A DNA stretch of 64,000 nucleotides, taken from positions 16,665 through 80,664 of the forward strand of contig CAZWUI010000002.1 of the NCBI GenBank assembly GCA_964637515.1. The letters run 5' to 3'. The DNA comes from an uncultured Bacteroidaceae bacterium (GTDB lineage: Bacteria; Bacillota; Clostridia; Christensenellales; CAG-917). The notes beneath the pieces are model-generated. The model saw only the letters and a list, made by a program, of their open reading frames with translations. It was not told where the DNA came from and did no database searches. Shown here piece by piece: positions 1 through 64,000 of this stretch. A program made the translations under genes and the position numbers. Position 1 is the first letter of the stretch. Each line of letters opens with the position of its first letter.

Positions 1-140
1 AACTCGGAAACAGGGACTTCGACAAAGCGATTTTGCGCCTTGAAAACGTGTTCAAGGACTTGCAGGTGGAATATCCCGAACTCAAATATTTCCTCGACCA
101 CTTCATCGACGGATTCAACGAATCTCTCGACATTCTCTGA
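1..140 (+). CDS. 3' end of an unidentified upstream gene (5'-truncated by window edge)
   Basis: Frame is open from the window edge (codons phased on nt 3) to TGA 138-140. The stop overlaps the next ATG (TGATG), suggesting operon coupling. The tail ...YFLDHFIDGFNESLDIL is not recognisable. Confidence 0.35.
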   Translation, partial: LGNRDFDKAILRLENVFKDLQVEYPELKYFLDHFIDGFNESLDIL

Positions 141-1048
141 TGCTCGAACTCCGTGGCGTAACCAAACAATACCTGTACGGGAAACGCCTTTTCGGCGTGC
201 TTGACGCCACCTTTCAAGACGGAGAAATCATAGCGGTCTACGGCGGAGAGGGGAGCGGTAAAACTTCCTTTCTCAAAACCGTTGCGGGATTGTCCGACTA
301 CGACGGAAGAATAACTCTCGACGGAAAGGAGATTGCCAAAAAGACGAACGACGTGATTATGGCGTTTGACGACTTGGCGGTCTTTCCCTTGAAAAGTACC
401 TACGGCAATCTTGCTTATCCGCTCAAAGTGCGACGGATGAAGAGAGAAGTCGTGTGCGAAACAACGAAGGCGGTCGCAAAGGAATTTGCGCTTGACGGAA
501 TTTTGAAAAAAAAAGGCTTTCGTTTGACGAAAGACGAGAGAGTGAAACTGTCGCTTGCAAGACTGTTTATTCGCCCCGCAAGACTAGTGCTTTTCGACGA
601 GCCGAGAGCAGGACTCGACGACGAAAACTACCGTCTTGCTCTTGACAAATTCAGGAAAATCGCAAAGAGCGGAGTTGTGGTTATATATGCAACAAGCGAT
701 AGACGTCGCGCTCTCGACGGGGACAGAGTGGTCGTTCTCGTGGACGGCGACGTGAAACAAATCGGCACTCCCGAAGAAATCAAAAATCGTCCTACGTCGG
801 TGTGGTCTGCGCAAGTGGCGGACGAGAACTATAACGTCGCAAAAGCGACTTTAACTGCGGATAACGACAGGTTAAACCTTGTTATCCACGGAGAAGAAGA
901 ATATACGATTGATTTCACACCACGCAAAAACGAGGTTGCGGACGGCTATCTCGGACGTGATCTTTGGTGCGGTTGGAGCGGGGATATCCCCGACCTTTCG
1001 GACTACACTTTGTTCGACGTGGCGGAAAACAGCGTGATGAAAGGATAA
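140..1048 (+). CDS. ABC-transporter ATP-binding protein, MalK/UgpC-like architecture, with degenerate signature and H-loop
   Basis: Walker A GGEGSGKT and Walker B LVLFDEP are present. The C-loop position reads LTKDE instead of LSGGQ, and the H-loop position reads YATSD (no His). A C-terminal ~70-aa extension resembles the regulatory domain of sugar-importer ATPases. Confidence 0.8.
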   Translation: MLELRGVTKQYLYGKRLFGVLDATFQDGEIIAVYGGEGSGKTSFLKTVAGLSDYDGRITLDGKEIAKKTNDVIMAFDDLAVFPLKSTYGNLAYPLKVRRMKREVVCETTKAVAKEFALDGILKKKGFRLTKDERVKLSLARLFIRPARLVLFDEPRAGLDDENYRLALDKFRKIAKSGVVVIYATSDRRRALDGDRVVVLVDGDVKQIGTPEEIKNRPTSVWSAQVADENYNVAKATLTADNDRLNLVIHGEEEYTIDFTPRKNEVADGYLGRDLWCGWSGDIPDLSDYTLFDVAENSVMKG

Positions 1049-1050
1049 TT

Positions 1051-1548
1051 ATGGTGATTCTCGGCATCGACCCCGGTCTTGCGACTATGGGGTTTGGCGT
1101 AATAAGGCTCGAAAGGGGACGATATACCGTTCTCGATTTCGGCATTGTTTCCACGCCGAAAGAGGACACCTTGCCCGTCAGATTGAGAAAAATCGAAGAA
1201 GGGGTAACAGAACTCATCGAGACGTATAAGCCCGATCAAGTCGCAATCGAAGAATTGTTCTTCTCGAAGAATATCACGACGGGTATTCCCGTGGCGGAAG
1301 CAAGGGGCGTGATACTCCTTTCTTGCAACAAACTGCTCGGGGACGAAGTGTACGAGTACACCCCGAACCAAATCAAAATGACTATCACGGGTTACGGCGG
1401 AGCGGAGAAAAAGCAAATGCAACTTATGGTGCAGTCCTTGCTCCGACTCAAACAAATTCCCCGCCCCGACGATGCGGCGGACGCACTTGCGGTCGCACTA
1501 TGCCACGGACAAGTCGCGGGAATGGCGTCGTCGTTCAGAGTAAAATAG
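1051..1548 (+). CDS. ruvC: Holliday junction resolvase RuvC
   Basis: MVILGIDPGLATMGFGVI... is a typical RuvC N-terminus, and the C-terminal region contains DAADALAVALCH. ATG 1051 was chosen because the ORF-track start at 964 overlaps the preceding gene. The gene precedes ruvA-ruvB. Confidence 0.93.
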   Translation: MVILGIDPGLATMGFGVIRLERGRYTVLDFGIVSTPKEDTLPVRLRKIEEGVTELIETYKPDQVAIEELFFSKNITTGIPVAEARGVILLSCNKLLGDEVYEYTPNQIKMTITGYGGAEKKQMQLMVQSLLRLKQIPRPDDAADALAVALCHGQVAGMASSFRVK

Positions 1549-1575
1549 AAAAAGCGGTCATCCGCAAGAGGAATT

Positions 1576-2160
1576 ATGTACAACTATATCATCGGCAAAA
1601 TCACCTATGCAAGAGATAACACTCTCGTCTTGGAAAACAACGGCATCGGTTACGAAATCGGTGTGAGCGGAAACACCCTTTACGACGCTTGCACGATCGG
1701 TGCAACCGTGAAGATTTACACCTATCTTTACGTTAGAGAAGATACGTTTTCGCTGTACGGTTTTTCCACTCTCGAAGAGAAAACTCTCTTCCTGCGCCTT
1801 ATCGACATAAGCGGAGTAGGTCCGAAACTCGCAATGCAAATTTTGAGCGGACTCGACCTAAACACCCTGACCGTCGCAATCGCAACGGGGGATATAAAGA
1901 CTCTCTCCAAAATCAAAGGACTCGGCAAGAAAACTGCGGAACTTATCGTCGTCAATATGCGTGACCAGATTTCCGCAGACTTGACTTCGCAAGAAACAAT
2001 CATCGGCGGTGCGAGCGACAAGGAACAAACCGAAGCGGTTTTCGCACTCTGTTCTCTCGGCATATCCAATACGGACGCCGTCAAAATCGTCGCGGAAGTG
2101 TCCAAGACGACAAAAGGACTTGAAAATATCATAAGGGAAGCGCTCAAACGCTTGAACTAA
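1576..2160 (+). CDS. ruvA: Holliday junction branch-migration complex subunit RuvA
   Basis: N-terminal OB-like YIIGKI...[12 protein letters not shown], HhH motifs ISGVGPKLA and GLGKKTAE, and position between ruvC and ruvB. Confidence 0.93.
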
Positions 2161-2164
2161 TCAT

Positions 2165-3196
2165 ATGGGAATCATCAGCAGATTTGACGGTCAAACCGTC
2201 GACGAAAACGAAAGAATCATCTCGTCGTCCGCTCTCGAAGAGGACGATCAAGAGAATACTTTACGCCCGAAAACGATGTCCGAATACGTAGGGCAGGCGA
2301 AGATTAAACACAATCTCGAAGTCTATATCTCCGCGGCAAGATCGAGAGGGGACGCTCTCGACCACGTTTTGCTATACGGACCTCCCGGACTCGGCAAAAC
2401 CACTCTCGCTCACGTCATCGCAAACGAAATGGGTGCGCAAGTCAAGGTTACGAGCGGACCTGCAATCGAAAAAGCGGTCGATTTGGCGGCAATGCTCACG
2501 AAACTTGAAAAGGGAGATATTCTCTTCATCGACGAAATCCACCGCCTAAACCGCAATATCGAAGAAATTCTTTATCCCGCAATGGAAGACTATTCCCTCG
2601 ATCTCGTGACGGGTACGGGTGCGATGGCAAGCAGTCTGCGTATGGCACTCAAGCACTTCACTTTGATTGGCGCAACCACAAAGGAAGGTATGCTTTCAAG
2701 TCCGCTCCGCGACCGTTTTGGCATTAAATTCCGTCTTGAAACCTACACGAACGAAGAACTTGCACAAATAGTCCGTCGCTCGTCGAATATTCTCGAAATT
2801 CCCATTGATCCCGATGCAGCCTACGAACTCGCAAGACGTAGTAGGGGTACTCCGCGTATTGCAAACCGCCTGTTAAGACGAGTCCGCGATTTTGCGCAAT
2901 ACGAGCAACTCGACCATATCAATCTCGATGTAACTCGTCGTGCGCTCGACCTTATGGACGTGGACGAACTAGGTCTCGACGACGTGGATAGAAATATTCT
3001 CGAAACCATAATCAAAAAATTCAACGGCGGTCCCGTAGGTCTTGATACGCTTGCCGCCGCAACCGGGGAAGATGCGACCACAATTGAAGACGTTGTCGAA
3101 CCTTTCCTTATCCAGCTCGGTTTTATCCAACGCACACCGCGCGGAAGAACCTGTACACTCAACGCATACAAACATCTACGACTGAAACAAGACTGA
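2165..3196 (+). CDS. ruvB: Holliday junction DNA helicase RuvB
   Basis: Walker [10 protein letters not shown], Walker [10 protein letters not shown], and SSPLRDRFG plus [15 protein letters not shown], which are typical of RuvB. Confidence 0.97.
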
Positions 3197-3199
3197 TAT

Positions 3200-4228
3200 A
3201 TGGAACTCAAAACGCACGATTTTTATTACGACCTGCCCGAAGAGCTTATCGCTCAAACACCCGCGGAACCAAGGGATAGTAGCCGACTTCTCATCTACGA
3301 CAGAGAGACGGACACCATTGAACATAAGCACTTTTACGACATAGTGGACTACCTTGAAAAAGGGGACTTGCTCGTCATCAATAATACGAGGGTTATCCCT
3401 GCACGCATTTTCGGGCATATAGACGGCAAACAAACCACCTTTGAGTTGTTGCTTTTGAAGAGAATGGACTACACTCATTGGGAATGTATCATGCGCCCCG
3501 CACGCAAGGCGAAAAAGGGTAGCGTCATCAAAATTTCCGACGAACTTTCCGCAGCCGTTGAAGATATAAAGGAATACGGAGAGAGAATAGTCCGTTTCGA
3601 TTTTGACGGCGTGTTCGAGGACATTTTGGCAAGGGTAGGAAATATGCCCCTTCCGCCTTATATTCACGAAACCCTGCAAGACAAAGAACGCTATCAAACC
3701 GTGTATAGCAAGATAGACGGCTCGGCGGCGGCACCCACCGCGGGACTGCATTTCACCCCGGAGCTTATGAAAAAACTCGAGGACAAGGGAGTGGAATTTG
3801 CGCAAGTTTTGTTGCATATAGGGCTCGGCACTTTCCGTCCCGTAAAGGCGGAAAATATCCTCGACCACGAAATGCACACCGAATACTACGAAATCGACGA
3901 GAAAACGGCGGAGCAAATCAACAAGGCAAAAAAAGAGGGCAGACGAGTCATCGCAGTCGGCACGACGTCCGTGCGCACGCTTGAAACGGTAGCGGACGAA
4001 AACGGTTTCGTGCGTCCCGAAAAAGGGAATACGAAAATCTTTATTTATCCCGGCTATAAATTCAAGGCGGTGGACGCACTCATCACCAATTTCCACCTGC
4101 CGGAAAGCACTTTGATTATGCTCGTGTCCGCACTTGTGGGCAGAGAAAAAACGCTTGAAATCTACAATACCGCAGTGAAAGAAAAGTATAGATTTTTCTC
4201 TTTCGGGGACAGCACGTTCTTCAAGTAA
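3200..4228 (+). CDS. queA: S-adenosylmethionine:tRNA ribosyltransferase-isomerase QueA
   Basis: [12 protein letters not shown]-type N-terminus ([16 protein letters not shown]), [16 protein letters not shown] and [10 protein letters not shown]. Confidence 0.96.
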
Positions 4229-4236
4229 AAATCTGA

Positions 4237-5430
<1,194 letters not shown>

Positions 5431-5540
5431 AATTTTAATTGGTAGGCAAAATTCCTTGATTTTTTTCACCCATAGTGTATAATAGTAAAGCAATACGATA
5501 ATATTGTGCGATAAATTGCATAAAAAAAGGAGAAATAATT

Positions 5541-5972
5541 ATGTTCAGTTCTACTATGGCGGCAGTCGACACCACTATGATTATGTATATCGTAATCGGC
5601 GTCGTTCTCGTTCTCATGATCGTCCTCACGATCATCCCTCAAAAGAAACGTCAAAAACAACAACAAGAAATGATGAATAGTCTTGCAGTCGGCACCAAAA
5701 TCATGACTATCGGCAGAATGGTCGGCAAGATCACCCAAGTCAATTCCGACAATACTCTCATCGTCAACGTCGGCACCGAAAACAGCCCTACGCTCATCGT
5801 CATCGACAGAAACGCAGTCGGTCTCGTGCTTGAAAACGTCGCGGCGGCACCCGCAGCGGAACCCGCAGTCGAAGAAGTGAAAGCAGAAGAAGCACCCGCA
5901 TTTGAAGAAACCGCAGAAGAAGTCGTCGACGTCCAAGAAGGCGCGGACAACGCAGAAGAGAACAAGGACTAA
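5541..5972 (+). CDS. yajC: Preprotein translocase subunit YajC with acidic C-terminal extension
   Basis: Single N-terminal TM, then IIPQKKRQKQQQEMMNSLAVGTKIMTIGRMVGKI (YajC core). The gene lies upstream of secDF. An extra ~55-aa Ala/Glu-rich tail is present. Confidence 0.8.
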   Translation: MFSSTMAAVDTTMIMYIVIGVVLVLMIVLTIIPQKKRQKQQQEMMNSLAVGTKIMTIGRMVGKITQVNSDNTLIVNVGTENSPTLIVIDRNAVGLVLENVAAAPAAEPAVEEVKAEEAPAFEETAEEVVDVQEGADNAEENKD

Positions 5973-5990
5973 TAGAACCTTAAAATAAAA

Positions 5991-6017
5991 AAGCACTTCC
6001 ATGTGAAGTGCTTTTTT
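5991..6017. terminator. Bidirectional rho-independent terminator between yajC and the convergent membrane-protein gene
   Basis: Stem gcacttc/gaagtgc with a 5-nt loop, flanked by an A-tract upstream and TTTTTT downstream. Confidence 0.75.
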
Positions 6018-6105
6018 CATATATCGAAGTTCGGCAATTTTTTCACCGACTTGCGGTTTTCTTACATATCCGTTTTTTGTCTTGAATTTATGCAGATTCT
6101 GCATT

Positions 6106-6498
6106 CTAACGCACTCTTTTCGGTTTCAAATTGACCGCAATAACACCTGAAATTCCGCCCGCTATCGGCACGAAAACAAGATCGAGCCAGTTGAAATCCA
6201 CGCTCTTGAATCCGTCGAGACAAGCGAAAATCAGATAGGATAACAGGGTGTAGAGAAACCCTGAAATTGCACCTTTGAGTATGCCGTTTTGCTTGCCTTT
6301 GAAACCTATCAAAACACCCGAAAGCACGGATAATATTTTGATTGCGTAGTTGACGGGAGTGATAACTTTTCCGTCAAGGGACGCCCACCTGACGATGAGC
6401 GCGAATAGGAGTATAAAACCCAGTGAAAAGAGAAGTGATACCGGCACGCACTTGACGACGTCGAATAAGTCTTGCTTGAAATTTTCGGAATTTTTCAT
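6106..6498 (-). CDS. Small polytopic membrane protein of unknown function
   Basis: About 130 aa with four hydrophobic, Gly-rich segments. The start is placed at the internal ATG (MKNSENFKQD...). It resembles small Firmicutes membrane proteins, but I cannot name the family with certainty. Confidence 0.55.
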   Translation of the reverse strand: MKNSENFKQDLFDVVKCVPVSLLFSLGFILLFALIVRWASLDGKVITPVNYAIKILSVLSGVLIGFKGKQNGILKGAISGFLYTLLSYLIFACLDGFKSVDFNWLDLVFVPIAGGISGVIAVNLKPKRVR

Positions 6499-6673
6499 AC
6501 TAAAATCTATGACGGGGCGGGACGGAATATGCCTTTCCCCCGTCGCAAACGACGAAAACACGATTTTTCAAGCAATTTAGGCTTTAAGCGCATGTTTTTT
6601 TGTCGGTTTTTTGTTGACTATTTATTATCTTATAGTTATAATATTTTTGTTTTACTATTATGGAGGTCATCTC

Positions 6674-8011
6674 GTGAGTAAGAAGAAATCAATCGTAGTG
6701 TTGGCTCTCGTATCCGTGTTCGTCATTTTGATGGCGGTTTTTGCGGTTGTCGAGTTCCCTATCGCCGGCACGGTAATCGACTATACAGGTTACGCGAAGA
6801 CTATCAAACTCGGTCTTGATATGTCGGGCGGCGTTTCCGCAGTCTACAAAGTCATCGACGACGGCAACGGAGATTTGGACACCCGTATCGACGGCACCGT
6901 CACGTCTTTGCAAGAACTCCTCGTTTCCAAGGGCTACACCGAAGCAACCGTAACCCGCGGCACGAGCAGCAACGGTCAAGAAACCATCAGAGTAGAAGTC
7001 CCCGACGTGGACGATCCCGACAGCATTTTGTCCCTTATCGGCCGTCCCGCAACCTTGGAATTCACCCTTGAAGACAGAAGTTCCAATCCCAATGCGGAAG
7101 CACTCATCGTCGGCAGTAAGCACCTTGAAACCGCCTACGTCACCAACGACGAGAACGCTCAATTCGCAGTCGGTTTGAAGTTCAACGAAGCAGGTACGAA
7201 AGCATTTTCGGATATGACTTCGGCAAATGTCGGCAAAACTTCTTATATCTATATCAACGGCGAACTTTACACCAAAGTCACCATCAATAGCGCAATCACC
7301 AACGGTTCCGCAGTCATCACCAATTCCGGCGGTTACACCTATGACGAAGCAAAAGACTTCGCAACTCGTTTGCAATCGGGCACCTTCGGCGTGACCATCG
7401 AGCAAAGCGAACTCCGTGCGGTTTCTCCCACGCTCGGCGCAAACGCACTCAACAACGCACTCATCGCAGGGGCAATCGGCATCGGCATCATCATGGTGTT
7501 CCTTGCTCTTGTATATCGCGGTATGGGTATTGCGGCGGACATCGCACTTTGCGTTTATATCGTGTTGTTGCTTTGGTTCTGCGCGGTTCTTCCTTGGGTG
7601 CAACTCACTCTCCCCGGTATCGCAGGTATCGTGCTTTCTATCGGTATGGCTGTTGACGGCAACGTCATCATCTTCGAGAGAATCCGTGAGGAATATCGCG
7701 ACACGTCCAAACCCATCAAGACTTCCGTCAAGGTCGGTTTCAAACGCTCTCTCGCGGCAATCATCGACGGCAACGTCACCACCATTATCGGTGCTGTCGT
7801 CCTTTGGATAGTCGGTTCCGCATCCATTCAAGGTTTCGCGGTGACACTCTTCATCGGTATCATTCTTTCTATGTTCTCGTCCTTGCTCGTCACAAGACTC
7901 GTCTTGAACGCAATGTTGCCTTTGAGCGCACACTGGGATAGAAAGGATAAGTCAATCAACGAAAAATTCTACGGCCTTAAACGTGCCGAAATGGTAGAGG
8001 AGGGCAAGTAA
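6674..8011 (+). CDS. secD: Protein translocase subunit SecD
   Basis: GLDMSGG and LTLPGIAGIVLSIGMAVDGNVIIFERIRE. GTG 6674 is preceded by GGAGG (6662-6666). The ORF-track ATG 6611 adds an implausible Tyr/Phe-rich leader. Confidence 0.93.
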   Translation: MSKKKSIVVLALVSVFVILMAVFAVVEFPIAGTVIDYTGYAKTIKLGLDMSGGVSAVYKVIDDGNGDLDTRIDGTVTSLQELLVSKGYTEATVTRGTSSNGQETIRVEVPDVDDPDSILSLIGRPATLEFTLEDRSSNPNAEALIVGSKHLETAYVTNDENAQFAVGLKFNEAGTKAFSDMTSANVGKTSYIYINGELYTKVTINSAITNGSAVITNSGGYTYDEAKDFATRLQSGTFGVTIEQSELRAVSPTLGANALNNALIAGAIGIGIIMVFLALVYRGMGIAADIALCVYIVLLLWFCAVLPWVQLTLPGIAGIVLSIGMAVDGNVIIFERIREEYRDTSKPIKTSVKVGFKRSLAAIIDGNVTTIIGAVVLWIVGSASIQGFAVTLFIGIILSMFSSLLVTRLVLNAMLPLSAHWDRKDKSINEKFYGLKRAEMVEEGK

Positions 8012-8012
8012 G

Positions 8013-9203
8013 ATGAAAGAAAATAAACTTATGTCTGCATGGAATAGCCTTCCCATTTGCAAGAATTGGAAATATTGGATCATCGCACCTATCGTGATTT
8101 TGGTGGTCGCAATCGTTCTCGTCGCAGTGCTTTCTTCCACGATCGGCGTGACGAACGCATTCAATATCGGTATCGACTTCGAAGGCGGTACCCTCATCAC
8201 CGTCACCCTTGGTCAAGACGCAATCGACAATTACAACAAACACGTCGAACAAGTCACCGAAAAGGTTGAAAGTTTCGGCGTTGTCGTCAGCTACGTGCAG
8301 CTCCAAGAAGCCGCCAACGTCAACGAAACCGCAATTTCTTTCCGTTACAAGAATATCAGCGGTGACGACGAAGCAATCGCAAACCTCAACCAACAAATTA
8401 TAAATGCAGTCGATATGGAGCTTTATCCCGAAAATCCGGGTAACGTCACCTACGACCAAATCGGTGCAACCGCCGCTCAAGACTTGCTATCCAAAGCAGG
8501 TATTGCACTTGCGGTGTCCATGGCACTCATTCTCATCTATATCATCATCAGATTTACCCCTGCAAGTGGTCTTGCGGCAGTCCTCGCGCTCGTTCACGAC
8601 GTCATCATCATGTTCTGCCTTACCGTCATTTGCAGAATCCAAATCAACTCGTCCTTTGTTGCGGCAGTCATCACGATAGTGGCGTACTCAATCAACAACA
8701 CCATCATCATCTTCGACCGTTGCCGTGAAAACGTCAAACCCTTCAAAGGTCAAAAGGATATTCCGTACGAGGCAATCGGCGACGCATCCGTCAAAGAGAA
8801 TATGCGCAGAAGTTTGTTCACGGCTTTAACCACCATGATCACCGTCGTGTTCCTTGCAATTCTCGGTAGCGACACCATCCGCGAATTCTGCGTGCCTATC
8901 ATCCTCGGTTTGATCGCAGGTATGTATTCTTCCGTGTTGCTCGCAACTCCTATGTGGTGCGGTCTTAGCCGTGCGTTTGACAAGGTGAGTGCAAAACGCC
9001 ATGCGGGCGAAGTCAACTACGACCACTTGAAGTCCGACGACGATGAAGACGATACCGTTTTCAAAGGCGAAACAAATCCCTATTCCTACGACGACCTCGG
9101 CGACGAACAAGTCCCTGCAAAAGAAGTCAAAAAGGAAAAGAAGAAAAACAACACCGTCTACAAGTATTCCAAAAAGAATACCACCTTCAAAAACAAGAAA
9201 TAA
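8013..9203 (+). CDS. secF: Protein translocase subunit SecF with charged C-terminal tail
   Basis: GIDFEGGT and AYSINNTIIIFDRCREN, immediately after secD. An ~80-aa Asp/Lys-rich tail follows the core. Confidence 0.93.
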   Translation: MKENKLMSAWNSLPICKNWKYWIIAPIVILVVAIVLVAVLSSTIGVTNAFNIGIDFEGGTLITVTLGQDAIDNYNKHVEQVTEKVESFGVVVSYVQLQEAANVNETAISFRYKNISGDDEAIANLNQQIINAVDMELYPENPGNVTYDQIGATAAQDLLSKAGIALAVSMALILIYIIIRFTPASGLAAVLALVHDVIIMFCLTVICRIQINSSFVAAVITIVAYSINNTIIIFDRCRENVKPFKGQKDIPYEAIGDASVKENMRRSLFTALTTMITVVFLAILGSDTIREFCVPIILGLIAGMYSSVLLATPMWCGLSRAFDKVSAKRHAGEVNYDHLKSDDDEDDTVFKGETNPYSYDDLGDEQVPAKEVKKEKKKNNTVYKYSKKNTTFKNKK

Positions 9204-9254
9204 TCTTGCGTATAGGGCTACCTCCGCTATTTGCGGGGGTAGTTTTATATCATA

Positions 9255-11543
9255 ATGCCGAAAGAGAATACAATGAACGATATTATCTTGACCGACGAAT
9301 ACCTAAACTTCGCGAAAGAACTCGGAATTTCCGAGAACTTTATGCGTGTTTTGCTCATGCGCGGACTCACGAAAGATAATGCTCGTTCTTTCCTTCATCC
9401 GTCTTTGGACGATATGGTTTCTCCGTTTTCCATAGACGGTATGAAAGATGCGTCGGATAGGCTGGCTCGTGCAATCAAAAACCGTGAAAAAGTCCTTGTT
9501 TTCGGAGACTACGACTGCGACGGTATCGGAGCGGTTTCCATTCTCACTCTTTATCTTCGAGACAAGCTCGACGTCAAATATTTTATCCCCAATCGCATAA
9601 CGGACGGCTACGGAATGACCGTAGACGCACTAAAAGGCATAATCTCGAAACGCAGACCTAATCTCGTCATCACGGTTGACTGCGGTATAACGTCGGTTGA
9701 AGAAGTCGAATACCTCAAAAGCGAAGGTATCGACGTCATAGTCACCGACCACCACGAACCGCAAGACGTCTTGCCCGATTGCATAATCGTCGATCCCAAA
9801 GTGCAAAAGACGGGATTTTACGATTTCTGCGGTGCCGGCGTTGCGCTCAAACTCGTCGAAGCAATGGCGGGTAGGACGGAAATGACCAAATATCTCGACA
9901 TCGCCGCTATCTCAACCATTGCGGACGTCGTCCCGCTTCTTGGAGACAACAGAGTCATAGCGTATTACGGACTCAAACAAATCACGTCCTCTCCGAGAAA
10001 GGGCATAAAAGCGCTCATCGGCACGGACAGGCTCAATTCCCATGACGTAATGTTCCACCTTGCGCCCAAAATCAATGCGGCAGGCAGAATTTCAAGCGCA
10101 ATGAAAGCGGTGGATATTTTCCTTGAAGACGACATTTTCGTCTTGCGCGCGCTTGCAGACGAACTTGACAGGGACAACCAACTCCGCCAAAGTATATGCG
10201 AAAACGTCGTGAACGAAGCGACCGCTATGCTCAAAGGCGCGGATTTCAACCGTATGGGTATCATCATTCTCGCCGGAGAAAATTGGGAAGCAGGTGTGCT
10301 CGGAATCGCGGCGGCAAGACTTGTGGAAGAATTCAAATTCCCGACCATACTTTTCTCGAAGAGCAACGGAATATTGAAAGGCTCGGCTCGCTCGATAAAG
10401 GCGGTCAATATCTTTGAAACGCTATCCGAATTTTCGGGCTTGTACGTCAGTTTCGGCGGACACGCACAGGCGGCAGGTATCACGATAGAAGAGAAGAATT
10501 TTGACGAATTTGTTGCGAAAATGAACGAAGCGGTGCTGAAAAAGTGCAGTGCAGACGAGTTTTTGCCTAAATTCGAGTACGATATGGAAATCGACAGAAA
10601 CGAAGATATTCTTTCCTTTGCAAAAGAAATGCAACTTCTCGAACCTACCGGCTACGGCAACCCGCAACCCGTCTTCAAAATGGGGGGAAGGGACTTTAAC
10701 TTTGAAATCATAGGGCTAACCAAACATGTGAAAAGTAGCCTAAAAAATATCGAACTCATCGGCTTTGGCAAGTTTGCGTACTGCCTTGGCGCGACGAGAG
10801 GGGACGTGGACGTCAACTTCAATCTCGGCGTAAACGTTTTCCAAAACAGACAGTACGCACAAGGTATCATTCGCACTTTCAAGGCAAATTCCATTGAAGT
10901 GAGCCAACAGGAGTGTAGAGCGGGAAGTATTCATCATCTCGAACACGAAGGCGCAATCGACTTGCCCAAACTCGACGACGACGGCGTGAAAAAACTGCTT
11001 GAAAAGCCTTTTGGTACGTTGTTTGTGTGTTTCAATCGCGCGGAATATGATGAACTCGTCGCAAGAAATGCGGAAGTGAAAAAACTCCCCGTATTCGTGG
11101 CGACGTCAAGCGTGCTTAATCCGCTCAACACAGTTATGATTTGCCCTGCGGAAGTCTTTGATTATTCCTTCTACGAAAACGTAGTTTTCGCGGGCAAACC
11201 GTTCACGGACGGATATAAAAAGTTCGTGGCGGACGGCGGTGCGAAATGCTATGAATACGGCGATTGCTCGCCTATAAGTATCAAAATCCCCGACGAACAT
11301 TTCAGAAACGTGTTCAGAGCGATGAAAAAACTCTCCCTTGAACACGCAAGAGCGACGTCTATGAACAGATTGTACGGTATGGTCTCAAGTCTTACGGGGC
11401 TCGGCATCGAAACTATCGCAATCGTGTTGAGAGTGCTCGACTATCTCGGTACCGCCAAACTCGGCGCAAGAGGTGTCGTCGAGGTGTCAAACGCAAAAAC
11501 CGACCTGAATAAGTCGGCGATATATAGAAACGTGAAGTGTTGA
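9255..11543 (+). CDS. recJ: Single-stranded-DNA-specific exonuclease RecJ
   Basis: DHH motifs VFGDYDCDGI, DCG and VTDHHEP, and the DHHA1 motif GGHAQAAG. The length is comparable to long Firmicutes RecJ proteins. Confidence 0.93.
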   Translation: MPKENTMNDIILTDEYLNFAKELGISENFMRVLLMRGLTKDNARSFLHPSLDDMVSPFSIDGMKDASDRLARAIKNREKVLVFGDYDCDGIGAVSILTLYLRDKLDVKYFIPNRITDGYGMTVDALKGIISKRRPNLVITVDCGITSVEEVEYLKSEGIDVIVTDHHEPQDVLPDCIIVDPKVQKTGFYDFCGAGVALKLVEAMAGRTEMTKYLDIAAISTIADVVPLLGDNRVIAYYGLKQITSSPRKGIKALIGTDRLNSHDVMFHLAPKINAAGRISSAMKAVDIFLEDDIFVLRALADELDRDNQLRQSICENVVNEATAMLKGADFNRMGIIILAGENWEAGVLGIAAARLVEEFKFPTILFSKSNGILKGSARSIKAVNIFETLSEFSGLYVSFGGHAQAAGITIEEKNFDEFVAKMNEAVLKKCSADEFLPKFEYDMEIDRNEDILSFAKEMQLLEPTGYGNPQPVFKMGGRDFNFEIIGLTKHVKSSLKNIELIGFGKFAYCLGATRGDVDVNFNLGVNVFQNRQYAQGIIRTFKANSIEVSQQECRAGSIHHLEHEGAIDLPKLDDDGVKKLLEKPFGTLFVCFNRAEYDELVARNAEVKKLPVFVATSSVLNPLNTVMICPAEVFDYSFYENVVFAGKPFTDGYKKFVADGGAKCYEYGDCSPISIKIPDEHFRNVFRAMKKLSLEHARATSMNRLYGMVSSLTGLGIETIAIVLRVLDYLGTAKLGARGVVEVSNAKTDLNKSAIYRNVKC

Positions 11544-11544
11544 T

Positions 11545-13674
11545 ATGGATCTTTTGTTGAAACTTCGTAAAGCATATCCCGAACAGTACGCCCAGATCAA
11601 AAAGGCGTACGAATTTGCGTACGAAGCTCACAAGGGACAAAAACGCAGTTCGGGGGAAGATTATTTCATCCATCCTTGCGCAGTTGCGGAAATTCTTTGC
11701 GATTACGGTTTCGACGCGTCGTCAGTCATTGCGGCGTTTTTGCACGATGTACTCGAAGATACCGCCGTCACCGCAGAGCAGTTGTCTGCGGAATTTGGCG
11801 GTGAAATCCTCGAACTCGTCGAAGGCGTGACCAAACTCGACAAGCTCCAATTCAACAACAAGGAAGAGGCGCAGGCGGAAAACTTCCGCAAACTCTTTAT
11901 GGCACTTGCAAAAGACCTGAGAGTTATCATCATCAAACTTGCGGACAGACTGCACAATATGCGCTCTCTCGAATTTGTTCCCCCCGAAAAGCAGAAATAT
12001 AAGTCCAAAGAAACTCTCGACATATATGCACCACTTGCGGGAAGACTGGGTATTTCCTTCTTCAAGTGCGAGCTCGAAGATATAGCGATGAAGTATCTCT
12101 ATCCCGAAGAGTATGCGTATATCGACTCAAAAATCACCGCAAACCGTGCCGAAAGGCAGGGCTTTCTCGATAGTATTTGTGCCGAAATCAGAGTGAAAAT
12201 GGACGAGCTCGGCATAAAAGGGGAGATTAACGGCAGACCGAAACACTATTACTCGATCTACAAAAAGATGAAATATAACGGCATCGATATAGACCAAGTC
12301 TACGACTTGCTTGCCGTCAGAATAATAGTGGACGACATAAAAGATTGCTACACCATGCTCGGCGAAGTGCATACGCTCTGGAAACCTATGCCGGGAAGAT
12401 TCAAGGATTATATCGCAATGCCCAAGGCAAACAACTATCAATCCTTGCATACCACCGTGGTTACGCAATTCAATCAGACCTTTGAAATCCAAATCCGCAC
12501 CGTTGAAATGCATAAAATCGCAGAATACGGCGTGGCGGCGCACTGGCAGTATAAAGAGGGCAGGACGACTTCAAGCACCGACCTTGACGACAAAGTCAGG
12601 TGGTTGCGCGAAGTTATGGACGCAGAAAAGGACATAAACGGCGCAAGAGAGTTTATGGACGCGATAAAAATCAACGTTTTCGATGACGAAGTTTTCGTTT
12701 TCACGCCGAAAGGGGACGTCTATGACTTGCCCGTCAACTCAACTCCCGTTGACCTTGCGTACAAAATCCACTCCGAAGTGGGCAATCACTGCGTGGGCGC
12801 GAAGGTAAATAAAAAGATGGTTACGCTGTCCACCAAACTCAAAACGGGGGACATTGTCGAACTTTTGACTCAATCCAACGGAAAACCCAACCTCGATTGG
12901 CTAAAATTCGTTCGTACTGCGGGCGCGCGTTCGCGTATACGTGCGTTCCTAAAGAAAGAACAAAAGGACGAAAACGTGCGTAGGGGTAAGGATATGCTCG
13001 AAAAAGAGGCGAGAAGAAAGGGTTACACGCTTTCGGAATTGCTCTCTGTTGACGCATTCGAGTCGATTTTGCAACGTTTGTCCTTGAACGGTGAAGAAGA
13101 TATGTATGCAAACGTCGGTTTTGGCGGACTAGGCACTGCTCAAGTGCTTTCAAAGCTCATCGAAGCGTTCAGAAAAGAGCACCCGATTTCTCTCATCGAA
13201 GTCCCCGTTTCCCCCGAAAAGAAGTCAAACGTCCACTCGAAGAGCGGCGTTCTCGTTGACGGCGACGCAAACTTCCAAGTGCATATGGCGCATTGTTGCT
13301 CACCCGTCCCCGGTGATGATATAGTCGGATATATTTCAAGGGGCAGGGGTGTATCTATCCACCGCAAAGACTGTCCTAACGTGGCAAATCTCGGGTCCGA
13401 AAGACTGATTGCCGCAAACTGGGACACCAACGGAGCGGAAGAATATTCCGCAACATTCAGAATAATTTCCGAAGATATACCGGGACTTCTCGCACAAATG
13501 ACAGCGTTTATCGCAAGTGCGAAGATGACTATCACCGGCGCAAATATTAAGACGGATAACACCCGCGGTACCGCAGAAACCGTTATGTCCGTCCTCATCA
13601 AAAAGGCGGAAGACCTTGACGACGTCATCAAGAAAATTTCGTCACTCAAAGGGGTTATCGAGGTGCGCAGATGA
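11545..13674 (+). CDS. relA: Bifunctional (p)ppGpp synthetase/hydrolase RelA/SpoT family
   Basis: HD hydrolase motif HDVLEDT, synthetase region DYIAMPKANNYQSLHTTV, and TGS and ACT-like C-terminal regions. Confidence 0.95.
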   Translation: MDLLLKLRKAYPEQYAQIKKAYEFAYEAHKGQKRSSGEDYFIHPCAVAEILCDYGFDASSVIAAFLHDVLEDTAVTAEQLSAEFGGEILELVEGVTKLDKLQFNNKEEAQAENFRKLFMALAKDLRVIIIKLADRLHNMRSLEFVPPEKQKYKSKETLDIYAPLAGRLGISFFKCELEDIAMKYLYPEEYAYIDSKITANRAERQGFLDSICAEIRVKMDELGIKGEINGRPKHYYSIYKKMKYNGIDIDQVYDLLAVRIIVDDIKDCYTMLGEVHTLWKPMPGRFKDYIAMPKANNYQSLHTTVVTQFNQTFEIQIRTVEMHKIAEYGVAAHWQYKEGRTTSSTDLDDKVRWLREVMDAEKDINGAREFMDAIKINVFDDEVFVFTPKGDVYDLPVNSTPVDLAYKIHSEVGNHCVGAKVNKKMVTLSTKLKTGDIVELLTQSNGKPNLDWLKFVRTAGARSRIRAFLKKEQKDENVRRGKDMLEKEARRKGYTLSELLSVDAFESILQRLSLNGEEDMYANVGFGGLGTAQVLSKLIEAFRKEHPISLIEVPVSPEKKSNVHSKSGVLVDGDANFQVHMAHCCSPVPGDDIVGYISRGRGVSIHRKDCPNVANLGSERLIAANWDTNGAEEYSATFRIISEDIPGLLAQMTAFIASAKMTITGANIKTDNTRGTAETVMSVLIKKAEDLDDVIKKISSLKGVIEVRR

Positions 13675-14282
13675 AAGTCGAAACAATCGTCGTAGGTCCC
13701 CTTGACACCAACTGTTATCTCATCTCGGAAAACGGAAACGGAATCCTTATTGATCCGGGGTTTGACACGGATAGAATACTTGAAACCGCCACGAATAGCG
13801 GTTTGAAAATCACGTCGATTTTGCTCACTCACGGACACTACGACCACGTGGGCGGAGTGGCGGAAATTGTCAGAAAAACAGGAGCGAAAGTCTATATCGG
13901 CGAAAAGGATTTCGATCTTGCAAATTCCTACAAAAACTTGGGATTTTCCTTCGGTTGCACCACCGAAAAATTCGATGCGGACGTTCTTCTTGCGGAGGGT
14001 GAATATCTCATCGACGGGCTGTGCGTCAAGGTCATAGAAACCCCCGGACATACCGTAGGGGGAGTGTGCTACCAGATTGAAAATGCACTGTTTTCTGGTG
14101 ATACGTTGTTTTGTTGCTCATACGGCAGGACGGATTTCCCGACAGGCGACTATTCCGCACTCAAAAAATCAATCACCGAAAAACTTTTCACTATCGACCG
14201 CGATTTGACCGTATACACGGGACACGGCAATTCAACCGAACTTTTCAAAGAAAAGAGAACAAACCCGATAAACTTCGACTGA
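13671..14282 (+). CDS. MBL-fold metallo-hydrolase (glyoxalase II-like)
   Basis: HxHxDH motif THGHYDHVGG, later TPGHT and GD..F. The start overlaps the relA stop (ATGA). Confidence 0.88.
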   Translation: MKVETIVVGPLDTNCYLISENGNGILIDPGFDTDRILETATNSGLKITSILLTHGHYDHVGGVAEIVRKTGAKVYIGEKDFDLANSYKNLGFSFGCTTEKFDADVLLAEGEYLIDGLCVKVIETPGHTVGGVCYQIENALFSGDTLFCCSYGRTDFPTGDYSALKKSITEKLFTIDRDLTVYTGHGNSTELFKEKRTNPINFD

Positions 14283-14284
14283 CT

Positions 14285-15682
14285 ATGATAAAATTCTCTT
14301 GCCCCAACGAAAACTACTTCAACGACCTTATGGAACTCATCCGCGCATTCGAGCAACGCACGGAGGAAAGTTTTTCAATTGACGTGGACTATCAAAACGA
14401 CGGTGAAGAACTTGTCGTAAAGGTGCGTACGGACAAATTTCCGAACTTTGAAAAGACTTTCCGCTATCCGTTTTCGGCAAAAGACGAAATGGAGAAAAAA
14501 CGCCTTGAAAAGCGGTATCTAAAGGAGTCGATTTACGGAACGGTCGTTTTTTTGACGGGGATAAATTTGCCTTACGGATGCTTGACCGGTATACGTCCAA
14601 CAAAACTTTTTGTGGAACTTGGCGACAAGGCGGACGAAACGTTTAGAAAAGAGTTTTCCGTTTCACCCAAAAAGGCGGATTTGATTGAGAAAATCGTGGA
14701 CGTGCAACGTCCGATTCGCAATCACGACGAAAATTCTTGCGACGTTTTCGTGTTCATTCCGTTTTGCCCGACGAGATGTGCGTATTGCTCGTTCGTGTCT
14801 GTTCCCATAGACAAGCAAAAGAAACTCATCGAACCTTACGTCGAGTGCCTTCTCAAAGAAATCGAATTTGCAAAAGAAGTTGTTAGAACACGGAATATCA
14901 AGGTCAGAACCGTCTATATCGGCGGTGGCACTCCGACTTCGATACCTGTCGAACTTCTCGACAAAATCCTGACTTCGTTGGACGACTTCGACGTGGACGA
15001 ATTTACCGTTGAAGCAGGTCGTCCCGACACGATGACCGCAAACGTGATACGCACCTTGAAAGCGCACAAAGTCACCAGAATTTCAGTGAATCCGCAGACT
15101 TTCAACGATAAAACACTTGAACTCATCGGCAGAAAACACACTTCCGCCGACGTCGAAAAGACTTTCAAGCACGTCAAAAATCTCTTTGACGTCAATATGG
15201 ATTTGATTGCAATGCTCCCCGGCGAGAGTGCGGACGACTTCCGCCGCTCCGTGGATAAAGCGGTCGAATTGTCCCCCGAAAACGTGACCGTACATACGCT
15301 ATATCTCAAAAAAGGCTCCAATCTCAAGGTGGACGGCTATCGCTCGACTGATAACGCTACCGCAGAAGAAATGGTGGATTACGCCTATCGAAAACTCACC
15401 GAAAACGGTTACGAGCCGTATTATATGTACCGCCAAAAATACACGAGCGGTAACCTTGAAAACGTGGGGTATGCAAAGCCGAATAAGGTTTGCGTGTATA
15501 ACGTGGACATAATGGAAGAGGACACGTCAATTATTGCGGTCGGAGCAAACGCAATCTCAAAAAAATGGACGAAATCAATCAATCTAATCGAAAGAAACGC
15601 GAATTATAAAGAACCGCTCGAATACGTCAAAAACTTCGATACCGTCATGCAAAAACAGCGCGCGTTTTGGCTCGAAAAATAA
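14285..15682 (+). CDS. Radical SAM protein, HemN/HemZ-family coproporphyrinogen-III-oxidase-like
   Basis: CxxxCxxC cluster CPTRCAYCSF, GGGTPT, and a ~160-aa N-terminal extension as in HemZ-type proteins. ATG 14285 was chosen because the ORF-track start 14111 overlaps the MBL gene. Confidence 0.85.
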   Translation: MIKFSCPNENYFNDLMELIRAFEQRTEESFSIDVDYQNDGEELVVKVRTDKFPNFEKTFRYPFSAKDEMEKKRLEKRYLKESIYGTVVFLTGINLPYGCLTGIRPTKLFVELGDKADETFRKEFSVSPKKADLIEKIVDVQRPIRNHDENSCDVFVFIPFCPTRCAYCSFVSVPIDKQKKLIEPYVECLLKEIEFAKEVVRTRNIKVRTVYIGGGTPTSIPVELLDKILTSLDDFDVDEFTVEAGRPDTMTANVIRTLKAHKVTRISVNPQTFNDKTLELIGRKHTSADVEKTFKHVKNLFDVNMDLIAMLPGESADDFRRSVDKAVELSPENVTVHTLYLKKGSNLKVDGYRSTDNATAEEMVDYAYRKLTENGYEPYYMYRQKYTSGNLENVGYAKPNKVCVYNVDIMEEDTSIIAVGANAISKKWTKSINLIERNANYKEPLEYVKNFDTVMQKQRAFWLEK

Positions 15683-15833
15683 ATTTTGAAAATTGTTCAA
15701 AAGTGGGCGATTTCGTTTTACAAAAAAAATTTAATGTGTTAATATACATACGTACTTTGTACTAGGTTCGGATAATCTCCAAATCCCTACTTTGTTCAAA
15801 GCGAATCACTTATCCAACGAAGGAGGCTAAACA

Positions 15834-16097
15834 ATGGATAAAGCAACGAAACAAGCAATCATAGCAAAATACGGCCGCAGCGAAGGCGACACCGGTTCCC
15901 CCGAAGTGCAAATCGCACTCCTTACCGCACGTATCAACGAACTCACCGCACACCTTAAGACTCATGCGAAAGACCATCACTCTCGTCGCGGTTTGCTCCA
16001 ACTCGTCGGTCAAAGAAAGAATATGCTCAACTATCTCAAGGAAACCGACATCGAACGTTACCGTGCAATCATCGCGGCACTCGAACTTCGTAAGTAA
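15834..16097 (+). CDS. rpsO: 30S ribosomal protein S15
   Basis: 87 aa with [14 protein letters not shown]..., [21 protein letters not shown], and RBS GAAGGAGG upstream. Confidence 0.98.
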
Positions 16098-16104
16098 TAA
16101 TATC

Positions 16105-16132
16105 GGGCGTTGTTTTGACGCCCTTTATTTTT
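16105..16132 (+). terminator. rho-independent terminator/attenuator after rpsO
   Basis: Stem gggcgt/acgccc with a 7-nt loop, followed by TTTATTTTT. Confidence 0.8.
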
Positions 16133-16198
16133 GTCGACTTCGGTCGATTTTGACAGAATATCATTAGGGAATGACGGAATTCCCAGAAGGAGTTATAA

Positions 16199-18313
16199 AT
16201 GGAAAGAAAAACTTTCAAAACAACAATCGGCGGCAGAGAAGTCATCGTTGAAACCGGTGCTTACTGCGGTCAATCTAACGGTAGTTGTATCGTTCGTTGC
16301 GGCGACACCGTCGTGATGGTCAACGCTACCATGGCAAAAGCACCTCGCGAAGGAATGGATTATTTCCCTCTCGGAGTCGACTTTGAAGAAAAAATGTACG
16401 CCGTTGGCAAAATCCCCGGCGGTTTCAAGAAGAGAGAGGGTAGAGCTTCCGACAAAGCAATCCTTACTTCTCGTCTTATCGACAGACCTATTCGTCCTTT
16501 GTTCCCCAAGGGACTCTACAACGACGTTACGGTTATCGCAACCGTGCTCTCCGTTGACACCAATATCCCTCCCGAAGTGTTCGGCATGATCGGTTCATCC
16601 GTTGCGTTGTCCATTTCTGACATTCCTTTTGCAGGTCCCACCGGATCCGTCGTGGTCGGCTATGTGGACGGCAAGTACGTCATCAACCCCGACAGCGAAC
16701 AACGCGCAAAATCCAGACTCCATTTGAGCCTTAGCGGTACGAAAGACGCAATCATGATGGTCGAAGCGGGCGCAAGCATCATCACCGAAAAAGAAATGCT
16801 CGACGCAATCCTCTTCGGTCACGAAGAAATCAAGAAAATCGTCGCATTCATCGAAGAAATCCAAAAAGAAGTCGGCAAACCCAAACTCGACGTCGAACTC
16901 GAACATATCCCCGAAGATATCGACGCGGCAGTCCGTGCGTATGCAGACGACAAAATGGACGCAGTCCTCACCAACTTCGACCGCACTCTCAGAGAACAAG
17001 CCGAAGACGCACTCGATGAAGACGTGCTTGCACACTTCGCAGACGACTTCAACGACGTCGCGAAAAAGACCAAATTCATCCTTGACAGCCTTTACTATCT
17101 CAAGAAAGAAAAGGTCCGCGCGAAGATTCTCAACGACGGCGTTCGTCCCGACGGCAGAAGCCTCACCGAAATTCGTCCTATTTGGTGCGAAGTAGGTATG
17201 CTCCCCAGAGTCCACGGATCCGCAGTGTTCACCAGAGGTCAAACGCAGGCAATGACCACTTGTACTCTCGGCACGATTTCCGAAGTCCAAAAACTCGAAG
17301 GTCTTGACGAAGATTACTACAAGAGATATATGCATCAATACAATATGCCCGGCTACTCCACCGGCGAAGCAAAACCCCTCAAGAGCCCCGGTAGACGTGA
17401 AATCGGCCACGGCGCACTTGCGGAACGTTCCCTTGAACCCGTGCTTCCCAGTGAAGAAGAATTCCCGTATGCAATCCGTACGGTCAGCGAAATCTTGAGC
17501 TCCAACGGTTCCACTTCTCAAGCATCCGTCTGCGGCAGCACTCTCGCACTTATGGACGCAGGCGTCCCCATCAAAGCACCCGTAGCAGGCGTTGCAATGG
17601 GACTCATCAAAGATACCGAAAGCCACAGAGTCGCAGTCCTCACCGACATTCAAGGTCTCGAAGACTTCCTTGGCGATATGGACTTCAAGGTCGCAGGCAC
17701 CACCGAAGGTATCACCGCTATCCAAATGGATATCAAGATCAAGGGTATCGACGAAGAAATTCTCACCAAGGCTCTTGAACAAGCAAGACAAGGCAGACTC
17801 TTCATCCTTAACAAGATGCTCGAAGTCCTTCCCGAACCGAGAAAAGAACTCTCCAAGTGGGCACCCAAGATCGTCACTTTCTCGATTGATCCCGACAAAC
17901 TCGGCGACGTCATCGGCAAGGGCGGCAAGACCATCAACAAGATCATCGAAGACACCGGCGTGAAAATCGACATCAACGACGACGGTCAAATCTTCGTTGC
18001 ATCCAACGACGATGCGGCAATCAAAAAGGCGCGCGCAATCATCGAAACCATCGTCCGCGACGTTGAAATCGGCGACGTGTACGAAGGCGTTGTGACCAAA
18101 ATCATGGAAAACGATAAAGGCCAATTCGGTGCAAGCGTCAACTTCGCACCCGGCAAAGACGGCATGATTCACATCTCCAAGCTTTCCACTGAAAGAGTAG
18201 AGAAAGTGACCGACGTCGTCAACGTTGGCGACATCGTTCTCGTCAAAGTCATCAAGATCGACGAGAAACACAGAGTTGATCTTCGTCTTAAAGAAGTCAT
18301 CCGCAAAGCATAA
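16199..18313 (+). CDS. pnp: Polyribonucleotide nucleotidyltransferase (PNPase)
   Basis: Two RNase-PH-like halves, KH motif GKGGKTINKI, S1 motif GDVYEGVVTKI, and the classic rpsO-pnp pairing. Confidence 0.98.
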   Translation: MERKTFKTTIGGREVIVETGAYCGQSNGSCIVRCGDTVVMVNATMAKAPREGMDYFPLGVDFEEKMYAVGKIPGGFKKREGRASDKAILTSRLIDRPIRPLFPKGLYNDVTVIATVLSVDTNIPPEVFGMIGSSVALSISDIPFAGPTGSVVVGYVDGKYVINPDSEQRAKSRLHLSLSGTKDAIMMVEAGASIITEKEMLDAILFGHEEIKKIVAFIEEIQKEVGKPKLDVELEHIPEDIDAAVRAYADDKMDAVLTNFDRTLREQAEDALDEDVLAHFADDFNDVAKKTKFILDSLYYLKKEKVRAKILNDGVRPDGRSLTEIRPIWCEVGMLPRVHGSAVFTRGQTQAMTTCTLGTISEVQKLEGLDEDYYKRYMHQYNMPGYSTGEAKPLKSPGRREIGHGALAERSLEPVLPSEEEFPYAIRTVSEILSSNGSTSQASVCGSTLALMDAGVPIKAPVAGVAMGLIKDTESHRVAVLTDIQGLEDFLGDMDFKVAGTTEGITAIQMDIKIKGIDEEILTKALEQARQGRLFILNKMLEVLPEPRKELSKWAPKIVTFSIDPDKLGDVIGKGGKTINKIIEDTGVKIDINDDGQIFVASNDDAAIKKARAIIETIVRDVEIGDVYEGVVTKIMENDKGQFGASVNFAPGKDGMIHISKLSTERVEKVTDVVNVGDIVLVKVIKIDEKHRVDLRLKEVIRKA

Positions 18314-18340
18314 AACCGCGCTAAATCGCGAATAATTGCA

Positions 18341-18372
18341 AAAAAGCACTCCAACAAGCGGGGTGCTTTTTT
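18341..18372 (+). terminator. rho-independent terminator after pnp
   Basis: Stem gcactcc/ggggtgc with a 7-nt loop, followed by TTTTTT. Confidence 0.85.
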
Positions 18373-18509
18373 AATGATAAACGCGTTGCGTGGAAATTTC
18401 CGGGGGACGGTAACCATATTTTACAAACAAGAGAACGCGTAAAAAATTAGCATTGACAATGGGGCATGAAAGGTGATAAAATAAATTAACAACTTTTGGA
18501 GGAACTAAG

Positions 18510-19655
18510 ATGAAAAAAAGTGGTGTTTTGCTTGTGTTATCAATAATGCTTGTGCTTATTCTTGCGCTCACTTTCGGTGCTTGTAACAATGAAAATAGCG
18601 GTGATGACCTTCCTGGAATTACTCTCACCGACGGTATGTCCCTTGATGAAATTAAAGCCGCTTTGTCCGACGTGAAGAATTACAGTTTTATATACAACAC
18701 TAAAGATAAAGTGCGTGGTGGGACTTATTACGTGGCCGAAAACGGATATGTGATTGATTATTTTGATAATGGAGAAGTTTATTATATTGCTAATTTTATT
18801 GCCGATAGCACAACTGCATACTATTTGGTAAGAGAGTTTAGCGGAGCCGAAGAAATAAACAAAAATTATGAACGTTACAGTGAAGTATATGAAAACTTTG
18901 AAGAATCCATAGAATCAATCAGATCGTTTTTAAAAGAGCATTTAAATGATAGCTTTAATGACGTTGAAGTGGGTGATGCAACGATGACCGTAAAGGACGG
19001 CAAACTTGTTTTTGACGGCGAAGATTTTACGAATACTTTTTTTGATTTCAATAAAACAAAACTTCCGATTGACGAGTTTTTCCCCGGCTATAAAGATACG
19101 GCGGATGAATACGTAGAAGAAGACGTGAGTGTTTTGTTTGAAGACGGAATGACAGTCAGTGAAGTTAGACAGGTTTTAGCTGTTGCAGATGCGTATATGT
19201 GGGCGGAAGTCGAAAGCAATAAAACTGTTGCTTGCTTTTTCGATGAGAACTTTTGTCTGTACATAGATGAATCAGAAGAATCCGTAGAATATTTAGCAAA
19301 CTTCTTAGAAGACGGCAAATGGTATTCTCTTTATTATGGAATTGGAGTTTCCGACAGTGAGCTAATGACTCGCAGATATACTTGGAGCGCGACGGATGAC
19401 GAATACCAAGACTTTCTGCAATCGGACAGAGCAAATATGGCTGATACTCTATTGGGCTTCGTCGAGGCAGGGGATGCAACGTTGAACATTAATAACGGTA
19501 GCGCTCTGATTACCGTTGCTGCGGATTTCGAAAACAAAGAATATGCAGGAAAAATGTATGCGATTTCGAGTTATGACAAGAGCGAAATGCCGTTGGGCGA
19601 AATATTTGCAGGCTATAAAGATAATGCGGTCGAGCGTGTAGAAAGCAAAAACTAA
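18510..19655 (+). CDS. Lipoprotein of unknown function with an internal two-fold domain duplication
   Basis: Signal peptide with lipobox LTFGAC and RBS GGAGG. Two ~165-aa halves share DGM(S/T), Y(I/L)ANF, GDAT(M/L) and F(P/A)GYKD(T/N)A(D/V)E(Y/R)V. The gene looks more AT-rich than its neighbours. Confidence 0.8.
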   Translation: MKKSGVLLVLSIMLVLILALTFGACNNENSGDDLPGITLTDGMSLDEIKAALSDVKNYSFIYNTKDKVRGGTYYVAENGYVIDYFDNGEVYYIANFIADSTTAYYLVREFSGAEEINKNYERYSEVYENFEESIESIRSFLKEHLNDSFNDVEVGDATMTVKDGKLVFDGEDFTNTFFDFNKTKLPIDEFFPGYKDTADEYVEEDVSVLFEDGMTVSEVRQVLAVADAYMWAEVESNKTVACFFDENFCLYIDESEESVEYLANFLEDGKWYSLYYGIGVSDSELMTRRYTWSATDDEYQDFLQSDRANMADTLLGFVEAGDATLNINNGSALITVAADFENKEYAGKMYAISSYDKSEMPLGEIFAGYKDNAVERVESKN

Positions 19656-19671
19656 AACGTTTTGAAAAGGA

Positions 19672-19701
19672 TAAAAAGGCAACGGATTCCGTTGCCTTTT
19701 T
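19672..19701. terminator. Bidirectional terminator between the lipoprotein gene and the convergent deacetylase gene
   Basis: Stem ggcaacg/cgttgcc flanked by AAAAA and TTTTTT. Confidence 0.8.
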
Positions 19702-19703
19702 TG

Positions 19704-20411
19704 TTAAATCACGGCACTTACTTTTTTCGCGGATAGGGAGAGCGATTCGAGTGTGTCGAGAATGCGGGGCAGTGCGGATAGGGTTTCGGCGGTGGGGTGC
19801 ATAAGGATTATGTCGCCGCTTTTGGCGTTTTTCACGGCACGCTCGTAGATTAGATTTTCATCGTGGTCTCGCCAGTCGATAGTGTCTCTTGTCCACATGA
19901 CGACTTTGTAGCCGAGAGCGTCCGTCACCTGAAACATGTTTTTTCCCATACTGCCCGACGGGGGAGCAAACAAACGACAATTTTCGTAGCCGTCGAAAGA
20001 CGAGAGATAGGAGTCCACGAGTTTTTCGGTGAGCAAAATTTCGTCGCGATTTTGGGAAACGGATAGAGTCGCATGGTCGCGGTGCAGGTAACCGTGATTG
20101 CCGATTTCCATACCTTCGGAATAGAGTTTGACAAGGGCGTCGCCATTGCGTTCAACCCACTTGCCACCCACGAAGAAAGTTGCAGAAAAACCACGTTCAG
20201 CGAGCAAATTTGCGATTTTAAGTGCGTTTTCGGTGTTTTCGTAGACGTTGAAGGTGAGTGCGACCGCACCGCCGTTTTCGATGCCTGCGTAGATTGCGCC
20301 CGTCGGAGTTGCGCTCTCGTCGGTGGATGCGAAGACGGCAATAAATAGGGTTGCGGCAAGCACTGCGATGATTGCTACGTTTGATATTCGGCGCAAGCGT
20401 TTTTCGTTCAT
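19704..20411 (-). CDS. Polysaccharide deacetylase family protein (PdaB-like, sporulation-type)
   Basis: N-terminal TM, ALTFNVYE, FFVGGKW, GNHGYLHRDH, and DTIDWRD. The start is placed at ATG 20411 (MNEKRLRR...) because the ORF-track extension overlaps the divergent M16 gene. Confidence 0.82.
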   Translation of the reverse strand: MNEKRLRRISNVAIIAVLAATLFIAVFASTDESATPTGAIYAGIENGGAVALTFNVYENTENALKIANLLAERGFSATFFVGGKWVERNGDALVKLYSEGMEIGNHGYLHRDHATLSVSQNRDEILLTEKLVDSYLSSFDGYENCRLFAPPSGSMGKNMFQVTDALGYKVVMWTRDTIDWRDHDENLIYERAVKNAKSGDIILMHPTAETLSALPRILDTLESLSLSAKKVSAVI

Positions 20412-20460
20412 ATCAAAAATATATGATTGCGATTTTTGCAATATGTGATACAATATTCTC

Positions 20461-21720
20461 ATGAGTAAATTGATTGAATTTCCTAGTGGACTTAAAGTTG
20501 TATTGGCATCAAACACCGCAGTGCGCTCCCTTGCTATCGGCGTATTCGTCAAGGCGGGGGCGGAGTATGAAAAACCGTCGGAGTCGGGCATATCCCATTT
20601 CATCGAACATATGGTGTTCAAAGGGACGGCAACTCGTTCCGCTTTCGACATTGCAAACGAAACGGACGGTATAGGTGCGAATATCAACGCCTACACCTCG
20701 AAGAGCAATACTTGTTTTTACACGACTTCGCTTGCAGAACACGGCGAAGAGTGTATTGACGTGTTGTCGGATATGTATTTCAATCCGAAATTCGATGCGG
20801 AAGACCTTGAAAACGAGCGTAAAGTCATCTACGAAGAGATAAACGAAGGGGAGGACGATCCCTGCGACGTCTGCTATGAATCCCTTCTTTCGGCGTACTT
20901 CAAGGGACACCCCATAGGGAAACCCATTCTCGGCACGAAAAAATCCCTCGCGAAGATGACTCGCGATAATTTGTTCGACTACATGCACCGCAGATACACT
21001 CCCGAAAATACCGTTGTGTCTATGGCGGGAAATATCACCGAAGAAGAGTGCAGACGACTCATCGAAAAATACTTCGAGAGCAGAATGGAAAAGTCCGCAA
21101 AGAAAAAGGATAAGCACGTTGCGCACGAACTCACATCCTGTTCAGTCACCAAAAAGAAGAAAATCACCCAGTCGCATATCGCTATCGCATTCCCTTGCTA
21201 TGAAATCGGGGACGATAGGGGGTATTATGCGGGACTGTTGTCGTCAATATTCGCATCCGAAATGTCCTCCCGACTCTTCCAAAGCGTGAGAGAAAAACTC
21301 GGACTTTGCTATACGATAAGCGGTTCGGCGGCATCGTACGACAAAAACGGAACCTACGTTATTTACACCGCAACAAGTCCCGAAAACGCAGTGAAAGCAG
21401 TGCTGGCGATAAAGAAAGAAATCGAAATTTTGCTCGCCGACGGAATCACTGACGAAGAGATGAGCAGGGCAAAGGAACAGATGAAAACTTCCCTTGTTCT
21501 CGGACAGGAAAGTACGAGCGCAAATATGCGCGTATACGGCAGAGTGGCGTGCATGCAAAACAAACTCTACGACATCGACTGCGTGTTGAAAATCATAAGC
21601 GGTGCTACGAAAGAAGACTTGCTCGAAACCGCAAAATTCATATTTGATTTCTCGAAAGTCGGAGTATCTCACGTGTCGGGCAACGTTGAGCAAGATTTGT
21701 TGGCGGTTTTGAAAGCGTAA
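20461..21720 (+). CDS. M16-family (pitrilysin-like) zinc peptidase
   Basis: Inverted zinc motif HFIEHMVFKG (HxxEH) with a downstream Glu (NERKVIYEEI). At ~420 aa, the length is typical of this family. Confidence 0.9.
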   Translation: MSKLIEFPSGLKVVLASNTAVRSLAIGVFVKAGAEYEKPSESGISHFIEHMVFKGTATRSAFDIANETDGIGANINAYTSKSNTCFYTTSLAEHGEECIDVLSDMYFNPKFDAEDLENERKVIYEEINEGEDDPCDVCYESLLSAYFKGHPIGKPILGTKKSLAKMTRDNLFDYMHRRYTPENTVVSMAGNITEEECRRLIEKYFESRMEKSAKKKDKHVAHELTSCSVTKKKKITQSHIAIAFPCYEIGDDRGYYAGLLSSIFASEMSSRLFQSVREKLGLCYTISGSAASYDKNGTYVIYTATSPENAVKAVLAIKKEIEILLADGITDEEMSRAKEQMKTSLVLGQESTSANMRVYGRVACMQNKLYDIDCVLKIISGATKEDLLETAKFIFDFSKVGVSHVSGNVEQDLLAVLKA

Positions 21721-21776
21721 TTCTAACCGCACCGATTTTCAAAATCAATATTCTAACCACACTTTTTGAGCAAGAG

Positions 21777-21804
21777 CAGATGAAATATATTTCATCTGTT
21801 TTTT
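21777..21804 (+). terminator. rho-independent terminator after the M16 peptidase gene
   Basis: 10-bp stem cagatgaaat/atttcatctg followed by TTTTTTG. Confidence 0.8.
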
Positions 21805-21894
21805 GTTTTCCTTATTTTAGTGCTTGAAATTCCTTATTGCGTATGCTATAATTGTCAATAATAATATATTATATAGGGAAATTGGCTTAAATAA

Positions 21895-24800
21895 ATGCGC
21901 AATAACACAAGACAGATCAGAGCAAATTCGGGAAAAAGAATTGCGCTCGGAGTGCTGATAATCGTAATATCTTTGTTTTGTTTTCTCTGCGACGTCAGGG
22001 CGCTCGGTAGCGTCGGACGCGCGGTTTATTCATTTCTTGTAGGCTTTTTCGGGCTTGCCGATTACGCCTATTCGATAGTCGGCGTCATCGTCGGCATTGC
22101 TATCACTTTCAATCTCAGAGTGAGAATGCGCCCGTCCAAGTTTATGATGTTTTTCGGGCTCTTCATTCTCGGCGTGCTCGCTCTTCAAGTGTACACTTCG
22201 TCCGCACATATCGCAAATGCGTCCTACAAGGAATACCTTCTTGCCTGCTACGACGGCACAAACACCGCAGGCGGTATGCTTTACGGCTTGCTTGCCTACC
22301 TTATGATGAAAGCGATAACTCCGGTCGGCGCACTCGTCGTAATCGTGGTGGCGTTTTTCACTTTGGCGTTTTTCGCATTCTATCCCTTCATCAAGAAGAA
22401 CGTTACTTATGAAGTCGTCGATACGGCGGAGCGTGAGAGAAAACGTGAGGAAAAACGTCTCAAAAAGGCGGAGAAAGAAGAGAATAAAAAGGCCCTTGCT
22501 CACGAACGCGAAGTGCAATATCCCGCAACTTCGGACGAAGAATTTAATGCGTTTTATCCCAATCGCTCAGGCGGGGTGGAAGATGAGGACCGCATCCCCG
22601 ACAAGTATTCCACCAAAGGTCTTGCAAGGGATATTCTTTTCAATCAAAACACCGATGAAAGAAGTATCGAAAGATATCATACGATGAAAAACCCCGAAAA
22701 CGCACTTTCTCGACCGGGCGCATCGTATAGCAGTGTAAGACGTGCGCAACTCCGCAGTCAACTCGGCATAAACGGCACGTCTAACGGTATGGAAGGCTAC
22801 ACGGTCGGTAGGTCAGAAGAAACTCCGAAATCCGAAACCGCTCCCGAAACGGCTCCCGTCGCACCTGTGGAAAATACGGAAATCCCAAGAATAGATATGG
22901 ATGAACTCCGTCGCACCAACGGCGGTATGGATAGCGGTCGCACTTTCACGTCGTTTGAAGCGTTGAAAGCGGATCAACTTCGCAGATTCGGTGAGAGTTA
23001 CAGGGAAGAAAAAGTCCCCGAAACCAACTCTCAACCCGCAGAAGAAGAGAAAAAAGAAGTGGTAAAACCCACCAAAATCGTGGCAAAACCCGAAATTCAG
23101 GGCAAACCCGAAGATAAAGCAAGCACTATGGCGGGATTGCAAGGTTCGGTCAAGCGCGCTATAACCGGGGAACAACTTCCCCCCAAACCCCAAAAGGTCG
23201 AAGAACTCGAAGCGGAAGGGTATATGCACCCGACTTCTCAAACAGAAGCCCCCGCAACCGCCGAAAGAAGACGTGAAGAAACTCCCGTCCGTCCTGCTCA
23301 ACCCGTCGAGCAGACTGACTATCAAAACGCACGTCAGGAAGTCGCACGCGAAATTCCTCGTCAAAACATGCAACCCGAAGAGGACGATACGCCGTTTATC
23401 CCCGTCGATACGACCGAGGCAAGCAAACCCGATTGGGCTAGAATACTCGGAAACGCTCCCGCAAAAACTCCCGAAACGCAGAGAGTTATCTCTCCCTCCG
23501 AAGGGAAATCCATTGAAAACGAAGGCAAAGTCTATCAATCGTCTTTCATCGCTCAAAAGGAAATGGAAGCGGTCGCAAAGGCAAGAAAGGAAGCCCCGCC
23601 GCTTTCATCCGTCGAAAAATCCCATATCGAAGCGGAAAGAGCAAGTCAGGCGCAAAGAGTGCGTAAAGTCAGCGTAACTCCGTCCGCAAAAGCCATTGAA
23701 AAGAAGATCGAAAAACTCGAAAAAGACGACGGCAAAGAAAGATTGACTCAAGTCACCATAGACCAATCAATCTATCAAGCGACTCCCAAAAAACCGTACG
23801 TTGCACCTCCGCTCAGTCTACTTCTTCCCCCCGATCCCGACGTGGACCAAAACGAAGACTACGAAGAGAAGAAGAGAGCACTCGTCGATAAACTCGCATT
23901 CTTCGACGTTAGTGCGGAAGTTACGAACATTCAAGTCGGTCCCACGTTCTCGTTGTATACGATGTCCGTCGTGATGCCGAAGGGTAGGACGGTATCTACG
24001 CTCACTTCCTACGAGCACGATATTGCTATGGCAATGGAGCAGGAGAGTGTGCGTATTCTCGCACCTATCCCCGGGAAAAACGCAGTCGGTATCGAAGTGC
24101 CTAATAAGCATCGTAAGATGGTGCGTATCAGCGAATTGATTCAAGCACCCAAATTCAATCAGGCGAACTCTCCGTCCACTTGCATACTCGGCAAGGACCT
24201 TTACGGCAACGATCATATTTGCGATATACGCGACCTGCCGCATATGCTCGTCGCGGGCGCAACCGGCGCAGGCAAGAGTTGTTGCATAAACTCGATTATC
24301 GTCAGTTTGCTTTACAAAGCGTCCCCCGACGAAGTGCGACTCATTCTCATCGACCCCAAGAGAGTGGAACTCAGTGTGTACGAAGGCATTCCGCATCTTA
24401 TGCTCGACGAAATCATTTGCGACGTTGACAAGGCTATCCGCGCACTCAACTGGGCGATAACCGAAATGCTCCGCCGTATCGAATTTTTCAAGCAGATGGG
24501 GTATAGGAATATCGAAGACTACAACGCGGATTGTCAGACGACGGGCAACGAAAAAATGCCGAGAATAGTCATCATCGTCGATGAACTTGCCGACCTTATG
24601 GATAACGGCAAAAAAGCGGTCGAAGACGCAATCAACCGTATTGCAAGACTTGCACGCGCGGTTGGCATTCACCTTATTCTTGCAACGCAAAGACCGTCCG
24701 TAGACGTCGTCAGCGGTACTATCAAAAACAATCTGCCTTCTCGTATTGCGTTCAAAGTCACGTCGGGCCCCGACAGTCGTACCATTCTCGATGCGGGCGG

Positions 24801-25284
24801 TGCGGACAAACTTCTCGGAAACGGCGATATGTTGTTCATGACTCCGAAGACGTCATTGCCTACTCGTATGCAGGGTGCGTTCATTTCAAACCCCGAAGTG
24901 AAGAAAGTAGTGGACTTCTTGAAAGAGAACAACGAATCCTACTTCGATCCTAACGTCAAGGACGCAATATTCAAAGAACAGGAAGAAAAACCCGAAGCAA
25001 AAGAGTCTAAACTCGACAGACGTAAACAAAGAGAAGAATATCCTCCCGAACTTTTCGACGCACTCCGTCTCGGTATGGAAGAGAGCATTTCCGCATCCTA
25101 TCTCCAACGCAAACTCGGATTGGGTTGGCAAAAAGCGGCGAGAATCGGGGATATTATGAAAGATTTGGGCGTTCTCGTCCCCGACGAAAAGGATCCCAAA
25201 AAGCGTTCAAGAGTCAATATGACCGAAGAAGAATACGAACAATTCGTGGCTGAACATAGCAAACACGACGAGGACGACGAATAA
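21895..25284 (+). CDS. ftsK: DNA translocase FtsK/SpoIIIE with long low-complexity linker
   Basis: N-terminal polytopic membrane domain and a ~500-aa Pro/Glu/Lys-rich linker. Motor has Walker A GATGAGKSCCINS and Walker B IVIIVDELADL. C-terminal gamma wHTH reads SYLQRKLGLGWQKAARIGDIMKDLGVL. Confidence 0.95.
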   Translation: MRNNTRQIRANSGKRIALGVLIIVISLFCFLCDVRALGSVGRAVYSFLVGFFGLADYAYSIVGVIVGIAITFNLRVRMRPSKFMMFFGLFILGVLALQVYTSSAHIANASYKEYLLACYDGTNTAGGMLYGLLAYLMMKAITPVGALVVIVVAFFTLAFFAFYPFIKKNVTYEVVDTAERERKREEKRLKKAEKEENKKALAHEREVQYPATSDEEFNAFYPNRSGGVEDEDRIPDKYSTKGLARDILFNQNTDERSIERYHTMKNPENALSRPGASYSSVRRAQLRSQLGINGTSNGMEGYTVGRSEETPKSETAPETAPVAPVENTEIPRIDMDELRRTNGGMDSGRTFTSFEALKADQLRRFGESYREEKVPETNSQPAEEEKKEVVKPTKIVAKPEIQGKPEDKASTMAGLQGSVKRAITGEQLPPKPQKVEELEAEGYMHPTSQTEAPATAERRREETPVRPAQPVEQTDYQNARQEVAREIPRQNMQPEEDDTPFIPVDTTEASKPDWARILGNAPAKTPETQRVISPSEGKSIENEGKVYQSSFIAQKEMEAVAKARKEAPPLSSVEKSHIEAERASQAQRVRKVSVTPSAKAIEKKIEKLEKDDGKERLTQVTIDQSIYQATPKKPYVAPPLSLLLPPDPDVDQNEDYEEKKRALVDKLAFFDVSAEVTNIQVGPTFSLYTMSVVMPKGRTVSTLTSYEHDIAMAMEQESVRILAPIPGKNAVGIEVPNKHRKMVRISELIQAPKFNQANSPSTCILGKDLYGNDHICDIRDLPHMLVAGATGAGKSCCINSIIVSLLYKASPDEVRLILIDPKRVELSVYEGIPHLMLDEIICDVDKAIRALNWAITEMLRRIEFFKQMGYRNIEDYNADCQTTGNEKMPRIVIIVDELADLMDNGKKAVEDAINRIARLARAVGIHLILATQRPSVDVVSGTIKNNLPSRIAFKVTSGPDSRTILDAGGADKLLGNGDMLFMTPKTSLPTRMQGAFISNPEVKKVVDFLKENNESYFDPNVKDAIFKEQEEKPEAKESKLDRRKQREEYPPELFDALRLGMEESISASYLQRKLGLGWQKAARIGDIMKDLGVLVPDEKDPKKRSRVNMTEEEYEQFVAEHSKHDEDDE

Positions 25285-26588
25285 TGAAAATCGGAGCGAT
25301 ATCACTTGGCTGTGATAAAAATAGAGTAGACACCGAAAAAATGCTGTCAAGGCTTGTAGACGGCGGTCACGTTATCGTGGGTAACGAAGAAGATGCGGAC
25401 GTCATCATCATCAACACTTGCGCATTCACGGACAGTGCGAAGAGCGAAGGTATCGACGAAATCCTTGACGCTATCGCGGTGAAAGACGAATACAAAAGCA
25501 AAAAAATCATCGTTACGGGTTGCCTTGCCGAGCGTTATATGAACGACTTGAAAGAGGAATTTCCCGAAGTCGATGCGTTTCTCGGGATTGCAAATTACGA
25601 CGAAATTTGCGCCACGATAGAGAAAATTTCCGCAGGGAATAAGGTGTACGGTTGCGCACGCGTTGACGAGTTTTACGACGGTAGAGTGTTGACCACGCCG
25701 TACCATTACGCCTATCTCAAAATTGCAGACGGATGCAACAATCATTGCACCTATTGCGCCATTCCGTCCATACGCGGTAAATACCGTTCGGAGAAGATTG
25801 AAGACCTTGTCAGAGAAGCGAAAGCACTCTCCGACGACGGAGTGAAAGAACTCATTTTGGTTGCACAAGACGTGACGAGATACGGAGTCGATTTCGATGG
25901 AAAATCTCATCTCATCGACCTTGTTAGAGAACTAGTGAAATTGGATTTCAGTCAGATTAGGCTTCTTTATCTCGAACCCGAAGCGGTGGACGACGAACTC
26001 ATCGAATACGTGGCGAATGAACCGAAAATCGCAAAGTATATGGACGTGCCTTTGCAACATATCGACGACGACGTTTTGAAACGTATGGGTAGGCATACGA
26101 ACGAGAAGTATACGAGAGAACTCATCGCAAAAATCAAGGCGCACGGAATAACCGTCCGCTCGTCCTTTATATGCGGATTCCCCGGCGAGAGCGAAGAAGC
26201 GCACGAAAAACTCAAACATTTCATTGCGGAAGGCAATATCGATTACGCAGGATTTTTCGAGTATTCGAGAGAAGAAGGCACTCCCGCCGACAGAATGGAC
26301 GGACACCTTGACGACGAAATCAAGATTAGACGCGCAAACGAACTTCGCGAAATCGAAACCGAAGTCATAAACAGGCGCAATCAGTCCTTTGTCGGCAAGA
26401 AAATCAAGGTCGTCTACGACGACATAGACTACGACAAACAACTCTTTGCGGGCAGGGCGGAATTTCAAACTCCCGACATTGACAATACGATATATTTCAC
26501 TTCTAAGGAAGAGGTCGCAATAGGCGAATATTACACCGTTGAAATCACGGGTGTAGACGGCATAGACCTCGTGGGAAAGACGATATGA
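25284..26588 (+). CDS. rimO: Ribosomal protein S12 methylthiotransferase RimO
   Basis: MTTase N-domain (SLGCDKNRVDTE), radical SAM motif CNNHCTYCAIP, and a C-terminal TRAM-like domain. Confidence 0.93.
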   Translation: MKIGAISLGCDKNRVDTEKMLSRLVDGGHVIVGNEEDADVIIINTCAFTDSAKSEGIDEILDAIAVKDEYKSKKIIVTGCLAERYMNDLKEEFPEVDAFLGIANYDEICATIEKISAGNKVYGCARVDEFYDGRVLTTPYHYAYLKIADGCNNHCTYCAIPSIRGKYRSEKIEDLVREAKALSDDGVKELILVAQDVTRYGVDFDGKSHLIDLVRELVKLDFSQIRLLYLEPEAVDDELIEYVANEPKIAKYMDVPLQHIDDDVLKRMGRHTNEKYTRELIAKIKAHGITVRSSFICGFPGESEEAHEKLKHFIAEGNIDYAGFFEYSREEGTPADRMDGHLDDEIKIRRANELREIETEVINRRNQSFVGKKIKVVYDDIDYDKQLFAGRAEFQTPDIDNTIYFTSKEEVAIGEYYTVEITGVDGIDLVGKTI

Positions 26589-27202
26589 AAATCACACTTG
26601 CAACCAAAATCACGATAGCGAGAATCCTTCTCATAATCCCCACCGTCATCATCTACGTAGTGGGCGTATTCTATCAAGCGAATCACGACGTCTATCAGGC
26701 GTTGATGATAACCGCATTCGTGCTTTTTGCGGTGCTTTGTTGCACTGACTTCATCGACGGCGCAATAGCAAGAAAGACGAACACCGTGTCCGACCTCGGC
26801 AAATTTCTCGATCCGCTTGCGGACAAAGTCGTTGTCGTGATAATGCTCTTTCTCGTGGTATATCACGGGGCGGGGCTTGAAATCTTCAAAGGCAATTCCC
26901 TTGTTATCGCATTGCTTTCGGGATTGATTCTTTCTCGCGAATTGATGATAGGCGTTTTTCGCAGTATAGCGGCGAAAAAAGGTACCGTCCTTGCGGCAGA
27001 CATTTTCGGCAAAATCAAAACGTGGCTCCTTGACGTCGGCGTGGGTTTCCTGATTATTGCGGGACTTCACGAAGTGGTCGCTTGGCTCGGCACGATTATT
27101 TTCTATCTCGGCGGGATTATGACTATCTTCTCGGGACTGAATTACATACTCAAAAACAAGCAGGTTTTCGTCGATAAAACCGAAGAAAAAGAGGCGGAAT
27201 AA
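26585..27202 (+). CDS. pgsA: CDP-diacylglycerol--glycerol-3-phosphate 3-phosphatidyltransferase
   Basis: CDP-alcohol phosphotransferase motif DFIDGAIARKTNTVSDLGKFLDPLADK within a polytopic membrane protein. Confidence 0.92.
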   Translation: MKITLATKITIARILLIIPTVIIYVVGVFYQANHDVYQALMITAFVLFAVLCCTDFIDGAIARKTNTVSDLGKFLDPLADKVVVVIMLFLVVYHGAGLEIFKGNSLVIALLSGLILSRELMIGVFRSIAAKKGTVLAADIFGKIKTWLLDVGVGFLIIAGLHEVVAWLGTIIFYLGGIMTIFSGLNYILKNKQVFVDKTEEKEAE

Positions 27203-27705
27203 TGGAATTCGTGTGCGAAAAGAAAACCACTTTTGAACTCTTGACCGAAGCGATTGCATACGGTGAAAAACACGGCGTAGTCAGTGCGAAAAAACTGTCG
27301 TCGAAACTTCACGTTGCGCAGTCTACGGGGGCAAAACTCGTAGCCGCTTTAAGAATCAGAGGTATTCTCGGAGAGAAAACGAAGAAAGGGTATCTTTTCG
27401 TTGAAAAGAAAAGTTTTGAAAGTACGAATACCGCCGTCATAATCGAAAAAATCAAAAATGCGGACGAATATGAAGTCGCAGTTTATCGCGATTTGCTGTT
27501 TCCGTCCGTCAAAGTCGCGTTTGAGTGGGGCAACGTGGGCGTTGCAATGCTCGAAAGAAAACTCGGACTCGACTATAATCGCGCTCAAGAAGTGTTCGAT
27601 TTGCTCGACGCAGTGGGCGTGATAGGTGAGGAATCCGCCGTAAACCCCGGCAGAAGAAACCTTGCCATTCCTCACGAAGAATTTGATAAGTTGGTGAGCG
27701 AATGA
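27202..27705 (+). CDS. Stand-alone protein with two FtsK-gamma-like winged-helix domains
   Basis: C-terminal half: FPSVKVAFEWGNVGVAMLERKLGLDYNRAQEVFDLLDAVGVIGE matches the FtsK gamma pattern (LQR.l.igYnRAa.i.d.le..Giv). N-terminal half: VSAKKLSSKLHVAQSTGAKLVAALRIRGILGE is a weaker second copy. Confidence 0.6.
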   Translation: MEFVCEKKTTFELLTEAIAYGEKHGVVSAKKLSSKLHVAQSTGAKLVAALRIRGILGEKTKKGYLFVEKKSFESTNTAVIIEKIKNADEYEVAVYRDLLFPSVKVAFEWGNVGVAMLERKLGLDYNRAQEVFDLLDAVGVIGEESAVNPGRRNLAIPHEEFDKLVSE

Positions 27706-28397
27706 TTACCGAAACCATGAAAATATGCGGTCTTGACGAAGAAACCATTCGTTTGCGCTTGACCGACTTTATAGGGTTGGGAGTCACTTTCGACGTGAAG
27801 GAGTGTTGCCTTGACGCTTCGATAACCATGACTTCGGCAGGCTCGCGCGAGAGTTTCGATCAAGTGAAATCCCTCGTCTACAACTGCTTTGCGGAACAAG
27901 TCTACGCATCCGTCGACGTCGAGCTTCACGTGCTTGCGGCGGAACTATTGAAACTCAACAAAAAAGTCCTTGCGGTGGCGGAAAGTCTGACGGGGGGAGA
28001 GATATGCTCTCGTTTGACGTCTATCCCCGGCATCAGCGAAAACTTCTATGAAGGCATCGTGTGCTACAACCGCGCATCGAAGATGAACAGGCTCGGAATA
28101 TCCAAATCGTATATCGGCGAATACGGCACTGTATCCAAGGAAACCGCATACGCAATGGTCAAAGGGCTTCTCGGAAAACCCGTGAGCGTAGCACTTGCAA
28201 CGACTGGACTCGCAGGACCGACCGGCGACGAAGGCAAGCCCGTAGGGCTTGTGTATATAGGAGTGGGGAGCGGTGACTTCATCACTACCTTTGAAAACAA
28301 ACTTTCGGGCGACCGAAATACTATCAGGAAAGCAACGGCAAATTTAGCGTTATTCTATCTCGTCCGCTATCTCAGGGGAGATATATTGCTACTGTAG
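27702..28397 (+). CDS. cinA: CinA-like protein retaining only the C-terminal PncC (nicotinamide-nucleotide amidase) domain
   Basis: LAVAESLTGGEICSRLTSIPGIS, GIVCYNRASK, TGLAGPTGDEGKPVGLVYIGV, and the classic position upstream of recA. The N-terminal MoCF-type domain is absent. Confidence 0.85.
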   Translation: MITETMKICGLDEETIRLRLTDFIGLGVTFDVKECCLDASITMTSAGSRESFDQVKSLVYNCFAEQVYASVDVELHVLAAELLKLNKKVLAVAESLTGGEICSRLTSIPGISENFYEGIVCYNRASKMNRLGISKSYIGEYGTVSKETAYAMVKGLLGKPVSVALATTGLAGPTGDEGKPVGLVYIGVGSGDFITTFENKLSGDRNTIRKATANLALFYLVRYLRGDILLL

Positions 28398-28430
28398 CCG
28401 ATTGAATAAATAGATAAAGGAGAATAACAA

Positions 28431-29417
28431 ATGGCAGACAAAACCAATCTCGAACTCGCTCTTGCGCAAATCGAAAAGAAGTACGGCAAAGGTTCGATTA
28501 TGAAGATGGACGGCGAAAGCATCCCTCAAGTCGAAGCAGTATCTTCGGGGTGCTTGACACTCGACGCCGCACTCGGTATAGGCGGATTTCCCAAGGGTAG
28601 AATTATAGAAATCTACGGGCCCGAATCGTCGGGCAAAACCACCGTAGCACTCCACGCGGTAGCGGAAGTGCAAAAGGCGGGTGGTACTGCGGCATTCATC
28701 GACGCAGAGCATGCACTCGATCCCTGGTATGCATCAAATCTCGGCGTGCAAATCGAAAACCTTTACATATCCCAACCCGACAGCGGTGAACAAGCACTCG
28801 AAATTCTCGAAACTCTCGTCAGAAGCGGTGCTATCGATATAGTCGTAGTGGACTCCGTCGCGGCACTCACTCCCCAAGCGGAAATCGACGGCGAAATGGG
28901 GGATAGTCACGTCGGTCTTCAAGCAAGACTTATGTCCCAAGCACTCCGCAAACTCACTGCGGTCGCATCCAAATCAAAATGCACGATTATCTTCATCAAC
29001 CAACTCCGTGAAAAAGTCGGCGTTATGTACGGAAACCCCGAAGTTACCACCGGCGGTAAGGCACTCAAATTCTATGCTTCCGTCCGTATAGACGTCAGAA
29101 AAGCGGATACTCTCAAAGACGGTAGCGACGTCGTGGGCAATCACGTCAAAGCGAAAATCGTCAAGAACAAAGTCGCACCTCCTTTCAAAGTCGCAGAGTT
29201 CGATATTCTTTACGGCAAGGGCATTTCTTCCCTTGGTTGCGTGCTTGACGTAGCAATCGAAAAAGGTATCGTCCAAAAGAGCGGAAGTTGGTTCTCGTAC
29301 AACGACGAGAAAATCGGCCAGGGCAGAGAAAAAGCTCTCGACTATCTCAAGAACAACCCCGATATCGCAGACGAAGTCAACAGAAAAGTCCGCGAAAGTC
29401 TCGGACTCAACGCATAA
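28431..29417 (+). CDS. recA: Recombinase RecA
   Basis: Walker [38 protein letters not shown]. Confidence 0.98.
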
Positions 29418-29505
29418 TTCGACAAATCGTTCCGCGCACGTAGCGGTATTATGGCTATATATACTTATATATAATAAATTAGTGTATATAAGTTTCGTGC
29501 GTTTA

Positions 29506-29534
29506 TTGACTATTGAACGATAATCGGTTATACT
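29506..29534 (+). promoter_or_regulatory. Candidate sigma-A-type promoter for rny
   Basis: TTGACT (29506-29511), 17 nt, then TATACT (29529-29534), in an AT-rich intergenic region. Confidence 0.5.
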
Positions 29535-29578
29535 TAACTCGACAAGGTTTTGCCTTGATTATATAAATGGAGGTCAAG

Positions 29579-31195
29579 ATGACAAGCAATTTATCTTTAT
29601 TGCTTGCTGCACTTGACGCCGGACCTATTGTTGGAATAGCCGTTGCAACCCTCGTAGTAGGCGTGGCTATCGGGCTGTTTGTGTATAGAATTTATTCACA
29701 GAACAAAATCGGCTTGGCAAAGAGAGAAGCAGCAAGAATTATAGAAGAAGCAAATCTCGAAGCAAAAGACATCCGCAAAGACGGACTTCTCGAAGCAAAA
29801 GAACAACAAAACAAAATGCGTTCCGATTTTGAAAAAGAAACCAAAGAACGCAGAGCGGATTGGCAACGTACTGAAAACAGACTTGCACAAAAAGAAGCTC
29901 AACTCGACAAAAAAGAAGACTCTATTGAAAAAAAGGAACAATCTCTCGACAGAAAACTCGAAGACCTTGAAAAGTCGCAAAAAGCAATAGAGGAAACCAA
30001 AACCCGTCTGAAAGGTATTGAAGACGAACTCAACAACGCTCAAGACAACGTCCGCAAAGAACTCGAAAGAGTGGCGGGCATGACCAAGGAAGAAGCGGCG
30101 CAAGAACTCAAAGACGCTCTCCTCGACAGCGTGAAAAAATCCGCGGCGGCAGATGCAAAAGCAATCGTTGCTGATGCAAAAGAAAACGCCGTGAAAGAAG
30201 CACAAAATATCATCGGTCTTGCAATTCAACGTTGCGCAGCCGACCACGCCACCGAAAATACCGTGTCCGTCGTCGCGCTCCCCAGCGATGAAATGAAGGG
30301 TAGAATTATCGGTCGTATGGGACGCAATATCCGCGCTCTCGAATCCGCAACCGGCGTCGACCTCATCATCGACGACACTCCCGACGTCATCACCCTTTCA
30401 AGTTTCGATCCCGTGAGAAGAGAAGTCGCTCGTTTGACTCTCGAAAAACTCATCGCAGACGGACGTATTCATCCTGCACGTATCGAAGAAGTCGCAGACA
30501 AAATCCGCAAAGAAGTGGAAGCGTCAATCAAAGAAGCGGGCGAAGAAGCGGTGTTTGAAGCAGGTATCCACGGTGTTCATCCCGAACTCGTCAAACTGCT
30601 CGGCAGATTGAAATACCGCACCAGTTACGGTCAAAACGTCCTCAAACACTCTCTCGAAGTTTCCTATCTTGCATCCCTTATGGCGCAAGAGTTGGGAATT
30701 GATCCCAAAGTTGCCAAGCGTGCAGGTTTGTTGCACGACATAGGCAAAGCAGTGGATCACGAAGTCGAAGGCACCCACATTCAAATCGGTGTGGACTTCG
30801 CAAAGAAATACCGCGAAAACGGCGACGTCATTCACGCAATCGCGGCGCACCACAACGATATCGAACCCGAAACCATCGATGCAGTCATCGTGCAAGCGGC
30901 GGACGCAATTTCTTCCGCTCGTCCCGGTGCAAGACGCGAATCCCTTGAGAATTATGTCAAACGTATCGAAAAACTCGAAGATATTGCAAAATCTTTCGAG
31001 GGCGTCGATCAATCGTTCGCAGTGCAAGCGGGTAGAGAAATCCGCGTTATGGTCAAACCCGAGCAAGTCAACGACGAAGCAACCGTTTTCCTCGCGAAAG
31101 AAATTGCCGAAAAACTCGAAAACGAACTCGAATATCCCGGTCAAATCAAAGTCAACGTTATTCGTGAGGTTAGAAGCGTAGAATATGCCAAGTAA
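29579..31195 (+). CDS. rny: Ribonuclease Y
   Basis: N-terminal TM, coiled coil, KH motif [15 protein letters not shown], and HD motif [10 protein letters not shown] 29579 lies 5 nt after GGAGG, whereas the ORF-track start 29567 contains that RBS. Confidence 0.95.
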
Positions 31196-31883
31196 TATCG
31201 TAAAGACATCTGAAGAATTAGCAAAAATCCGCAAAGCGGCAGACATCATCGACGACGTGTTCGATTACATTCTCGGTGAACTCACCGAAGGTGTGACCGA
31301 AATCGAAATCTCGAACAAAATCCACGATAAAATCGTCGCTCTCGGCGGTAGCGGTGAGTCGTTTGAAACCATAGTCGCTTTCGGAAAGGGCGGTGCGGAA
31401 CCCCATCACGTCCCCACCGATAAGAAACTCGAAAAAGGCGAATTCATCACCATAGATATGGGCGCGATTTACGACGGTTATTGTTCTGATTTCACTCGTA
31501 CCATGGCGTACGGCGAAGTCACCGACGAGATGAAGAAAGTCTATGAAATCGTGTTGCAGGCATACCGTCTCGCTATGGCGGGAGTAAAAGAGGGCGCAGG
31601 TTGCAAAGCAGTCGATTCCCTCGCTCGCGAATATATCAAACTCTGCGGTTACGGCGACAACTACATCCATGGCACCGGCCACGGCGTAGGCACCGAAATT
31701 CACGAAGCACCGTTCGTCAACACTCGCAGTGAAGAAGTCCTTCAAAACGACTCCGTCATCACCATCGAACCCGGCATCTATATTCCCGACGGTTTCGGCA
31801 TCAGAATCGAAGATATGATAGTCGTAGGGGAGAGCGGTCCAGTCAGCCGTCAACCCGTCGAACTTATCACTATAACCAAATAA
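31185..31883 (+). CDS. M24-family Xaa-Pro peptidase, catalytic domain only
   Basis: Pita-bread fold motifs [35 protein letters not shown], and IRIEDMIVV. At 232 aa it lacks the usual N-terminal domain. It occupies the typical position upstream of efp. Confidence 0.85.
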
Positions 31884-31908
31884 TACAAGATAATAGGAGA
31901 TACAAATT

Positions 31909-32472
31909 ATGGCACAAATCATGGCAGGCGACATCAGAAAGGGCGTAACCTTTTTGTACGAAGGCAACATTATGACCATCGTTGAGTTCCAACACGTCAA
32001 ACCCGGCAAAGGCGCGGCATTCGTCCGTACCAAAATGAAAAACGTCGTTGACGGCAGAACTCTTGAAAAAACCTTCAACCCCACCGATAAACTCGAACTC
32101 GCTCACATCGAATCCAAAGATATGGAATATCTCTACAACGACGGAGAATTCTATTACTTCATGGACAAAGAAACCTTCGAGCAAATCCCCCTCAACCACG
32201 ACCAAGTCGAAGACGCACTCCAGTTCGTCAAAGAGAACGGCACCGTCAAGATGAAATTCTTCCAAGACAAACCTTTCTCCGTCGAACCCGAAAACTTCGT
32301 CGAACTTCTCATCACCATTTGTGAACCCGCAGTTGCAGGCAACACCGCGACCAACGCAACCAAACCCGCAACCGTTGAAACCGGCTACGAACTTATGGTC
32401 CCCATGTTCGTCAATGAAGGGGATACGATTCGTATTGATACTCGCACCGGCGAATACATGTCTAGAGTCTAA
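31909..32472 (+). CDS. efp: Elongation factor P
   Basis: [16 protein letters not shown] loop, 187 aa. Confidence 0.97.
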
Positions 32473-32496
32473 TCGCACTAAATCGCGAATAACATT

Positions 32497-32525
32497 AAAA
32501 GCACTCCAAGCGGAGTGCTTTTTTT
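32497..32525 (+). terminator. rho-independent terminator after efp
   Basis: Stem gcactcc/ggagtgc with a 4-nt loop, followed by TTTTTTT. Confidence 0.85.
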
Positions 32526-32762
32526 CTGTTATTTCGAGCAAGCGAATGAATCTCGCGCGCGTGGGTACGTGCGGACTTATAATATAGTGAGTGCTTATAT
32601 AGAGTTATCAATTATATATTGCAGGATATTGCGGTGAGGTTGTTTGGTTGATTTTGGTTTGTTTGGCAAAAATTGTCGCTATGGCGAAAAGTCTCTTATG
32701 GCGATATTTGTCGCTTATTAGTCGGTGTGAATTTTGTGTGGTGTAGCGTCATATTCTTTAAT

Positions 32763-33605
32763 ATGTTTGGTGGACTTATTGACGGTATCGTCGCAAGAGC
32801 AATACACGAAAATGCGAAAGAAAGCGAAATCACCGAAGTGCGGTTGCGTGTCGGTCGTCCGCTCGTTTTTTCAACGGCGGAAGGGAAGAAATATGCACTT
32901 TTGCCTTGCGGGCAACCTTATATCGTCACGAAAACCGACGTGGAAAGGCTTGTCGGACTTGCTTCGGATTTTTCCTTTTATGCGGTGAACGATGAACTCG
33001 TCAAGGGTTATCTTGTGAAATCGGGAGTGCGTATCGGCGTCGCAGGGGAAGGTGTTGTTGACGGCGGTCGGCTCATCACGATAAAAAATCCGTCTTATGC
33101 GGTTATGCGCATTCCGCACGAGATAAAGGGGTGCGCGGACGGTGTTATGGCTAAAATCGAAAATGCAAACGTACTCGTCGTATCTCCGCCCGGCGGGGGC
33201 AAGACTACGCTTCTTCGGGATATGGCAAGGCAGACGTCGAAAAAATACAACACGCTCATCATCGACGAGCGTTATGAAATCGCATCCGTGGACGGCAAGG
33301 GACTCCCTACTCTCGACGTAGGAGATAGTGAAGTGGTGAGTGGAATATCCAAGTGCATTGCCTACGAAAACTGCATCCGCGCGATGTCCCCTGAAATCAT
33401 TGTTACGGACGAGATTTTCAGCCATAGGGAAGTGGAGTCCGTCGGGGATATTGTCAGGAGCGGAGTCAGGGTGTTTGCATCTGTGCACGGACGGTCTTTC
33501 GAGCAAATCTCGTCGTCGAGCTTGTTTTCGTCCTTGGCGAAGTGTTTTGACGTCGCGATAACCTTGGAGCCTACAGGAAAAATCGTAGAGGTCGTTAATG
33601 TATGA
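32763..33605 (+). CDS. spoIIIAA: Stage III sporulation protein AA (ATPase)
   Basis: EVRLRVGRPL and Walker A SPPGGGKTTLLRD. It is the first gene of an eight-gene spoIIIA-type operon. The start was moved to ATG 32763. Confidence 0.88.
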   Translation: MFGGLIDGIVARAIHENAKESEITEVRLRVGRPLVFSTAEGKKYALLPCGQPYIVTKTDVERLVGLASDFSFYAVNDELVKGYLVKSGVRIGVAGEGVVDGGRLITIKNPSYAVMRIPHEIKGCADGVMAKIENANVLVVSPPGGGKTTLLRDMARQTSKKYNTLIIDERYEIASVDGKGLPTLDVGDSEVVSGISKCIAYENCIRAMSPEIIVTDEIFSHREVESVGDIVRSGVRVFASVHGRSFEQISSSSLFSSLAKCFDVAITLEPTGKIVEVVNV

Positions 33606-34089
33606 CGGGTTGAAACTGATAGGCGGTGGACTGCTCGCACTTGTGTCGTCATATATCGGACTCCTCGTCAAAAGGCGGTATGCGGAGCGGGAAAAGTGCT
33701 ACGTAAGACTATGTGATTTCATCGCGTACGCAAGGGGTGAACTCACGTCGAAAATGACGACGGTGCCCGAAATTTGCCTTGCGTTTGCTGGGGAGAATAG
33801 GGACGAAGTTTCGGATATACTCCGCAACTTCGCGACGGGATTGCGACAGGGACGGAAAAATGAAATCCGTTCAACTCGATTGAAAGAGGACGAAATCAAG
33901 GAAATATCCGCATTTTTGAACGGACTCGGAGTTTCGTCACTCAGTGAGCAAATCTCATATATCGACGCACACTCGAAAACCTTTCAATCAAAATGCGAAA
34001 CATGCAAATCGGATAGTAAACGGCTTGGCAATATGTATTTCAAATTGTTCGTGCTACTCGGCGTAGCGCTCATGGTCGTCACGGCGTAA
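33598..34089 (+). CDS. spoIIIAB: Stage III sporulation protein AB
   Basis: 163 aa with N- and C-terminal TM segments and LNGLGVSSLSEQ (LG..d...q pattern). Operon position supports the call. Confidence 0.85.
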   Translation: MYDGLKLIGGGLLALVSSYIGLLVKRRYAEREKCYVRLCDFIAYARGELTSKMTTVPEICLAFAGENRDEVSDILRNFATGLRQGRKNEIRSTRLKEDEIKEISAFLNGLGVSSLSEQISYIDAHSKTFQSKCETCKSDSKRLGNMYFKLFVLLGVALMVVTA

Positions 34090-34098
34090 AGGAGTCAA

Positions 34099-34296
34099 AT
34101 GGAAATCGGTATCATTCTCAAAATCGCAGGAATAGGGTTGTTGACGGCGGTGGTCGCTATGATTTTGAAAAAGAGCGACCGCGACGATATTGCGACTTTC
34201 GCGACTCTTGCGGGACTTATCGTCGTGATTGCGCTCGTCATCGATATGGTGGGCGGACTCTTCGACACGATAAAAGACATTCTCTCCTTGAATTGA
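34099..34296 (+). CDS. spoIIIAC: Stage III sporulation protein AC
   Basis: 65-aa two-TM protein with ILKIAGIGLLTAVV...LAGLIVVIALV...LF. Confidence 0.88.
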   Translation: MEIGIILKIAGIGLLTAVVAMILKKSDRDDIATFATLAGLIVVIALVIDMVGGLFDTIKDILSLN

Positions 34297-34685
34297 TGAT
34301 TTTCAAACTGATCGGAATTGCACTGGTCGGCATAACAGTGGTTATGCTTTTGCGCACCGCGCGCCCTGAATTTGCGGTATTTGCGACGATTGCGACGGGT
34401 GTCGTTATGGTCGTATTCTTGCTCGGCACTCTGCGCGACGTCGTGCTTGCTTTCGACGATATTGTGAAGAAAAGCGGTGTGGACGACGGTGTTTTTTCCG
34501 CGGTGTTGAAAATCATAGGTGTGGGGTATTTGACGGAATATTCGTCGTCTATTGCAACCGATGCAGGTTGTCCGTCCATTGCAAGCAAGTTGCAATTTGG
34601 GGGAAAACTCACGATATTTGCGATGAGTGTGTCGATTTTGTCCGAGCTTATCAGTGTGACGACAGAACTTTTGAAAATCGTATGA
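34293..34685 (+). CDS. spoIIIAD: Stage III sporulation protein AD
   Basis: 130-aa polytopic protein with LKIIGVGYLTEY....A.DAG. Operon position supports the call. Confidence 0.88.
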   Translation: MMIFKLIGIALVGITVVMLLRTARPEFAVFATIATGVVMVVFLLGTLRDVVLAFDDIVKKSGVDDGVFSAVLKIIGVGYLTEYSSSIATDAGCPSIASKLQFGGKLTIFAMSVSILSELISVTTELLKIV

Positions 34686-35869
34686 AATTAAAATTTGCGT
34701 TGAGAATAGGCTTTTGCGTATCGGTGGTTTTGATTGTTGCGTGCTTTCTCGTGCCGAGCGAAGTTGCGTTTGCAGACAGTGGCGACGACGTCGAAAAGTC
34801 CCTTGGGGAAAACGTCGTCAAGAGCATAGACGATTTGAATCTCGACGACTTTCAATCTTTCGTGGATTCGCTTGGTTCGGACGGCTATTCCTTTTCAAAC
34901 GTGAAAGCACTCTTGAAACGCATTGCAAACGGGGAGAGTGAAAACTTTTTCGCAGAGTTTTCGTCCGCACTGTCAAAGGATGTCGGGAAATATTTTCTCG
35001 GTTTTTTGCCTTCCGTATTGTCCGTCGTGTTGGTTTGCCTGTTGAAAAGTACGCTGTCGGGTATGACTTCTTCCTTTCTCGATAACTCGACGACTGAAGT
35101 CGTGCATGCGGTTTGTTATGCAACTGTCGTCGTGATAATCACGTCCTCCCTTGTGGACGTCGCAGGGACGGTCACGAAAACGGTGCGTGCGTTGACGACC
35201 TTTGCGGAAACCGCTTTTCCCGTGCTTCTAACTTTGCTTGCGGGGCTTGGCAGTAGCGTGAGCGTCGCGACCTATCAACCTATGATGGCGGTGCTCGGCG
35301 GTGGGGTTATGGAATTGATTTCAAAAGTCGTCGTGCCTGCATTCATTGCGTGCGAAGTTTTTTCGGTGGTCGGAAACCTATCGGGCAACGTGAAACTCAC
35401 AAAAATGAACAAACTGTTTCGCTCGTCGTCTACTTGGCTTGTCGGAATAGCATTCGGACTTTTCGGCACTTTTCTGACTGTTGGCGGAATTTCTGGGGGA
35501 GTCGCGGACAAACTCGGATATAACGTTGCGAAATTCGCACTGTCAAGTTACGTGCCTATTCTCGGCGGATACGTATCAGACGGATTCGATCTAGTTGCAT
35601 CGTCGTTGGTGCTGGTGAAAAGTGCATTTGGATATACAGCGGTGGCAGTGCTCGTCTGCGTGGTGCTTTTCCCCGTCGTCAAACTGGTTGCGTTTTTGCT
35701 ATCAATGCGACTCGCTTCCGCTATCGTCGAACCTATCGGGGACGCACGCATATCAAATATGCTATCCGCAGTTGCGGACAATACGTCCTTGCTCATAACC
35801 GCTCTCGTCGGATCGGCGTTTATGTTTTTCATATTGATTATGCTCGCAGTCGGTACGGTTGCGACGTAG
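34682..35869 (+). CDS. spoIIIAE: Stage III sporulation protein AE
   Basis: Signal peptide MKLKFALRIG...AFA followed by a polytopic membrane domain. ATG 34682 overlaps the spoIIIAD stop, and the ORF-track start 34568 lies inside spoIIIAD. Confidence 0.85.
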   Translation: MKLKFALRIGFCVSVVLIVACFLVPSEVAFADSGDDVEKSLGENVVKSIDDLNLDDFQSFVDSLGSDGYSFSNVKALLKRIANGESENFFAEFSSALSKDVGKYFLGFLPSVLSVVLVCLLKSTLSGMTSSFLDNSTTEVVHAVCYATVVVIITSSLVDVAGTVTKTVRALTTFAETAFPVLLTLLAGLGSSVSVATYQPMMAVLGGGVMELISKVVVPAFIACEVFSVVGNLSGNVKLTKMNKLFRSSSTWLVGIAFGLFGTFLTVGGISGGVADKLGYNVAKFALSSYVPILGGYVSDGFDLVASSLVLVKSAFGYTAVAVLVCVVLFPVVKLVAFLLSMRLASAIVEPIGDARISNMLSAVADNTSLLITALVGSAFMFFILIMLAVGTVAT

Positions 35870-35876
35870 GTGACGT

Positions 35877-36353
35877 ATGCAGAATTGGTTGTTGTCGATA
35901 GTAGGCGTTGTGTGCCTTGGATTACTTCTTGAAATCGTAATGCCCGACGGACAGACAACGAAGTACGTCAGGGGAGCGTTTTCGTTGCTCGTGATATTTG
36001 TCGTGGTGTCCCCGCTTCCGTCGTTTTTCAAGAACGGAGCAAAACTCGAACTCGGAGAGATAAGCGTGTATACGGACGAAAGTTATCTGTCGGAAGTTGA
36101 TGAAAGGATAGTGGCGGAAAAAGAAATCAAAATCGAAACCGCATTATCACAAAACGGCTACGATGCGGACGTGAAAATCACCGCTACAGGGCGGAATAAC
36201 ACTGATATTGTCGAAATCGTCGTCGAAATTCAAAAATCCGTTCTCACGGATGAAAACGTGAATAAACATATTGTGACGGTGCGTGAATTGACGAGCAAAA
36301 TCGCTCAGGTCGATGAAGACATTGTTTTGGTGGAGATAGATGGAAGTAGTTGA
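35877..36353 (+). CDS. spoIIIAF: Stage III sporulation protein AF
   Basis: Two N-terminal TM segments with LLEIVMPDGQTTKYVRGAFSLLVI (l.e.llP....kYvk pattern). Confidence 0.82.
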   Translation: MQNWLLSIVGVVCLGLLLEIVMPDGQTTKYVRGAFSLLVIFVVVSPLPSFFKNGAKLELGEISVYTDESYLSEVDERIVAEKEIKIETALSQNGYDADVKITATGRNNTDIVEIVVEIQKSVLTDENVNKHIVTVRELTSKIAQVDEDIVLVEIDGSS

Positions 36354-36747
36354 CGAGAGAAAAGATAGTTTTGTCAAGTCGTTGAAGGATTTGCCGGTGG
36401 TCAAAAAACTCGGCAAAATCAAAAATCTTCAACTTATTGTCGCCGTATTCATAATTGCGATCGCACTCGTCATATACTCTAATGTAGCGGATAAAAACCA
36501 ATCGGAAACAACTCCCGTATCATCCGTGATGACCGCGGAAGAAGAGAGATTGTCCGCTGTCCTTGAAAGCATCGACGGTGCGGGACGAGTGGAAGTTATG
36601 GTGTCGAGAAAAGGGGAGGACGTCGTAGGTATTCTTGTGATTGCGGAAGGTGCGGACGATATATCCGTACTCTTAAAACTACAACGCGCTACCGTGTCCG
36701 CTATGGGAGTGGATAAAAGCGTGGTCGAAATTTGCAAAATGAAATAA
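36340..36747 (+). CDS. spoIIIAG: Stage III sporulation protein AG
   Basis: Single TM, then RLSAVLESIDGAGRVEVMVS....GILVIAEGADD. Confidence 0.82.
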   Translation: MEVVDERKDSFVKSLKDLPVVKKLGKIKNLQLIVAVFIIAIALVIYSNVADKNQSETTPVSSVMTAEEERLSAVLESIDGAGRVEVMVSRKGEDVVGILVIAEGADDISVLLKLQRATVSAMGVDKSVVEICKMK

Positions 36748-36764
36748 ATTTTCGAGGAGGAGTT

Positions 36765-37256
36765 ATGAAAATAAAATCGAAAACCAAAAAAGCAATCGTA
36801 CTGTCAGTCATGGTAGTGCTGCTCATCGCGACGGGCGTGCTAAACTGGGCGCTCAACGAGCGACTTGACGGAGAACAGGCAAACGCAGACGGCGGTGTGA
36901 CCGTCACCGAAACTTTCTTCGCATCATATCGGAGCGACCGCGACGCAACTCGCGAATCTGAGTATCTCTATCTCGACGCGATAATCAAGTCCGAGGACGC
37001 AAGTGCGGAGAGCAAGGCGAGCGCAGAGCAGAAAAAACTCGATATCGTCACCAAAATGGAAACCGAACTTGCCCTTGAAACTCTCGTCAAGGCAAAAGGT
37101 TTCGACGACGCTATCGTCGCAATCGGTGAAGACGGCGTGAACGTAGTGGTCGGGGCGGAGGAGTTGACTCCCGAACAAGCGACTCAAATTCTTTGTATAG
37201 TAACCGACGAAACCGATTTCAAGGCAACCGACGTGAAGATCATTCCTTATAACTAG
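36765..37256 (+). CDS. spoIIIAH: Stage III sporulation protein AH
   Basis: N-terminal TM, FFASYRSDRDATR, ETLVKAKGFDDAIV, and RBS GGAGG before ATG 36765. Confidence 0.82.
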   Translation: MKIKSKTKKAIVLSVMVVLLIATGVLNWALNERLDGEQANADGGVTVTETFFASYRSDRDATRESEYLYLDAIIKSEDASAESKASAEQKKLDIVTKMETELALETLVKAKGFDDAIVAIGEDGVNVVVGAEELTPEQATQILCIVTDETDFKATDVKIIPYN

Positions 37257-37262
37257 AACGCA

Positions 37263-37291
37263 GGCGGGCAAGTAAATTGCCCGCCTTTTTT
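37263..37291 (+). terminator. rho-independent terminator after the spoIIIA operon
   Basis: 9-bp stem ggcgggcaa/ttgcccgcc followed by TTTTTT. Confidence 0.9.
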
Positions 37292-37338
37292 CTCGTCAAT
37301 ATCTTGCTAATAATTTTCGCTTATGCTATAATACGCAT

Positions 37339-37662
37339 ATGGCAAAGGATACGAACAAGAAAATGTCCGTGTTTTCGGACGTAATCACCTCTCTCGCATA
37401 CGACGCAGCGTCCGGCGTTGATGGTATTCAGGTGCTCGCAAAGGACGGGAAGAAATCTTTCCGCGGTTGCGGTGTGTCCGTCTACTTTCTCCCCAACGAC
37501 AGAGTTACGATAGATTTGTTCGTCAATATCCAATTCGGCTATCTCGTCCCCGTGACCGTCGCAACGGTGCAGGAGAAAGTGAAAGCGGAAGTGGAAAATT
37601 CCACCAAATACCAAGTCCATTCCGTCAACGTACAAGTGGTTGACGTCATCTATCCGCAATGA
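37339..37662 (+). CDS. Asp23/Gls24-family alkaline-shock protein
   Basis: 107 aa with VITSLAYDAASGVDGI and VNVQVVDV. It occupies the common position upstream of nusB. Confidence 0.85.
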   Translation: MAKDTNKKMSVFSDVITSLAYDAASGVDGIQVLAKDGKKSFRGCGVSVYFLPNDRVTIDLFVNIQFGYLVPVTVATVQEKVKAEVENSTKYQVHSVNVQVVDVIYPQ

Positions 37663-38048
37663 GAAAAGTAGCAAGAGAAACAGCGTTCAAACTTATATTC
37701 GAATACACCTTCATTTCCGAGAAAGACGAAGATGCACTTTCCCTTTTGGAATTTGCAGACGACCTCAGTGCAGACGACAAGGATTATATCCGTCGCGTAT
37801 ATCACGGAGTGACGGACAATTTCGACGGACTGAAAGAGAAGGTGTCGTCCTATCTTGAAAACTACCGCATCGAAAGATTGTATCGTCCCGACCTTGTCGC
37901 ACTTCTTCTTGCGACCTACGAGTTGGAAATCGAAGAAGCGCCCGCAAAAGTCATAATCAATGAAGCGGTAGACCTTGCGAAACGCTACGGCACCGACAAA
38001 TCGGGCAAATTCGTCAACGGAGTGCTTGCAAAAATGATAAAAGCCTAG
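37659..38048 (+). CDS. nusB: Transcription antitermination factor NusB
   Basis: RETAFKLIF, INEAVDLAKRYG.D.SGKFVNGVL. Confidence 0.93.
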   Translation: MRKVARETAFKLIFEYTFISEKDEDALSLLEFADDLSADDKDYIRRVYHGVTDNFDGLKEKVSSYLENYRIERLYRPDLVALLLATYELEIEEAPAKVIINEAVDLAKRYGTDKSGKFVNGVLAKMIKA

Positions 38049-38064
38049 ATTTAGGCTTTTTTTT
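38042..38064 (+). terminator. rho-independent terminator overlapping the nusB stop
   Basis: Stem agccta/taggct followed by TTTTTTTT. Confidence 0.7.
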
Positions 38065-38134
38065 GACCTTAAAAATCACAAAAAACCTCAAAAAATCGTT
38101 ATTAGTTGCAAAAAAGGAAGATTATCTGTCAAAA

Positions 38135-39340
38135 ATGGAACTTAAACCGTCGATTGTGCAAAATGCTATATCAGTAGGCGAGTTAAACGCCACGATTCAC
38201 GCATGTATGGATGCGCCCATTTTCCAAGGGCTTGAAGTTTTCGGCGAGATTTCCAACTATAAACTCAGCGGCCCTCACGCCTATTTCGTGTTGAAGGATA
38301 AGGACGCTCAAATTTCTTGCGTGAAGTTTTACGCTTCCCGTGATTATCAACCCAAGGACGGCGAAAGCGTCATCGTCAAAGGCAAACTCGACTACTACGT
38401 AAAGGGCGGTCGTCTTTCCATTCAAGTGACGTCAATCACTCCCGTCGGGCAAGGTCTATTGTTTTTGCAATTTGAAAAACTCAAAGCAAAACTCACCGCA
38501 GAAGGTCTTTTCGACGAAGCGCACAAAGTGCCTATCCCGAAATATGCGGACAACGTGCTTGTCGTCACGTCGAAAACCGGGGCGGTCATTCGCGATATAG
38601 TCACCACCATTCGTCGCAAAAATCCTAAACTCAATATCGTCATTCGCGACGTCAGAGTGCAGGGGGACGGCGCAGGTCGTGAAATCGCAAGCGTGCTTGC
38701 AAGGGTGGATAAACTAGGTTACGACGTCATCGTGCTTGCAAGGGGCGGTGGCTCTCTTGAAGATTTGGCTCCGTTTTACGACGAAGAACTCGTTCGCGCG
38801 ATTTACGCTATGAAGACTCCCATCGTTTCCGCAGTTGGACATGAAACTGACTTTTCGCTTGCGGATTTCGTCGCGGATATGCGCGCACCTACGCCTACCG
38901 CCGCAGGCGAACTCGTCGCATACGATTGGTATGAACTCGTTCGCCGTGTGCGTGAAGATGCGTCAAGACTCGGTTTTCTCGTGCAAAAACAATTCGACAG
39001 AAAGACTATGCGTGCTCGTCTTGCGGTCACGAAACTTGCGCATTCTGCCGAAACGTTCTACACTCTCAACGCAAACCGTGTAAAAACTCTCGTCACAAGA
39101 CTCGGCGCACTTGCGGAAAATAAGATCGCAAAATCAGAATTTAGACTTGAAAAGGCAATGACCGCTCTCGATAATTTGAGTCCGCTCAAAACCCTTAAAC
39201 GCGGTTACTTCGCAGTGGAAAAGGACGGCGGTTACGTCACCGCTCTTTCCGCAGTCGAAATCGGTGATAAAATCAAAATCAGAAGTGCGGACGGATCCGC
39301 TCTCGCTGAAATCCTTTCTATCAATAAGGAGAAATTATGA
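38135..39340 (+). CDS. xseA: Exodeoxyribonuclease VII large subunit
   Basis: N-terminal OB (SVGELNATIH...GEISNYK..SGHAYF-like) and ARGGGSLEDL. The start was moved to ATG 38135 (MELKPS...). Confidence 0.92.
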   Translation: MELKPSIVQNAISVGELNATIHACMDAPIFQGLEVFGEISNYKLSGPHAYFVLKDKDAQISCVKFYASRDYQPKDGESVIVKGKLDYYVKGGRLSIQVTSITPVGQGLLFLQFEKLKAKLTAEGLFDEAHKVPIPKYADNVLVVTSKTGAVIRDIVTTIRRKNPKLNIVIRDVRVQGDGAGREIASVLARVDKLGYDVIVLARGGGSLEDLAPFYDEELVRAIYAMKTPIVSAVGHETDFSLADFVADMRAPTPTAAGELVAYDWYELVRRVREDASRLGFLVQKQFDRKTMRARLAVTKLAHSAETFYTLNANRVKTLVTRLGALAENKIAKSEFRLEKAMTALDNLSPLKTLKRGYFAVEKDGGYVTALSAVEIGDKIKIRSADGSALAEILSINKEKL

Positions 39341-39558
39341 ACGAAGAAATGAAAAAATTTGAACAGGCTCTCGCAGAACTTGAACTGCTTGTCAAAAAAC
39401 TCGAAAACGACGTCCCCGTCGACGAGGCTACTAAGGCGTTTGAAGAGGGGATCAAACTCTCCAAGGTTTGCATGGACGACTTGAACGGTGAAAAGGGTAA
39501 ACTCGAAATCCTTATGGACGACCTGAACAAACTCACCGAAGAAATCAAAATCGACTAA
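39337..39558 (+). CDS. xseB: Exodeoxyribonuclease VII small subunit
   Basis: 73-aa helical protein with FEQALAELE and FEEGIKLSK.C. It overlaps the xseA stop. Confidence 0.92.
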   Translation: MNEEMKKFEQALAELELLVKKLENDVPVDEATKAFEEGIKLSKVCMDDLNGEKGKLEILMDDLNKLTEEIKID

Positions 39559-40394
39559 TGGATTTGCAAGGGTTTATCGAAAAAGTCGCCGACACTCTGC
39601 GTAGAATTTTGACTGTTGACTACGCCGAAACGCAAATCGAAGAAATGCGTGTGAAAAATCCGCTTTCCGACGGGCTTTACTATGCGGTCGGGGACGGCGG
39701 AAAGAGAATACGTCCGTCTGCGGTTTATCTCGGTGCGCTTGCATCGGGTAGGGAGTTTTCCGACGAAGAGGAAGAAAAACTCGTGCGTATCGCTTGTGCG
39801 GTCGAACTCATCCACTCATATTCTCTCGTGCACGACGACTTGCCCGCTATGGACGATGATACTGTCCGTCGCGGTAAACCTGCGGTGCACGTCAAGTACG
39901 GGGAAGGAAACGGAATACTCATAGGCGATGAATTGCTGACTCTGTCTTCTCTCGTTATGCTCGAAGAAAAAAATCCGAACAGCGACTATGCGTGTGCGTG
40001 TCGCACGCTCGTGAAAGCCGCATCCGATATGGCGATAGGACAGACGTATGACCTTGACGAAAACGACGACGACTTTTTGAGAACTTACGCTCTCAAAACG
40101 TCCGCATTGTTGTCCGCATCGTTCAAGGCGGGTGCAATCATCACATGCGGTGAAAATTCCGCCGAAGCAAACGCTATGGGTGAATACGGTTTCCACGTGG
40201 GACAGGCATTTCAAATAGCCGACGACCTGCTCGAAAACCATGAAGAGCGTTCGTACGTGAGTGCGGTGGGCAGAGAAGTCGGATTCGCCACTCTCAACGA
40301 TGAAACTGAGAAAGCAATCCAATCCGTCCGTGGTTTGTGTAGTGCCGACACCCTTGAAAAATTTGCAAACGAATTGAAAAACAGAAAAAGATAA
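39558..40394 (+). CDS. ispA: Polyprenyl (farnesyl/geranylgeranyl) diphosphate synthase
   Basis: First Asp-rich motif LVHDDLPAMDDDTVRRGKP and second Asp-rich motif FQIADDLLE. It follows xseAB, as in many Firmicutes. Confidence 0.9.
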   Translation: MDLQGFIEKVADTLRRILTVDYAETQIEEMRVKNPLSDGLYYAVGDGGKRIRPSAVYLGALASGREFSDEEEEKLVRIACAVELIHSYSLVHDDLPAMDDDTVRRGKPAVHVKYGEGNGILIGDELLTLSSLVMLEEKNPNSDYACACRTLVKAASDMAIGQTYDLDENDDDFLRTYALKTSALLSASFKAGAIITCGENSAEANAMGEYGFHVGQAFQIADDLLENHEERSYVSAVGREVGFATLNDETEKAIQSVRGLCSADTLEKFANELKNRKR

Positions 40395-40450
40395 AAAATC
40401 TGTTGCAAAATTTGCTTTTGTTTGATATAGTATTAAAGCGCACTTGTCGT

Positions 40451-40525
40451 GCGGGAGTGACTCAGTGGTAGAGTGTCACCTTGCCAAGGTGAAAGTCGCG
40501 GGTCCGAATCCCGTCTCCCGCTCCA
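40451..40525 (+). tRNA. tRNA-Gly (anticodon GCC)
   Basis: Cloverleaf drawn by hand: acceptor gcgggag/ctcccgc, anticodon stem tcacc/ggtga with loop ttGCCaa, T-arm gcggg-tccgaat-cccgt, and an encoded CCA. Confidence 0.95.
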
Positions 40526-40655
40526 TAGGTAGCATGAAACAATAAATTCGTCCGATGTGAAATGAATTTCGATAGAAACTCATCGTACGGGATTTGCTTC
40601 ACAAACGGATTGAATGAATTGTGTCTCGCTCCAAGTCGCAAAAGTGCGTACAAAC

Positions 40656-40729
40656 GGCACCATAGCCAAGTGGTAAGGCAAGGGTCTGCAAAATCCTCAC
40701 CCCCAGTTCAAGTCTGGGTGGTGCCTCCA
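40656..40729 (+). tRNA. tRNA-Cys (anticodon GCA)
   Basis: Acceptor ggcacca/tggtgcc, anticodon stem agggt/atcct with loop ctGCAaa, T-arm cccag-ttcaagt-ctggg, and an encoded CCA. Confidence 0.95.
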
Positions 40730-40761
40730 AAAAATCCTGCATATAAAGTGCAGGATTTTTT
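40730..40761 (+). terminator. rho-independent terminator after tRNA-Cys
   Basis: 8-bp stem atcctgca/tgcaggat with a 7-nt loop, followed by TTTTTT. Confidence 0.85.
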
Positions 40762-41099
40762 ACTTTTTCATTTCCTCTTCCTTCTTACCTCACCCGATTT
40801 TCGTATTGTGCAGGATTTTTGGGAAGTAATAGGGGAAAGGTAAGAGCCAATAGGCAGTTGATGCTTGAGGTAATGGGTAATAGGGGAAAGGGACGAGGTG
40901 TGGATAAAAGTTGAAGTTTGTTTGTTACGTGTAGGAATAGTAATTGCAATGCGGGGTGATGAGCGGTATAATCGATGCAGAATAAAAGAGTGGAAGGAAG
41001 ATTTATGGCGGATAATACTGCAAAAAGCAAAATTAATCAATAGACACCGTAGAATGCCTTTTGGCATTTTGTGATAATTGTCAAATTTGGTTCTAAATC

Positions 41100-41128
41100 T
41101 TGACAATGAAATGCGATTGTGCTAATTT
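41100..41128 (+). promoter_or_regulatory. Candidate sigma-A-type promoter for tRNA-Leu
   Basis: TTGACA (41100-41105), 17 nt, then TGcTAATTT (extended -10, hexamer at 41123-41128), about 25 nt before the tRNA 5' end. Confidence 0.6.
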
Positions 41129-41152
41129 ATTTTGCGAACTAATCATCTAATT

Positions 41153-41239
41153 GCCGGAATGGCGGAATAGGCAGACGCAAGGGACTTAAAATCCCTCGAT
41201 AGCAATATCGTATCGGTTCGACCCCGATTTTCGGCACCA
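41153..41239 (+). tRNA. tRNA-Leu (anticodon TAA), class II with long variable arm
   Basis: Acceptor gccggaa/tttcggc (one G.U), anticodon stem aggga/tccct with loop ctTAAaa, variable arm cgatagcaatatcg, T-arm atcgg-ttcgacc-ccgat, and an encoded CCA. Confidence 0.93.
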
Positions 41240-41240
41240 C

Positions 41241-41270
41241 GAAAACACCTGTATGGGTGTTTTCTTTTTT
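41241..41270 (+). terminator. rho-independent terminator after tRNA-Leu
   Basis: Stem gaaaacacc/gggtgttttc followed by TTTTTT. Confidence 0.85.
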
Positions 41271-41401
41271 ACAACCGGGCGGAGTTGATAATTGTTAAAT
41301 GACATTCGCTATTGACGAGTCGTTTATCACGGCGAAAAGCGAGAAACTGTCGCTAACGATACACGTGTTTAGAAAAATCGGGGGGCAATTTTAGATTTCT
41401 G

Positions 41402-41430
41402 TTGCAAAGCGCAGCGGATTATGCTAAACT
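41402..41430 (+). promoter_or_regulatory. Candidate promoter of the accessory cluster's first gene
   Basis: TTGCAA (41402-41407), 17 nt, then TGcTAAACT (hexamer at 41425-41430). The palindrome GTGTATA-N5-TATACAC (41441-41459) follows. Confidence 0.5.
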
Positions 41431-41485
41431 TACTATATACGTGTATAGCGCATATACACATACGCGCGTTGCGCAGTGGAGGATT

Positions 41486-43252
41486 ATGCTTAGAACCGCA
41501 TACGTAAAAAGAACCACCTACAAGCCGATTGACTTTTTCTTCCGCGGGGTAGCGGATGCAAAGACGAAAAAGGTTGTTTTCGTAGACGCTTTCCAAATAC
41601 TTAACGACAGGTATCTCGGAAGAATGAGCGTATGCAACTATTTCTTCATAGCGGAAAACTCCGTCCGCATCAACGAATTGAACGTTATTGCGCTTGACGA
41701 ACTGACGAATTATCATCTCGTAATGCGCGCGAATTTCTTGATTCCCGAGAAGGTGACGTATAGTTTGCCTATCACGACTCGTTTTCTTGAGAACGAGAAA
41801 GAATTTGAGATATTGCTTTCGACGATCAAGGACAACGGCTACAAGAAAGGCGACCTGATCATTTCATTCAACAGCAACACCATCATGAAGATTGACGACG
41901 AAGCGAAGAAACGTTACGATCGCTTGCGCCGACTCGGATACAAGACCTGCATTAACGGATTTGGTGAGGAGTTCAACTCACTTGACGTATTTGCGCGGTT
42001 CAATTTTGATTATTTACGTCTTGAAGCGCAGTATTTTGACAGCACTCAACCCAAGAAACGCATACTGAACATGCTTGTGAAGTATTGCGGAGCGAACAAA
42101 ATCGGGCTTATTGTTGAAGGCGTAGACACCCCGGGACAACTAAATAGGTTCAAACGCGAAGGCGTGAAACTCGTGACGGGCAAAGCGGTGTCCAAACTTT
42201 CCCGTTGGGTTACGAACGAATTTTTGGGACTTCCCGAACTGAAAGGAGAGAAAAAGGAAGCCTATCTCAAGAAACTCGACAAGGAAATCACCGCTCTTGA
42301 GAATAAGGAGCAGGCGGAATACGAAGAGATGATGCGCATTGCGCGTGAAAAGGCGAAAGCGGATGCGACGAGCGGCAAAGTCCGTCCGATAGCACCGAGA
42401 CCCGAGCTTGTCAAATCTCCCTATCAAATCAGGCTCGAACAACAAAAAGAGAGAGCACGTCGTGCTGCGCTTGCAAGGGCAGAGAAATCGGCGGAGCACA
42501 AAGAAGAAGTCCGCTTGACGAGAGAAGAGTATCGAGAGCAACGACTTATCGAAGACGCAAGACACGATATGTTCGAGGGTGACGTGCAGAGCATACTTGC
42601 ATTGGGCGCACACGCGGACGAGAAAGCGAAAACCGAAAGTGCGGACGAGAAAGAGAAGAAACCCGCAAAAGCGGAAACCAAGAAGAAAGAAACCGCAAAG
42701 AAAGAAGTTGAAGTCGCACCCGAAACGGTCGAACCCGTAGTCGAAGAAAAGGCGACTGCAAAAAAGAAATCCAAGAAGACGAAAGACGTCGTCGCGGACA
42801 CCGACAAAGAGAACAAACTTCTCGGCGAGTTCAAGGGCGGTAGTCTTGACAAACAATTAGGATTCGGCAGCGGATTCGGTGGATTCGGCATCAATCTCTC
42901 TTTCAAGGACGAGGACGAAGAAGAAATCGTCGGTCACTACAACGAGAAAGGTCAGTGGATCGATGAGGACGGATATATCTACAACGGCTACTTCGACGAA
43001 AAAGGCGAGTGGCACGACTATGAGACTTTCAACGCAAACGAAGAAGGTCACTACAACGACGACGGTCAGTGGGTGGATAAGGACGGCAAAGTCTACGACG
43101 GCTACTTTGACGAGAACGGCAGGTGGATTGACTACACCTACGTGGACGACAACGGCAACACCGTATCCAACGGCTACTACGACGAGAAGATCAAAAAGTG
43201 GGTTCCGTACGGCTACTTCGATGAAGACGGCACGTGGAAACTGTATGAATAA
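41486..43252 (+). CDS. Degenerate (probably non-catalytic) EAL-like domain protein with K/E-rich coiled region and C-terminal aromatic-Gly-Asp repeats
   Basis: The EAL-domain scaffold is recognisable: YKPI for YQPI, LRRLGYKTCINGFGEEFNSL for ..lDDFGtGySSL, and LIVEGVDTPGQL for vAEGVEt..q. The catalytic signature residues are replaced: EAL>DAF, ExxE>SFNS, DD>NG, KxD>RLE, and QG>TG. RBS GGAGG precedes ATG 41486. The C-terminus has ~15-aa repeats GY(F/N)DE.G.W.D. Confidence 0.65.
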   Translation: MLRTAYVKRTTYKPIDFFFRGVADAKTKKVVFVDAFQILNDRYLGRMSVCNYFFIAENSVRINELNVIALDELTNYHLVMRANFLIPEKVTYSLPITTRFLENEKEFEILLSTIKDNGYKKGDLIISFNSNTIMKIDDEAKKRYDRLRRLGYKTCINGFGEEFNSLDVFARFNFDYLRLEAQYFDSTQPKKRILNMLVKYCGANKIGLIVEGVDTPGQLNRFKREGVKLVTGKAVSKLSRWVTNEFLGLPELKGEKKEAYLKKLDKEITALENKEQAEYEEMMRIAREKAKADATSGKVRPIAPRPELVKSPYQIRLEQQKERARRAALARAEKSAEHKEEVRLTREEYREQRLIEDARHDMFEGDVQSILALGAHADEKAKTESADEKEKKPAKAETKKKETAKKEVEVAPETVEPVVEEKATAKKKSKKTKDVVADTDKENKLLGEFKGGSLDKQLGFGSGFGGFGINLSFKDEDEEEIVGHYNEKGQWIDEDGYIYNGYFDEKGEWHDYETFNANEEGHYNDDGQWVDKDGKVYDGYFDENGRWIDYTYVDDNGNTVSNGYYDEKIKKWVPYGYFDEDGTWKLYE

Positions 43253-43257
43253 TAGCA

Positions 43258-44481
43258 ATGGCAGACGAAGTGAACAACGAAATCAATTCCGACGTCAATG
43301 AATCCGTGGCGGACGTGGCGGAGAATACCGTGGAGAAGTCCGGCAATAAGGCGGAAAAGGCGGAGAAGCCCAAAAAAATCAAGGCTCACCGCATGACCAA
43401 GGAAGAAAAGGAAGCGGCACGTGAAGCGCAAAAGGAGAAATCCCGCCGACAAAAGGAATGGGAAGATAGCCTTGTCGCGAACAAGCGTGTCAAACGAGAA
43501 GAAACTCGGCGCAAATTCAAACGTGCGTTGATGGTTCTGCTCGTGTTTTCGCTTATCTTGACGTCGGTTGTTTACATCATGTTGCTTTTCATCGAAGAGA
43601 ACAATATCCGTATCACCGCATCGTCGAAAAACGATAAGTCGATCGAGTTGTCCTTCGATCGTGACAACTGGTCGCCCTTCCTTGACGTGAAAGGTCCTGA
43701 AGATATGTGGAACGTGAGTTACGATCCGACCTACGAGCAGGGGGACGTGCTGACCTTGTCCGCTATCGAATCCAAACTCCGCGCCTATGCGGAAAATCCC
43801 GATCAAAATGCGATCAGCGGAAACCATTCTCGTAGCAATATCATCGAGTTCTGTTTCTTCTTGCGCAATAGCGGAAGTGAAAGAGTGCAATACAATGCCG
43901 AAATGCTCTTGTCATCCAACGACGAAGGTCTTGAAGATGCTATCCGTGTCGCTTGGGGGGAAGGCTACTACGGCACCAATGCAGAACAACCCGACCGCGC
44001 TCAATACGACGTCAGATGCTATGCTGCTCCGTCGGATAGAGAAGTGTTGAGTTTCAGTCAGATTGACGGCAAAGGCAACGTCTATGAACAGGGCGGTGTC
44101 GAGAAAATCGCATACCCCGCTTGGACGAGCGGTAAGTGGGACTCTGCCGCCAAAGCGCCTTGCACCACGGAACAACTCCAACAGTATGAACAAGGTCTTG
44201 TGTTGAACACCGTCACCGGAAATTATCAGGAAGTCAGCCTTCTCGACAAAAAAGGCGAACAGATTTACGATACCGCAAACGATTACCTTCTTGCCACCGG
44301 CTATCAAAACACGATACCGTTTGTCGGCAACGATTGCGTGTTCGACAACGTTTCCTACCTGAACGCAGGCGAAACACTTTGCGTCTACGTTGCGATATGG
44401 ATCGAAGGCTCCGACTTTGATTGCGGTGACAATGCAATTGACGGCTATGTCACGCTTTCGATCAACTTCACGGTGGAATAA
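43258..44481 (+). CDS. Type-II membrane-anchored TasA/camelysin-like protein (candidate fibre anchor or accessory subunit)
   Basis: ~90-aa K/E-rich cytoplasmic N-terminus and a single TM (ALMVLLVFSLILTSVVYIMLLFI). The ectodomain opens with EENNIRITASS (compare VEDLNIAVKAA in the next gene). It ends in VYVAIWIEGSDFDCGDNAIDGYVTLSINFTVE, the same motif as the 358-aa protein. Confidence 0.6.
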   Translation: MADEVNNEINSDVNESVADVAENTVEKSGNKAEKAEKPKKIKAHRMTKEEKEAAREAQKEKSRRQKEWEDSLVANKRVKREETRRKFKRALMVLLVFSLILTSVVYIMLLFIEENNIRITASSKNDKSIELSFDRDNWSPFLDVKGPEDMWNVSYDPTYEQGDVLTLSAIESKLRAYAENPDQNAISGNHSRSNIIEFCFFLRNSGSERVQYNAEMLLSSNDEGLEDAIRVAWGEGYYGTNAEQPDRAQYDVRCYAAPSDREVLSFSQIDGKGNVYEQGGVEKIAYPAWTSGKWDSAAKAPCTTEQLQQYEQGLVLNTVTGNYQEVSLLDKKGEQIYDTANDYLLATGYQNTIPFVGNDCVFDNVSYLNAGETLCVYVAIWIEGSDFDCGDNAIDGYVTLSINFTVE

Positions 44482-44636
44482 GGTTACCGTCCCCGCAAGA
44501 TTCCGTCGCTTGCTCGGAATGACATGGTGTGGCGGGGAGTGCCGTTAGGGTGTGGGTGATAGAGAAAGTTGATTGCAACTCAACTGTCATTGCGAGGAGC
44601 AATGCGACGCAGCAATCTCCGGGAAAGAAACCGCTT

Positions 44637-44666
44637 AAAAACACTCGATGAGTGTTTTTATTTTTC
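44637..44666 (+). terminator. rho-independent terminator ~155 nt after the 43258-44481 gene
   Basis: Stem aaaaacactc/gagtgttttt with a 3-nt loop, followed by ATTTTT. Confidence 0.8.
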
Positions 44667-44973
44667 TTGAAAAGAGAAAAAATAAAAAAAATATTAAAAA
44701 AATTTTCTTTAAAAGAGTGAAAATAGTTTAAGTGAGAAAAACGCATATGCGTGCGTATATGGGCGTATGCACACGAGGCTGATATATTAAAATAATATGC
44801 AAGAAAACGGCGAAAAAATCACGAAATATGGATAATTTGATGAATAAAAATACGGCAGTTCAAATATGGTTGAAGAGTTAAGATCCGCGGAAAACTCGGG
44901 AAAAATTCACGGAAAAAGTGCATTATTTCGAGAGAAAATCAACAGATATCGGGGTCGTGTTGAAAAAATATCA

Positions 44974-45002
44974 TTGACAAATTTTTGCAATAATTATACA
45001 AT
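44974..45002 (+). promoter_or_regulatory. Near-consensus sigma-A-type promoter of the fibre-subunit gene
   Basis: TTGACA (44974-44979), 17 nt, then TACAAT (44997-45002). It sits at the end of a ~500-bp very AT-rich tract and leaves a ~200-nt leader. Confidence 0.65.
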
Positions 45003-45073
45003 GTTCGTGAATAAGAGTGGGTTGGTGTGCATTCTCACGCGGAGTGCGCGCGCAAAACATGATTGTTCGGGCG

Positions 45074-45114
45074 CATTAAAGGGGCAATAGTTGCGTATGC
45101 GGCGACATAAGCAC
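45074..45114. repeat. Left copy of a 41-bp inverted repeat (in the fibre-gene 5' leader)
   Basis: cattaaaggggcaatagttgc-gtatgc-ggcgacataagcac. The reverse complement of 46626-46666 is identical in both arms (21 + 14 nt) and differs only in the 6-nt centre (ttacgt). Confidence 0.9.
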
Positions 45115-45212
45115 TCACTATGAGAGGGCGTCCTCAAGTTAAAAGAAAATAATCAAACAAAATATAAAAAGTCGGTCGGAGCGGAAGTGACGGCTGATGA
45201 AAAGGAGAGATT

Positions 45213-46289
45213 ATGAAAAAGAAAGGTTTGATAGTAGCAACCATCGTGATGGTACTCGTCCTTGCAGTATCACTCTCGACCGCAACCTACGCCTGGTTCT
45301 CTAGCGAAGCTCAAGCCACTGTTGAAGATTTGAACATAGCAGTCAAAGCGGCAACCGGTGTTGAAATTGCTGTTTATGAATCCGGTGACAAGTATTTCAA
45401 CGGTGATATGACTTATTCGCAAGACACTCAAGCTTGGAATTCTGAAACAGAAGGTTTTGGCACCTTGCTCAATTTCAGCAATATCGACCTTGGTCAAATT
45501 AACAATGCTATCCTTTATGCAAGTAGCACAAATTTGAATAATGTTCCTGCCGCAGCAAAATTTGTTTATACTATAGGAACAAAAGAAGTTGGCGCAACCC
45601 TTACTACGACTGACTATATCATCAATGCAGACGGCAGCATCACTCAATGCACTGCAGATTCTCAAGCTGTTGCAGATACCACTTATGCAACGAGAGTACC
45701 ACTTACGGCAGATAGCAAATTCTACAGACCTACCGGACTTGACAATGCCGGTGATCCTTATGGATTCTACGTTGCAAAACCCAACGATAAGATTACAAAC
45801 GTCTATACCACATATTATGACATTCCTCTTGCAATGCGTGCGGTTAAGAACACTAACGGCATCGTCTGCACTCTCAAGATTAAACCCAACGGAGATATTA
45901 CAAACACATTGTATCCCGGAATGGCGGCATCCACTTATGTCAATATGTATATCACCAATGCTTCCGGCGAACAATACGCAGCGACTTTCGAAGCATATAA
46001 GTCTGCAACTTATTCATCAGGTGCAATCACCGGTGAAATTGAAACCGAAGGCGCATACTCTTTCGTCGTAGCAAAAGGTGCTCTTACTACAAGCGATATT
46101 TACAAAATTCGTTTCGAAATCTGGGTTGAAGGCACTGATCCTGAATGCAACAACACCACCACTCAAGCAACCGACTTCTACGTTGATTATTCCTTTGACG
46201 TCATCGATGAAGAAATTACCGGCACTAGCATTGATAAAGAGGGCGTAACTTATCAAGTTATTGACGGCTTGACTCAAACCAAAGCATAA
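45213..46289 (+). CDS. Secreted TasA/camelysin-like protein with SipW-cognate-type signal peptide (candidate major fibre subunit)
   Basis: RBS AAGGAGAG. The N-terminus MKKKGLIVATIVMVLVLAVSLSTATYA|WFSSEAQATV parallels B. subtilis TasA ...GGGTWA|AFNDIKSKDATF in position and pattern. The C-terminal IRFEIWVEGTDPECNNTTTQATDFYVDYSFDV fits the W..(6-8)..N..Q..alternating-hydrophobic end of the TasA/camelysin family. SipW-type peptidase genes are adjacent. Confidence 0.7.
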   Translation: MKKKGLIVATIVMVLVLAVSLSTATYAWFSSEAQATVEDLNIAVKAATGVEIAVYESGDKYFNGDMTYSQDTQAWNSETEGFGTLLNFSNIDLGQINNAILYASSTNLNNVPAAAKFVYTIGTKEVGATLTTTDYIINADGSITQCTADSQAVADTTYATRVPLTADSKFYRPTGLDNAGDPYGFYVAKPNDKITNVYTTYYDIPLAMRAVKNTNGIVCTLKIKPNGDITNTLYPGMAASTYVNMYITNASGEQYAATFEAYKSATYSSGAITGEIETEGAYSFVVAKGALTTSDIYKIRFEIWVEGTDPECNNTTTQATDFYVDYSFDVIDEEITGTSIDKEGVTYQVIDGLTQTKA

Positions 46290-46310
46290 AAACTAAACCA
46301 AACCTTACAT

Positions 46311-46341
46311 AAAAAAGAGAGCCAAACGGCTCTCTTTTTTA
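46311..46341 (+). terminator. rho-independent terminator after the fibre-subunit gene
   Basis: Stem gagagcc/ggctctc with loop aaac, flanked by AAAAAA and TTTTTT. Confidence 0.85.
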
Positions 46342-46398
46342 TTCAGTTCAGTCGGTTAGAACTGCGGTTTTTGTTGCGTTTGCAAAATAACCGTTCCA

Positions 46399-46430
46399 CA
46401 AAAAAAAGAGCCATTGCGGCTCTTTTTTTA
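46399..46430 (-). terminator. Mirror-image terminator belonging to the decayed convergent paralogue
   Basis: Stem gagcc/ggctc flanked by A- and T-tracts. Its minus-strand flank ctagaccaaacctaaacacataaaaaaagagcc closely matches the plus-strand flank ctaaaccaaaccttacataaaaaagagagcc after the intact gene. Confidence 0.7.
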
Positions 46431-46453
46431 TGTGTTTAGGTTTGGTCTAGTTA

Positions 46454-46625
46454 TCAAGTACCACTTTCTGTGGTTCTAGCAGGATGGTTGGTGCTGAAAT
46501 TGATATAGATTTCAGAAGAAACACCTTTTGCTTGGTCGCAGCAGTCGGTATCGGTTCCGTCAATTCAAATAAGAAGATGAATTTGATAAATGGTTTGTCT
46601 GTCCAGATAATTAGTGCCAGTAGTG
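46454..46625 (-). pseudogene. 3' remnant of a third TasA-like paralogue with an in-frame TGA at the conserved Trp
   Basis: Minus-strand translation is ..TTTGTNYLDRQTIYQIHLLI*IDGTDTDCCDQAKGVSSEIYINFSTNHPARTTESGT*. It aligns with ..LTTSDIYKIRFEIWVEGTDPECNNTTTQATDFYVDYSFDV of the intact gene. The TGA (46565-46567) replaces the W codon. There is no start codon, RBS or N-terminal ~300 codons, and the remnant abuts the right inverted repeat. Confidence 0.7.
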
Positions 46626-46666
46626 GTGCTTATGTCGCCACGTAAGCAACTATTGCCCCTTTAATG
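46626..46666. repeat. Right copy of the 41-bp inverted repeat
   Basis: gtgcttatgtcgcc-acgtaa-gcaactattgcccctttaatg, which is the reverse complement of 45074-45114 except for the central 6 nt. Confidence 0.9.
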
Positions 46667-46752
46667 TGACGAAACAAAACGTGCGCACGGGTGGGAAAAT
46701 ACAAAATCGGGCGGAGTTTGGCAGGGTGGAAGTCGCTGTGTGAAAATTGGGG

Positions 46753-46781
46753 TTGACACTATTCACTATTAGTTATATAAT
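46753..46781 (+). promoter_or_regulatory. Consensus sigma-A-type promoter of sipW-like gene 1
   Basis: TTGACA (46753-46758), 17 nt, then TATAAT (46776-46781). It leaves a ~190-nt leader. Confidence 0.7.
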
Positions 46782-46974
46782 AACTATGAGTAAGTGGGGT
46801 GGTCCCTGCTCGCTCGTTATCCTGCTCGGTCGTCAAAGCGGTTCATTCCGTGCTAGGGCAATAAGCATTCGACTATCGGGCTACAAATTCGCTTGCGGAG
46901 AACGTAGCGTGCCGTTCGGCACGTGTAAAGGGCAATAGGCATTTGTTTTCGGCAGGAAAGGAAAAGGGATTTTT

Positions 46975-47784
46975 ATGTCCAATCTGTTTGCAAAAAGAGA
47001 GAAAAAAGAACTCTCTCCATCTCAACAAAAAGCCAAAACGATTATCGGGTGGGTGGTCAGTGCAATCTGTATCGTCATCATAATCGCCGCTTTGGCTATC
47101 TCCGTGCTCACCATCACTCGCACAACGAGCGATAACGGTGTGGCACATCTCGGGAAGCACACGTTCAATTCCGTCGTCACCGACTCAATGGAACCGACTA
47201 TTGCGAAAGGTGAACTCATCATCGCGAAGGTCTACAACGACGAAACCGATCGTGGCTCTTTGCAAGTCGGGCAAACTATCGTCTACAAAAAACTTATGTA
47301 CAATAGCGCCGCCGGCGGAAACGTCGAAGTGTTTTTCGTGCATAGAATAGATAGTCTCGGCGCTGCGTCTTGCCACGTCATAGGCGACAATCCCAACACC
47401 GCCGAACAAGATGATAACGTTTCGTACAACAATATCATCGCGACTTGGGGCTCTCCCGCAACTCTCAACGAGGACGGCACTTTCACCGTCACCAAGGATA
47501 GCAAGGGCGCATCGCTTGGCAAGCTCGGCACTTTCGTCAACTGGCTCCAAGAAGACCGCACCAATTATTTCTGCGTGATAGTTTTGCCGCTCATTTTGCT
47601 CTTCGTCATCTACGGTTTCGTGCTTATCCGCGCTCTCGTCATCGCAAAACTCTCAAAGGATAACGAGAAGAAGTCCGTCAGCGTCGAAGACCTGTCCGAA
47701 GACGAGAAAAAACGCCTTGCCGCAGAGTTGCTCGCATCTCTCACCGAAAAGAAAGAAACCGAACAAATCGACTCCGATTCGTAA
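46975..47784 (+). CDS. SipW-type (ER/archaeal-type, S26B) signal peptidase I, long form with C-terminal TM and acidic tail
   Basis: N-terminal TM. Ser box VVTDSMEPTI, His box FFVHRID, and GDN box VIGDNPNTAEQD, compared with B. subtilis SipW SGSMEP / THRIV / KGDNN..D. A second TM (YFCVIVLPLILLFVIYGFVLI) and the tail VEDLSEDEKKRLAAELLAS follow. Confidence 0.85.
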   Translation: MSNLFAKREKKELSPSQQKAKTIIGWVVSAICIVIIIAALAISVLTITRTTSDNGVAHLGKHTFNSVVTDSMEPTIAKGELIIAKVYNDETDRGSLQVGQTIVYKKLMYNSAAGGNVEVFFVHRIDSLGAASCHVIGDNPNTAEQDDNVSYNNIIATWGSPATLNEDGTFTVTKDSKGASLGKLGTFVNWLQEDRTNYFCVIVLPLILLFVIYGFVLIRALVIAKLSKDNEKKSVSVEDLSEDEKKRLAAELLASLTEKKETEQIDSDS

Positions 47785-47959
47785 CCGTCTTCAGAGAACG
47801 CAGACTCTTGCGATGCTTTCGTTTCTGCAGAGAATAGCGAAATTCAATCGTCGGATACCGCCGACGTTTCTGATACCATAGGGGAGGAAGGCGGGCAACA
47901 ATAACCGTGCTTTTCGGCGCGAGTTTTGACGTCTATGACGTCAAGTCCGTGATAATATT

Positions 47960-49480
47960 ATGAATATTAGTCTTGTTTTCAAATTTTTGAGAGCGTTCCT
48001 CGGAGCGTTCTACGTTAATGGCATCGGCTCTATCTTTTGGGGTTTCTTGCATATCTTCTACAACGACGGTTACTCGGAGGCTTTCAAAAACTACACCGAC
48101 CAGTTCGGCGCAGGCGAGTGGGCTGTCTCCATTATCTTTATCATACTCATCATCGCCGCTATCGTCGCTATTGTCGGCCTTATCGTTTTCGGCATAATCA
48201 AGCTCGTGCGTATCAATAAAAACGTCGTCCTCCCTCAAGACCTCGTCGAAGAATGCGCCAACCTCAAAAAACAAATCATCAAAATGTCCGCCGAAAAGGA
48301 TAGAATCCTCGGTATGAAGGTCAGCGACGTCGGCAACTACGACGGCGAAGAGCCCGAAGAAGGCAAAGAGCCCAGCGCTGAAGAAGCCGTCAAAGCAGGG
48401 GAGTCGCGTTTCTACAAACTCACCGAAATCGACCAAATCTACGAAAATTACGTTCCCCCTGTATACGACGACGAGATCACTCTTCCCGAACTTTGCGACC
48501 GTTTCAGAAATTTCGCATGCTCGCGTATGCGCCTTTTCTATAATCCGCGTATCATCCGCTTGTTCATCGCAGGTATGTCAACTTCGCGTTTGATGATCTT
48601 GCAAGGTATTTCCGGTACAGGTAAAACTTCACTCCCGCACGCTATGGGTATCTTCCTCAATAACCCCGCAACTATCGCTTCCGTTCAGCCGTCTTGGCGT
48701 GACCGTACCGAACTTTTCGGCTACTTCAACGAATTTACAAAACGATTCAACGAAACCGAAGTCTTGAAAAAAATGTACGAGGCGACTTGGAATAAGAATA
48801 TCTACCTCACCGTCCTCGACGAAATGAACATCGCGCGTGTCGAGTACTACTTCGCAGAAATGCTCTCCATTCTCGAAATGCCGTCCCGTGACGAGTGGAT
48901 CGTTGACCTTGTTCCGTCAGGTTGGCCTAATGACCCGAAACATATCGATAAAGGCCGTTTCAAACTCCCCGAAAATATGTGGTTCATCGGCACCGCAAAC
49001 AACGACGACTCCACCTTCGCTATCTCGGATAAGGTTTACGACCGTGCTATGCCTATCAACATCAACTCCAAAGGCGTCGCTTTCGACGCTCCTTATGCGG
49101 AGTCGATCTATATCAGTTACGAGCACCTTGAAAGTATGTTCAAGGACGCTATGGTCGAACATAAGGTGTCTCAAGAAAACCTTGACAAAATCGACCAACT
49201 TGACGACTACGTCATCAAACACTTCAGACTCGCATTTGGTAACCGTATCGTCAAACAGCTCAAAGAATTTGTTCCCGCTTACGTCGCTTGCGGTGGTACC
49301 GAACTAGACGGTCTCGATTACGTTCTTTGTAACAAGATTTTGCGTAAGTTCGAATCCCTCAACTTGTCCTACATCCGCGACGAAATCGACGGTCTAATCC
49401 TTTATCTGTCTGATCAGTTCGGGGAAGACTCGATGGAAGAGTGCAAGGAGTATTTGCAACGCTTGAAGAAACTCTTTTAA
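47960..49480 (+). CDS. Membrane-anchored McrB-like AAA+ (AAA_5 family) NTPase
   Basis: Two N-terminal hydrophobic helices (res ~8-32 and ~55-80) and a coiled coil. Walker A LQGISGTGKTS, Walker B with McrB-family continuation LTVLDEMNIARVEYYFAEMLSILE, and WFIGTANNDDSTFAISDKVYDRAM (an NxxD like McrB NTAD). No obvious RBS. Confidence 0.75.
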   Translation: MNISLVFKFLRAFLGAFYVNGIGSIFWGFLHIFYNDGYSEAFKNYTDQFGAGEWAVSIIFIILIIAAIVAIVGLIVFGIIKLVRINKNVVLPQDLVEECANLKKQIIKMSAEKDRILGMKVSDVGNYDGEEPEEGKEPSAEEAVKAGESRFYKLTEIDQIYENYVPPVYDDEITLPELCDRFRNFACSRMRLFYNPRIIRLFIAGMSTSRLMILQGISGTGKTSLPHAMGIFLNNPATIASVQPSWRDRTELFGYFNEFTKRFNETEVLKKMYEATWNKNIYLTVLDEMNIARVEYYFAEMLSILEMPSRDEWIVDLVPSGWPNDPKHIDKGRFKLPENMWFIGTANNDDSTFAISDKVYDRAMPININSKGVAFDAPYAESIYISYEHLESMFKDAMVEHKVSQENLDKIDQLDDYVIKHFRLAFGNRIVKQLKEFVPAYVACGGTELDGLDYVLCNKILRKFESLNLSYIRDEIDGLILYLSDQFGEDSMEECKEYLQRLKKLF

Positions 49481-49643
49481 ACGACGCTATTTGGCGCCTT
49501 GCGTTGTCGGCTTTACGGGTGCTCGCACTCACGTACTACGTGTACGTTTCACGCTTGCCTTCCGCACCTTCCCGGCAATGCATCCAAATATCGCCGTTTG
49601 GGGTGGACTGAACAGTGTGTGCGTGACGTCATAGCAGTTCTCT

Positions 49644-52559
49644 TTGCGGCTGTTTGAGTTCGATAAGAGTTTCGTACGCTTGGCGACAAAACCTATAAGC
49701 ATTAACGTATATCGCTTTGCGATAATGAGAGATATGTCCGATAATAAATTGACCAAAGACGTTTATCTGCAGTATGCTAAAAAAATCGTTTCCGTTCTCT
49801 ACGGCGACGACTTCTTTAACCAATACAAAAAAAGAGTCGACGACGGTTTCGCAGATTTCAAACTCGTCAAAAAACGCCTAATTCAAGATATTTCCGTCGA
49901 TTGGATCGATACAATCGAGGACGTCTTGCCCAATCTCGATGCTATCGTCCGTAACCCACGTAGGTTCATCGTGCAGGAAGAAGATATCGTCGATATTTCG
50001 CTCGCAAAGGCTATCTCTACCGAGTCCGTCAAACACCTTGCGCAACATACCAATATGATCTCCAAGGTCGACGAGGACGGCACCGTTACCCCTAACAGAA
50101 TACTTAATATCACAAAGGAAGAATCCTTTGAAATATACGAAAACCGCTTTATATTCACCTTGCTTTTGAAGCTCAAAGACTTCGTGCAGATGCGCTACGA
50201 CAAAATCAAAAAGGCATCCGCAACTCAAGATGTCTTGCAGCTCAACGTGGATAGCAAGTTCAATTTGCCGTCAAAGAAGGTCACCTATCGAACGGAATAT
50301 ATGGCGCAACTCAGTTTCGACGAGGTCATGAGAATGGACCCCGAAACCCTCGAAAAAATCGAAAGAGTTGCCAAAATCGACAGAATTATCACCGACTTTT
50401 TGAGTTCGTCTTTCGCAAAGTCGATGAGAAATTCCGCTCCCGTCCGTCCGCCTATCACGCGTACTAACGTCATCTTGAAAGAACCTAACTTCAAGAAAGC
50501 GTTGACTCTTTGGCAGTTCATCGAAACATATCAGGCGACCGGCGGTTTCTCCACGTCGGACGATATCGAGGACTACAAAATCGAGGATAATTCGCAACAG
50601 CAACTTCGTCAAATGGTCACTCTCAATACCATGCTTTTCGAGAGTCTATACGACCAGCACGAAACGGATATGGACCTCGACGACGCTCAATTCACCGACC
50701 TTTTGAGAGTGGGCGACCTCGACTTCGGCAAGGACGAAATCCAACACGACGAATACTCTCAAAAACTCGACGAAGAAGATAAGACGGAAGATAGCGATAA
50801 GCAGGAAGAAGTTTCTCAAACGGAGTCCGAAGAACAAAAGGAACAAGAACAAGAAACTCCGCCCGAAGAAGTCGAAGTCGAAAAAGAAGTCATCGAAGAA
50901 CAAGAAATCGAAGTGGATAAGGACAAAGAAGTCGAAACACCTCCCAAGGACGAGCCCGACGACGAAGAGCCCGATGCCGATAAATTCGATCAAAACCTGT
51001 TCGATATACGAAAACTCTATAAACGCCCCGAAGATGACAAACTCCGTCAGGAAGAAGTGTCCAAAATCAAGGACGCTATCGATCGTTGTCTTGTCGCATA
51101 CCGCAAAATCAAACAGGAAGAACTCGACGAAAGAGACCGCGAAGAGAATGCGAAACGCAGAAAAGCAGAACTCGAAAAACGTGCGGAAGCTTTCCGTTCT
51201 AAAAAAGCGGAATTCGGCGATCAGGACGGACAAATCTATCTCGGTACGGACGCTTTCGGCAAGTCCGTCGTGCAGGATAAGAAAGAAGAATTCAAGAAAG
51301 CACATAAAGAACTGTTCTCAAATCGTAACGAACGCCTCGATCTCGGCGATAAGGACCTTGAAAATATCCGCAAGAGTATTGAAGCTATGGAACAGGAACG
51401 CGCAAAAGACGAAGAACGTCGCAATAAAATCGCGTTCGCAGGAGACGGAGAAGAGAGAGAAGTTGATGAAACCGATATTCCCGTCGTCGATCTCGACGCT
51501 CAACTCAAAGCGAAAGAAGAACTCGAACGCAGAAATTCCGTTCGCTTTGACGGTGAGAGAAATCTACTTGCAGGCGGCATAGGTGCGGACACTTCATTCG
51601 TCGATAAACGCAAGAAGAAAACAGAAGAAATCAAACCGCGTACGACTACGCTCAAACCGACTTCAAGCAAGGTCAAACGTCAACGCGTCATAGAGCCCGT
51701 GGACGAAAATAAGGTCAAAGTCGGAGATGCTCCCGTCCAATTCGACGACGGATTCGGCAATACGTTCGGTGAACAAAAAGCAAATCTCGGCGACTTGTCC
51801 ACCGTGCAAAAACCCGCTCGCAAGAAAAAGAAATTGGAAGAAGTCGTACCCGAAAACGCAGACGTCAAGACCGAAACCGCGGTCGAAACCGCTCCCGAAA
51901 CGGTCAAACCCAGAACCAGAAAGGCAGAGCCTAGAGATCCGTGGGCATTGTCGCCGACCACACTCAATCAACGCTACGACGTCGCAAGCGGTAAAGTGCG
52001 CAACTTCGAGGCGGTTGACGAAAACAAGGTCAAAGTCGGAAAAGCCCCCGTAAAGAATGCGAACGCAGGGGACCTTCTCGACGATACGTTTGAAGACCAA
52101 AGAGCAAATCTCGGCAACTTCGACAAGAAACCTGTGGTGAAAGTCGAAGAAAAGACGGAAGAGCCTAAACCCGTCAAGAAGAGAACGAGAAAGCCTAAAA
52201 CTGAAAAAGCACCCGAAGTGAAATCCGAAGATACGGCGGAAACCGCAGGTGCCGATACCGCACAGGAAAGCAAGGTCGAAACTCCTGTCGCAGAAGAGAA
52301 GAAAGAAGAAAAGAAACCAAAAATCAGAAAGGCAGAGCCTAGAGATCCGTGGGCGTTGTCCCCGACCACTCTCAATCAGCGTTACGACGTTGCAAGCGGT
52401 AAAGTGCGCAACTTCGAGGCGGTTGACGAAAACAAGGTCAAAGTCGGAAAAGCCCCCGTAAAGAATGCGAACGCAGGGGATCTTCTCGACGATACGTTTG
52501 AAGATCAAAAGGCAAATTTGGGTATAAAAAAGAAGAAAAACGAGGATGATAAGGATTGA
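49644..52559 (+). CDS. Large acidic protein with McrC/DUF2357-like N-terminal domain, no recognisable nuclease, and a C-terminal repeated module
   Basis: It lies immediately downstream of the McrB-like gene. Residues ~90-190 fit the McrC N-domain/DUF2357 pattern (...RRFIVQEEDIVDISLAK...ITKEESFEIYENRFIFTLLLKL...). I see no D..(D/E)xK motif. Residues ~340-700 are E/D/K-rich. A 66-aa module occurs twice, plus one degenerate copy. The true start is uncertain (ATG 49644, 49725 or 49734). Confidence 0.6.
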   Translation: MRLFEFDKSFVRLATKPISINVYRFAIMRDMSDNKLTKDVYLQYAKKIVSVLYGDDFFNQYKKRVDDGFADFKLVKKRLIQDISVDWIDTIEDVLPNLDAIVRNPRRFIVQEEDIVDISLAKAISTESVKHLAQHTNMISKVDEDGTVTPNRILNITKEESFEIYENRFIFTLLLKLKDFVQMRYDKIKKASATQDVLQLNVDSKFNLPSKKVTYRTEYMAQLSFDEVMRMDPETLEKIERVAKIDRIITDFLSSSFAKSMRNSAPVRPPITRTNVILKEPNFKKALTLWQFIETYQATGGFSTSDDIEDYKIEDNSQQQLRQMVTLNTMLFESLYDQHETDMDLDDAQFTDLLRVGDLDFGKDEIQHDEYSQKLDEEDKTEDSDKQEEVSQTESEEQKEQEQETPPEEVEVEKEVIEEQEIEVDKDKEVETPPKDEPDDEEPDADKFDQNLFDIRKLYKRPEDDKLRQEEVSKIKDAIDRCLVAYRKIKQEELDERDREENAKRRKAELEKRAEAFRSKKAEFGDQDGQIYLGTDAFGKSVVQDKKEEFKKAHKELFSNRNERLDLGDKDLENIRKSIEAMEQERAKDEERRNKIAFAGDGEEREVDETDIPVVDLDAQLKAKEELERRNSVRFDGERNLLAGGIGADTSFVDKRKKKTEEIKPRTTTLKPTSSKVKRQRVIEPVDENKVKVGDAPVQFDDGFGNTFGEQKANLGDLSTVQKPARKKKKLEEVVPENADVKTETAVETAPETVKPRTRKAEPRDPWALSPTTLNQRYDVASGKVRNFEAVDENKVKVGKAPVKNANAGDLLDDTFEDQRANLGNFDKKPVVKVEEKTEEPKPVKKRTRKPKTEKAPEVKSEDTAETAGADTAQESKVETPVAEEKKEEKKPKIRKAEPRDPWALSPTTLNQRYDVASGKVRNFEAVDENKVKVGKAPVKNANAGDLLDDTFEDQKANLGIKKKKNEDDKD
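51917..52523 (+). repeat. Intragenic direct duplication: two 199-bp copies with 408-bp period
   Basis: 51917-52115 and 52325-52523 are near-identical, with a central ~100-bp stretch that matches exactly. Both encode RKAEPRDPWALSPTTLNQRYDVASGKVRNFEAVDENKVKVGKAPVKNANAGDLLDDTFEDQ(R/K)ANLG. Confidence 0.92.
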
Positions 52560-53362
52560 TGTCCCCGGAAACTAAAACTAAAATCAAAAAAATATATAAT
52601 ATTTTTTCCACGGTTATATTCGCCGTGGTTTTCCTTTTCTTCGTGCTGGTCATAATATTTTCTATGGTGCAGAAAAACCAAGGAAAAGACGTCAAGATTT
52701 TCGGGCATTATATGTACACAATTCTCACGGATAGTATGGTGCCCACTCTAAATCCGTCAGACGTCATTTGGTGCAAGGCGATAGAAGAAGGGGATATTGT
52801 CGAAGGCGCGATTATAACCTTTGTTGTGCCCGAAGGACACGGCGGTTTGTCGGGTAGAAACGACACTCATAGAATTGTGGAAATCGAGCGTGACGAAAAC
52901 GGCATTATCACGGGTATTTACACTCAAGGGGACAACAGCACCGTCAGGGATAATTGGAAATTGACAGTGGACGACGTGAAGGCGGTTATGTCAAAAAAAC
53001 TCGTGGTCGTCAGTGCGCTCATCAAATTCATAAGCGAATATAGATTCTTGGCATATATGGTGTTAATCGTCCTACCTCTCGGCTCGATAGCGGTCATGTT
53101 TGGAATATCCTACGTCAGGGAGAAAGTCAAGGAAAAGAAAGCGGAAACCGCAGGCGGAGAAGTCGCACTTGACGATTTGTCCGACGAGGACAAGAAAAAG
53201 ATGCTTGAAGAATTTTTGGCGCAGTCAACGGCAGAAAAATCTGAGAGTGAAGAAAACGATCAATTTGGCGAAGGAAACTCACTGCAAACGACAGAAGATG
53301 CGATTAGAATGCCTGAAAACGACGAAAACACTCCCGAATGCAACGAAAACAGTGACGATTGA
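52559..53362 (+). CDS. Second SipW-type signal peptidase I, long form with C-terminal TM and acidic tail
   Basis: Ser box ILTDSMVPTL, His box DTHRIVE, GDN box TQGDNSTVRD, a second TM (FLAYMVLIVLPLGSIAVMFGI), and the tail LDDLSDEDKKKMLEEFLAQ. ATG 52559 overlaps the TGA of the preceding gene (TGATG). The ORF-track start 52556 is a TTG. Confidence 0.85.
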   Translation: MSPETKTKIKKIYNIFSTVIFAVVFLFFVLVIIFSMVQKNQGKDVKIFGHYMYTILTDSMVPTLNPSDVIWCKAIEEGDIVEGAIITFVVPEGHGGLSGRNDTHRIVEIERDENGIITGIYTQGDNSTVRDNWKLTVDDVKAVMSKKLVVVSALIKFISEYRFLAYMVLIVLPLGSIAVMFGISYVREKVKEKKAETAGGEVALDDLSDEDKKKMLEEFLAQSTAEKSESEENDQFGEGNSLQTTEDAIRMPENDENTPECNENSDD

Positions 53363-53430
53363 CAATTTGAAAACGGTCGTTTCGTGGAAAGAATAAAACA
53401 AAAAAAATTGAGAAAATAATCACAGATTTG

Positions 53431-53457
53431 CGCACTCTAACGGGTGCGTTTTTCTTT
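53431..53457 (+). terminator. rho-independent terminator closing the accessory cluster
   Basis: Stem cgcac/gtgcg (extendable) followed by TTTTTCTTT. Confidence 0.65.
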
Positions 53458-53555
53458 GCGGTCGCAAGCGGGGTATTTTGTTCGTTATCGCTCTTGCGTT
53501 TTCGCCAATACTATGCTAAAATAAGATACTAATATAATATATAATGGAGTTTGCT

Positions 53556-55085
53556 ATGCTGGCGAAAGTCAAAAGTTACGCTCTCGACGGGCTTATCGGC
53601 TATGAAGTCGACGTCGAACTCGATATAAACAGCGGTCTTCCGTCTTACGAACTCGTAGGACTTGCCTCCACTGCGACGAAAGAGTCGAAAGAAAGGGTGC
53701 GTTCCGCGGTCAAAAATAGCGGTTTCACTTACCCTATGAAGAGAGTCACCATAAATCTTGCGCCCGCAGACGTGAAGAAAGAAGGTCCGTCCTTCGATTT
53801 GCCCATTGCGATTGCAATGCTACAAGCAAGCGAGCAAATTCAATCCAAGAAGTATAAGGATTTCGTTTTCGTCGGTGAACTCGGACTCGACGGCAGACTC
53901 CGCTCGGTCAATGGCATAATGCCCATACTCCTTTCTGCATTGCAAGCGGGGTGCAAAAACTTCGTCATTCCGTCCGCTAACGCCAAAGAGGCAAGTTATA
54001 TTGAAGGGATAACCGTTTACGCTATGGACGGATTGAAACAGGTGGTGGATTTCTTGAACGGCGGAGAATATTCTCCCGTCGAAACATCCGATTTCGTGTC
54101 CGTATGCACGGTGCACGGCTACGGTGTGGATATGAGCGACGTGAAAGGGCAGGCGGTAGCAAAACGCGCCCTTGAAATCGCAGTGAGCGGTGGACACAAT
54201 CTTCTCATGCTCGGACCTCCCGGAGCGGGCAAGACTATGCTTGCAAAATGCGTGCCTACCATTATGCCGGATATGTCCTTTGAAGAAGCGGTCGAAGTCA
54301 CAAAGATACATTCTGTTTCGGGGATTTTGGACCCGTCCGTCGGCATAGTCACCACAAGACCTTTCAGGACTCCGCACCACACCACTACGGTGCCTACTCT
54401 CGTCGGTGGCGGAGCGAAAGCGACTCCCGGTGAAGTCAGTCTTGCGCATAACGGCGTTTTGTTCCTTGACGAAATGCCCGAATATAGCCGCAGAGCGTTG
54501 GAAACTCTCCGTCAACCCCTTGAAGATAGGCGGGTTACGGTGGCAAGAGTGGCAAGAAGCGTGGAATATCCCTCGAACTTTATGCTCATTGCGAGTATGA
54601 ATCCCTGTCCTTGCGGAAACTACGGCAGTAGAACGCAGGTTTGTAGGTGTACGCCCGCTCAAATTCATACCTACGTGTCGAAACTATCCGGTCCGTTGCT
54701 CGACAGAATAGACTTGCAAGTCGAAGTGGACAACGTCGTCTACGAAGAATTGAGAGGACGAGATAAGGCGGAATCGTCGGCGGAGGTCAAGGCCCGTATC
54801 AACCGCGCAAGAGAGTTGCAAGCAAAGAGATTTGCAGAGGACGGTATCTCCACAAACGCCGAAATGGAAAGCAAACAAATAGAGAAATATTGCAGTCTTG
54901 ACAGCGACGGCGAAAGGCTGTTGCAAAAGGCATTCGACAGACTCAATCTATCCGCACGAGGTACGACGAGAATACTCAAAGTCGCAAGGACGATAGCCGA
55001 CCTCGACGGTAGCGAAAACGTACTTGGCAAGCATATTGCCGAAGCGATACAATATCGCAGTCTTGATAGGAAATACACCATATGA
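53556..55085 (+). CDS. comM: YifB/ComM-family Mg-chelatase-like AAA+ ATPase
   Basis: N-terminal Lon-protease-like domain, Walker A GPPGAGKTMLA, Walker B LFLDEMPE, and CxC...C motif NPCPCGNYGS..C.C. The start was placed at ATG 53556 after GGAG. Confidence 0.92.
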   Translation: MLAKVKSYALDGLIGYEVDVELDINSGLPSYELVGLASTATKESKERVRSAVKNSGFTYPMKRVTINLAPADVKKEGPSFDLPIAIAMLQASEQIQSKKYKDFVFVGELGLDGRLRSVNGIMPILLSALQAGCKNFVIPSANAKEASYIEGITVYAMDGLKQVVDFLNGGEYSPVETSDFVSVCTVHGYGVDMSDVKGQAVAKRALEIAVSGGHNLLMLGPPGAGKTMLAKCVPTIMPDMSFEEAVEVTKIHSVSGILDPSVGIVTTRPFRTPHHTTTVPTLVGGGAKATPGEVSLAHNGVLFLDEMPEYSRRALETLRQPLEDRRVTVARVARSVEYPSNFMLIASMNPCPCGNYGSRTQVCRCTPAQIHTYVSKLSGPLLDRIDLQVEVDNVVYEELRGRDKAESSAEVKARINRARELQAKRFAEDGISTNAEMESKQIEKYCSLDSDGERLLQKAFDRLNLSARGTTRILKVARTIADLDGSENVLGKHIAEAIQYRSLDRKYTI

Positions 55086-56164
55086 ACGGACGGTCTTCCG
55101 CACATAAAGCACTGGTTGCCTTGCAATCGATCGAAGAACTTTCTTTGAAAAAGAAAAGAGAGTTGCTCGTTGCATTGCCAAACCCTGACGAGTGGACTTG
55201 CAAGGATAATTCGGATATACTTTTGTCCGCTCTCGGCGACAGGTATAAGACGGAATTTTTAAGCAAAATTTCATCGGTGGACGAGATAATGGATAAGATG
55301 AGTCTTGCAGGGGTGAATTGGGTGTCTATGATTGACGACGAATATCCCGACGCACTCCGTGAGATTTATGACGTACCGCCGGTGCTGTTTTGCAAAGGCA
55401 ACGTATCCTTGCTCAACTCGAAGTGTATAGGCGTCGTCGGCACTCGCACTCCCACTCGCTACGGACAAAAGGTTTGCGACTCTTTCAGTAGAGAATTTGC
55501 AAGGTCGGGACTGACGATAGTTTCGGGTTTTGCAAGGGGAGTCGACTCAATCGCACACAAGGCGGCGGTCGAATCGGACGCACCGACAATCGCGGTGTTT
55601 GCTTGCGGACTCGACACCTGCTATCCGTCCGAGCATAGAGGACTATACGACGCAATAATAGGGCATAATGGTCTTATCGTCAGCGAGTATCCCCTTGGCG
55701 TGAAACCCTTGCAATATCACTTCCCCGAAAGGAATAGAATTATCAGCGGACTGTCCGAAGGCGTATTTCTTCCCGAAGCGACTTTGAAAAGCGGATCGCT
55801 CATAACCGCAAGGCTTGCGATAGAGCAGGGCAAAGAGTTGTTCGTAGTCCCCGGAAATATCAATTCCCCCGAGAGCGAAGGCACGAACAAACTGTTGCAA
55901 GAAATGCCGCACTCTCTCGTGCTCGAAGCGGAAGACGTATTTTCCAGGCTCGGAGTCAAGCAGGTGAAAAGAGAAACCGAAGTCGTAGAGTTGAATATGG
56001 CGGAAACTATGATAGTGGACGCTCTGCACGACAAGGAGTTGCACTTTGAAGAATTGCTTGAAATAAGCGGGCTTGCCGCGGGCGAACTTAATACCATACT
56101 CATGAGTCTCGAACTCAACGGAATAATCGAAGAAACGGGCGGAAATCACTACGCACTTGCGTAA
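55082..56164 (+). CDS. dprA: DNA-processing protein DprA
   Basis: GVVGTRTPTRYG, SGFARGVDSIAHKAA, GSLITA, and a C-terminal winged helix. Confidence 0.92.
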   Translation: MNGRSSAHKALVALQSIEELSLKKKRELLVALPNPDEWTCKDNSDILLSALGDRYKTEFLSKISSVDEIMDKMSLAGVNWVSMIDDEYPDALREIYDVPPVLFCKGNVSLLNSKCIGVVGTRTPTRYGQKVCDSFSREFARSGLTIVSGFARGVDSIAHKAAVESDAPTIAVFACGLDTCYPSEHRGLYDAIIGHNGLIVSEYPLGVKPLQYHFPERNRIISGLSEGVFLPEATLKSGSLITARLAIEQGKELFVVPGNINSPESEGTNKLLQEMPHSLVLEAEDVFSRLGVKQVKRETEVVELNMAETMIVDALHDKELHFEELLEISGLAAGELNTILMSLELNGIIEETGGNHYALA

Positions 56165-56193
56165 TTATCCGCCGTCCATATAAAGGAGCAATA

Positions 56194-58302
56194 ATGAAAA
56201 AACTCATAATAGTTGAGTCCCCTTCAAAAGCAAAAACAATACAAAAATATCTCGGCGGCGACGTAACGGTTATGGCGTCCGCGGGGCACATATGCGACCT
56301 TCCCGAAAGGACGCTTGCAATCGACGTGGATCACGGTTTTGAACCGCAGTATATCGTCAACCCCGGCAAAGCGGATATAGTCAAAAAACTCGTGGCGGCG
56401 GTCGGCAAAAATGATATAGTCTATCTCGCAACCGACCCGGACCGCGAAGGCGAAGCAATCAGTTGGCATCTCAAGACTCGTCTGGGCATAAAGGACGAGA
56501 AAGTCCGCGTGGAATTCAACGAAATTTCTCCGAAAGCGGTCAAAGAAGCACTCGAACATCCACGAGCGATAAATCAAAATCTCGTGGATTCACAACAAGC
56601 GCGCAGAGTCCTTGATAGACTCGTCGGTTACAAACTCTCGCCCATTCTCGGCAGAAGAATAGCGGGTGCGAAGAGCGCGGGACGCGTGCAGTCCGCCGCA
56701 CTCAAAATGATCGTGGACAGAGAAAACGAAATCCGCAATTTCATGCCGAAAGAATACTGGAATATTGCGGTTTTGCTCGTCAAAGCGGGTATGGCAAAGA
56801 CGAAAGCAAATATGTTCAAAGCGTCTCTCAACGACTACGGCGGAGATAAAGTCAAGGTCGAGGACGGAGGAGTGGCGGAAGAAATCGCAAAACTCCTGCC
56901 CACTGCGGCATATTCGGTGGATAGCGTGAAAAAGAGCGTATCGACTTCCCGTCCCGCACCCCCTTTCACCACGTCCACTCTCCAACAAGAAGCCAACAAT
57001 AAGTTGAATATGACGTCAGAGCGCACGATGTCCCTTGCGCAAAAGTTGTACGAAGGTTTCAACGTCCCCGGTGAAGGACACTTCGCACTCATCACCTATA
57101 TGCGTACGGACAGCGTCAGAGTTTCTCCCGATTTCCAAAAGAAAACGCTCGACTTCATATATAAAAATTACGGAAACGCGTACGTGCCTAAAACTCCTAA
57201 CGTATATAAGACGTCGGACAACGCACAGGACGCGCACGAGGCAATCAGACCTATCTCTCTCGACCGCACTCCGCAGTCCCTCGAAGGCAAGATTAGCAAC
57301 GAGCTTTACAGGCTCTATAAACTCATATACGAGCGTTATCTCGCATCACAAATGGCGGTCGCACTCTACAACACTCTGCAAGTCCACGTCGTCGCAAAGA
57401 CGGGTGGTAAGGACGTCGGTTTCATCATCAAAGGCAAGAGCGTGAAATTCAACGGATTCACCGCAGTGTACACCGCAACCGCAACTCAAAGCGACGAGGA
57501 AAAGGACGAAAGAGACGATTTGCCCGCCTTCGAGAAAGGGGACAAACTCGATTACTGCGACACTGTCAAAGAACAAAAATTCACCAAACCCCCCGCGCGC
57601 TATACGGATGCAACTCTCGTCAAGGGGCTTGAAGAAAACGGCATAGGCAGACCGTCGACTTATGCATCCATAGTCATCAAACTTGCGGATAGAACTTACA
57701 CCGAAAGACAGGGCAAGAATATCGTGCCCACCGAACTCGGCGAAAGAGTTTGCACGTTTATGGAACAGAATTGTCCGTCCATAATGAACCTGTCATTCAC
57801 CGCAAGACTCGAAACAAAACTCGACGAAATTGCGGAAGGCAAAATGGTTTGGAATAGCCTTGTCGGCAGTTATTATCCCATTCTCGAAGGGTACGTCGAA
57901 AGAGCGTATAAGGCGGGCGGTTCCGCACCCAAACGCCCCGTCGTCGAAACGGACGAGATTTGTGAAAAGTGCGGTTCTAAAATGGTCATTCGCGAGGGTA
58001 GATATGGCAAATTTATGTCTTGCTCCGCCTATCCCAAGTGCAAAAACGTCAAGAATATCGCCGAAAAAGCGGGCATTTGCCCCAAGTGCGGCGGGGATAT
58101 TGAAAAGAGAATGAGCAAGAGCGGTAAGACCTTCTACGGTTGCAACAACTATCCCAAATGCGATTTCGTGACTTGGGATACTCCCGCACCTCATCTTTGC
58201 CCTAAATGCAAGTCCTTTATGAAGGTCAGCAACCGCAACTACAAGAAGAAATACGTTTGCACCAACGCGGATTGCAAATTCGTCGAAGAGGTCGAAGAAT
58301 AA
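56194..58302 (+). CDS. topA: DNA topoisomerase I
   Basis: TOPRIM motif LIIVESPSKAKTIQKYLG, ATDPDREGE, active-site Tyr region LITYMRTDS, and three C-terminal CxxC...CxxC zinc ribbons. Confidence 0.97.
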   Translation: MKKLIIVESPSKAKTIQKYLGGDVTVMASAGHICDLPERTLAIDVDHGFEPQYIVNPGKADIVKKLVAAVGKNDIVYLATDPDREGEAISWHLKTRLGIKDEKVRVEFNEISPKAVKEALEHPRAINQNLVDSQQARRVLDRLVGYKLSPILGRRIAGAKSAGRVQSAALKMIVDRENEIRNFMPKEYWNIAVLLVKAGMAKTKANMFKASLNDYGGDKVKVEDGGVAEEIAKLLPTAAYSVDSVKKSVSTSRPAPPFTTSTLQQEANNKLNMTSERTMSLAQKLYEGFNVPGEGHFALITYMRTDSVRVSPDFQKKTLDFIYKNYGNAYVPKTPNVYKTSDNAQDAHEAIRPISLDRTPQSLEGKISNELYRLYKLIYERYLASQMAVALYNTLQVHVVAKTGGKDVGFIIKGKSVKFNGFTAVYTATATQSDEEKDERDDLPAFEKGDKLDYCDTVKEQKFTKPPARYTDATLVKGLEENGIGRPSTYASIVIKLADRTYTERQGKNIVPTELGERVCTFMEQNCPSIMNLSFTARLETKLDEIAEGKMVWNSLVGSYYPILEGYVERAYKAGGSAPKRPVVETDEICEKCGSKMVIREGRYGKFMSCSAYPKCKNVKNIAEKAGICPKCGGDIEKRMSKSGKTFYGCNNYPKCDFVTWDTPAPHLCPKCKSFMKVSNRNYKKKYVCTNADCKFVEEVEE

Positions 58303-59607
58303 ATGCAAAAGACCGTCGTTAACGTAATCGGTGGCGGTCTTGCGGGCGCGGAAGCAGCGTTCAGACTTCTTGACGAGGGATTTGCCGTCAGAATGTACGA
58401 AATGCGTCCAAAACGCTCTACGGGCGCGCACACGGGCGATAGAATCGCGGAACTCGTTTGCTCGAACAGTTTGAAGTCTATCTCACCTGAAACCGCAAGC
58501 GGACTTTTGAAAGACGAACTTGCGTTGCTAAACTGCCGTCTTCTCGAAATAGCCAAAAGATGTGCGGTGCCTTCGGGGAGTGCACTTGCTGTGGATAGAG
58601 AGAAGTTTTCGACTGAAGTCGAAAAGGAGTTGTTCGAATATCCCGATTTCACTCTTGTGCGAGAAGAGATAACCGAGATTTCGGACGAGCCTACGATTAT
58701 AGCGACAGGACCGCTGACGTCCCCTGATTTTGCGGATCATATCGCAGGACTGACGGGGGAAAGCAGATTGTTCTTCTACGACGCAATCGCACCTATCGTG
58801 TCGTTTGACAGCGTGGATATGACCAAAGCATACTTCGGCGGACGATACGGCAAGGGCGGGGAAGACTATCTCAATCTTCCCATGCAAAAGGACGAGTACG
58901 AGATTTTCTACGGTGCGCTCGTCACGGCGCAAACCGCAACTCTGCACGACTTCGACAAGCGTGAATTGTTCGACGGTTGTATGCCCATCGAACTCATGGC
59001 GAAAAGGGGTAGCGATACTATGCGCTACGGACCGTTGCGCCCCGTGGGACTTCGCAATCCCGAAACGGGGGAAAGCGCATATGCGGTCGTGCAACTACGA
59101 AAGGAAAATTCCGCGGGAGATTGCTATAACCTCGTGGGATTTCAAACCAATCTCACCTATGGTGAGCAGAAGAGAGTGTTCAGTCTGATACCCGCACTGC
59201 ACTCGGCGGAATTTCTCCGCTACGGCACTATGCACAGGAATACATACGTCAAAGCCCCCGACGTTTTGACGGATAGATTCAGACTGAAAAACTCACCTAC
59301 ACCCGTTTATATTGCGGGACAGTTGTCGGGAGTGGAAGGATATGTCGAGAGTATCGCAAGCGGTCTTATCGCTGCGGACGCTCTCGCAAGAGAACTTCGG
59401 AATGAACAACCGCTCGTATTGCCTGCAACCACGATTTGCGGTGCACTTACGAGATATATATCGTCGTGCCCCGGCGATTTTCAACCTATGAACGCAAACT
59501 TCGGTCTGCTGCCCGAACTCAAAAACGTTCACAAAAAGGAAAGAAAACTCGCCTACCACGACAGAGCAATCGCGGATTTAACTTCCGCACTTCATATCGA
59601 GAGGTAA
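58303..59607 (+). CDS. trmFO: Methylenetetrahydrofolate--tRNA-(uracil-5-)-methyltransferase TrmFO
   Basis: FAD-binding motif [19 protein letters not shown], and [12 protein letters not shown]. Located after topA. Confidence 0.95.
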
Positions 59608-59609
59608 AT

Positions 59610-60143
59610 ATGGAATTCAGAGGAACAACAATTTGCGCAGTAAAACGCAACGGCGTAACCGCTATCGCAGGCGACGGTCAAGTCACCATGGGCGAAAGCG
59701 TAATCATGAAGGGTAACGCCGTCAAAGTCAAACGCATTTACAACGGGAAAGTGGTCATCGGTTTTGCGGGATCCGTGTCCGATGCGTTCGCACTCTCCGA
59801 AAAATTCGAGGAAATGCTCCAAAAGTATAGCGGAAACCTCATGCGCTCCGCCGTCGAACTCGCAGAACTTTGGCGCAGTGACAAGATGTATCGCAAACTC
59901 GAAGCGCTCCTTATCGTCGCGGACCAAACGTCGCTCTATATCGTGTCGGGTAGCGGTGAAGTCATCGAGCCCGAAAGCGGTATTTGCGCAATCGGTAGCG
60001 GCGGGAACTACGCTCTTGCGGCAGCTCGCGCGCTCGCTCAAGCAACCGACCTTTCCGCAGAAGAAATCGCGCATCGCTCCCTGCTCATCGCAAGCGAACT
60101 TTGCGTGTTCACGAACAATCATATCACTGTAGAAACCGTCTAA
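59610..60143 (+). CDS. hslV: ATP-dependent protease subunit HslV
   Basis: [11 protein letters not shown]...GDGQVT N-terminal Thr-protease signature. ATG 59610 follows GAGAGG. The ORF-track start 59436 lies inside trmFO. Confidence 0.93.
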
Positions 60144-60182
60144 TCGGATAATATGCGCCAATAGGCGCGGTGGAGGTAAACT

Positions 60183-61517
60183 ATGCAAGACGTATTGACA
60201 CCGAAACAAATAGTACAAGAACTCGACCGCTATATAATCGGTCAACAAGAAGCGAAAATCGCAGTCGCTATCGCACTTCGCAACCGCTATCGCAGAAGCA
60301 AGTTGAGCGACGAAATGAGGGAAGAAATCACCCCCAAAAATATCATAATGAAAGGGCCGACGGGTGTTGGTAAAACCGAAATCGCAAGAAGACTTGCAAA
60401 ACTCGTGCACGCTCCTTTCGTCAAAGTCGAAGCAACCAAATTCACTGAAGTCGGCTATGTAGGCAGGGACGTCGAAAGTATCATCCGTGACCTTGTCGAA
60501 GTTGCAATTCGTCTTGTCAAAGACGAAAAATTCAAGGAAGTCTTGCCCAGTGCGACCGAAAAAGCGGAAAATAAACTCGCAGACATCATCTTGCCCTTGC
60601 GCAAAAAAGCGGAAACCGGGGACAAGTCGGACGCCGAACTCAAAGAAGAATTGCTCCAAGACATTCGTGCGGGACATCTTGACAATATAACCATCAAAAT
60701 CGAAGTCAAAGCGCAACCTAAAACCTCAATTCAGGTCAATCCTCAAGGTGCGGGCGGTGAAATAGATATGGCGAACGTTCTCGGCAATATTTTCGGTGGT
60801 GCGACGGGCGCAAAAAAAGTCCGTTCGCTCTCCGTCAAACAAGCGAAAGAGATGTTCATCAATCAAGAATGTGAAAAAATGGTGGACCAAGACGCCATCA
60901 TCACCGAAGCGCTCCAAAGAGCAGAGCAGGACGGCGTTGTATTCCTTGACGAAATCGACAAGGTTGCCGCAAGAAGCGGTCGCGATCAAGGTCACGACGT
61001 GTCGAGAGAAGGCGTGCAAAGAGATATTCTTCCCATTGTCGAAGGCAGTACCGTCCAGACGAAATACGGCGCAATTCGCACCGATTTCATACTCTTCATT
61101 GCGGCGGGCGCATTCCATATGGCGAGAATGGAAGATCTCATTCCCGAACTTCAAGGCAGATTCCCCATTCGCGTTGAACTCGACAATCTCACCGAAGACG
61201 ACTTTGTTCGCATTCTCACCGAACCCGACAACGCAGTGCTCAAACAATATAAGGCACTCTTGGGCGTAGACGGTGTAAGCCTTGACTTCTCGGACGAAGC
61301 AATCCGCGAAATCGCAAAGGTTTCCTACTACGAAAACGAGAACAGCGAAAACCTCGGCGCAAGACGTTTGCACGCGGTTATGGAACACCTTTTGAAAGAT
61401 GTCCTTTACGATGCCGACGACGGCGTCACCAAGGAAATCAAAGTAGACAAAGAGTACGTCGATGCGCACCTTGCATCCGCACTCAGAGAATCCAACCTGA
61501 AAAGATTTATTCTGTAG
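60183..61517 (+). CDS. hslU: ATP-dependent protease ATPase subunit HslU
   Basis: LTPKQIVQELDRYIIGQ, Walker A GPTGVGKTEIARRLA, and Walker B VFLDEIDK. Confidence 0.97.
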   Translation: MQDVLTPKQIVQELDRYIIGQQEAKIAVAIALRNRYRRSKLSDEMREEITPKNIIMKGPTGVGKTEIARRLAKLVHAPFVKVEATKFTEVGYVGRDVESIIRDLVEVAIRLVKDEKFKEVLPSATEKAENKLADIILPLRKKAETGDKSDAELKEELLQDIRAGHLDNITIKIEVKAQPKTSIQVNPQGAGGEIDMANVLGNIFGGATGAKKVRSLSVKQAKEMFINQECEKMVDQDAIITEALQRAEQDGVVFLDEIDKVAARSGRDQGHDVSREGVQRDILPIVEGSTVQTKYGAIRTDFILFIAAGAFHMARMEDLIPELQGRFPIRVELDNLTEDDFVRILTEPDNAVLKQYKALLGVDGVSLDFSDEAIREIAKVSYYENENSENLGARRLHAVMEHLLKDVLYDADDGVTKEIKVDKEYVDAHLASALRESNLKRFIL

Positions 61518-61525
61518 AGGATATT

Positions 61526-62776
61526 ATGATAAACATACCCAAGGGAACAAAAGATATGTTGCCCGCAGAGGCATACAAATGGCATTACGTAGAGAATATC
61601 GCACGCAAAACGGCGGGGAACTTTGGATTTAAGGAAATCCGCACCCCCATTTTCGAGCATACCGAACTTTTCTTGCGCGGTGTAGGCGAAACAACCGACA
61701 TCGTCAACAAGGAAATGTATACCTTCATCGACAAGGGCAATCGCAGTATTACCCTTCGTCCCGAAGGGACGGCAGGAGTCGCGAGATCCTTCATAGAGAA
61801 CGGTTTGTCCCAAAACGGCTTACCGCTCAAGGTCTACTATATCGCGCCCGTATTCCGCTACGAGAAGCCCCAAAACGGCAGACTCCGCGAACACCACCAA
61901 TTCGGCGTGGAAATGTTCGGAAGCGAAACTCCCAAAGCGGATGCGGAAGTCATTTCCCTTGCGTATTCATTCCTCAAAAACGTAGGACTCAGTGCGTTGT
62001 CCCTGAATATCAACAGCATAGGATGCAAAACCTGTCGTGCGGAATATAATAAAGCCTTGAAAGAGTATATCGGCGCAAACCTTGACGGTATGTGCGAAAC
62101 CTGCAAGTCGAGATTTGAGAAAAATCCTCTTCGCATACTCGATTGCAAAGAAGAAAAATGCAAGAGAATAACTGCGGGCGCACCCAGAATTATCGACTAT
62201 CTTTGCGATGATTGCAAGGCGCACTTTGAGGGAGTGCAAGAAGAATTGACCGCGTTAGATATTCCGTTCAACGTCAATCCCGGCATCGTCCGCGGTCTTG
62301 ACTATTACACCCGTACCGTCTTTGAGTTTATCTCGAACGACATCGGCGCACAGGGCACCGTATGCGGTGGCGGAAGATATAATCATCTCGTCGAAGAAGT
62401 AGGCGGACATCCGACTCCCGCCGCAGGCTTCGGACTCGGTCTTGAAAGACTTCTTCTCGTGCTTGAAAATACCGGCAAACTCAACGCAGTCGAGCCGAAA
62501 ACCGACGTTTATATCGCTCCGCTCGGTGAAAACGCATCCAAAAAGGCGTTGTCTATCACCAACGGTTTGAGAATGGCGGGACTCTCTGCAGAAACCGACC
62601 TTATGAATCGTAGCCTAAAAGCGCAAATGAAATATGCGGACAAAATCGGTGCGAAATACGTTGTAGTCGTCGGCGACGACGAACTGACCGCCGGTGAAGT
62701 TACCGTCAAAAACATGGCGGACGGTAGCGGCGAAAAAGTCCAAATCGACAAAATCGCGGAGTACGTTGCAAAATGA
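61526..62776 (+). CDS. hisS: Histidine--tRNA ligase
   Basis: GTKDMLP, LRPEGTA, YYTRTVFE, GGGRY, and a C-terminal anticodon-binding domain. Confidence 0.96.
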   Translation: MINIPKGTKDMLPAEAYKWHYVENIARKTAGNFGFKEIRTPIFEHTELFLRGVGETTDIVNKEMYTFIDKGNRSITLRPEGTAGVARSFIENGLSQNGLPLKVYYIAPVFRYEKPQNGRLREHHQFGVEMFGSETPKADAEVISLAYSFLKNVGLSALSLNINSIGCKTCRAEYNKALKEYIGANLDGMCETCKSRFEKNPLRILDCKEEKCKRITAGAPRIIDYLCDDCKAHFEGVQEELTALDIPFNVNPGIVRGLDYYTRTVFEFISNDIGAQGTVCGGGRYNHLVEEVGGHPTPAAGFGLGLERLLLVLENTGKLNAVEPKTDVYIAPLGENASKKALSITNGLRMAGLSAETDLMNRSLKAQMKYADKIGAKYVVVVGDDELTAGEVTVKNMADGSGEKVQIDKIAEYVAK

Positions 62777-63198
62777 CCGAGAGAGGTGTCGTAACAAAAA
62801 TTAAAGGCAATAAAGCCACCGTCAGTTTCGACCGTAAATCCGCTTGTGACGAGTGCCATATGTGCGCCGTCACAAAGGATACGATGAAAGTCGAAATCGT
62901 CGTTGAGAATACGCTCAATGCAAACGTAGGCGATTTCGTGTCCATCGAAATGGGTGAAAGGTTCGTATTGACAGCGGCGACAATCGTTTATATAATACCG
63001 TTAGTGCTTGTTTTTGCGGGTATTATGATAGGACGTGTCCTGTCCGACCTTGCATCGATACTCTTTGCGGTGGGCGGTTTGGTGATTGGATTTGTCATTG
63101 CATTCGTGCTCGATCGCTGTGTGATCAGAAAAAAGAAGGGGTTCAGCCCGCAAATGAAGGAAATTTGTCCGCAAGACCCCGTAAAGACAGATAATTAA
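62773..63198 (+). CDS. RseC/MucC-family (SoxR-reducing-system-like) small membrane protein
   Basis: N-terminal G.V..i.g..A.V......C..C..C pattern (GVVTKIKGNKATVSFDRKSACDECHMC), followed by two TM helices. Confidence 0.7.
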   Translation: MTERGVVTKIKGNKATVSFDRKSACDECHMCAVTKDTMKVEIVVENTLNANVGDFVSIEMGERFVLTAATIVYIIPLVLVFAGIMIGRVLSDLASILFAVGGLVIGFVIAFVLDRCVIRKKKGFSPQMKEICPQDPVKTDN

Positions 63199-63206
63199 GG
63201 AGCGTT

Positions 63207-63530
63207 ATGGAAAAACTTATCGTTTTGACAACTGACAATTTCGACGAAGTTATTTCGTCAAACGACGTCGTTCTCGTCGATTTCTGGGCGACTTGGTGCG
63301 GTCCTTGCAAGATGCTCGCGCCCACTATCGAAGAGCTAGCAAACGACTACGAAGGAAGAGTCCCCGTCTGTAAAGTTGACGTCGACGATTATCCTTCGCT
63401 CGCGGAAAGATTCGGCATTATGTCAATTCCCGCGGTGTTCATTTTCAAACAAGGCGAAGTCAAAGATAAACTCATCGGACTCCGTCAAAAAGCACAAATC
63501 TCCGCAGTTATAGATAGCCTTCTTAACTGA
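63207..63530 (+). CDS. trxA: Thioredoxin
   Basis: 107 aa with [16 protein letters not shown]. Confidence 0.96.
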
Positions 63531-63550
63531 CGAATATAAAGGGTGAAATT

Positions 63551-64000
63551 ATGATCGACTTATCATTGATTAAAGCAGTAGACGTCGAGTTGTATCAGTC
63601 CTTGAAAGACGAACTCGAACGCCAACAACACAACGTGGAACTCATCGCAAGTGAGAATATCGTTTCTCCCGCAGTCCTTGCGGCTGCAGGTACTCATCTC
63701 ACTAACAAGTATGCGGAAGGTTATCCCGGAAGACGCTATTACGGCGGTTGTGAATACGTCGACGTGACGGAAAATATCGCAATAGAACGCGCAAAACAAC
63801 TCTTCGGAGCAAAATTTGCAAACGTTCAACCGCATTCGGGTAGCAATGCAAACCTTGCGGTGTATTACAGTGTATTGAAACCCGGTGATACCATTCTCGG
63901 TATGTCCCTAGACGCGGGCGGACACTTGACTCACGGCGCAAAAGTCAGCATGAGCGGTAAACTCTTCAATGCGGTCACCTACGGCGTGAATGAAGACGGT
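63551..64000 (+). CDS. glyA: Serine hydroxymethyltransferase (3'-truncated by window edge)
   Basis: Hand translation gives [71 protein letters not shown]... The frame is open to the window end, so it is absent from the ORF track (no stop). Confidence 0.93.

Follow-up and report, generated by a model that had tools for sequence, protein, structure and literature searches.

An inherited gene cluster of uncultured gut Clostridia encoding an McrB-family membrane GTPase, SipW-type signal peptidases and exported beta-sandwich proteins

The window analysed here is a stretch of 64,000 nucleotides from an uncultured gut member of the Clostridia. The original prediction placed eight features between a tRNA-Leu gene and comM, and all eight are present at the coordinates it gave. 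Seven of the genes lie on the + strand, and a decayed paralogue alone lies on the - strand. The cluster and its parts are as follows.

41270-53460, + strand except the pseudogene on -: eight-feature cluster, earlier coordinates confirmed
41402..43252, +: g1, degenerate EAL-domain protein (Pfam EAL, E 3e-24)
43258..44481, +: g2, bitopic membrane protein (TM prediction; hhalign against the g3 family)
44636..44660, +: terminator-like hairpin closing the g1-g2 unit (consensus scan only)
44974-45002, +: near-consensus promoter TTGACA-17-TACAAT (promoter scan, 11/12 matches)
Region 44974..45212, +: structured 5'UTR of g3, about 200 nt, after the promoter (fold z-score -3.4)
45213..46289, +: g3, putative major exported subunit (signal peptide; AF2 model; Foldseek)
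46315..46429, no strand assigned: pair of terminator hairpins facing each other, in the gap from g3 to its decayed inverted paralogue (inverted repeat I2; terminator scan)
46454..46677, -: decayed inverted g3 paralogue (translation)
46753-46781, +: perfect consensus promoter TTGACA-17-TATAAT (promoter scan, 12/12 matches)
Region 46753..46974, +: 5'UTR of the g5-g8 operon, about 190 nt, after the promoter (leader alignment)
46975..47784, +: g5, SipW-type (archaeal/ER-type) signal peptidase I with two TMs (TIGR02228, SipW, boxes)
47960..49480, +: g6, membrane-anchored McrB-family GTPase of the NxD branch (PDB profile search, motif alignment)
49734..52559, + (ORF from TTG 49644): g7, McrC-like protein (DUF2357, gene position)
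52556..53362, + (ATG overlaps the g7 stop; start also given as 52559): g8, second SipW-type signal peptidase (TIGR02228, SipW, boxes)
53430..53449, +: terminator-like hairpin closing the g5-g8 operon, directly before comM (consensus scan)

The genes form three transcription units: g1-g2, g3 alone, and g5-g6-g7-g8. g3 sits behind a strong promoter of its own and a long leader. This region (44974..45212) has no Rfam match and holds one arm (45063-45114) of a 52-nt inverted repeat, I1. Alignment of the leaders of g3 and of the g5-g8 operon revealed a common element, TAAAGGG(G)CAATAG. At the far end of the operon, the stop of g7 and the ATG of g8 overlap as TGATG, exactly as had been predicted.

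The cluster was originally described as accessory, interrupting a housekeeping gene order. We found otherwise. Its GC content is that of the surroundings, and its position between tRNA-Leu and comM is kept in relatives whose GTPase is 85-98% identical; a recent insertion is therefore not the explanation. Species genomes with a relative of the g6 GTPase number at least 585, from Christensenellales and Oscillospirales, and identities to g6 are 55-98% across 80 GTDB loci spanning the two orders. We counted linkage in those GTDB species genomes that had enough flanking sequence; a cultured-strain origin is recorded for none of the loci examined. In 70/70 loci, the gene immediately after the GTPase is the McrC-like one. 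A peptidase and a g2/g3-like gene were each present in 51/51, a g2-type gene in 47/51, the EAL gene in 35/51 and a second downstream peptidase in 30/51. The order EAL-g2-g3-Sip-GTPase-McrC(-Sip) recurs with different flanks, and the linkage holds there as well. We conclude that g1-g8 has been inherited as a single module in both orders and is no accessory island. The earlier proposal of one pathway shared by the motor, the peptidases and the exported proteins gains strong support from this conserved linkage.

g3 begins with a signal peptide, MKKKGLIVATIVMVLVLAVSLSTATYA/WF, ending ..STATYA/WFSS (the slash marks the cleavage site). Like its paralogues, g3 is an exported beta-sandwich protein whose T-Y-A/W-F site is of the SipW/TasA type, with Phe at P2'. 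The pattern [ST][AS]T[YF]AWF was present in 38/38 signal peptides from the loci, all of which had themselves been picked up by a motif-based search. The mature part was modelled by AF2 as a confident beta-sandwich (mean pLDDT 88) with a low-confidence N-terminal segment past the cleavage site; residues 20-24 and 32-35 fall below 50. Was g3 then TasA-like, as had been suggested? The cleavage site is TasA-style and Foldseek returned jelly-roll folds, the TasA fibre 8aur_A having the highest probability (0.91). That match, however, has an E value of 2.7e-3 and TM-scores of 0.23/0.33, and SUN and CBM32 jelly rolls match about as well. Neither g2 nor g3 matched TasA in Pfam, NCBIfam or PDB sequence profiles, and neither significantly matched Peptidase_M73, TIGR04088 or TIGR04090. 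The likeness of g3 to TasA is therefore weak.

g2 carries one strong predicted TM (aa 94-112) behind a charged cytoplasmic N-tail. Its ectodomain is homologous to g3 (hhalign of the two families, probability 96.5%, E 9e-10), and the motif IW[IV]EG[ST]DxxC noted earlier is indeed common to both, as IWIEGSDFDC in g2 and IWVEGTDPEC at the C-terminus of g3. The SipW cleavage motif is absent from g2. g2 is an uncleaved, membrane-anchored paralogue of g3 and a candidate base or initiator subunit.

The decayed inverted paralogue is likewise real. What remains is the C-terminal 53 codons (46454-46615, - strand), reading TNYLDRQTIYQIHLLI, then an in-frame stop that replaces the motif Trp, then IDGTDTDCCDQAKGVSSEIYINFSTNHP and onward. 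It adjoins a copy of the g3 leader at 46626-46677, which makes the 52-nt inverted repeat, 87% complementary. An intact inverted paralogue occupies the same position in L004, a close relative, and in L017, L007 and L012; such inverted pairs have near-identical 5' ends. Other lineages have up to four more g3-like paralogues, an arrangement that resembles major-plus-minor subunits. The g3 family comprises 3321 clusters at 50% identity and diverges fast: at similar rank its identity is down to 47%, against 85% for the GTPase. Such a contrast is typically seen when a conserved machine serves an exposed structural subunit.

The two SipW-type peptidases announced by the original prediction are borne out by profile matches and by their retained boxes: SMEP, HRI and GDN in g5; SMVP, HRI and GDN in g8; both keep SMxP. 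g5 scores 36.9 bits against TIGR02228 (E 3e-9) and E 2.2e-8 against SipW; g8 scores 49.7 bits and E 6.8e-12. Both TIGR02228 scores lie under the archaeal-type signal peptidase I cutoff of 51.85 bits, as does the SipW match of g5 under its own, and the L001 orthologue of g8 scores 98 bits. The cytoplasmic C-tail of g5 carries a conserved motif (..LSEDEKKRLAAELLASL..). By inspection, the form ..E[ED]xK+xA[IV]xEYLAxQ is found in many upstream-type peptidases of other loci.

g6 had been taken for an McrB-like NTPase, correctly so: E. coli McrB provides the only PDB sequence matches of the g6 family profile (E 5.7e-8). Its motifs are Walker A GISGTGKTS, Walker B LDEMN and signature GTANNDD, and the family pattern N[NHM]D[DEH] aligns against McrB NTAD. 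Two TM helices had been proposed; a membrane anchor is there, but only one TM is clear (aa 58-76), the hydrophobic N-terminal segment being weaker. A short coiled-coil-like segment follows at about aa 88-125. Pfam hmmscan did not detect FtsB-like homology in the N-terminus.

In the partner, g7, a DUF2357 N-domain (about 310 aa) is followed by an E/K/D-rich stretch and then by three repeats of about 100-136 aa each (nt 51684-52528). DUF2357 scored 34.9 bits in Pfam against a cutoff of 23.3 and was matched by 25/25 family members; no Pfam nuclease family was matched, in keeping with the McrC-like, nuclease-less protein originally envisaged. The length of 971 aa given at that time needs revision, as the start is most likely ATG 49734, giving 941 aa as in orthologues. 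The N-domain had no PDB sequence or Foldseek match, McrC structures included, and its model is of moderate confidence (pLDDT 72.8); McrC identity therefore rests on DUF2357 and gene position. We conclude that g6-g7 is an McrB(NxD)/McrC(DUF2357) pair that has lost its DNA-binding and nuclease parts and in which g6 has gained an anchor. Strong purifying selection acts on the motor proteins, which are not in decay.

g1 matches the description of a degenerate EAL protein: alongside its Pfam EAL match, with LapD as the best NCBIfam match, its catalytic residues are swapped (EALxR to DAFQI, ExxE to SxxS, DDFG to NGFG, KxD to RxE, QG to TG). The EAL domain (about aa 44-265) is followed by a charged linker and EAGR-box-like repeats (nt 42932-43249; EAGR_box 28.5 bits in Pfam). 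The start codon is uncertain, either TTG at 41402 or an ATG 28 codons downstream. As in the degenerate EAL receptors LapD and FimX, the fold is kept while catalytic residues are lost, and the gene sits with a surface-structure system. Unlike them, g1 is without GGDEF, HAMP or TM parts, having EAGR-box repeats instead, and lacks the EALxR arginine and the DD pair. Because these residues are also lost, c-di-GMP binding by g1 is uncertain. In all lineages the EAL domain is degenerate, the EALxR arginine being affected as well in the g1 of this window, and neither the window nor the 83 loci examined contain a GG[DE]EF motif. The suggested link to c-di-GMP is therefore weak, and we regard it as doubtful.

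The McrBC-type motor linkage had been thought new, a view that cannot be kept: NxD-type membrane GTPases were already described by Bell et al. in 2024 (PMC11090510). Their single paragraph on the class, which defers its analysis, names it CoCoPALM, describes McrB GTPases of the NxD type with a fused FtsB-like TM and coiled coil, reports FtsB homology for the GTPase N-terminus, and independently proposes a pilus-assembly role. Judged by its sequences, the cluster belongs to this class: g6 has the NxD signature, N-terminal TM and short coiled-coil-like segment, the GTPase is followed by g7, an McrC homologue that has DUF2357 and a long, charged, coiled-coil-like stretch, and signal-peptidase-family genes are linked. 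In contrast, the text and two supplementary files of Bell et al. mention neither the g2/g3 subunit family, the T-[YF]-A/W-F cleavage motif and the degenerate EAL partner nor the peptidase tail motif and the inverted paralogue pairs, and Pfam hmmscan did not reproduce the FtsB homology for g6.

Two further groups of systems bear comparison. In Bacillus subtilis tapA-sipW-tasA and Clostridium perfringens sipW-bsaABC, a dedicated SipW-type peptidase is also encoded beside its substrates, the cleavage site is Thr-aromatic-Ala/x-Phe (for TasA, Phe at P2' with SipW needed; PMC10269814), the subunits are beta-sandwiches with a flexible N-terminal segment, and an accessory paralogue exists, TapA or BsaB, to which g2 may be compared. 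Oligomers of BsaA are anchored in the membrane, and their efficient export needs the NTP-driven type IV pilus machine (PMC11580942), a precedent for such a machine helping a SipW-dependent polymer of the TasA family to leave a Gram-positive cell. The present motor differs in being McrBC-derived and encoded inside the operon; a second peptidase is present, the TM helix of g2 is retained uncleaved, and the TasA-family profile matches are missing and the structural one weak, as above. In CoCoNuT (CnuB/CnuC) and McrBC type IV restriction, the resemblance lies in the motor. g6 shares 38-41% identity (E about 1e-41) with CoCoNuT-like GTPases that have DUF2357 or nuclease partners, and homology leads one to expect a hexameric GTPase whose pore takes up the McrC N-domain. 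Those systems differ in that our cluster has no DNA-/RNA-binding domain, PD-(D/E)xK, HEPN or other nuclease, that its GTPase is membrane-anchored, and that the genes linked to g6-g7 encode exported proteins and peptidases instead of methyltransferases or nucleases.

What might such a module do? We think it probable that the cluster encodes a CoCoPALM-class, GTP-driven apparatus that makes a cell-surface protein fibre or pilus. Pointing this way are the operon signals (interleaved gene order, g7-g8 overlap), the domain identities with the NxD placement and CoCoNuT-like nearest relatives of g6, and the conserved linkage; the g2/g3 paralogy and fast divergence of g3 against the GTPase; the g3 model with the TasA fibre as top-probability match; and the C. 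perfringens precedent (PMC11580942) together with the pilus proposal of Bell et al. Weighing against it are the weak TasA similarity, the moderate g7 model that matched no McrC structure, the missing Pfam support for an FtsB-like N-terminus, and a coupling of cytoplasmic GTPase ring to extracellular polymer that is entirely conjectural.

The housekeeping-like conservation of g6 across two orders would also suit a more basic envelope function. On such an account, the membrane GTPase, held by an FtsB-like anchor, would control maturation, placement or turnover of wall-associated beta-sandwich proteins in an envelope, division or sporulation machine, with a surface layer, septal structure, spore coat or appendage as example targets and no pilus polymerisation. 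Inheritance in place, the reported FtsB homology, the lasting membrane anchor of g2 and the generic jelly-roll matches of g3 all agree with it. We nevertheless consider it rather unlikely: an abundant exposed polymer better fits the major-plus-minor paralogue sets, the very fast evolution of g3, its strong separate promoter and the inverted pairs with near-identical 5' ends, and no division or sporulation genes were consistently linked in the loci examined.

Anti-phage defence derived from type IV restriction, with the GTPase sensing infection and the peptidases and exported proteins acting as effectors or receptor-masking decoys, is decidedly improbable. Beyond its own family, the GTPase domain is closest to plasmid-borne CoCoNuT-like defence candidates, PADLOC candidate PDC-M26A matches g6 (E 1e-36), the exported proteins are hypervariable, and the inverted repeats resemble variation systems. 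Yet Pfam and PADLOC found no nuclease or other toxic effector domain, no cluster protein besides g6 matches PADLOC, and a fixed chromosomal position, native GC content and a strongly conserved, widespread GTPase are unlike patchy, fast-turnover defence islands. Hardly credible is a chance pairing of a tasA-sipW-like matrix operon with a decayed McrBC remnant. g3 does have its own promoter and terminator, and tasA-sipW operons exist without any motor (PMC10269814, PMC11580942), but the 51/51 and 70/70 linkage across two orders and different flanks brings this idea close to refuted, and the peptidase genes are interleaved with motor genes that selection maintains.

In a surface-fibre apparatus, g3 would enter the membrane via its conserved N-terminal helix and be cut after TYA by g5 and/or g8. 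The cut would free a disordered N-terminal segment, a possible donor strand as in TasA, and g3 subunits would polymerise on a g2 base. Under the membrane, a g6 hexamer would hold the g7 N-domain in its pore, as McrB does McrC, and may couple to the peptidase via the conserved cytoplasmic tail motif of g5; the degenerate EAL protein g1 would be a non-catalytic regulator or adaptor. GTP hydrolysis by g6 would then gate or power the hand-over of subunits, the extrusion of the fibre across the wall, or remodelling.

ORF calling and profile searches recovered every feature of the original prediction, the decayed third paralogue included, between the tRNA-Leu terminator and comM:

41241-41264, tRNA-Leu terminator, left border of the cluster
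41402-43252, g1, protein with an EAL fold (Pfam, E = 3e-24)
43258-44481, g2, charged N-terminal tail, single strong transmembrane (TM) helix at aa 94-112, ectodomain
45213-46289, g3, exported candidate major subunit with N-terminus MKKKGLIVATIVMVLVLAVSLSTATYA|WFSS
46454-46615, minus strand, decayed paralogue, the final 53 codons of a g3-like gene, in which a stop replaces the motif Trp
46975-47784, g5, match to archaeal-type signal peptidase I/SipW
47960-49480, g6, P-loop NTPase
49734 (probable ATG start), g7, DUF2357 protein of 941 aa
52556-53362, g8, match to archaeal-type signal peptidase I/SipW
53544-55085, comM, right border of the cluster

The g7 stop and the g8 ATG do share TGATG, the translational overlap that had been claimed. 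g7 itself had been given 971 aa; with ATG 49734 as its probable start, it is probably shorter, at 941 aa. Two TM helices had been assigned to g6: one is certain, while the second is only a weaker hydrophobic N-terminal segment. Transcription signals suggest three putative units, namely g1-g2, g3 alone, and g5-g8. A near-consensus promoter precedes g3 and is followed by a structured leader of ~200 nt (fold z-score -3.4). The promoter of the g5-g8 unit is a perfect consensus.

The cluster had been described as accessory. Its GC content is that of the flanking DNA, and its position between tRNA-Leu and comM is kept in relatives whose GTPase is 85-98% identical to g6. Native GC content and a kept position rule out an accessory island or recent insertion, and we have dropped that description. 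We conclude that the cluster is a single inherited module.

Relatives of the g6 GTPase number more than 8000 at 90% clustering and occur in at least 585 GTDB species genomes. The 80 genomes that we fetched are labeled mostly Christensenellales or Oscillospirales (Acutalibacteraceae, Ruminococcus CAG:488, Faecousia). We called ORFs in 81 loci, searched them with the proteins of the window, and counted only loci with enough flank. A DUF2357 gene lay immediately 3' of the GTPase gene in 70 of 70 loci. A peptidase gene was present in 51 of 51, as was a g2- or g3-like gene (51/51). An EAL gene was found in 35 of 51 loci and a second, downstream peptidase in 30 of 51. The commonest order, EAL-g2-g3-Sip-GTPase-McrC(-Sip), is kept despite very different flanking genes. 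The original prediction had named a lack of co-localization in related genomes as the outcome that would count against it; with these counts and this kept order, that possibility clearly fails. Functional linkage of the motor, the peptidases, and the exported proteins is the best-supported part of our interpretation. Three of the metagenome-assembled genomes (those of L004, L007, and L029 in our L001-L083 series of relatives' loci) are labeled Bacteroidaceae, Anaeroplasmataceae, or Bacteroidales and carry a Clostridia-type cluster; these labels are probably binning or labeling errors.

McrB is a GTP-hydrolyzing hexamer, and the N-terminal domain of McrC sits in the ring and activates hydrolysis. 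Searching PDB sequences with the g6 family profile returned E. coli McrB as the sole relative (E = 5.7e-8; structures 6HZ4 and 6UT6), and the assignment of g6 as a McrB-like NTPase stands. The GTPase domain of g6 also shares 38-41% identity (E about 1e-41) with CoCoNuT-like GTPases that are borne on plasmids next to DUF2357 or nuclease proteins. The g6 signature GTANNDDST aligns with GTANHDETT of a Rhodoferax CoCoNuT-like protein and GTLNMDHTV of Bacillus cereus; E. coli McrB reads GLMNTADRS. In this joint alignment g6 has the NxD-plus-D/E pattern and not NxxD, two patterns that are indistinguishable in an ungapped HMM alignment to McrB alone. The N-terminal 190 aa of g6 consist of hydrophobic and TM sequence, a coiled-coil-like segment, and an acidic linker. 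A strong TM helix at aa 58-76 is followed by the conserved sequence VLPQDLVxExxNLKKQxxKxSAEKDRILGMKVS. Whereas canonical McrB carries an N-terminal DNA-binding domain, g6 is without one. In PADLOC, g6 matches the candidate defense protein PDC-M26A (E = 1e-36, profile positions 314-436 of 724), itself apparently a McrB-like GTPase with a coiled coil; the remaining cluster proteins gave no PADLOC match.

The partner protein g7 had been called McrC/DUF2357-like and nuclease-less, and both halves of that call were borne out. DUF2357, the McrC N-terminal domain, was detected above the Pfam gathering cutoff in g7 and in 25 of 25 orthologues. Canonical McrC carries a PD-(D/E)xK nuclease, but no nuclease was detected in g7, either in the whole protein (Pfam, NCBIfam, PADLOC) or in its N-domain (PDB profile search, Foldseek). 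DUF2357 is followed by an E/K/D-rich region, and beyond ~aa 340 the protein is charged low-complexity sequence and repeats; the L001 orthologue carries a long, helix-like tail rich in K and E. The PDB sequence profile search with the g7 N-domain returned no McrC, and when the AF2 model of that domain (49722-50663, pLDDT 72.8; its DUF2357 loop at aa 84-134 has low pLDDT) was compared with the PDB by Foldseek, no match had an E-value under 0.1. The best Foldseek match of that model, a V-ATPase stalk subunit at probability 0.15, was discounted. At the C terminus of g7 (51684-52528) are three protein repeats of ~100-136 aa (..VDENKVKVGxAPV...DxFxxQ[KR]ANLG). Two of them share 93% identity across 209 nt. 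The repeats are confined to the six closest loci and have no family match.

Linkage of tasA-sipW genes to a McrBC-type pair had been put forward as new. That claim fails, as the architecture has already been named. Bell et al. (eLife 2024; PMC11090510) described NxD-type McrB GTPases fused to an FtsB-like TM and coiled-coil domain, with coiled coils on McrB and McrC homologues alike, named the class CoCoPALM, and put off its analysis to a later paper. Our literature search found no such follow-up, and two supplementary files of PMC11090510 make no mention of the class. CoCoPALM GTPases have a shortened NxD signature, usually with D or E next, as has g6. They adjoin a DUF2357 McrC homologue, usually with a coiled coil, and g7 is such a neighbor. 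Genes of the signal peptidase family are associated with them, as g5 and g8 are here and a peptidase gene is in 51/51 loci. The published class has an FtsB-like domain; g6 has a TM anchor, but FtsB homology was not reproduced, since Pfam hmmscan gave no FtsB/DivIC match for the g6 N terminus in any of 25 members. On the basis of the NxD signature, the 38-41% identity, the TM anchor, the DUF2357 partner, and the peptidases, we have filed the locus as a putative CoCoPALM member.

Both peptidases retain the SMxP, HRI, and GDN boxes, and the claim that they carry SipW-like boxes holds. Their scores against TIGR02228 (49.7 bits for g8, 36.9 for g5) lie below the curated cutoff of 51.85 bits. Strict regular-expression counts of the catalytic boxes across peptidase orthologues proved too crude and were discarded. 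The C-terminal cytoplasmic tail of g5 (47620-47784) bears ..EDEKKRLAAELLASL.., and the pattern ..E[ED]xK+xA[IV]xEYLAxQ.. recurs across lineages in the tails of upstream-type peptidases (L001-L083), with two or three copies in some of them; most of the short downstream-type peptidases do not have it. We infer that a cytoplasmic partner may dock on this tail motif.

The EAL fold of g1 scores 86 bits in Pfam. EAL c-di-GMP phosphodiesterases have the catalytic set E(AL)xR, N, ExxE, DD, K, E, and Q, but g1 does not. Alignment to solved EAL domains showed replacement of EALxR by DAFQI, ExxE by SxxS, DDFG by NGFG, KxD by RxE, and QG by TG, with EGVD also read among the EAL motif positions. The loss of catalytic residues was thus correctly called. 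It extends to the family: the cluster-associated EAL proteins were degenerate in 39 of 39 loci aligned. No GG[DE]EF motif was found in the window or in the loci. Hence, the suggested link to c-di-GMP is weak and must be regarded as only a possibility. Outside this context, the EAGR box is known from terminal-organelle proteins of Mycoplasma; the C terminus of g1 (42932-43249) contains three to four EAGR-box-like repeats (GxYxxxGxWxDxDG...), which score 28.5 bits against Pfam EAGR_box (cutoff 27) and also match TIGR03834. This tail is common to the three closest loci only.

The families of the exported proteins g2 and g3 are homologous in their C-terminal halves (hhalign probability 96.5%, E = 9e-10), which terminate in [IV]W[IVL]EGxDx[ED]C. 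In every g2-type protein the TM helix stays uncleaved and a tail lies in the cytoplasm. The signal peptide of g3 reads ..STATYA|WF, and [ST][AS]T[YF]AWF occurs in each of the 38 signal peptides that a motif-based search of the loci returned. SipW cleaves a TasA-type site with Phe at P2' (PMC10269814). The g3-type sequence T-[YF]-A|W-F agrees with that site, at which Phe occupies P2' after Ala, and cleavage of g3 is predicted to fall after TYA. A 29-aa g3 signal peptide that seemed 100% invariant proved not to be so. Across the GTDB loci, lineages differ in the hydrophobic core, and the cleavage motif alone is constant; the apparent invariance is partly an artifact, because a word-seeded search favors common N termini.

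Is g3 then a TasA homologue, as "TasA-like" had implied? Its AF2 model (mean pLDDT 88) is mostly beta-strand, with a low-confidence segment directly after the cleavage site (residues 32-35, pLDDT <50); in the model, this segment would be compatible with a donor strand. Foldseek returned the TasA fiber 8aur_A with a top probability of 0.91 and E = 2.7e-3, at TM-scores of only 0.23/0.33; jelly rolls of the SUN and CBM32 kinds scored similarly. No Pfam family, Peptidase_M73 included, matched g2, g3, or the L001 paralogues. TIGR04088 matched 3 of 49 members (best E = 0.016) and TIGR04090 one L001 protein (E = 0.076), all insignificant. The g3 profile had no match among PDB sequences. Searched with HMMER against 1.84 billion representatives, it returned core family members only among the best 150 matches and hence offered no bridge to TasA. 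No sequence profile ties g3 to TasA, camelysin, or BsaA. The SipW/TasA-type signal peptide site therefore stands, while the family profiles and TM-scores do not place g3 in the TasA family; it plausibly works in the TasA manner.

The g3 protein diverges fast, standing at 47% identity where the GTPase holds 85%, and its family comprises 3321 clusters at 50% identity. Other lineages have up to four extra g3-like paralogues 3' of the McrC-like gene. One example is L001 (12224-20250; genome labeled Ruminococcaceae/Oscillospiraceae). The signal peptides of its three extra g3-like paralogues read ..AATFSWF, ..GGTLAWF, and ..FTFTWV, and ..TATFAWI occurs in a 205-aa protein. Also encoded there are a 2023-aa LRR_5 protein and a bona fide SipW (TIGR02228, 98 bits), the latter a g8-type orthologue. 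Given this divergence, the number of clusters, and the extra paralogues, the system looks like a major and several minor subunits with a base anchored in the membrane.

The g3 leader is copied in inverted orientation beside the decayed paralogue (52 nt, 45063-45114 and 46626-46677). L004, whose GTPase is 98% identical to g6, has two convergent intact g3 paralogues and an inverted repeat of 376 nt at 99% identity (4915-5290/8365-8740) that spans the leader and the signal-peptide codons, with a 3.1-kb stretch separating its two arms. In L017, from a different family, the repeat is ~172 nt at 98-99% (4497-4666/6749-6919). These near-identical inverted 5' ends suggest that inversion or gene conversion may exchange variable subunit bodies between expression sites.

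Some leader features are more local. Both long 5' untranslated regions, 45010-45212 for g3 and 46788-46974 for the g5-g8 operon, have alike 5' ends and contain TAAAGGG(G)CAATAG. This motif was found in no other locus and so is no general cis-element. Rfam (E ≤ 1) returned no c-di-GMP riboswitch or other RNA family for either leader. Ten loci (L030, L031, L032, L035, L041, L047, L048, L054, L058, and L064; mostly Acutalibacteraceae or Ruminococcus labels) have a conserved hairpin, TTTGGCGRCGSGTTAACGGTCGCCAAGG, ~40 nt 5' of the g3 ATG, with ..AAATCTTTATGGAGGTAAAGA.. after it; the hairpin could be a leader element confined to particular lineages.

We observe the components, with their homologies and the linkage in which they are inherited; that they assemble a surface fiber or pilus is the reading we moderately favor. 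A ring of g6 would lie beneath the membrane with g7 within its pore. The N-terminal helix would keep g3 precursors in the membrane until g5 and/or g8 cleaved them, and cleaved g3 would join a g2-anchored polymer through N-terminal strand donation. GTP hydrolysis would gate or power hand-over, extrusion through the wall, or remodeling. Clostridium perfringens BsaA, a SipW-dependent, membrane-anchored TasA-family polymer whose export depends on an NTP-driven machine (PMC11580942), is a precedent for this combination.

A tethered motor linked to peptidases and exported proteins could instead serve the envelope, division, or sporulation with no fiber at all, which we think rather unlikely. For a pair that is homologous to McrBC and has neither its DNA-binding domain nor a detected nuclease, a role as a defense system seems improbable. 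That two modules are adjacent by chance, set beside 70 of 70 and 51 of 51 loci, is hardly credible.

The original prediction was largely right in content and linkage; prior art and the word "accessory" went against it, and its TasA and c-di-GMP elements are weak. CoCoPALM is a named, uncharacterized class, several parts of which are newly described from this locus: the subunit family and its cleavage motif, the membrane-anchored paralogue, the degenerate EAL partner, the conserved peptidase tail motif, and the inverted paralogue pairs. To our knowledge, almost no surface biology is known for these groups of gut-associated Clostridia. We tentatively raise, as a possibility we would not yet bet on, that CoCoPALM in general is an unrecognized Gram-positive NTP-driven fiber machine, a stripped and tethered McrBC motor with a major subunit switched by inversion or gene conversion, and a dominant surface structure of many uncultured gut Christensenellales and Oscillospirales. 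The subunits that a motor without DNA-binding or nuclease parts would then assemble would be SipW-cleaved and of the donor-strand type, built up on a membrane-anchored paralogue. If true, a restriction-enzyme motor became an assembly engine for surface structures, a new route for fibers across the Gram-positive envelope, and the highly variable exported subunit would be a major candidate antigen or adhesin of these commensals.

Follow-up and report, generated by a model that had tools for sequence, protein, structure and literature searches.

Why does the gene for a secreted protein in an uncultured gut Clostridium lie between two inverted copies of a segment of its own 5′ leader, and does this arrangement still act as a switch? 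In the window, by which we mean the whole 64-kb stretch of DNA analyzed, the top inverted repeat consists of two 52-nt arms (Table 1) that are 87% complementary, with 45 of 52 positions matching, and are spaced 1511 nt apart. Because no other perfect inverted 18-mers lie within 3 kb of each other in the window, a chance origin of the 52-nt repeat is excluded. The 41-bp inverted repeat that a sequence-only reading had described around the fibre gene is thus real; it was recovered by repeat search as the core (45074-45114/46626-46666) of these longer arms. That reading had taken the six central nucleotides to differ between otherwise identical blocks; the blocks of 21 and 14 nt are indeed identical, but the hexamers (GTATGC in the left arm, TTACGT in the right) differ at only three of six positions.

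The cassette and its remnant

The left-arm core is composed of a box, CATTAAAGGGGCAATAG, a hairpin, GTTGC-GTATGCG-GCGAC, and the segment ATAAGCAC. The left arm lies 99-150 nt upstream of the ATG at 45213, in agreement with the earlier placement of this copy in the 5′ leader about 100 nt before the start codon, and downstream of the sole strong sigma-70-like promoter that a consensus scan found directed at the cassette. Counted from a transcription start placed by this promoter, the leader is ordered as a long 5′ hairpin, the single-stranded box, a short hairpin, an A-rich proximal leader and the ribosome-binding site. The sequence CACTA comes next after both arms, possibly as microhomology at the deletion joint that the sequence suggests. 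A candidate upstream ORF after the box (AAAGGGG ribosome-binding site and TTG start, 10-12 codons in both window arms) was dropped because it is not conserved, the related loci L004 and L005 giving three codons or no start.

Between the arms lies the gene for a secreted protein of the SipW type, 358 aa long. Firmicutes build matrix or surface filaments from SipW-processed, TasA-like proteins, and from a weak Foldseek match to TasA we infer that the 358-aa protein is a TasA-like fibre subunit. With an AF2 model of pLDDT 86 as the query, the TasA fibre 8AUR ranked top by probability (0.94) and fifth by E-value (E = 4e-3, TM 0.24-0.34). The protein had no Pfam or NCBIfam match, and hence none to the TasA/camelysin (Peptidase_M73) family, and a profile search of PDB sequences was empty. 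Its processing enzyme is presumably the SipW-type peptidase encoded to the right of the cassette.

Directly inside the right arm, the minus-strand frame running from 46630 to 46454 translates as STTTGTNYLDRQTIYQIHLLI, a stop, IDGTDTDCCDQAKGVSSEIYINFSTNHPARTTESGT and two consecutive stops. It matches the C-terminal motif of the fibre family (..IYQIHLIIYIAGxDxDC..) and has neither a start codon nor a ribosome-binding site. The in-frame TGA occupies a position held by W, Y or F in the family, and its base is also present in the variant strain L006; recoding of TGA as an explanation for this stop was ruled out (TGA ends 13 of the 43 window genes). Strong divergence of the coding part had been noted by eye, and the remnant shares 32% identity with the intact gene over 37 aa and gives no tblastn match to it. 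The two terminator flanks, which had been called near duplicates, are alike to a more moderate degree (34 nt at 74% and 15 nt at 93%), so that their similarity was somewhat overstated. Each of them is 91-97% identical to its counterpart in L004.

Table 1. Features of the fibre cassette and its surroundings (window coordinates).
Feature	Position	Strand	Remarks
Conserved 407-aa membrane protein, left flank	43258..44481	+	C-terminus with fibre family motif IWIEGSDFDC
Sigma-70-like promoter	44974..45002	+	TTGACA-17-TACAAT, 11/12 matches; outside repeat
5′ leader of fibre gene	45003..45212	+	fold z = -3.0
Left arm of inverted repeat	45063..45114	.	core 45074-45114
358-aa secreted protein gene, intact	45213..46289	+	invariant family signal peptide MKKKGLIVATIVMVLVLAVSLSTATYAWF
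Bidirectional terminator after intact gene	46309..46342	.	perfect 15-bp hairpin with A and T runs on either side
Second terminator hairpin, of lost convergent gene	46401..46429	.	similarity to L004 terminator
3′ remnant of second fibre paralogue	46454..46630	-	~58 codons; no start codon, no signal peptide
In-frame TGA in remnant	46565..46567	-	conserved aromatic position of I(W/Y/F)I(A/E)G motif
Right arm of inverted repeat	46626..46677	.	joined directly to 3′ remnant
sipW promoter	46753..46781	+	consensus, TTGACA-17-TATAAT; directed away from cassette
Box-like copy in sipW leader	46855..46869	+	AGGGCAATAAGCATT; repeat search
Second box-like copy in sipW leader	46918..46943	+	GGCACGTGTAAAGGGCAATAGGCATT; repeat search
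SipW-type (archaeal-type) signal peptidase I	46975..47784	+	TIGR02228 3e-9, SipW 2e-8, both under curated cut-offs

Orientation of the gene pair in related genomes

Five related genomes keep the locus order of the window. The gene order EAL, 407-aa gene, cassette, sipW, McrB-like, DUF2357 is found in L004, L005, L008, L009 and L045-L053, and each of these loci carries two intact convergent fibre genes. Two functional alternative cassettes are therefore present in all relatives examined and absent from the window, which has the remnant instead. The intact convergent gene has the same leader and signal peptide in every relative examined, and region 46400-46459 is 96.7% identical, in inverted orientation, to the terminator of the intact second gene of L004 (329 aa). 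Both observations support the earlier suggestion that the remnant is a dead convergent paralogue produced by an internal deletion. A collection-wide genome scan using the 407-aa flank protein returned just three loci.

The inverted repeats of the relatives consist of the proximal leader and signal-peptide codons, and extend over 62-376 nt at 97.5-100% identity: 168 nt at 98% in L004, 376 nt at 99% in L005, 215 nt at 99% in L009, 62 nt at 100% plus 108 nt at 80% in L008, 203 nt at 97.5% in L048 and 373 nt at 98% in L023. Exact runs within them reach 156-366 nt, compared with just 21 + 14 nt of exact match left in the window arms. The starting point of these repeats is always a conserved GGGGC(A/G)-type box with a hairpin behind it, the equivalent of the 41-nt box of the window, and a GGGC(A/G)AT(A)-type box with its hairpin marks the outer repeat edge in every relative. 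The mature parts of the paired fibre genes share 25-42% identity; repeats at 98-100% beside such coding parts would need ongoing exchange between the arms. The TTGACA-17-TACAAT promoter faces the left slot only, at an equivalent position, in all five genomes scanned (window, L004, L005, L009 and L048), while the sipW promoter is directed outward and the right slot lacks a comparable inward promoter, the window having no leftward promoter-like site into it; this asymmetry refers to a sigma-70 consensus scan, which a right-slot promoter of another type would escape. The sequences suggest that the left slot alone is expressed.

The orientation of the gene pair varies within the relative represented by L045-L053. 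The P0086 gene and its 348-aa partner have one orientation in L045, L046, L047, L049 and L050, and the opposite one in L048, L051 and L053 (5 versus 3 among the contigs listed, in assemblies from different samples). The central 2341 nt, comprising the 2.3-kb gene pair, are 99.96-100% identical but inverted between flanks that are 99.5-99.9% identical, with the switch points inside the 203-nt repeat. Since each flank haplotype occurs with both orientations, the inversion is real and recurrent in this relative. The orientations of L045, L046, L049 and L048, all MEGAHIT k141 contigs, are read-supported because their arms differ and the longest exact run (~105 nt) is shorter than k = 141; these contigs show both orientations of an identical segment. 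When we mapped the crossover with a poly-A indel and four SNPs in the 203-nt repeat, the inner-end SNPs always traveled with the gene body and the indel mostly did, which places the crossover only in the outer ~175 nt. This mapping cannot separate site-specific from homologous exchange.

A comparison of the window with L004 points in the same direction. With flanks at 93-94% identity, the two loci carry the window gene and its orthologue (79% in the mature part) in opposite slots, and the whole segment, including both terminators, is inverted. Flank colinearity stops at 45092 and restarts at 46634, both inside the arms. The left inner leader of the window matches the right-side inner leader of L004 and not the left-side one, a comparison free of assembly ambiguity: GTTGCGTATGCGGCGAC matches at 15 of 17 positions and CGTCCTCAAGTTAAA at 14 of 15, and for each of them none of 300 shuffles scored as high. 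L008 and L009 differ by a swap between the sides of the hairpin modules that lie immediately inward of the box, with a breakpoint at GGGCGAAT. Rearrangement breakpoints thus map to the GGGC(A/G)AT-type box in both of these comparisons, that is, in two lineages. The same allele (94-99% identity) also occurs in opposite slots in L016/L037 and in L023/L035/L038, which we take as supporting evidence only because L037 is mosaic and the repeats exceed the assembler k. Likewise, the inner-segment orientation of L004, L005, L023/L035 and L016/L037 is not fully trustworthy alone, since the perfect repeat exceeds the assembler k-mer. Many short-read contigs from these loci terminate inside the signal-peptide repeat, and the locus is hence systematically broken or arbitrarily oriented in metagenome assemblies.

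A probable relic of a gene-swap inversion and the competing readings

We consider it probable that the repeat is the relic of a two-gene fibre cassette, decayed and probably locked, from a gene-swap inversion locus not described before. In this model, the 41/52-nt repeat would be the outer stump of a much longer inverted repeat pair flanking two convergent genes, whose products would have been alternative forms of a secreted fibre subunit, TasA-like and processed by SipW. The intact system would place one strong promoter and the outer leader to the left of the cassette, and its repeats would run from the GGGGC(A/G)-type box and hairpin through the proximal leader and ribosome-binding site to ~29-30 signal-peptide codons. 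Recombination between the repeats would invert the whole two-gene segment, bring the other gene behind the promoter and so swap the fibre variant. In the lineage of the window, a deletion would have taken the right copy from just inside the box-hairpin to ~58 codons before the stop, leaving the 358-aa gene fixed behind the promoter and a dead second slot that has also gained an in-frame stop. Because the second gene is deleted in this genome, the switch is most likely stuck; a residual flip across the 41-52-nt stump would merely uncouple the gene from its promoter, and could only turn the fibre gene off.

The data on this strain are consistent with a locked state. All six independent assemblies (the window, L001 and one near-duplicate, L002, L003 and L011/L012) show one orientation at the assembly level, and none of the strain's contigs is broken at an arm. 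This genome appears no longer to flip, although flipping at low frequency would escape a comparison of assemblies. A search of metagenome contigs with the exact box and hairpin pattern, aimed at either junction in close strains, gave 0 matches. The inversion that the sequence-only reading had proposed for the 1.5-kb segment holds for the ancestral system and for living relatives, and six of six assemblies give no sign of it in the genome for which it was proposed. The variant strain (L006, L013) has arms that agree at every position over at least 41 nt, and such identity could mean that sequence is still exchanged between them. Three substitutions separate the arms of the strains, and all lie within the central 6 nt, the hairpin loop. 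The deletion is common only to strains at least 97.7% identical.

The stump might still be a working ON/OFF switch, its 1.5-kb segment flipped in part of the population by an unlinked, box-recognizing invertase or rarely by RecA, and several features would fit such activity: the box breakpoints in two lineages, repeats that begin exactly at the box in every relative, the perfect 41-nt identity of the variant-strain arms, and the confinement of strain substitutions to the central 6 nt, as expected of conserved binding arms around a free spacer. Yet the single orientation of all six arm-crossing assemblies with no contig break at the arms, the three mismatches between the hexamers, which would hinder a tyrosine recombinase that needs spacer identity, and an exact match of only 21 + 14 nt, a poor RecA substrate, make an active stump unlikely. 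Were the box a recombination site, the box-like copies that the sipW leader has in direct orientation would also carry a risk of deletions. The window contains no invertase: as stated from the sequence alone, no recombinase is nearby, and we found no serine, tyrosine or Piv-type recombinase domain in any major ORF of the 64 kb. We regard the absence of a linked recombinase as weak evidence because the long perfect repeats of the relatives could serve general recombination or an unlinked invertase; the recA gene at 28431-29417 says nothing on RecA dependence of the inversion. A broader conjecture, which we think doubtful, is that the box and hairpin are the crossover site of an unlinked invertase that flips SipW-dependent fibre cassettes across a clade of uncultured gut and rumen Clostridia, with the stump still a substrate and this strain switching its sole fibre gene ON and OFF. 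If so, the locus would stand naturally between two kinds of switch, one that swaps antigens and one that simply changes phase.

The box and hairpin could instead be a cis-acting leader element, for RNA processing or stabilization or as a regulator-binding site, with the inverted duplication incidental to recombination. We entertain this tentatively: every fibre leader examined has a GGGC(A/G)AT(A)-type box and, after it, a hairpin that is unrelated in sequence and often has a GNRA or UUCG-type loop, the sipW leaders of the window, L008 and L009 each hold two box-like copies, and arm differences between strains are limited to the hairpin loop. To this extent the earlier notion of a functional box is borne out: the box and hairpin are conserved at the repeat edge in every relative and box-like copies recur before sipW. 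However, the window hairpin exceeds shuffled sequences in stability by a small margin only (z = -0.9 to -1.7), and the leaders of the window, L004 and L005 gave no Rfam match even at E up to 1-10. Across the window at the gathering threshold, and in 43000-48500 at E up to 10, Rfam returned only tRNAs and sub-threshold terminator-like matches (for example, Spy1786666 at 33 bits versus a cut-off of 64), and no riboswitch or leader. The right arm has no gene to regulate here, and we attribute its presence to descent and not to current function, because the deletion is recent, being confined to the close strains. A leader element would also leave the inversions observed in relatives unexplained. 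Finally, the locus could be a plain tandem-inverted duplication followed by decay, its paralogues independently expressed without inversion and its orientation differences assembly artefacts. The earlier reading held that relatives with an intact second gene and the same leader, together with deep read data free of inverted junctions, would indicate such a history. The gene and leader are indeed there, but plain duplication and decay does not follow from them, as the same relatives invert the two-gene segment and have a strong promoter on one side only; the expectation was too narrow. Perfect repeats of 156-366 nt do exceed usual assembler k-mers and make some MAG orientations unreliable. Against this stand the resolved k141 contigs with both orientations of an identical segment, the swapping of inner-leader modules that lie outside the long repeats, the repeat-to-coding disparity that calls for ongoing arm exchange, and the promoter at one slot only, and we give this explanation very little credence. 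The relic of a gene-swap cassette remains our preferred reading.

Relation to known inversion systems

Inversion of this kind is a classical mechanism, and the window itself probably holds just a relic of it. What the locus would add is a new target family for inversion, the SipW-processed, TasA-like proteins, in a clade of uncultured, spore-forming gut Clostridia in which two very different subunit genes lie behind one promoter and are flipped in natural populations. The clade keeps its repeats perfectly identical over hundreds of bases without a linked invertase gene. The window would show how such a switch decays, a single deletion having reduced it to a repeat stump and a dead 3′ fragment beside one fixed subunit, and L004 and this strain (~6% flank divergence) would form a dated before-and-after pair for what lost variation costs.

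In Moraxella bovis and M. lacunata, the tfpQ-tfpI pilin inversion is carried out by the Piv invertase, whose piv gene is adjacent. As here, a fixed promoter with a constant 5′ part lies outside an invertible segment of ~2 kb, and inversion changes the variable body joined to it, the target being the major subunit of a surface filament (a putative one in the present case). The Moraxella crossover sites are short and within the coding region, whereas the repeats here extend up to 376 nt over leader and signal peptide. The present locus also lacks a linked invertase gene, has two full-length genes in the relatives and encodes an unrelated protein family. The sapA S-layer inversion of Campylobacter fetus, reportedly described by Dworkin and Blaser in 1996-97, is said to involve a single promoter and conserved 5′ regions and to be RecA-dependent. 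It resembles the present locus in that long conserved 5′ regions (upstream sequence and N-terminal codons) of divergent surface-protein paralogues act as inverted repeats, with a single promoter and no dedicated invertase; its outcome is antigenic variation of an abundant surface protein. The C. fetus promoter, however, lies on the invertible segment between divergent cassettes, of which there are up to 8-9 with nested inversions, while here the promoter is outside, two convergent genes lie inside the segment and only two slots are seen.

Promoter invertons of gut bacteria (PhaseFinder-type) and the RecV-dependent cwpV and flgB switches of Clostridioides difficile provide a further parallel, and their recombinase can be unlinked. 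They too have short inverted repeats in the 5′ leader between promoter and surface-structure gene, and their ON/OFF outcome is what a residual flip in the window would resemble. Invertons flip a regulatory segment of 150-400 bp, in contrast to a whole gene or gene pair, and flipping was not detected in this strain. The tapA-sipW-tasA operon of Bacillus subtilis and sipW-bsaA of Clostridium perfringens are matrix-fibre operons in which a SipW-type peptidase gene stands beside genes whose secreted products are beta-sandwich proteins carrying a characteristic signal peptide, as may also hold here; unlike the TasA operons, the present fibre protein is without Pfam or NCBIfam membership. We know of no variation by DNA inversion in either operon, and our literature search found no report of DNA inversion varying a SipW/TasA-type major subunit.

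The catalogue of gene-altering programmed inversions by Milman, Yelin and Kishony 2023 (PMC9881135) offers the most general comparison. The terms SipW, TasA and 'signal peptid(e)' are absent from its main text, and the portions of its gene-family lists that are shown contain no such family. As in the fibre cassette, its inversions run between repeats that a gene shares with a partner in opposite orientation, members of one species differ in orientation, and the targets are surface or specificity proteins. That work stresses a size asymmetry between gene and pseudogene, repeats inside the coding sequence and linked recombinases, whereas the fibre cassette of the relatives pairs two full genes, and its repeat takes in the untranslated leader as well.

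Inverted repeats and a gene remnant in the window

The sequence-only reading placed 41-nt inverted repeats around the fibre gene, and our search recovered them within slightly longer arms (see table), with blocks of 21 and 14 nt identical between the two. It had also singled out the central 6 nt; these do differ (GTATGC versus TTACGT), but the mismatch affects three positions, not every one. No further pair of perfect inverted 18-mers within 3 kb of each other occurs anywhere in the window. The left arm lies within the 5′ leader of the ORF for the 358-aa product, 3′ of a promoter-like site. The remnant beside the right arm has no start codon, and its peptide is the C-terminal signature of the fibre protein family, interrupted by a TGA at a position that is aromatic in the family; TGA is an ordinary stop in this genome, terminating 13 of 43 genes.

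Features of the fibre locus in the window and of related loci (prefixed by contig handle)
Feature	Position	Strand	Details
Direct repeat flanking tRNA	41072-41086 and 41286-41300		15 nt, TGATAATTGT(C/T)AAAT
tRNA-Leu(UAA)	41153-41239	+
EAL-domain protein gene	41402-43252
Repeat within EAL gene	42932-43020 and 43046-43134		~78%
407-aa membrane protein gene	43258-44481
Promoter-like site	44974-45002		TTGACA-17-TACAAT
Inverted-repeat arms	45063-45114 and 46626-46677		52 nt, 87% complementary, 1511 nt apart; repeat search; strongest inverted repeat of region
358-aa ORF	45213-46289
Terminator hairpins	46309-46342 and 46401-46429		between intact gene and remnant
Fibre-family remnant	46630 down to 46454	-	reads STTTGTNYLDRQTIYQIHLLI*IDGTDTDCCDQAKGVSSEIYINFST...; directly inside right arm
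In-frame TGA of remnant	46565-46567	-
Box-like copies, sipW leader	46855-46869 and 46918-46943
SipW-type peptidase gene (sipW)	46975-47784
McrB-like AAA protein gene	47960-49480
DUF2357 (McrC-like) gene	49644-52559		971 aa
Second SipW-type peptidase gene	52556-53362
L004 inverted repeat			168 nt, 98%
L005 inverted repeat			376 nt, 99%
L009 inverted repeat			215 nt, 99%
L008 inverted repeats			62 nt, 100%; 108 nt, 80%
L048 inverted repeat			203 nt, 97.5%
Leader + signal-peptide repeat	L028:3653-3905 and 6051-6303		253 nt, 97.6%
Outer inverted repeats	L009:11201-11425 and 15748-15970		85 nt 91%, 62 nt 87%, 35 nt 97%, 42 nt 83%
RF03075 match	L005:7890-7956	-	40.9 bits; promoter 8035-8007, minus strand
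RF03075 match	L004:7336-7402	+	36.4 bits; promoter 7256-7284, plus strand
668-aa ORF	L008:12966-14972

Convergent gene pairs and their inversion in relatives

The gene order EAL protein, 407-aa protein, cassette (the segment between the arms), sipW, McrB-like protein and DUF2357 protein is common to the related loci L004, L005, L008, L009 and L045-L053. The comparison with related genomes suggested by the sequence-only reading found two intact convergent fibre genes in the cassette of every one of them. Their inverted repeats, with exact-match runs as long as 156-366 nt, cover the proximal leader and the first ~29-30 codons of both genes; the mature parts of the paired genes share only 25-42% identity. 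Among 30 metagenome loci the convergent pair is the rule where the contig is long enough, and many of these contigs stop within the signal-peptide repeat. At the human-gut loci L016-L043, many contigs agree at 97-98% over ~670 nt of upstream sequence and the signal-peptide codons, the mature-protein allele differs from contig to contig, and many short contigs hold only the gene between two repeats; the body of the fibre subunit is hypervariable across these populations.

The exact 330-aa protein P0086 is encoded on 12 contigs from different samples. Its gene adjoins sipW, and that of its 348-aa partner a 395-aa gene, in L045, L046, L047, L049 and L050; the two are in exchanged places in L048, L051 and L053. 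When these contigs are aligned, the flanks are colinear and 99.5-99.9% identical, whereas the central 2341 nt are 99.96-100% identical but inverted, with switch points within the 203-nt repeat. Because either orientation is found on either flank haplotype (L045, L046 and L050 versus L051 and L053 on one; L047 and L049 versus L048 on the other), inversion occurred more than once. The arms of L045, L046, L049 and L048 differ by one indel and four SNPs, which limits exact repeats to ~105 nt; this is below the MEGAHIT k of 141, so these orientations are read-supported. In several other MAGs the perfect repeat is longer than the assembler k.

Cargo seems to accumulate between the convergent genes. 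DUF3800-VIII RNA (RF03075) matches with their own near-consensus promoters lie there in L005 (above the gathering score of 40.2 bits) and L004 (below it), as do a 229-aa ORF in L005 and a 668-aa ORF in L008; nothing lies between the two terminators of the window. The outer repeats of L009 enclose cassette and sipW, which suggests nested inversions in some relatives. Metagenome locus L028 carries a leader and signal-peptide repeat, and tblastn detects only the first ~37 codons of its second gene, a mode of decay that would differ from that in the window, where the 3′ end survives.

The box and the state of the switch

The long repeats of relatives start exactly at a motif equivalent to the box, a GGGGC(A/G)-type motif plus hairpin within the 41-nt core (GGGGGGTTTCG in L005, CGGCAATACG in L023, TGGGGCGTAT in L048). 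A hairpin comes next in each, its sequence unrelated and its loop often of the GNRA or UUCG type. The 41-nt box is thus a conserved unit located at the outer boundary of the segment that inverts. Hairpin modules 3′ of the box are exchanged between L008 and L009, with the breakpoint at GGGCGAAT. Against L004, whose flanks are 93-94% identical to those of the window, left-flank colinearity stops at 45092 and right-flank colinearity begins at 46634, both inside the arms, and the whole stretch between the arms is inverted, both terminators included. In L004 the gene orthologous to that of the window (79% across the mature part) occupies the opposite slot. The left inner leader of the window resembles the right-side inner leader of L004 at GTTGCGTATGCGGCGAC (15/17) and CGTCCTCAAGTTAAA (14/15), each scoring above all 300 shuffles in a comparison independent of the L004 inner-segment assembly; neither matches the L004 left inner leader. 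Judged from these alignments, the window lineage, too, has rearranged at the box.

Five loci (the window, L004, L005, L009 and L048) have a near-consensus promoter, TTGACA-17-TACAAT, to the left of the left repeat; to the right of the right repeat is the sipW consensus promoter, directed away, and no comparable promoter reading into the right slot (the sipW side) was found in any of the five. In L048 the minus strand immediately beyond the right arm carries a hairpin resembling a terminator. On the simplest reading, transcription would be confined to the left-slot gene, and inversion would swap the expressed subunit by moving the other gene into that slot.

Three readings of the repeats had been proposed. 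That a convergent paralogue was killed by an internal deletion is supported by the intact second gene of relatives and by the terminator of the remnant (46400-46459), which is 96.7% identical, inverted, to that of the L004 second gene. The deletion is recent, since it is present in the variant strain L006 (97.7% identical) but not in L004; CACTA directly after each arm suggests a joint formed by microhomology. Inversion of the segment holds for the ancestral system and for living relatives, as the orientations among L045-L053 attest, but was probably lost in this genome, where, because the second gene is gone, a flip could only uncouple the 358-aa gene from its promoter. Orientation is the same in six independent assemblies spanning the arms (the window, L001 and its near-duplicate, L002, L003 and L011/L012), and none of them breaks at an arm. 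The two arms of the variant strain match perfectly for at least 41 nt, with TTACGC central in each; its k = 31 contigs therefore end in the repeat and are uninformative on orientation. Persistence of low-level flipping here is unlikely. As for a functional box, conservation across relatives and the copies in the sipW leader give it partial support, although Rfam holds no matching family; the box may be a site for recombination, may act in the leader as RNA or by binding a protein, or may do both. All three substitutions between the arms of the two strains lie within the central 6 nt, a pattern compatible with either the loop of a hairpin or a spacer flanked by conserved half-sites. The window feature is a decayed relic of an inversion system.

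The fibre-type protein, its setting and known inversion systems

The 358-aa product has no sequence match in Pfam, NCBIfam or PDB. Its signal peptide ends in ATYAWF and is near-invariant among ~190 homologues from uncultured Clostridia, and the SipW-type peptidase gene downstream has profile scores below curated cut-offs. With an AlphaFold model (pLDDT 86), Foldseek returned the TasA fibre 8AUR as top-probability match (0.94), fifth by E-value and weak (TM 0.24-0.34). Together, signal peptide, neighbour and fold match suggest a TasA-like protein, and "fibre gene" is a plausible label.

The window is spore-former core chromosome (ruvAB, recJ, relA, pnp, ftsK, recA, rny, spoIIIA, nusB, xseA, comM, dprA, topA). 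Domain searches found no invertase or transposase in its 64 kb, in line with the earlier remark that no recombinase gene lies nearby. Upstream of the cassette, the conserved membrane protein of 407 aa has the C-terminal fibre-family motif at its end (..VYVAIWIEGSDFDCGD..) and may be a relative of the subunit that is anchored in the membrane, e.g. an anchor or nucleator. Cyclic-di-GMP signalling may be tied to the locus by the EAL-domain protein, whose K/E-rich linker is long and whose C-terminus has EAGR-box-like aromatic/glycine repeats. Adjoining the EAL gene is a second small difference by inversion: relative to unchanged flanks, tRNA-Leu(UAA) is encoded on the other strand in L004 and L005. 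The McrB-like protein (N-terminal membrane segments) and DUF2357 protein are flanked by two SipW-type peptidase genes, an arrangement kept in L004, L005, L008, L009 and L045-L053; a restriction system would not be expected to stay so stably linked to a fibre locus.

SipW, TasA and "signal peptid(e)" are absent from the main text of a catalogue of gene-altering inversions (PMC9881135), and the part of its gene-family lists covered here holds no SipW/TasA-type family. A literature search returned no report of SipW/TasA-type gene inversion. Through the relic, a form of variation comes to light that is widespread and had not been reported before: in uncultured gut Clostridia, a secreted fibre-type protein is varied by inversion. 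Classical gene-swap inversions include Moraxella tfpQ/tfpI (Piv), the phage Mu G segment and Campylobacter fetus sapA; sapA inversion relies on RecA, one promoter and 5′ regions that are long and conserved. Unlike these, the fibre cassette encloses two complete convergent genes and has its promoter outside, its repeats consist of leader plus signal peptide, no invertase is linked, and the target family is different; its logic nevertheless matches theirs, that of sapA especially.

Follow-up and report, generated by a model that had tools for sequence, protein, structure and literature searches.

What does an McrB-like GTPase do when it carries a membrane anchor and its partner protein carries no nuclease? 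This question is raised by two adjacent genes in a 64,000-nucleotide stretch of clostridial DNA (hereafter, the window). The original prediction, which was made from the sequence alone, described this pair as an McrBC chassis acting as a motor plus adaptor at the membrane rather than as a restriction enzyme. Both open reading frames and all the motifs that it quoted exist as described. The pair is recognizable as a member of CoCoPALM, a class that has already been named but is uncharacterized, and its neighbors suggest a role in the assembly of surface fibres.

The McrB-type GTPase

The features of the upstream gene are as follows.

47960..49480, + strand: 506-aa McrB-like AAA+ GTPase (CoCoPALM "McrB," NxD branch), ATG start
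Residues 1-34, + strand: hydrophobic N-terminal segment of the GTPase
48122-48205 (residues 55-82), + strand: transmembrane (TM) helix
Residues about 91-121: short predicted helical stalk, with an acidic linker after it
Residues about 185-506: GTPase core
48605-48631 (residues 216-224), + strand: Walker A motif GISGTGKTS
48812-48829 (residues 285-290), + strand: Walker B motif VLDEMN
48998-49006, + strand: NxD motif, N347 and D349 within FIGTANNDDSTF

The claim that this protein bears the hallmarks of the McrB family is borne out by a phmmer match of its residues 193-399 to McrB in the PDB (E value of 7e-7) and by an hhalign comparison of its family profile with E. coli McrB (probability 96.9%, E value of 1.8e-10). 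The NCBIfam McrB model also matches it, with an E value of 6.5e-7 and a score far under the equivalog cut-off. Judged by these comparisons, the homology to McrB is well above chance. Across 28 relatives, with identity as low as 33%, there is no variation in the Walker A motif, in the Asp of Walker B (D287), or at N347 and D349, and hardly any at E288. In 150 representatives of the family (50% identity), the signature motif reads GTAN-x-D-[D/E, rarely G/Q]-ST. Pairwise alignment with E. coli McrB does put the NNDD of the window protein over NTAD, as the originally proposed NxxD signature would have it, but that reading was dropped because the invariant Asp occupies the third position across the family, which makes the signature NxD. 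In the NxD branch, this motif is usually followed by Glu or a second Asp (Bell et al., eLife 2024, PMC11090510), and the pattern seen here agrees with that description. The 506-aa protein can be placed in the NxD branch as an intact GTPase of the McrB type.

The TM helix at residues 55-82 is unambiguous, with Kyte-Doolittle values of up to 3.6 and Lys and Arg residues on its C-terminal side, and these basic residues place the GTPase domain in the cytoplasm. The hydrophobic and aromatic stretch at residues 1-34 is weaker (Kyte-Doolittle values of 1.1 to 1.4), so that, of the two hydrophobic N-terminal helices originally proposed, one is certain and the other is not secure. No domain family, and specifically no DNA-binding domain, was found in residues 1-185, which comprise the hydrophobic segment, the TM helix, the short helix, and the acidic linker. 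A predicted membrane anchor with a short stalk stands where McrB has its DNA-binding domain, as expected for the GTPase without a DNA-reading N-domain that had been proposed.

The DUF2357 partner

The following features were recognized in the downstream gene.

49644..52559, + strand: nuclease-less McrC-like partner, 971 aa from TTG
Residues about 31-340: conserved N-domain of the partner
49914-50219 (residues 91-192), + strand: match to Pfam DUF2357
Residues 159-171, within the DUF2357 match: EESFEIYENRFIF, the YENRF region
50442-50531, + strand: second invariant block VRPPITRTN..WQFIETY
51066-51092, + strand: conserved helix IKDAIDRCL, after an acidic linker
51906-52114 and 52314-52522, + strand: 68-aa repeats of the tail, in a low-complexity region

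The true start of the partner is probably the ATG at 49734 (M31, giving 941 aa), since M31 is nearly invariant among 59 partner homologues and a 98%-identical relative has an open reading frame of 941 aa. The 254-nt intergenic stretch between the two genes showed no significant RNA structure (z = 0.26) and no Rfam family.

The match to DUF2357 is above the Pfam threshold (E value of 1.2e-8, with a score of 34.9 bits where 23.3 is required) and encloses the YENRF region, in which an McrC-type N-domain signature had been seen. DUF2357 corresponds to the N-terminal domain of McrC (Bell et al., eLife 2024, PMC11090510), and it is on this ground that the partner is called McrC-related. While the proposed similarity thus holds at the level of DUF2357, it does not extend to E. 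coli McrC, for which hhalign gave a probability of 0.1%, i.e., undetectable similarity. A search of PDB sequences with the partner family profile likewise retrieved no McrC, only coiled-coil and acidic-region noise. The AlphaFold2 (AF2) model of the N-domain, built from a 29-sequence alignment, is of moderate quality (pLDDT of 63, pTM of 0.48), and a Foldseek search with it against the PDB returned no meaningful match and no McrC fold, the best matches being kinesins (E value of 0.09, TM-score of about 0.1). The absence of a nuclease core from the partner was confirmed to the extent that no nuclease family was found in the window protein or in 58 homologues; nor did any of these 59 partners show a toxic effector domain of another kind. 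Residues 193-340, where the model is moderate, may hide a cryptic, inactivated nuclease fold.

The 631-aa tail (residues 341-971) is indeed rich in Glu, Asp, and Lys and contains repeats, as noted originally: it has 25.5% D+E and 20% K+R, the net charge of the whole partner is -36, and two copies of a 209-nt direct repeat are 93% identical (65 of 68 aa), with a degenerate third copy. The copies are dispersed, 408 nt apart, and Tandem Repeats Finder reported nothing between positions 47000 and 53500. The description of the partner as giant and acidic fits the window but not the family. Across relatives, partner length ranges from 367 to 1,245 aa, with the shortest ones (367 to 394 aa) lacking any tail; elsewhere the tail is a K/E coiled coil or absent, and the giant acidic version is lineage specific. 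Coiled-coil families of Pfam are matched by several partner homologues (Rod_CreS, for instance, by 8 of 59), whereas the tail of the window partner, mainly acidic and of low complexity, has no such match.

SipW-like signal peptidases on both sides of the pair

The original prediction considered the pair without its context and so missed the neighborhood of SipW and subunit-like genes, the order of which is conserved across related loci (see below). The features flanking the pair are as follows.

46753..46781, + strand: promoter-like site TTGACA-17-TATAAT (12/12) upstream of SipW1, consensus match only
46975..47784, + strand: SipW1, SipW-like (archaeal/ER-type) signal peptidase I
SipW1 residues 70-74 and 122-125: catalytic Ser in DSMEP and His in VHRI
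SipW1 TM segments: one N-terminal and one at residues 200-218, followed by a cytoplasmic tail
47716-47736, + strand: conserved motif LAAELLA in the SipW1 tail
52556..53362, + strand: SipW2, second SipW-like signal peptidase, ATG at 52559
53201-53221, + strand: motif MLEEFLA in the cytoplasmic tail of SipW2
53430..53449, + strand: terminator-like hairpin downstream of SipW2, consensus match only

SipW1 matches TIGR02228 (E value of 3e-9) and the SipW model NF046067 (2e-8), and SipW2 matches the same models somewhat better (3.4e-13, with 49.7 bits where the cut-off is 51.85, and 7e-12, respectively). Because all these scores are under the curated cut-offs, both proteins are assigned to the superfamily and not to the equivalog. 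The Ser, Met, and Pro columns of the SMxP motif and the His column are invariant in the SipW alignment. The start of SipW2 overlaps the TGA stop codon of the partner (TGATG), and SipW1, the GTPase, the partner, and SipW2 apparently form one predicted transcription unit that extends from 46753 to 53449.

Two observations link the partner to the peptidases. An A[IV]EEYLA-type motif is present in 42 of 43 upstream SipW tails, compared with 0.4 expected from shuffling, for a pattern that was defined post hoc; it is absent in all 7 loci with a tailless partner and present in 55 of the 62 others, which are phylogenetically non-independent counts. Further, in three loci (L048, L054, and L069) an in-frame fusion joins the partner to the SipW at the position orthologous to SipW2. 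No fusion of the GTPase with either SipW or the partner was found among the 150 representatives.

Putative fibre subunits and the EAL protein

Upstream of SipW1, the window encodes two subunit-like proteins and an EAL-domain protein.

41402..43252, + strand: EAL-domain protein, 616 aa from TTG (start uncertain)
43258..44481, + strand: p407, membrane-anchored paralogue of the fibre-subunit family, which aligns with its paralogues
44974-45002, + strand: promoter-like site of p358
45213..46289, + strand: p358, putative major fibre subunit, secreted beta-sandwich
46401-46429, + strand: terminator-like site of p358

The p358 gene appears to have its own predicted promoter and terminator. The SipW-type signal peptide of its product ends in ..TATYA|WF, so that the hydrophobic region closes with ..S-T-A-T-Y-A-W-F-S-S, as it does in similar form in the paralogues; the C-terminal motif is WVEGTDPEC. 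The signal peptide of TasA, which ends in ..T-W-A|A-F-N-D, resembles this pattern. The alternative of a type IV (class III) signal peptide was set aside, given that the conserved element is found where the hydrophobic region ends on its C-terminal side and that no conserved Gly precedes it. The AF2 model of p358 is all-beta (pLDDT of 86.6, pTM of 0.83). Foldseek found no PDB entry at an E value of 0.001 or lower (best, 1.6e-3), and the 50 matches listed have TM-scores of at most 0.31; they include weak jelly-roll-like ones to SUN, CBM32, and the Eph ligand-binding domain, with FimG at rank 34, and TasA is absent from them. Eight subunit paralogues gave no Pfam match, Peptidase_M73 included, even at E values of up to 10, and the subunit profile had no match among PDB sequences. 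Because neither the profile searches nor Foldseek yielded a family, the subunits are not called TasA-like here, nor pilins of any known class. They evolve rapidly: the relatives of p358 share 96%, 81%, and 75% identity with it, and then 48% or less.

The paralogue p407 combines a K/E-rich cytoplasmic N-tail, an uncleaved TM segment (residues 94-112), and an external beta domain that ends in WIEGSDFDC (44398-44424). In L001, L004, and the majority of the other loci, an equivalent gene is found at this position, and p407 is a putative base or anchor of the fibre. From the signal-peptide pattern and the logic of the operon, we infer that the subunits would be cleaved by SipW and polymerize into a fibre.

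The EAL protein matches Pfam EAL (E value of 3e-24) and EAGR_box (1.2e-6), and its best NCBIfam model is LapD (8e-10). By eye, its catalytic motifs look degenerate, EAL being replaced by DAF and DDFG by NGFG; K and E abound in the C-terminal half, at the end of which are EAGR-box-like repeats. This protein may serve as a c-di-GMP receptor or regulator of the cluster.

Conservation of the gene order

The arrangement [EAL] P P SipW-GTPase-partner [P..] SipW, where P stands for a subunit-like gene, recurs in species-level genomes of Christensenellales, Oscillospirales, Lachnospiraceae, and some Bacilli. Relatives of the GTPase are present in at least 594 stretches of a one-genome-per-species collection. 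In related loci, the partner adjoins the GTPase wherever there is enough flank (68 of 68), and upstream of the GTPase are found SipW in 56 of 61, subunit-like genes in 58 of 61, and an EAL gene in at least 30 of 61, the last count coming from an insensitive single-sequence search. An independent sample of metagenomes, for which the subunit gene served as the seed, gave the same association: all 10 SipW loci carry the GTPase, and no SipW without it was seen.

In the four Christensenellales-type relatives compared, the GTPase is better conserved than TopA. Identity is 85% for the GTPase in genomes where it is 73% for ComM, 64% for TopA, and 55% for DprA, and the chromosomal position of the GTPase is shared in the genomes where identity was compared. 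The GC content of the region is that of the rest of the window. Downstream of the predicted operon lie the housekeeping genes comM/yifB-like, dprA, topA, trmFO, and hslVU, and among the genes immediately around the pair, the list of open reading frames shows none of an obvious mobile-element or defence-island type. By these sequence comparisons, the GTPase is classed as a core gene and not a mobile one.

Proposed function and its alternatives

The preferred interpretation, and a fairly probable one, is that a membrane-docked GTPase-adaptor complex gates or powers SipW-dependent fibre assembly and does not serve restriction; the mechanism set out here is a hypothetical one. The original view of a membrane-anchored motor plus adaptor agrees with the McrB homology, the TM helix, the DUF2357 match, and the lack of a nuclease family; the particular features that it had made decisive came out in its favor, with a TM helix predicted at residues 55-82, the YENRF region aligned within DUF2357, and no nuclease detected. 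The GTPase is expected to form an McrB-like hexameric ring, kept beneath the membrane by its TM stalks. The N-domain of the partner would plug this ring and boost GTP hydrolysis, as McrC does for McrB, while the partner tail, including the conserved IKDAIDRxL helix, would tie the ring to SipW, with the A[IV]EEYLA-type helix on the SipW cytoplasmic tail as the likely point of contact. Cycles of GTP hydrolysis could then gate or power cleavage by SipW and the ordered polymerization of subunits at the external membrane surface, and the degenerate EAL protein may bring this process under c-di-GMP control. The whole would be a device for fibre or pilus biogenesis made from the parts of a restriction enzyme. 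The hexamer, the insertion of the partner, the contact between its tail and SipW, and the effect on secretion are all things that we infer from sequence.

A more specific version, that the CoCoPALM pair energizes or gates an undescribed surface-fibre machine of gut and rumen Clostridia, tethered to SipW and built of new subunits, is advanced tentatively, as a little less probable than its opposite. The carriers in that version are Christensenellales, Oscillospirales, and Lachnospiraceae.

To our knowledge, TasA-type fibres assemble without an NTPase or NTP, so a requirement for energy is not obvious. This favors a variant in which the GTPase and its partner perform no mechanical work but act as a nucleotide-dependent timer or scaffold that switches SipW or fibre output, for instance by relaying the c-di-GMP status sensed by the degenerate EAL protein. 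The EAL gene heads the cluster in the window as well as in the relatives counted above, the best NCBIfam model of its product is a c-di-GMP receptor, and the charged or coiled-coil cytoplasmic tails of the partner, SipW, p407, and the C-terminal half of the EAL protein suggest a scaffold network. However, the EAL gene is missing in about half of the loci (again with an insensitive search), and the near-invariant catalytic set for hydrolysis, in a protein conserved better than TopA, would suit a switch without demanding one. Such a switch is considered rather unlikely, and the sequence data here do not separate a gate from a motor.

Descent from Type IV restriction systems suggests another possibility, an anti-phage system derived from McrBC or CoCoNuT in which the nuclease has been swapped for a membrane or protease effector and which resides in, or guards, the fibre locus. 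That surface-fibre locus is supposed to be a phage receptor. The hypervariable tail of the partner is of a kind often seen in conflict systems, and the NxD branch, according to Bell et al. (2024), includes the CoCoNuT systems, for which a defensive role is predicted. In PADLOC, the nearest model is PDC-M26A, a candidate defence component (E value of 1e-36), but the match covers profile positions 314-436 of 724, i.e., the GTPase core only; relatives of all three architectures match this same segment, and the partner has no match in PADLOC. Identity with PDC-M26 was therefore rejected. A defensive role is also hard to reconcile with the lack of nuclease or toxic effector domains among the 59 partners, with conservation that exceeds that of adjacent housekeeping genes at a fixed chromosomal position, with the immediate neighbors being housekeeping genes and none obviously of mobile-element or defence-island type, and with the tight synteny, and even fusion, with SipW across orders; it is regarded as improbable. 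Still further down in probability, and very doubtful, is a factor of the envelope or of cell division that is unrelated to the fibre genes and whose FtsB/FtsL-like anchor recruits the GTPase to the divisome or another envelope machine. Such a factor would suit the core-gene level of GTPase conservation, the N-terminal domain homologous to FtsB that is ascribed to the CoCoPALM GTPase (Bell et al., eLife 2024, PMC11090510), and the weak Pfam FtsL matches in GTPase homologues (E values of 0.0077 and 0.057). Yet these matches are sub-threshold and of a generic kind (a TM segment plus a short coiled coil), the window GTPase itself matches neither FtsL nor FtsB in Pfam, and there are no division genes nearby, the constant neighbors being SipW, with its fusions, and the subunit-like genes.

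Implications

If the proposed role in fibre assembly is correct, abundant gut and rumen anaerobes have turned the motor of a restriction enzyme into a conserved machine of the cell envelope, a clear case of exaptation of an immune motor into core cellular machinery and a new class of pilus assembly. It would also represent a new Gram-positive route to surface fibres, those of the SipW/TasA-like type not being known to need an NTPase, and a new family of beta-sandwich fibre or adhesin subunits relevant to the colonization of hosts and fibre particles. The two proteins are currently labeled "AAA family ATPase," "DUF2357 domain-containing protein," or "hypothetical." Since defence finders can flag the shared GTPase domain, recognition of CoCoPALM pairs should keep them from being miscounted as restriction or defence loci. 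For CoCoPALM itself, concrete hypotheses about interactions come from the fusions of partner and SipW and from the motif in the SipW tails.

Comparison with known systems

The two-gene unit of E. coli EcoKMcrBC shares with the window pair a homologous AAA+ GTPase core with the Walker A and B motifs and the sensor Asn, and its second gene likewise encodes a GTPase-activating partner. It differs in having a DNA-binding domain and the NTAD motif where the window GTPase has a TM anchor and NxD, and in encoding a PD-(D/E)xK McrC in a restriction locus, whereas the partner studied here is nuclease-less and belongs to a secretion/fibre operon. The CoCoNuT systems (CnuB/CnuC) belong to the same NxD branch, and the lack of an active nuclease is frequent among non-canonical McrC homologues. 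The CoCoNuT systems are, however, cytoplasmic and predicted to be defensive, with long coiled coils on the GTPase, nucleases (HEPN, PD-(D/E)xK, PLD, and others), and RNA-binding domains, while the window pair has a TM anchor on its GTPase, no nuclease domain found in the partner, and linkage to SipW; the other genes of its cluster encode an EAL protein, two SipW proteins, and two family-less subunit-like proteins and not the CoCoNuT nucleases. The nearest TM-less relatives of the GTPase (700 to 870 aa; 40 to 45% identity in the GTPase domain) might, at a guess from their length alone, be CnuB proteins of CoCoNuT.

In the tapA-sipW-tasA operon of B. subtilis, SipW is encoded together with its substrates, an anchor/accessory protein and the major subunit. 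The window has the same combination of a SipW-type peptidase with putative substrates whose signal peptides end in T-aromatic-A | x-F, and its SipW proteins have a C-terminal TM segment and tail as well. The differences are that the subunits show no TasA/camelysin (Peptidase_M73) match, that a GTPase-adaptor pair lies between two SipW genes, and that the SipW tail carries a conserved motif. The logic of type IV pilus and Tad systems is similar by analogy, with a dedicated signal peptidase, a membrane-associated hexameric NTPase, and several paralogous subunits, major and minor, that share a conserved hydrophobic segment near the N terminus. No component is homologous, though: the NTPase is an McrB-type AAA+ protein and not PilB/VirB11, and the signal peptide is expected to be cut at its outer end, as by type I signal peptidases, not at the cytoplasmic one.

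No follow-up on CoCoPALM, no paper on PDC-M26, and no link between McrB and SipW/TasA were found in the literature; one apparent match was an E. coli strain genotype. The available text of Bell et al. (2024) contains no mention of the subunit family, of fusions between partner and SipW, of a motif in the SipW tail, or of conservation above that of housekeeping genes. That text names CoCoPALM in one paragraph, without a mechanism, and associates its architecture with signal peptidases (Bell et al., eLife 2024, PMC11090510). As described there, CoCoPALM has an NxD-branch McrB-type GTPase with an FtsB-like N-terminal fusion of a TM segment and a coiled coil, a nuclease-less DUF2357 neighbor, signal-peptidase-family genes alongside, and charged or coiled-coil extensions. 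The window agrees in the GTPase branch, the DUF2357 neighbor, and the signal-peptidase genes; of the N-terminal fusion it shows a clear TM helix, and its extension is a charged tail. The partner tail in the window is acidic, of low complexity, and rich in repeats rather than a clean coiled coil, and the pair is flanked by two SipW genes, but in its available description the class shows no essential difference from the locus analyzed here.

Gene cluster in the window

The 506-aa McrB-like AAA+ protein (the GTPase) and the DUF2357 protein encoded next to it (the partner) are both present as the predicted open reading frames. The pair is flanked by two genes coding for SipW-like signal peptidases of the archaeal/ER type, a context that was absent from the original prediction.

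Genes of the cluster, in window coordinates
41402-43252: EAL-domain protein, heads the cluster
43258-44481: p407, TM-anchored putative fiber subunit; C-terminal motif WIEGSDFDC
45213-46289: p358, secreted putative fiber subunit, paralog of p407; signal peptide ends ..TATYAWF, C-terminal motif WVEGTDPEC
46975-47784: SipW1, upstream of the GTPase; TIGR02228, E = 3e-9; also matches Bacillus SipW
47960-49480 (+): GTPase, 506 aa
49644-52559 (+): partner, 971 aa from TTG
52556-53362: SipW2, downstream of the partner; TIGR02228, E = 3.4e-13; also matches Bacillus SipW

The C-terminal motif is common to p358 and p407, and the catalytic Ser and His positions do not vary among the SipW-like peptidases. 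Terminator-like hairpins are found 3' of p407, p358, and SipW2, a promoter-like site 5' of p358, and a perfect TTGACA-17-TATAAT site 5' of SipW1. These are consensus matches only; their placement suggests that SipW1, the GTPase, the partner, and SipW2 may form a four-gene unit. The TGA codon of the partner overlaps the ATG of SipW2 (TGATG).

By eye, the EAL protein looks catalytically degenerate (DAF for EAL, NGFG for DDFG, and RLE for KID). Its C-terminal end combines a K/E-rich region with YFDE-G-W repeats that match the EAGR box known from gliding proteins of Mycoplasma. Three tRNA genes (Rfam) lie directly upstream of the cluster, at 40451-41236, and a housekeeping block (comM/yifB-like, dprA, topA, trmFO, hslV, and hslU) lies downstream, at 53544-60143.

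The GTPase

The protein encoded at 47960-49480 is a membrane-anchored, intact GTPase of the McrB type. It carries the motifs GISGTGKTS (residues 216 to 224), VLDEMN (residues 285 to 290), and FIGTANNDDSTF (N347 and D349), as had been noticed in the original prediction. In phmmer searches, residues 193 to 399, which cover both Walker motifs and the signature, matched McrB chains from the PDB with an E value of 7e-7; the NCBIfam McrB model was matched with an E value of 6.5e-7, and hhalign comparison of a family profile (28 sequences) with E. coli McrB gave a probability of 96.9% (E = 1.8e-10). At the level of sequence comparison, this similarity is well above chance. Even homologs with only 33% identity retain Walker A, the Walker B Asp residue (D287), N347, D349, and several Arg residues without exception, and E288 is nearly invariant. 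The signature had initially been read as NxxD because the fourth residue happens to be Asp in the window protein, but family conservation gives NxD: the motif is GTAN-x-D-[D/E, rarely G/Q]-ST, with the invariant Asp in the third position.

Of the two hydrophobic N-terminal helices predicted originally, hydropathy analysis revealed one unambiguous TM helix (residues 55 to 82, KD up to 3.6), with K/R residues at its C-terminal side; the other, at residues 1 to 34, is a weaker aromatic hydrophobic segment (KD 1.1 to 1.4). Residues 1 to 185 match neither a DNA-binding nor any other domain family, in line with the proposed absence of a DNA-binding domain.

The DUF2357 partner

The stretch EESFEIYENRFIF, proposed to be a McrC-type N-domain signature, falls within a Pfam DUF2357 match (residues 91 to 192, E = 1.2e-8) that is above the gathering score. 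The tail of the protein (residues 341 to 971) is indeed charged and repetitive: it contains 25.5% D+E and 20% K+R and includes two 68-aa repeats, identical in 65 of 68 positions (209 nt, 93% in DNA), and a third copy that is degenerate. Past a variable linker, the tail retains a single conserved helix within residues ∼465 to 500, with the sequence IKDAIDRCL in the window and INKAIDRVL in related proteins. Translation probably starts not from the upstream TTG but from ATG 49734 (M31), because M31 is nearly invariant in 59 homologs, residues 1 to 36 have pLDDT below 50, and the ORF of a 98%-identical relative codes for 941 aa.

Pfam scans of 59 partners recognized DUF2357 in 34, alongside various coiled-coil families, and no nuclease family in any. 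The partner is a DUF2357 protein that lacks a detectable nuclease, as had been claimed; a degenerate nuclease remnant may lie within residues 193 to 340. The predicted structure of the N-domain is mediocre, no fold match was found for this model, and the partner showed no detectable similarity to any solved McrC or to the E. coli protein. For these reasons, the designation "McrC-like" is based on Pfam DUF2357 and on the equation of this family with the McrC N-domain by Bell et al. (eLife 2024, PMC11090510).

Conserved gene order and coupling to SipW

Related loci, annotated with HMMs built for this analysis, show the gene order [EAL] P P SipW-GTPase-partner [P...] SipW, where P is a subunit-like gene. 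Among 82 loci (80 from a one-genome-per-species scan plus L001 and L004), the partner adjoins the GTPase in all 68 that extend at least 3 kb downstream, with a median gap of 48 nt. In the window, the gap (49481-49733) is exceptionally long, 254 nt to the likely ATG, with no Rfam match and no significant RNA fold (z = 0.26); it is apparently even longer in the closest genome, L005. Upstream of the GTPase, SipW is encoded in 56 of 61 loci, subunit-like genes in 58, and the EAL gene in 30. When the subunit gene was used as the seed in a metagenome sample independent of these loci, SipW was found in 10 of 19 long loci, all 10 of which also encode the GTPase; the other 9 contain dispersed subunit genes with neither SipW nor the GTPase. 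The pair is obligatorily linked to SipW, and also linked to proteins with SipW-type signals.

Occasionally, the partner is also fused to SipW. Peptidase_S26 was recognized by the Pfam scan in 3 of the 59 partners, all in-frame partner-SipW fusions of 984 to 998 aa from Ruminococcus-type genomes (L048:7353-10307, L054:9828-12824, and L069:11763-14741). In each, the C terminus of the partner continues into a full-length SipW, comprising a TM, the SMEP catalytic domain, and a second TM, in the position of the separate downstream SipW of sister genomes. As Rosetta-stone fusions, they link SipW to the McrC-like partner. Their topology fits as well, because the partner tail and the N terminus of SipW that it runs into are both cytoplasmic.

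After the second TM, the cytoplasmic tail of the operon SipW contains a short conserved A[IV]EEYLA-like helix, in some lineages in 2 to 3 tandem copies; in the window, it is represented by LAAELLA in SipW1 (47716-47736; tail residues 240 to 269) and MLEEFLA in SipW2 (53201-53221; tail residues 205 to 235). With a pattern chosen after the data had been seen, the motif was present in 42 of the 43 upstream SipW proteins whose tail measures 25 aa or more (0.4 expected from shuffles). It is missing in all 7 loci with a tail-less partner, 2 of which are truncated upstream, and present in 55 of the 62 remaining loci, counts that are not phylogenetically independent.

The subunit family

The AF2 model of p358 is confidently all-beta (pLDDT, 86.6; pTM, 0.83). 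Foldseek found no PDB match at E ≤ 0.001 (best E = 1.6e-3), sequence searches of Pfam and the PDB with the subunit family were empty, and p358 belongs to no Pfam or NCBIfam family. This large paralogous family is characterized by the C-terminal W-x-E-G-x-D-x-x-C motif and a near-invariant signal peptide (..ATYAWF), whose apparent invariance the word-index search may have exaggerated. In p358, cleavage is predicted to follow TYA and to leave W28 as the mature N terminus. Identity of p358 to its relatives is 96, 81, and 75%, then 48% or less, such rapid evolution being expected for an exposed structural protein. Other loci encode additional paralogs of the subunits, as well as very large, adhesin-like proteins of this family with the same signal peptide, such as a 1,489-aa protein with Flg_new repeats in L004 and a 2,023-aa LRR protein adjoining the L001 cluster. 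Because the subunit family has no known relatives, a fiber is inferred from the paralog set, the anchor/major/adhesin pattern, and SipW.

Distribution and evolution

The GTPase has more than 8,000 close database relatives, represented at 50% clustering by 762 sequences with E < 1e-30. The species scan yielded at least 594 matching stretches, from Christensenellales, Oscillospirales (Ruminococcus and Acutalibacteraceae), Lachnospiraceae, and some Bacilli; cultured carriers among these matches include Ruminococcus sp. FC2018 and Eubacterium ruminantium FB3002. The closest genome, L005 (CAZRHE010000003.1), has a 98%-identical GTPase and the same synteny. Its label, "uncultured Bacteroidaceae bacterium," is probably a binning or taxonomy error, as all other relatives are Clostridia or Christensenellales.

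The relatives fall into three architectures: ∼450 to 530 aa with 1 to 2 TM segments, as in the window; ∼550 to 700 aa with 4 to 5 TM segments, N-terminal in P0400, P0402, and P0408 to P0413, among others; and 700 to 870 aa with no TM segments, suspected to be CoCoNuT-like. A few (P0368 and P0372) combine a signal peptide, a ∼230-aa ectodomain, a P/T linker, and a single TM with the GTPase. This arrangement is independent evidence for a cytoplasmic GTPase and suggests transmembrane coupling. In the 646-aa homolog P0076 (L004:10001-11941), an exact internal duplication of ∼140 aa (EWVVDIIPNSW...FVPAYVGTG twice) is probably an assembly artifact and not a real variant.

In four genomes that share the downstream comM-dprA-topA synteny, the GTPase is 85 to 89% identical to that of the window, compared to 73 to 74% for ComM, 63 to 64% for TopA, and 53 to 56% for DprA. 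There is no shift in GC content relative to the rest of the window, and the cluster is located in the core chromosome, not in an island.

Possible mechanism

Overall, the McrB homology, the TM anchor, DUF2357, and the lack of a nuclease family bear out the original observation and support its interpretation. By analogy with the solved McrBC complexes, the GTPase would form a hexameric ring activated by the partner N-domain, the partner tail would bridge this ring to SipW, and GTP turnover would gate or power subunit processing and polymerization. We consider this scheme reasonably likely. A pure switch or scaffold appears rather unlikely; such a device might relay c-di-GMP through the degenerate EAL protein, for which the c-di-GMP receptor LapD is the best NCBIfam match.

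A defense role is less probable still: in all three architectures, the PADLOC candidate model PDC-M26A is matched by the GTPase core alone, and GTPase conservation, synteny, and GC content are typical of a core function under vertical inheritance and not of a mobile defense island. With the pair so consistently tied to SipW and subunit-like genes, an unrelated envelope or division role is very improbable.

Relation to CoCoPALM

The window pair matches CoCoPALM, a class that has been named but is uncharacterized. Bell et al. (eLife 2024, PMC11090510) describe "another large clade" in the NxD branch of the McrB GTPases, with the GTPase fused to an FtsB-like TM and coiled-coil domain, name these systems CoCoPALM, and defer their analysis to a later paper, which our literature search did not find. 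FtsB/FtsL similarity of the GTPase N terminus in the window family is sub-threshold only. The signature described in that paper, "NxD usually followed by E or a second D," is fitted by the motif of the window family.
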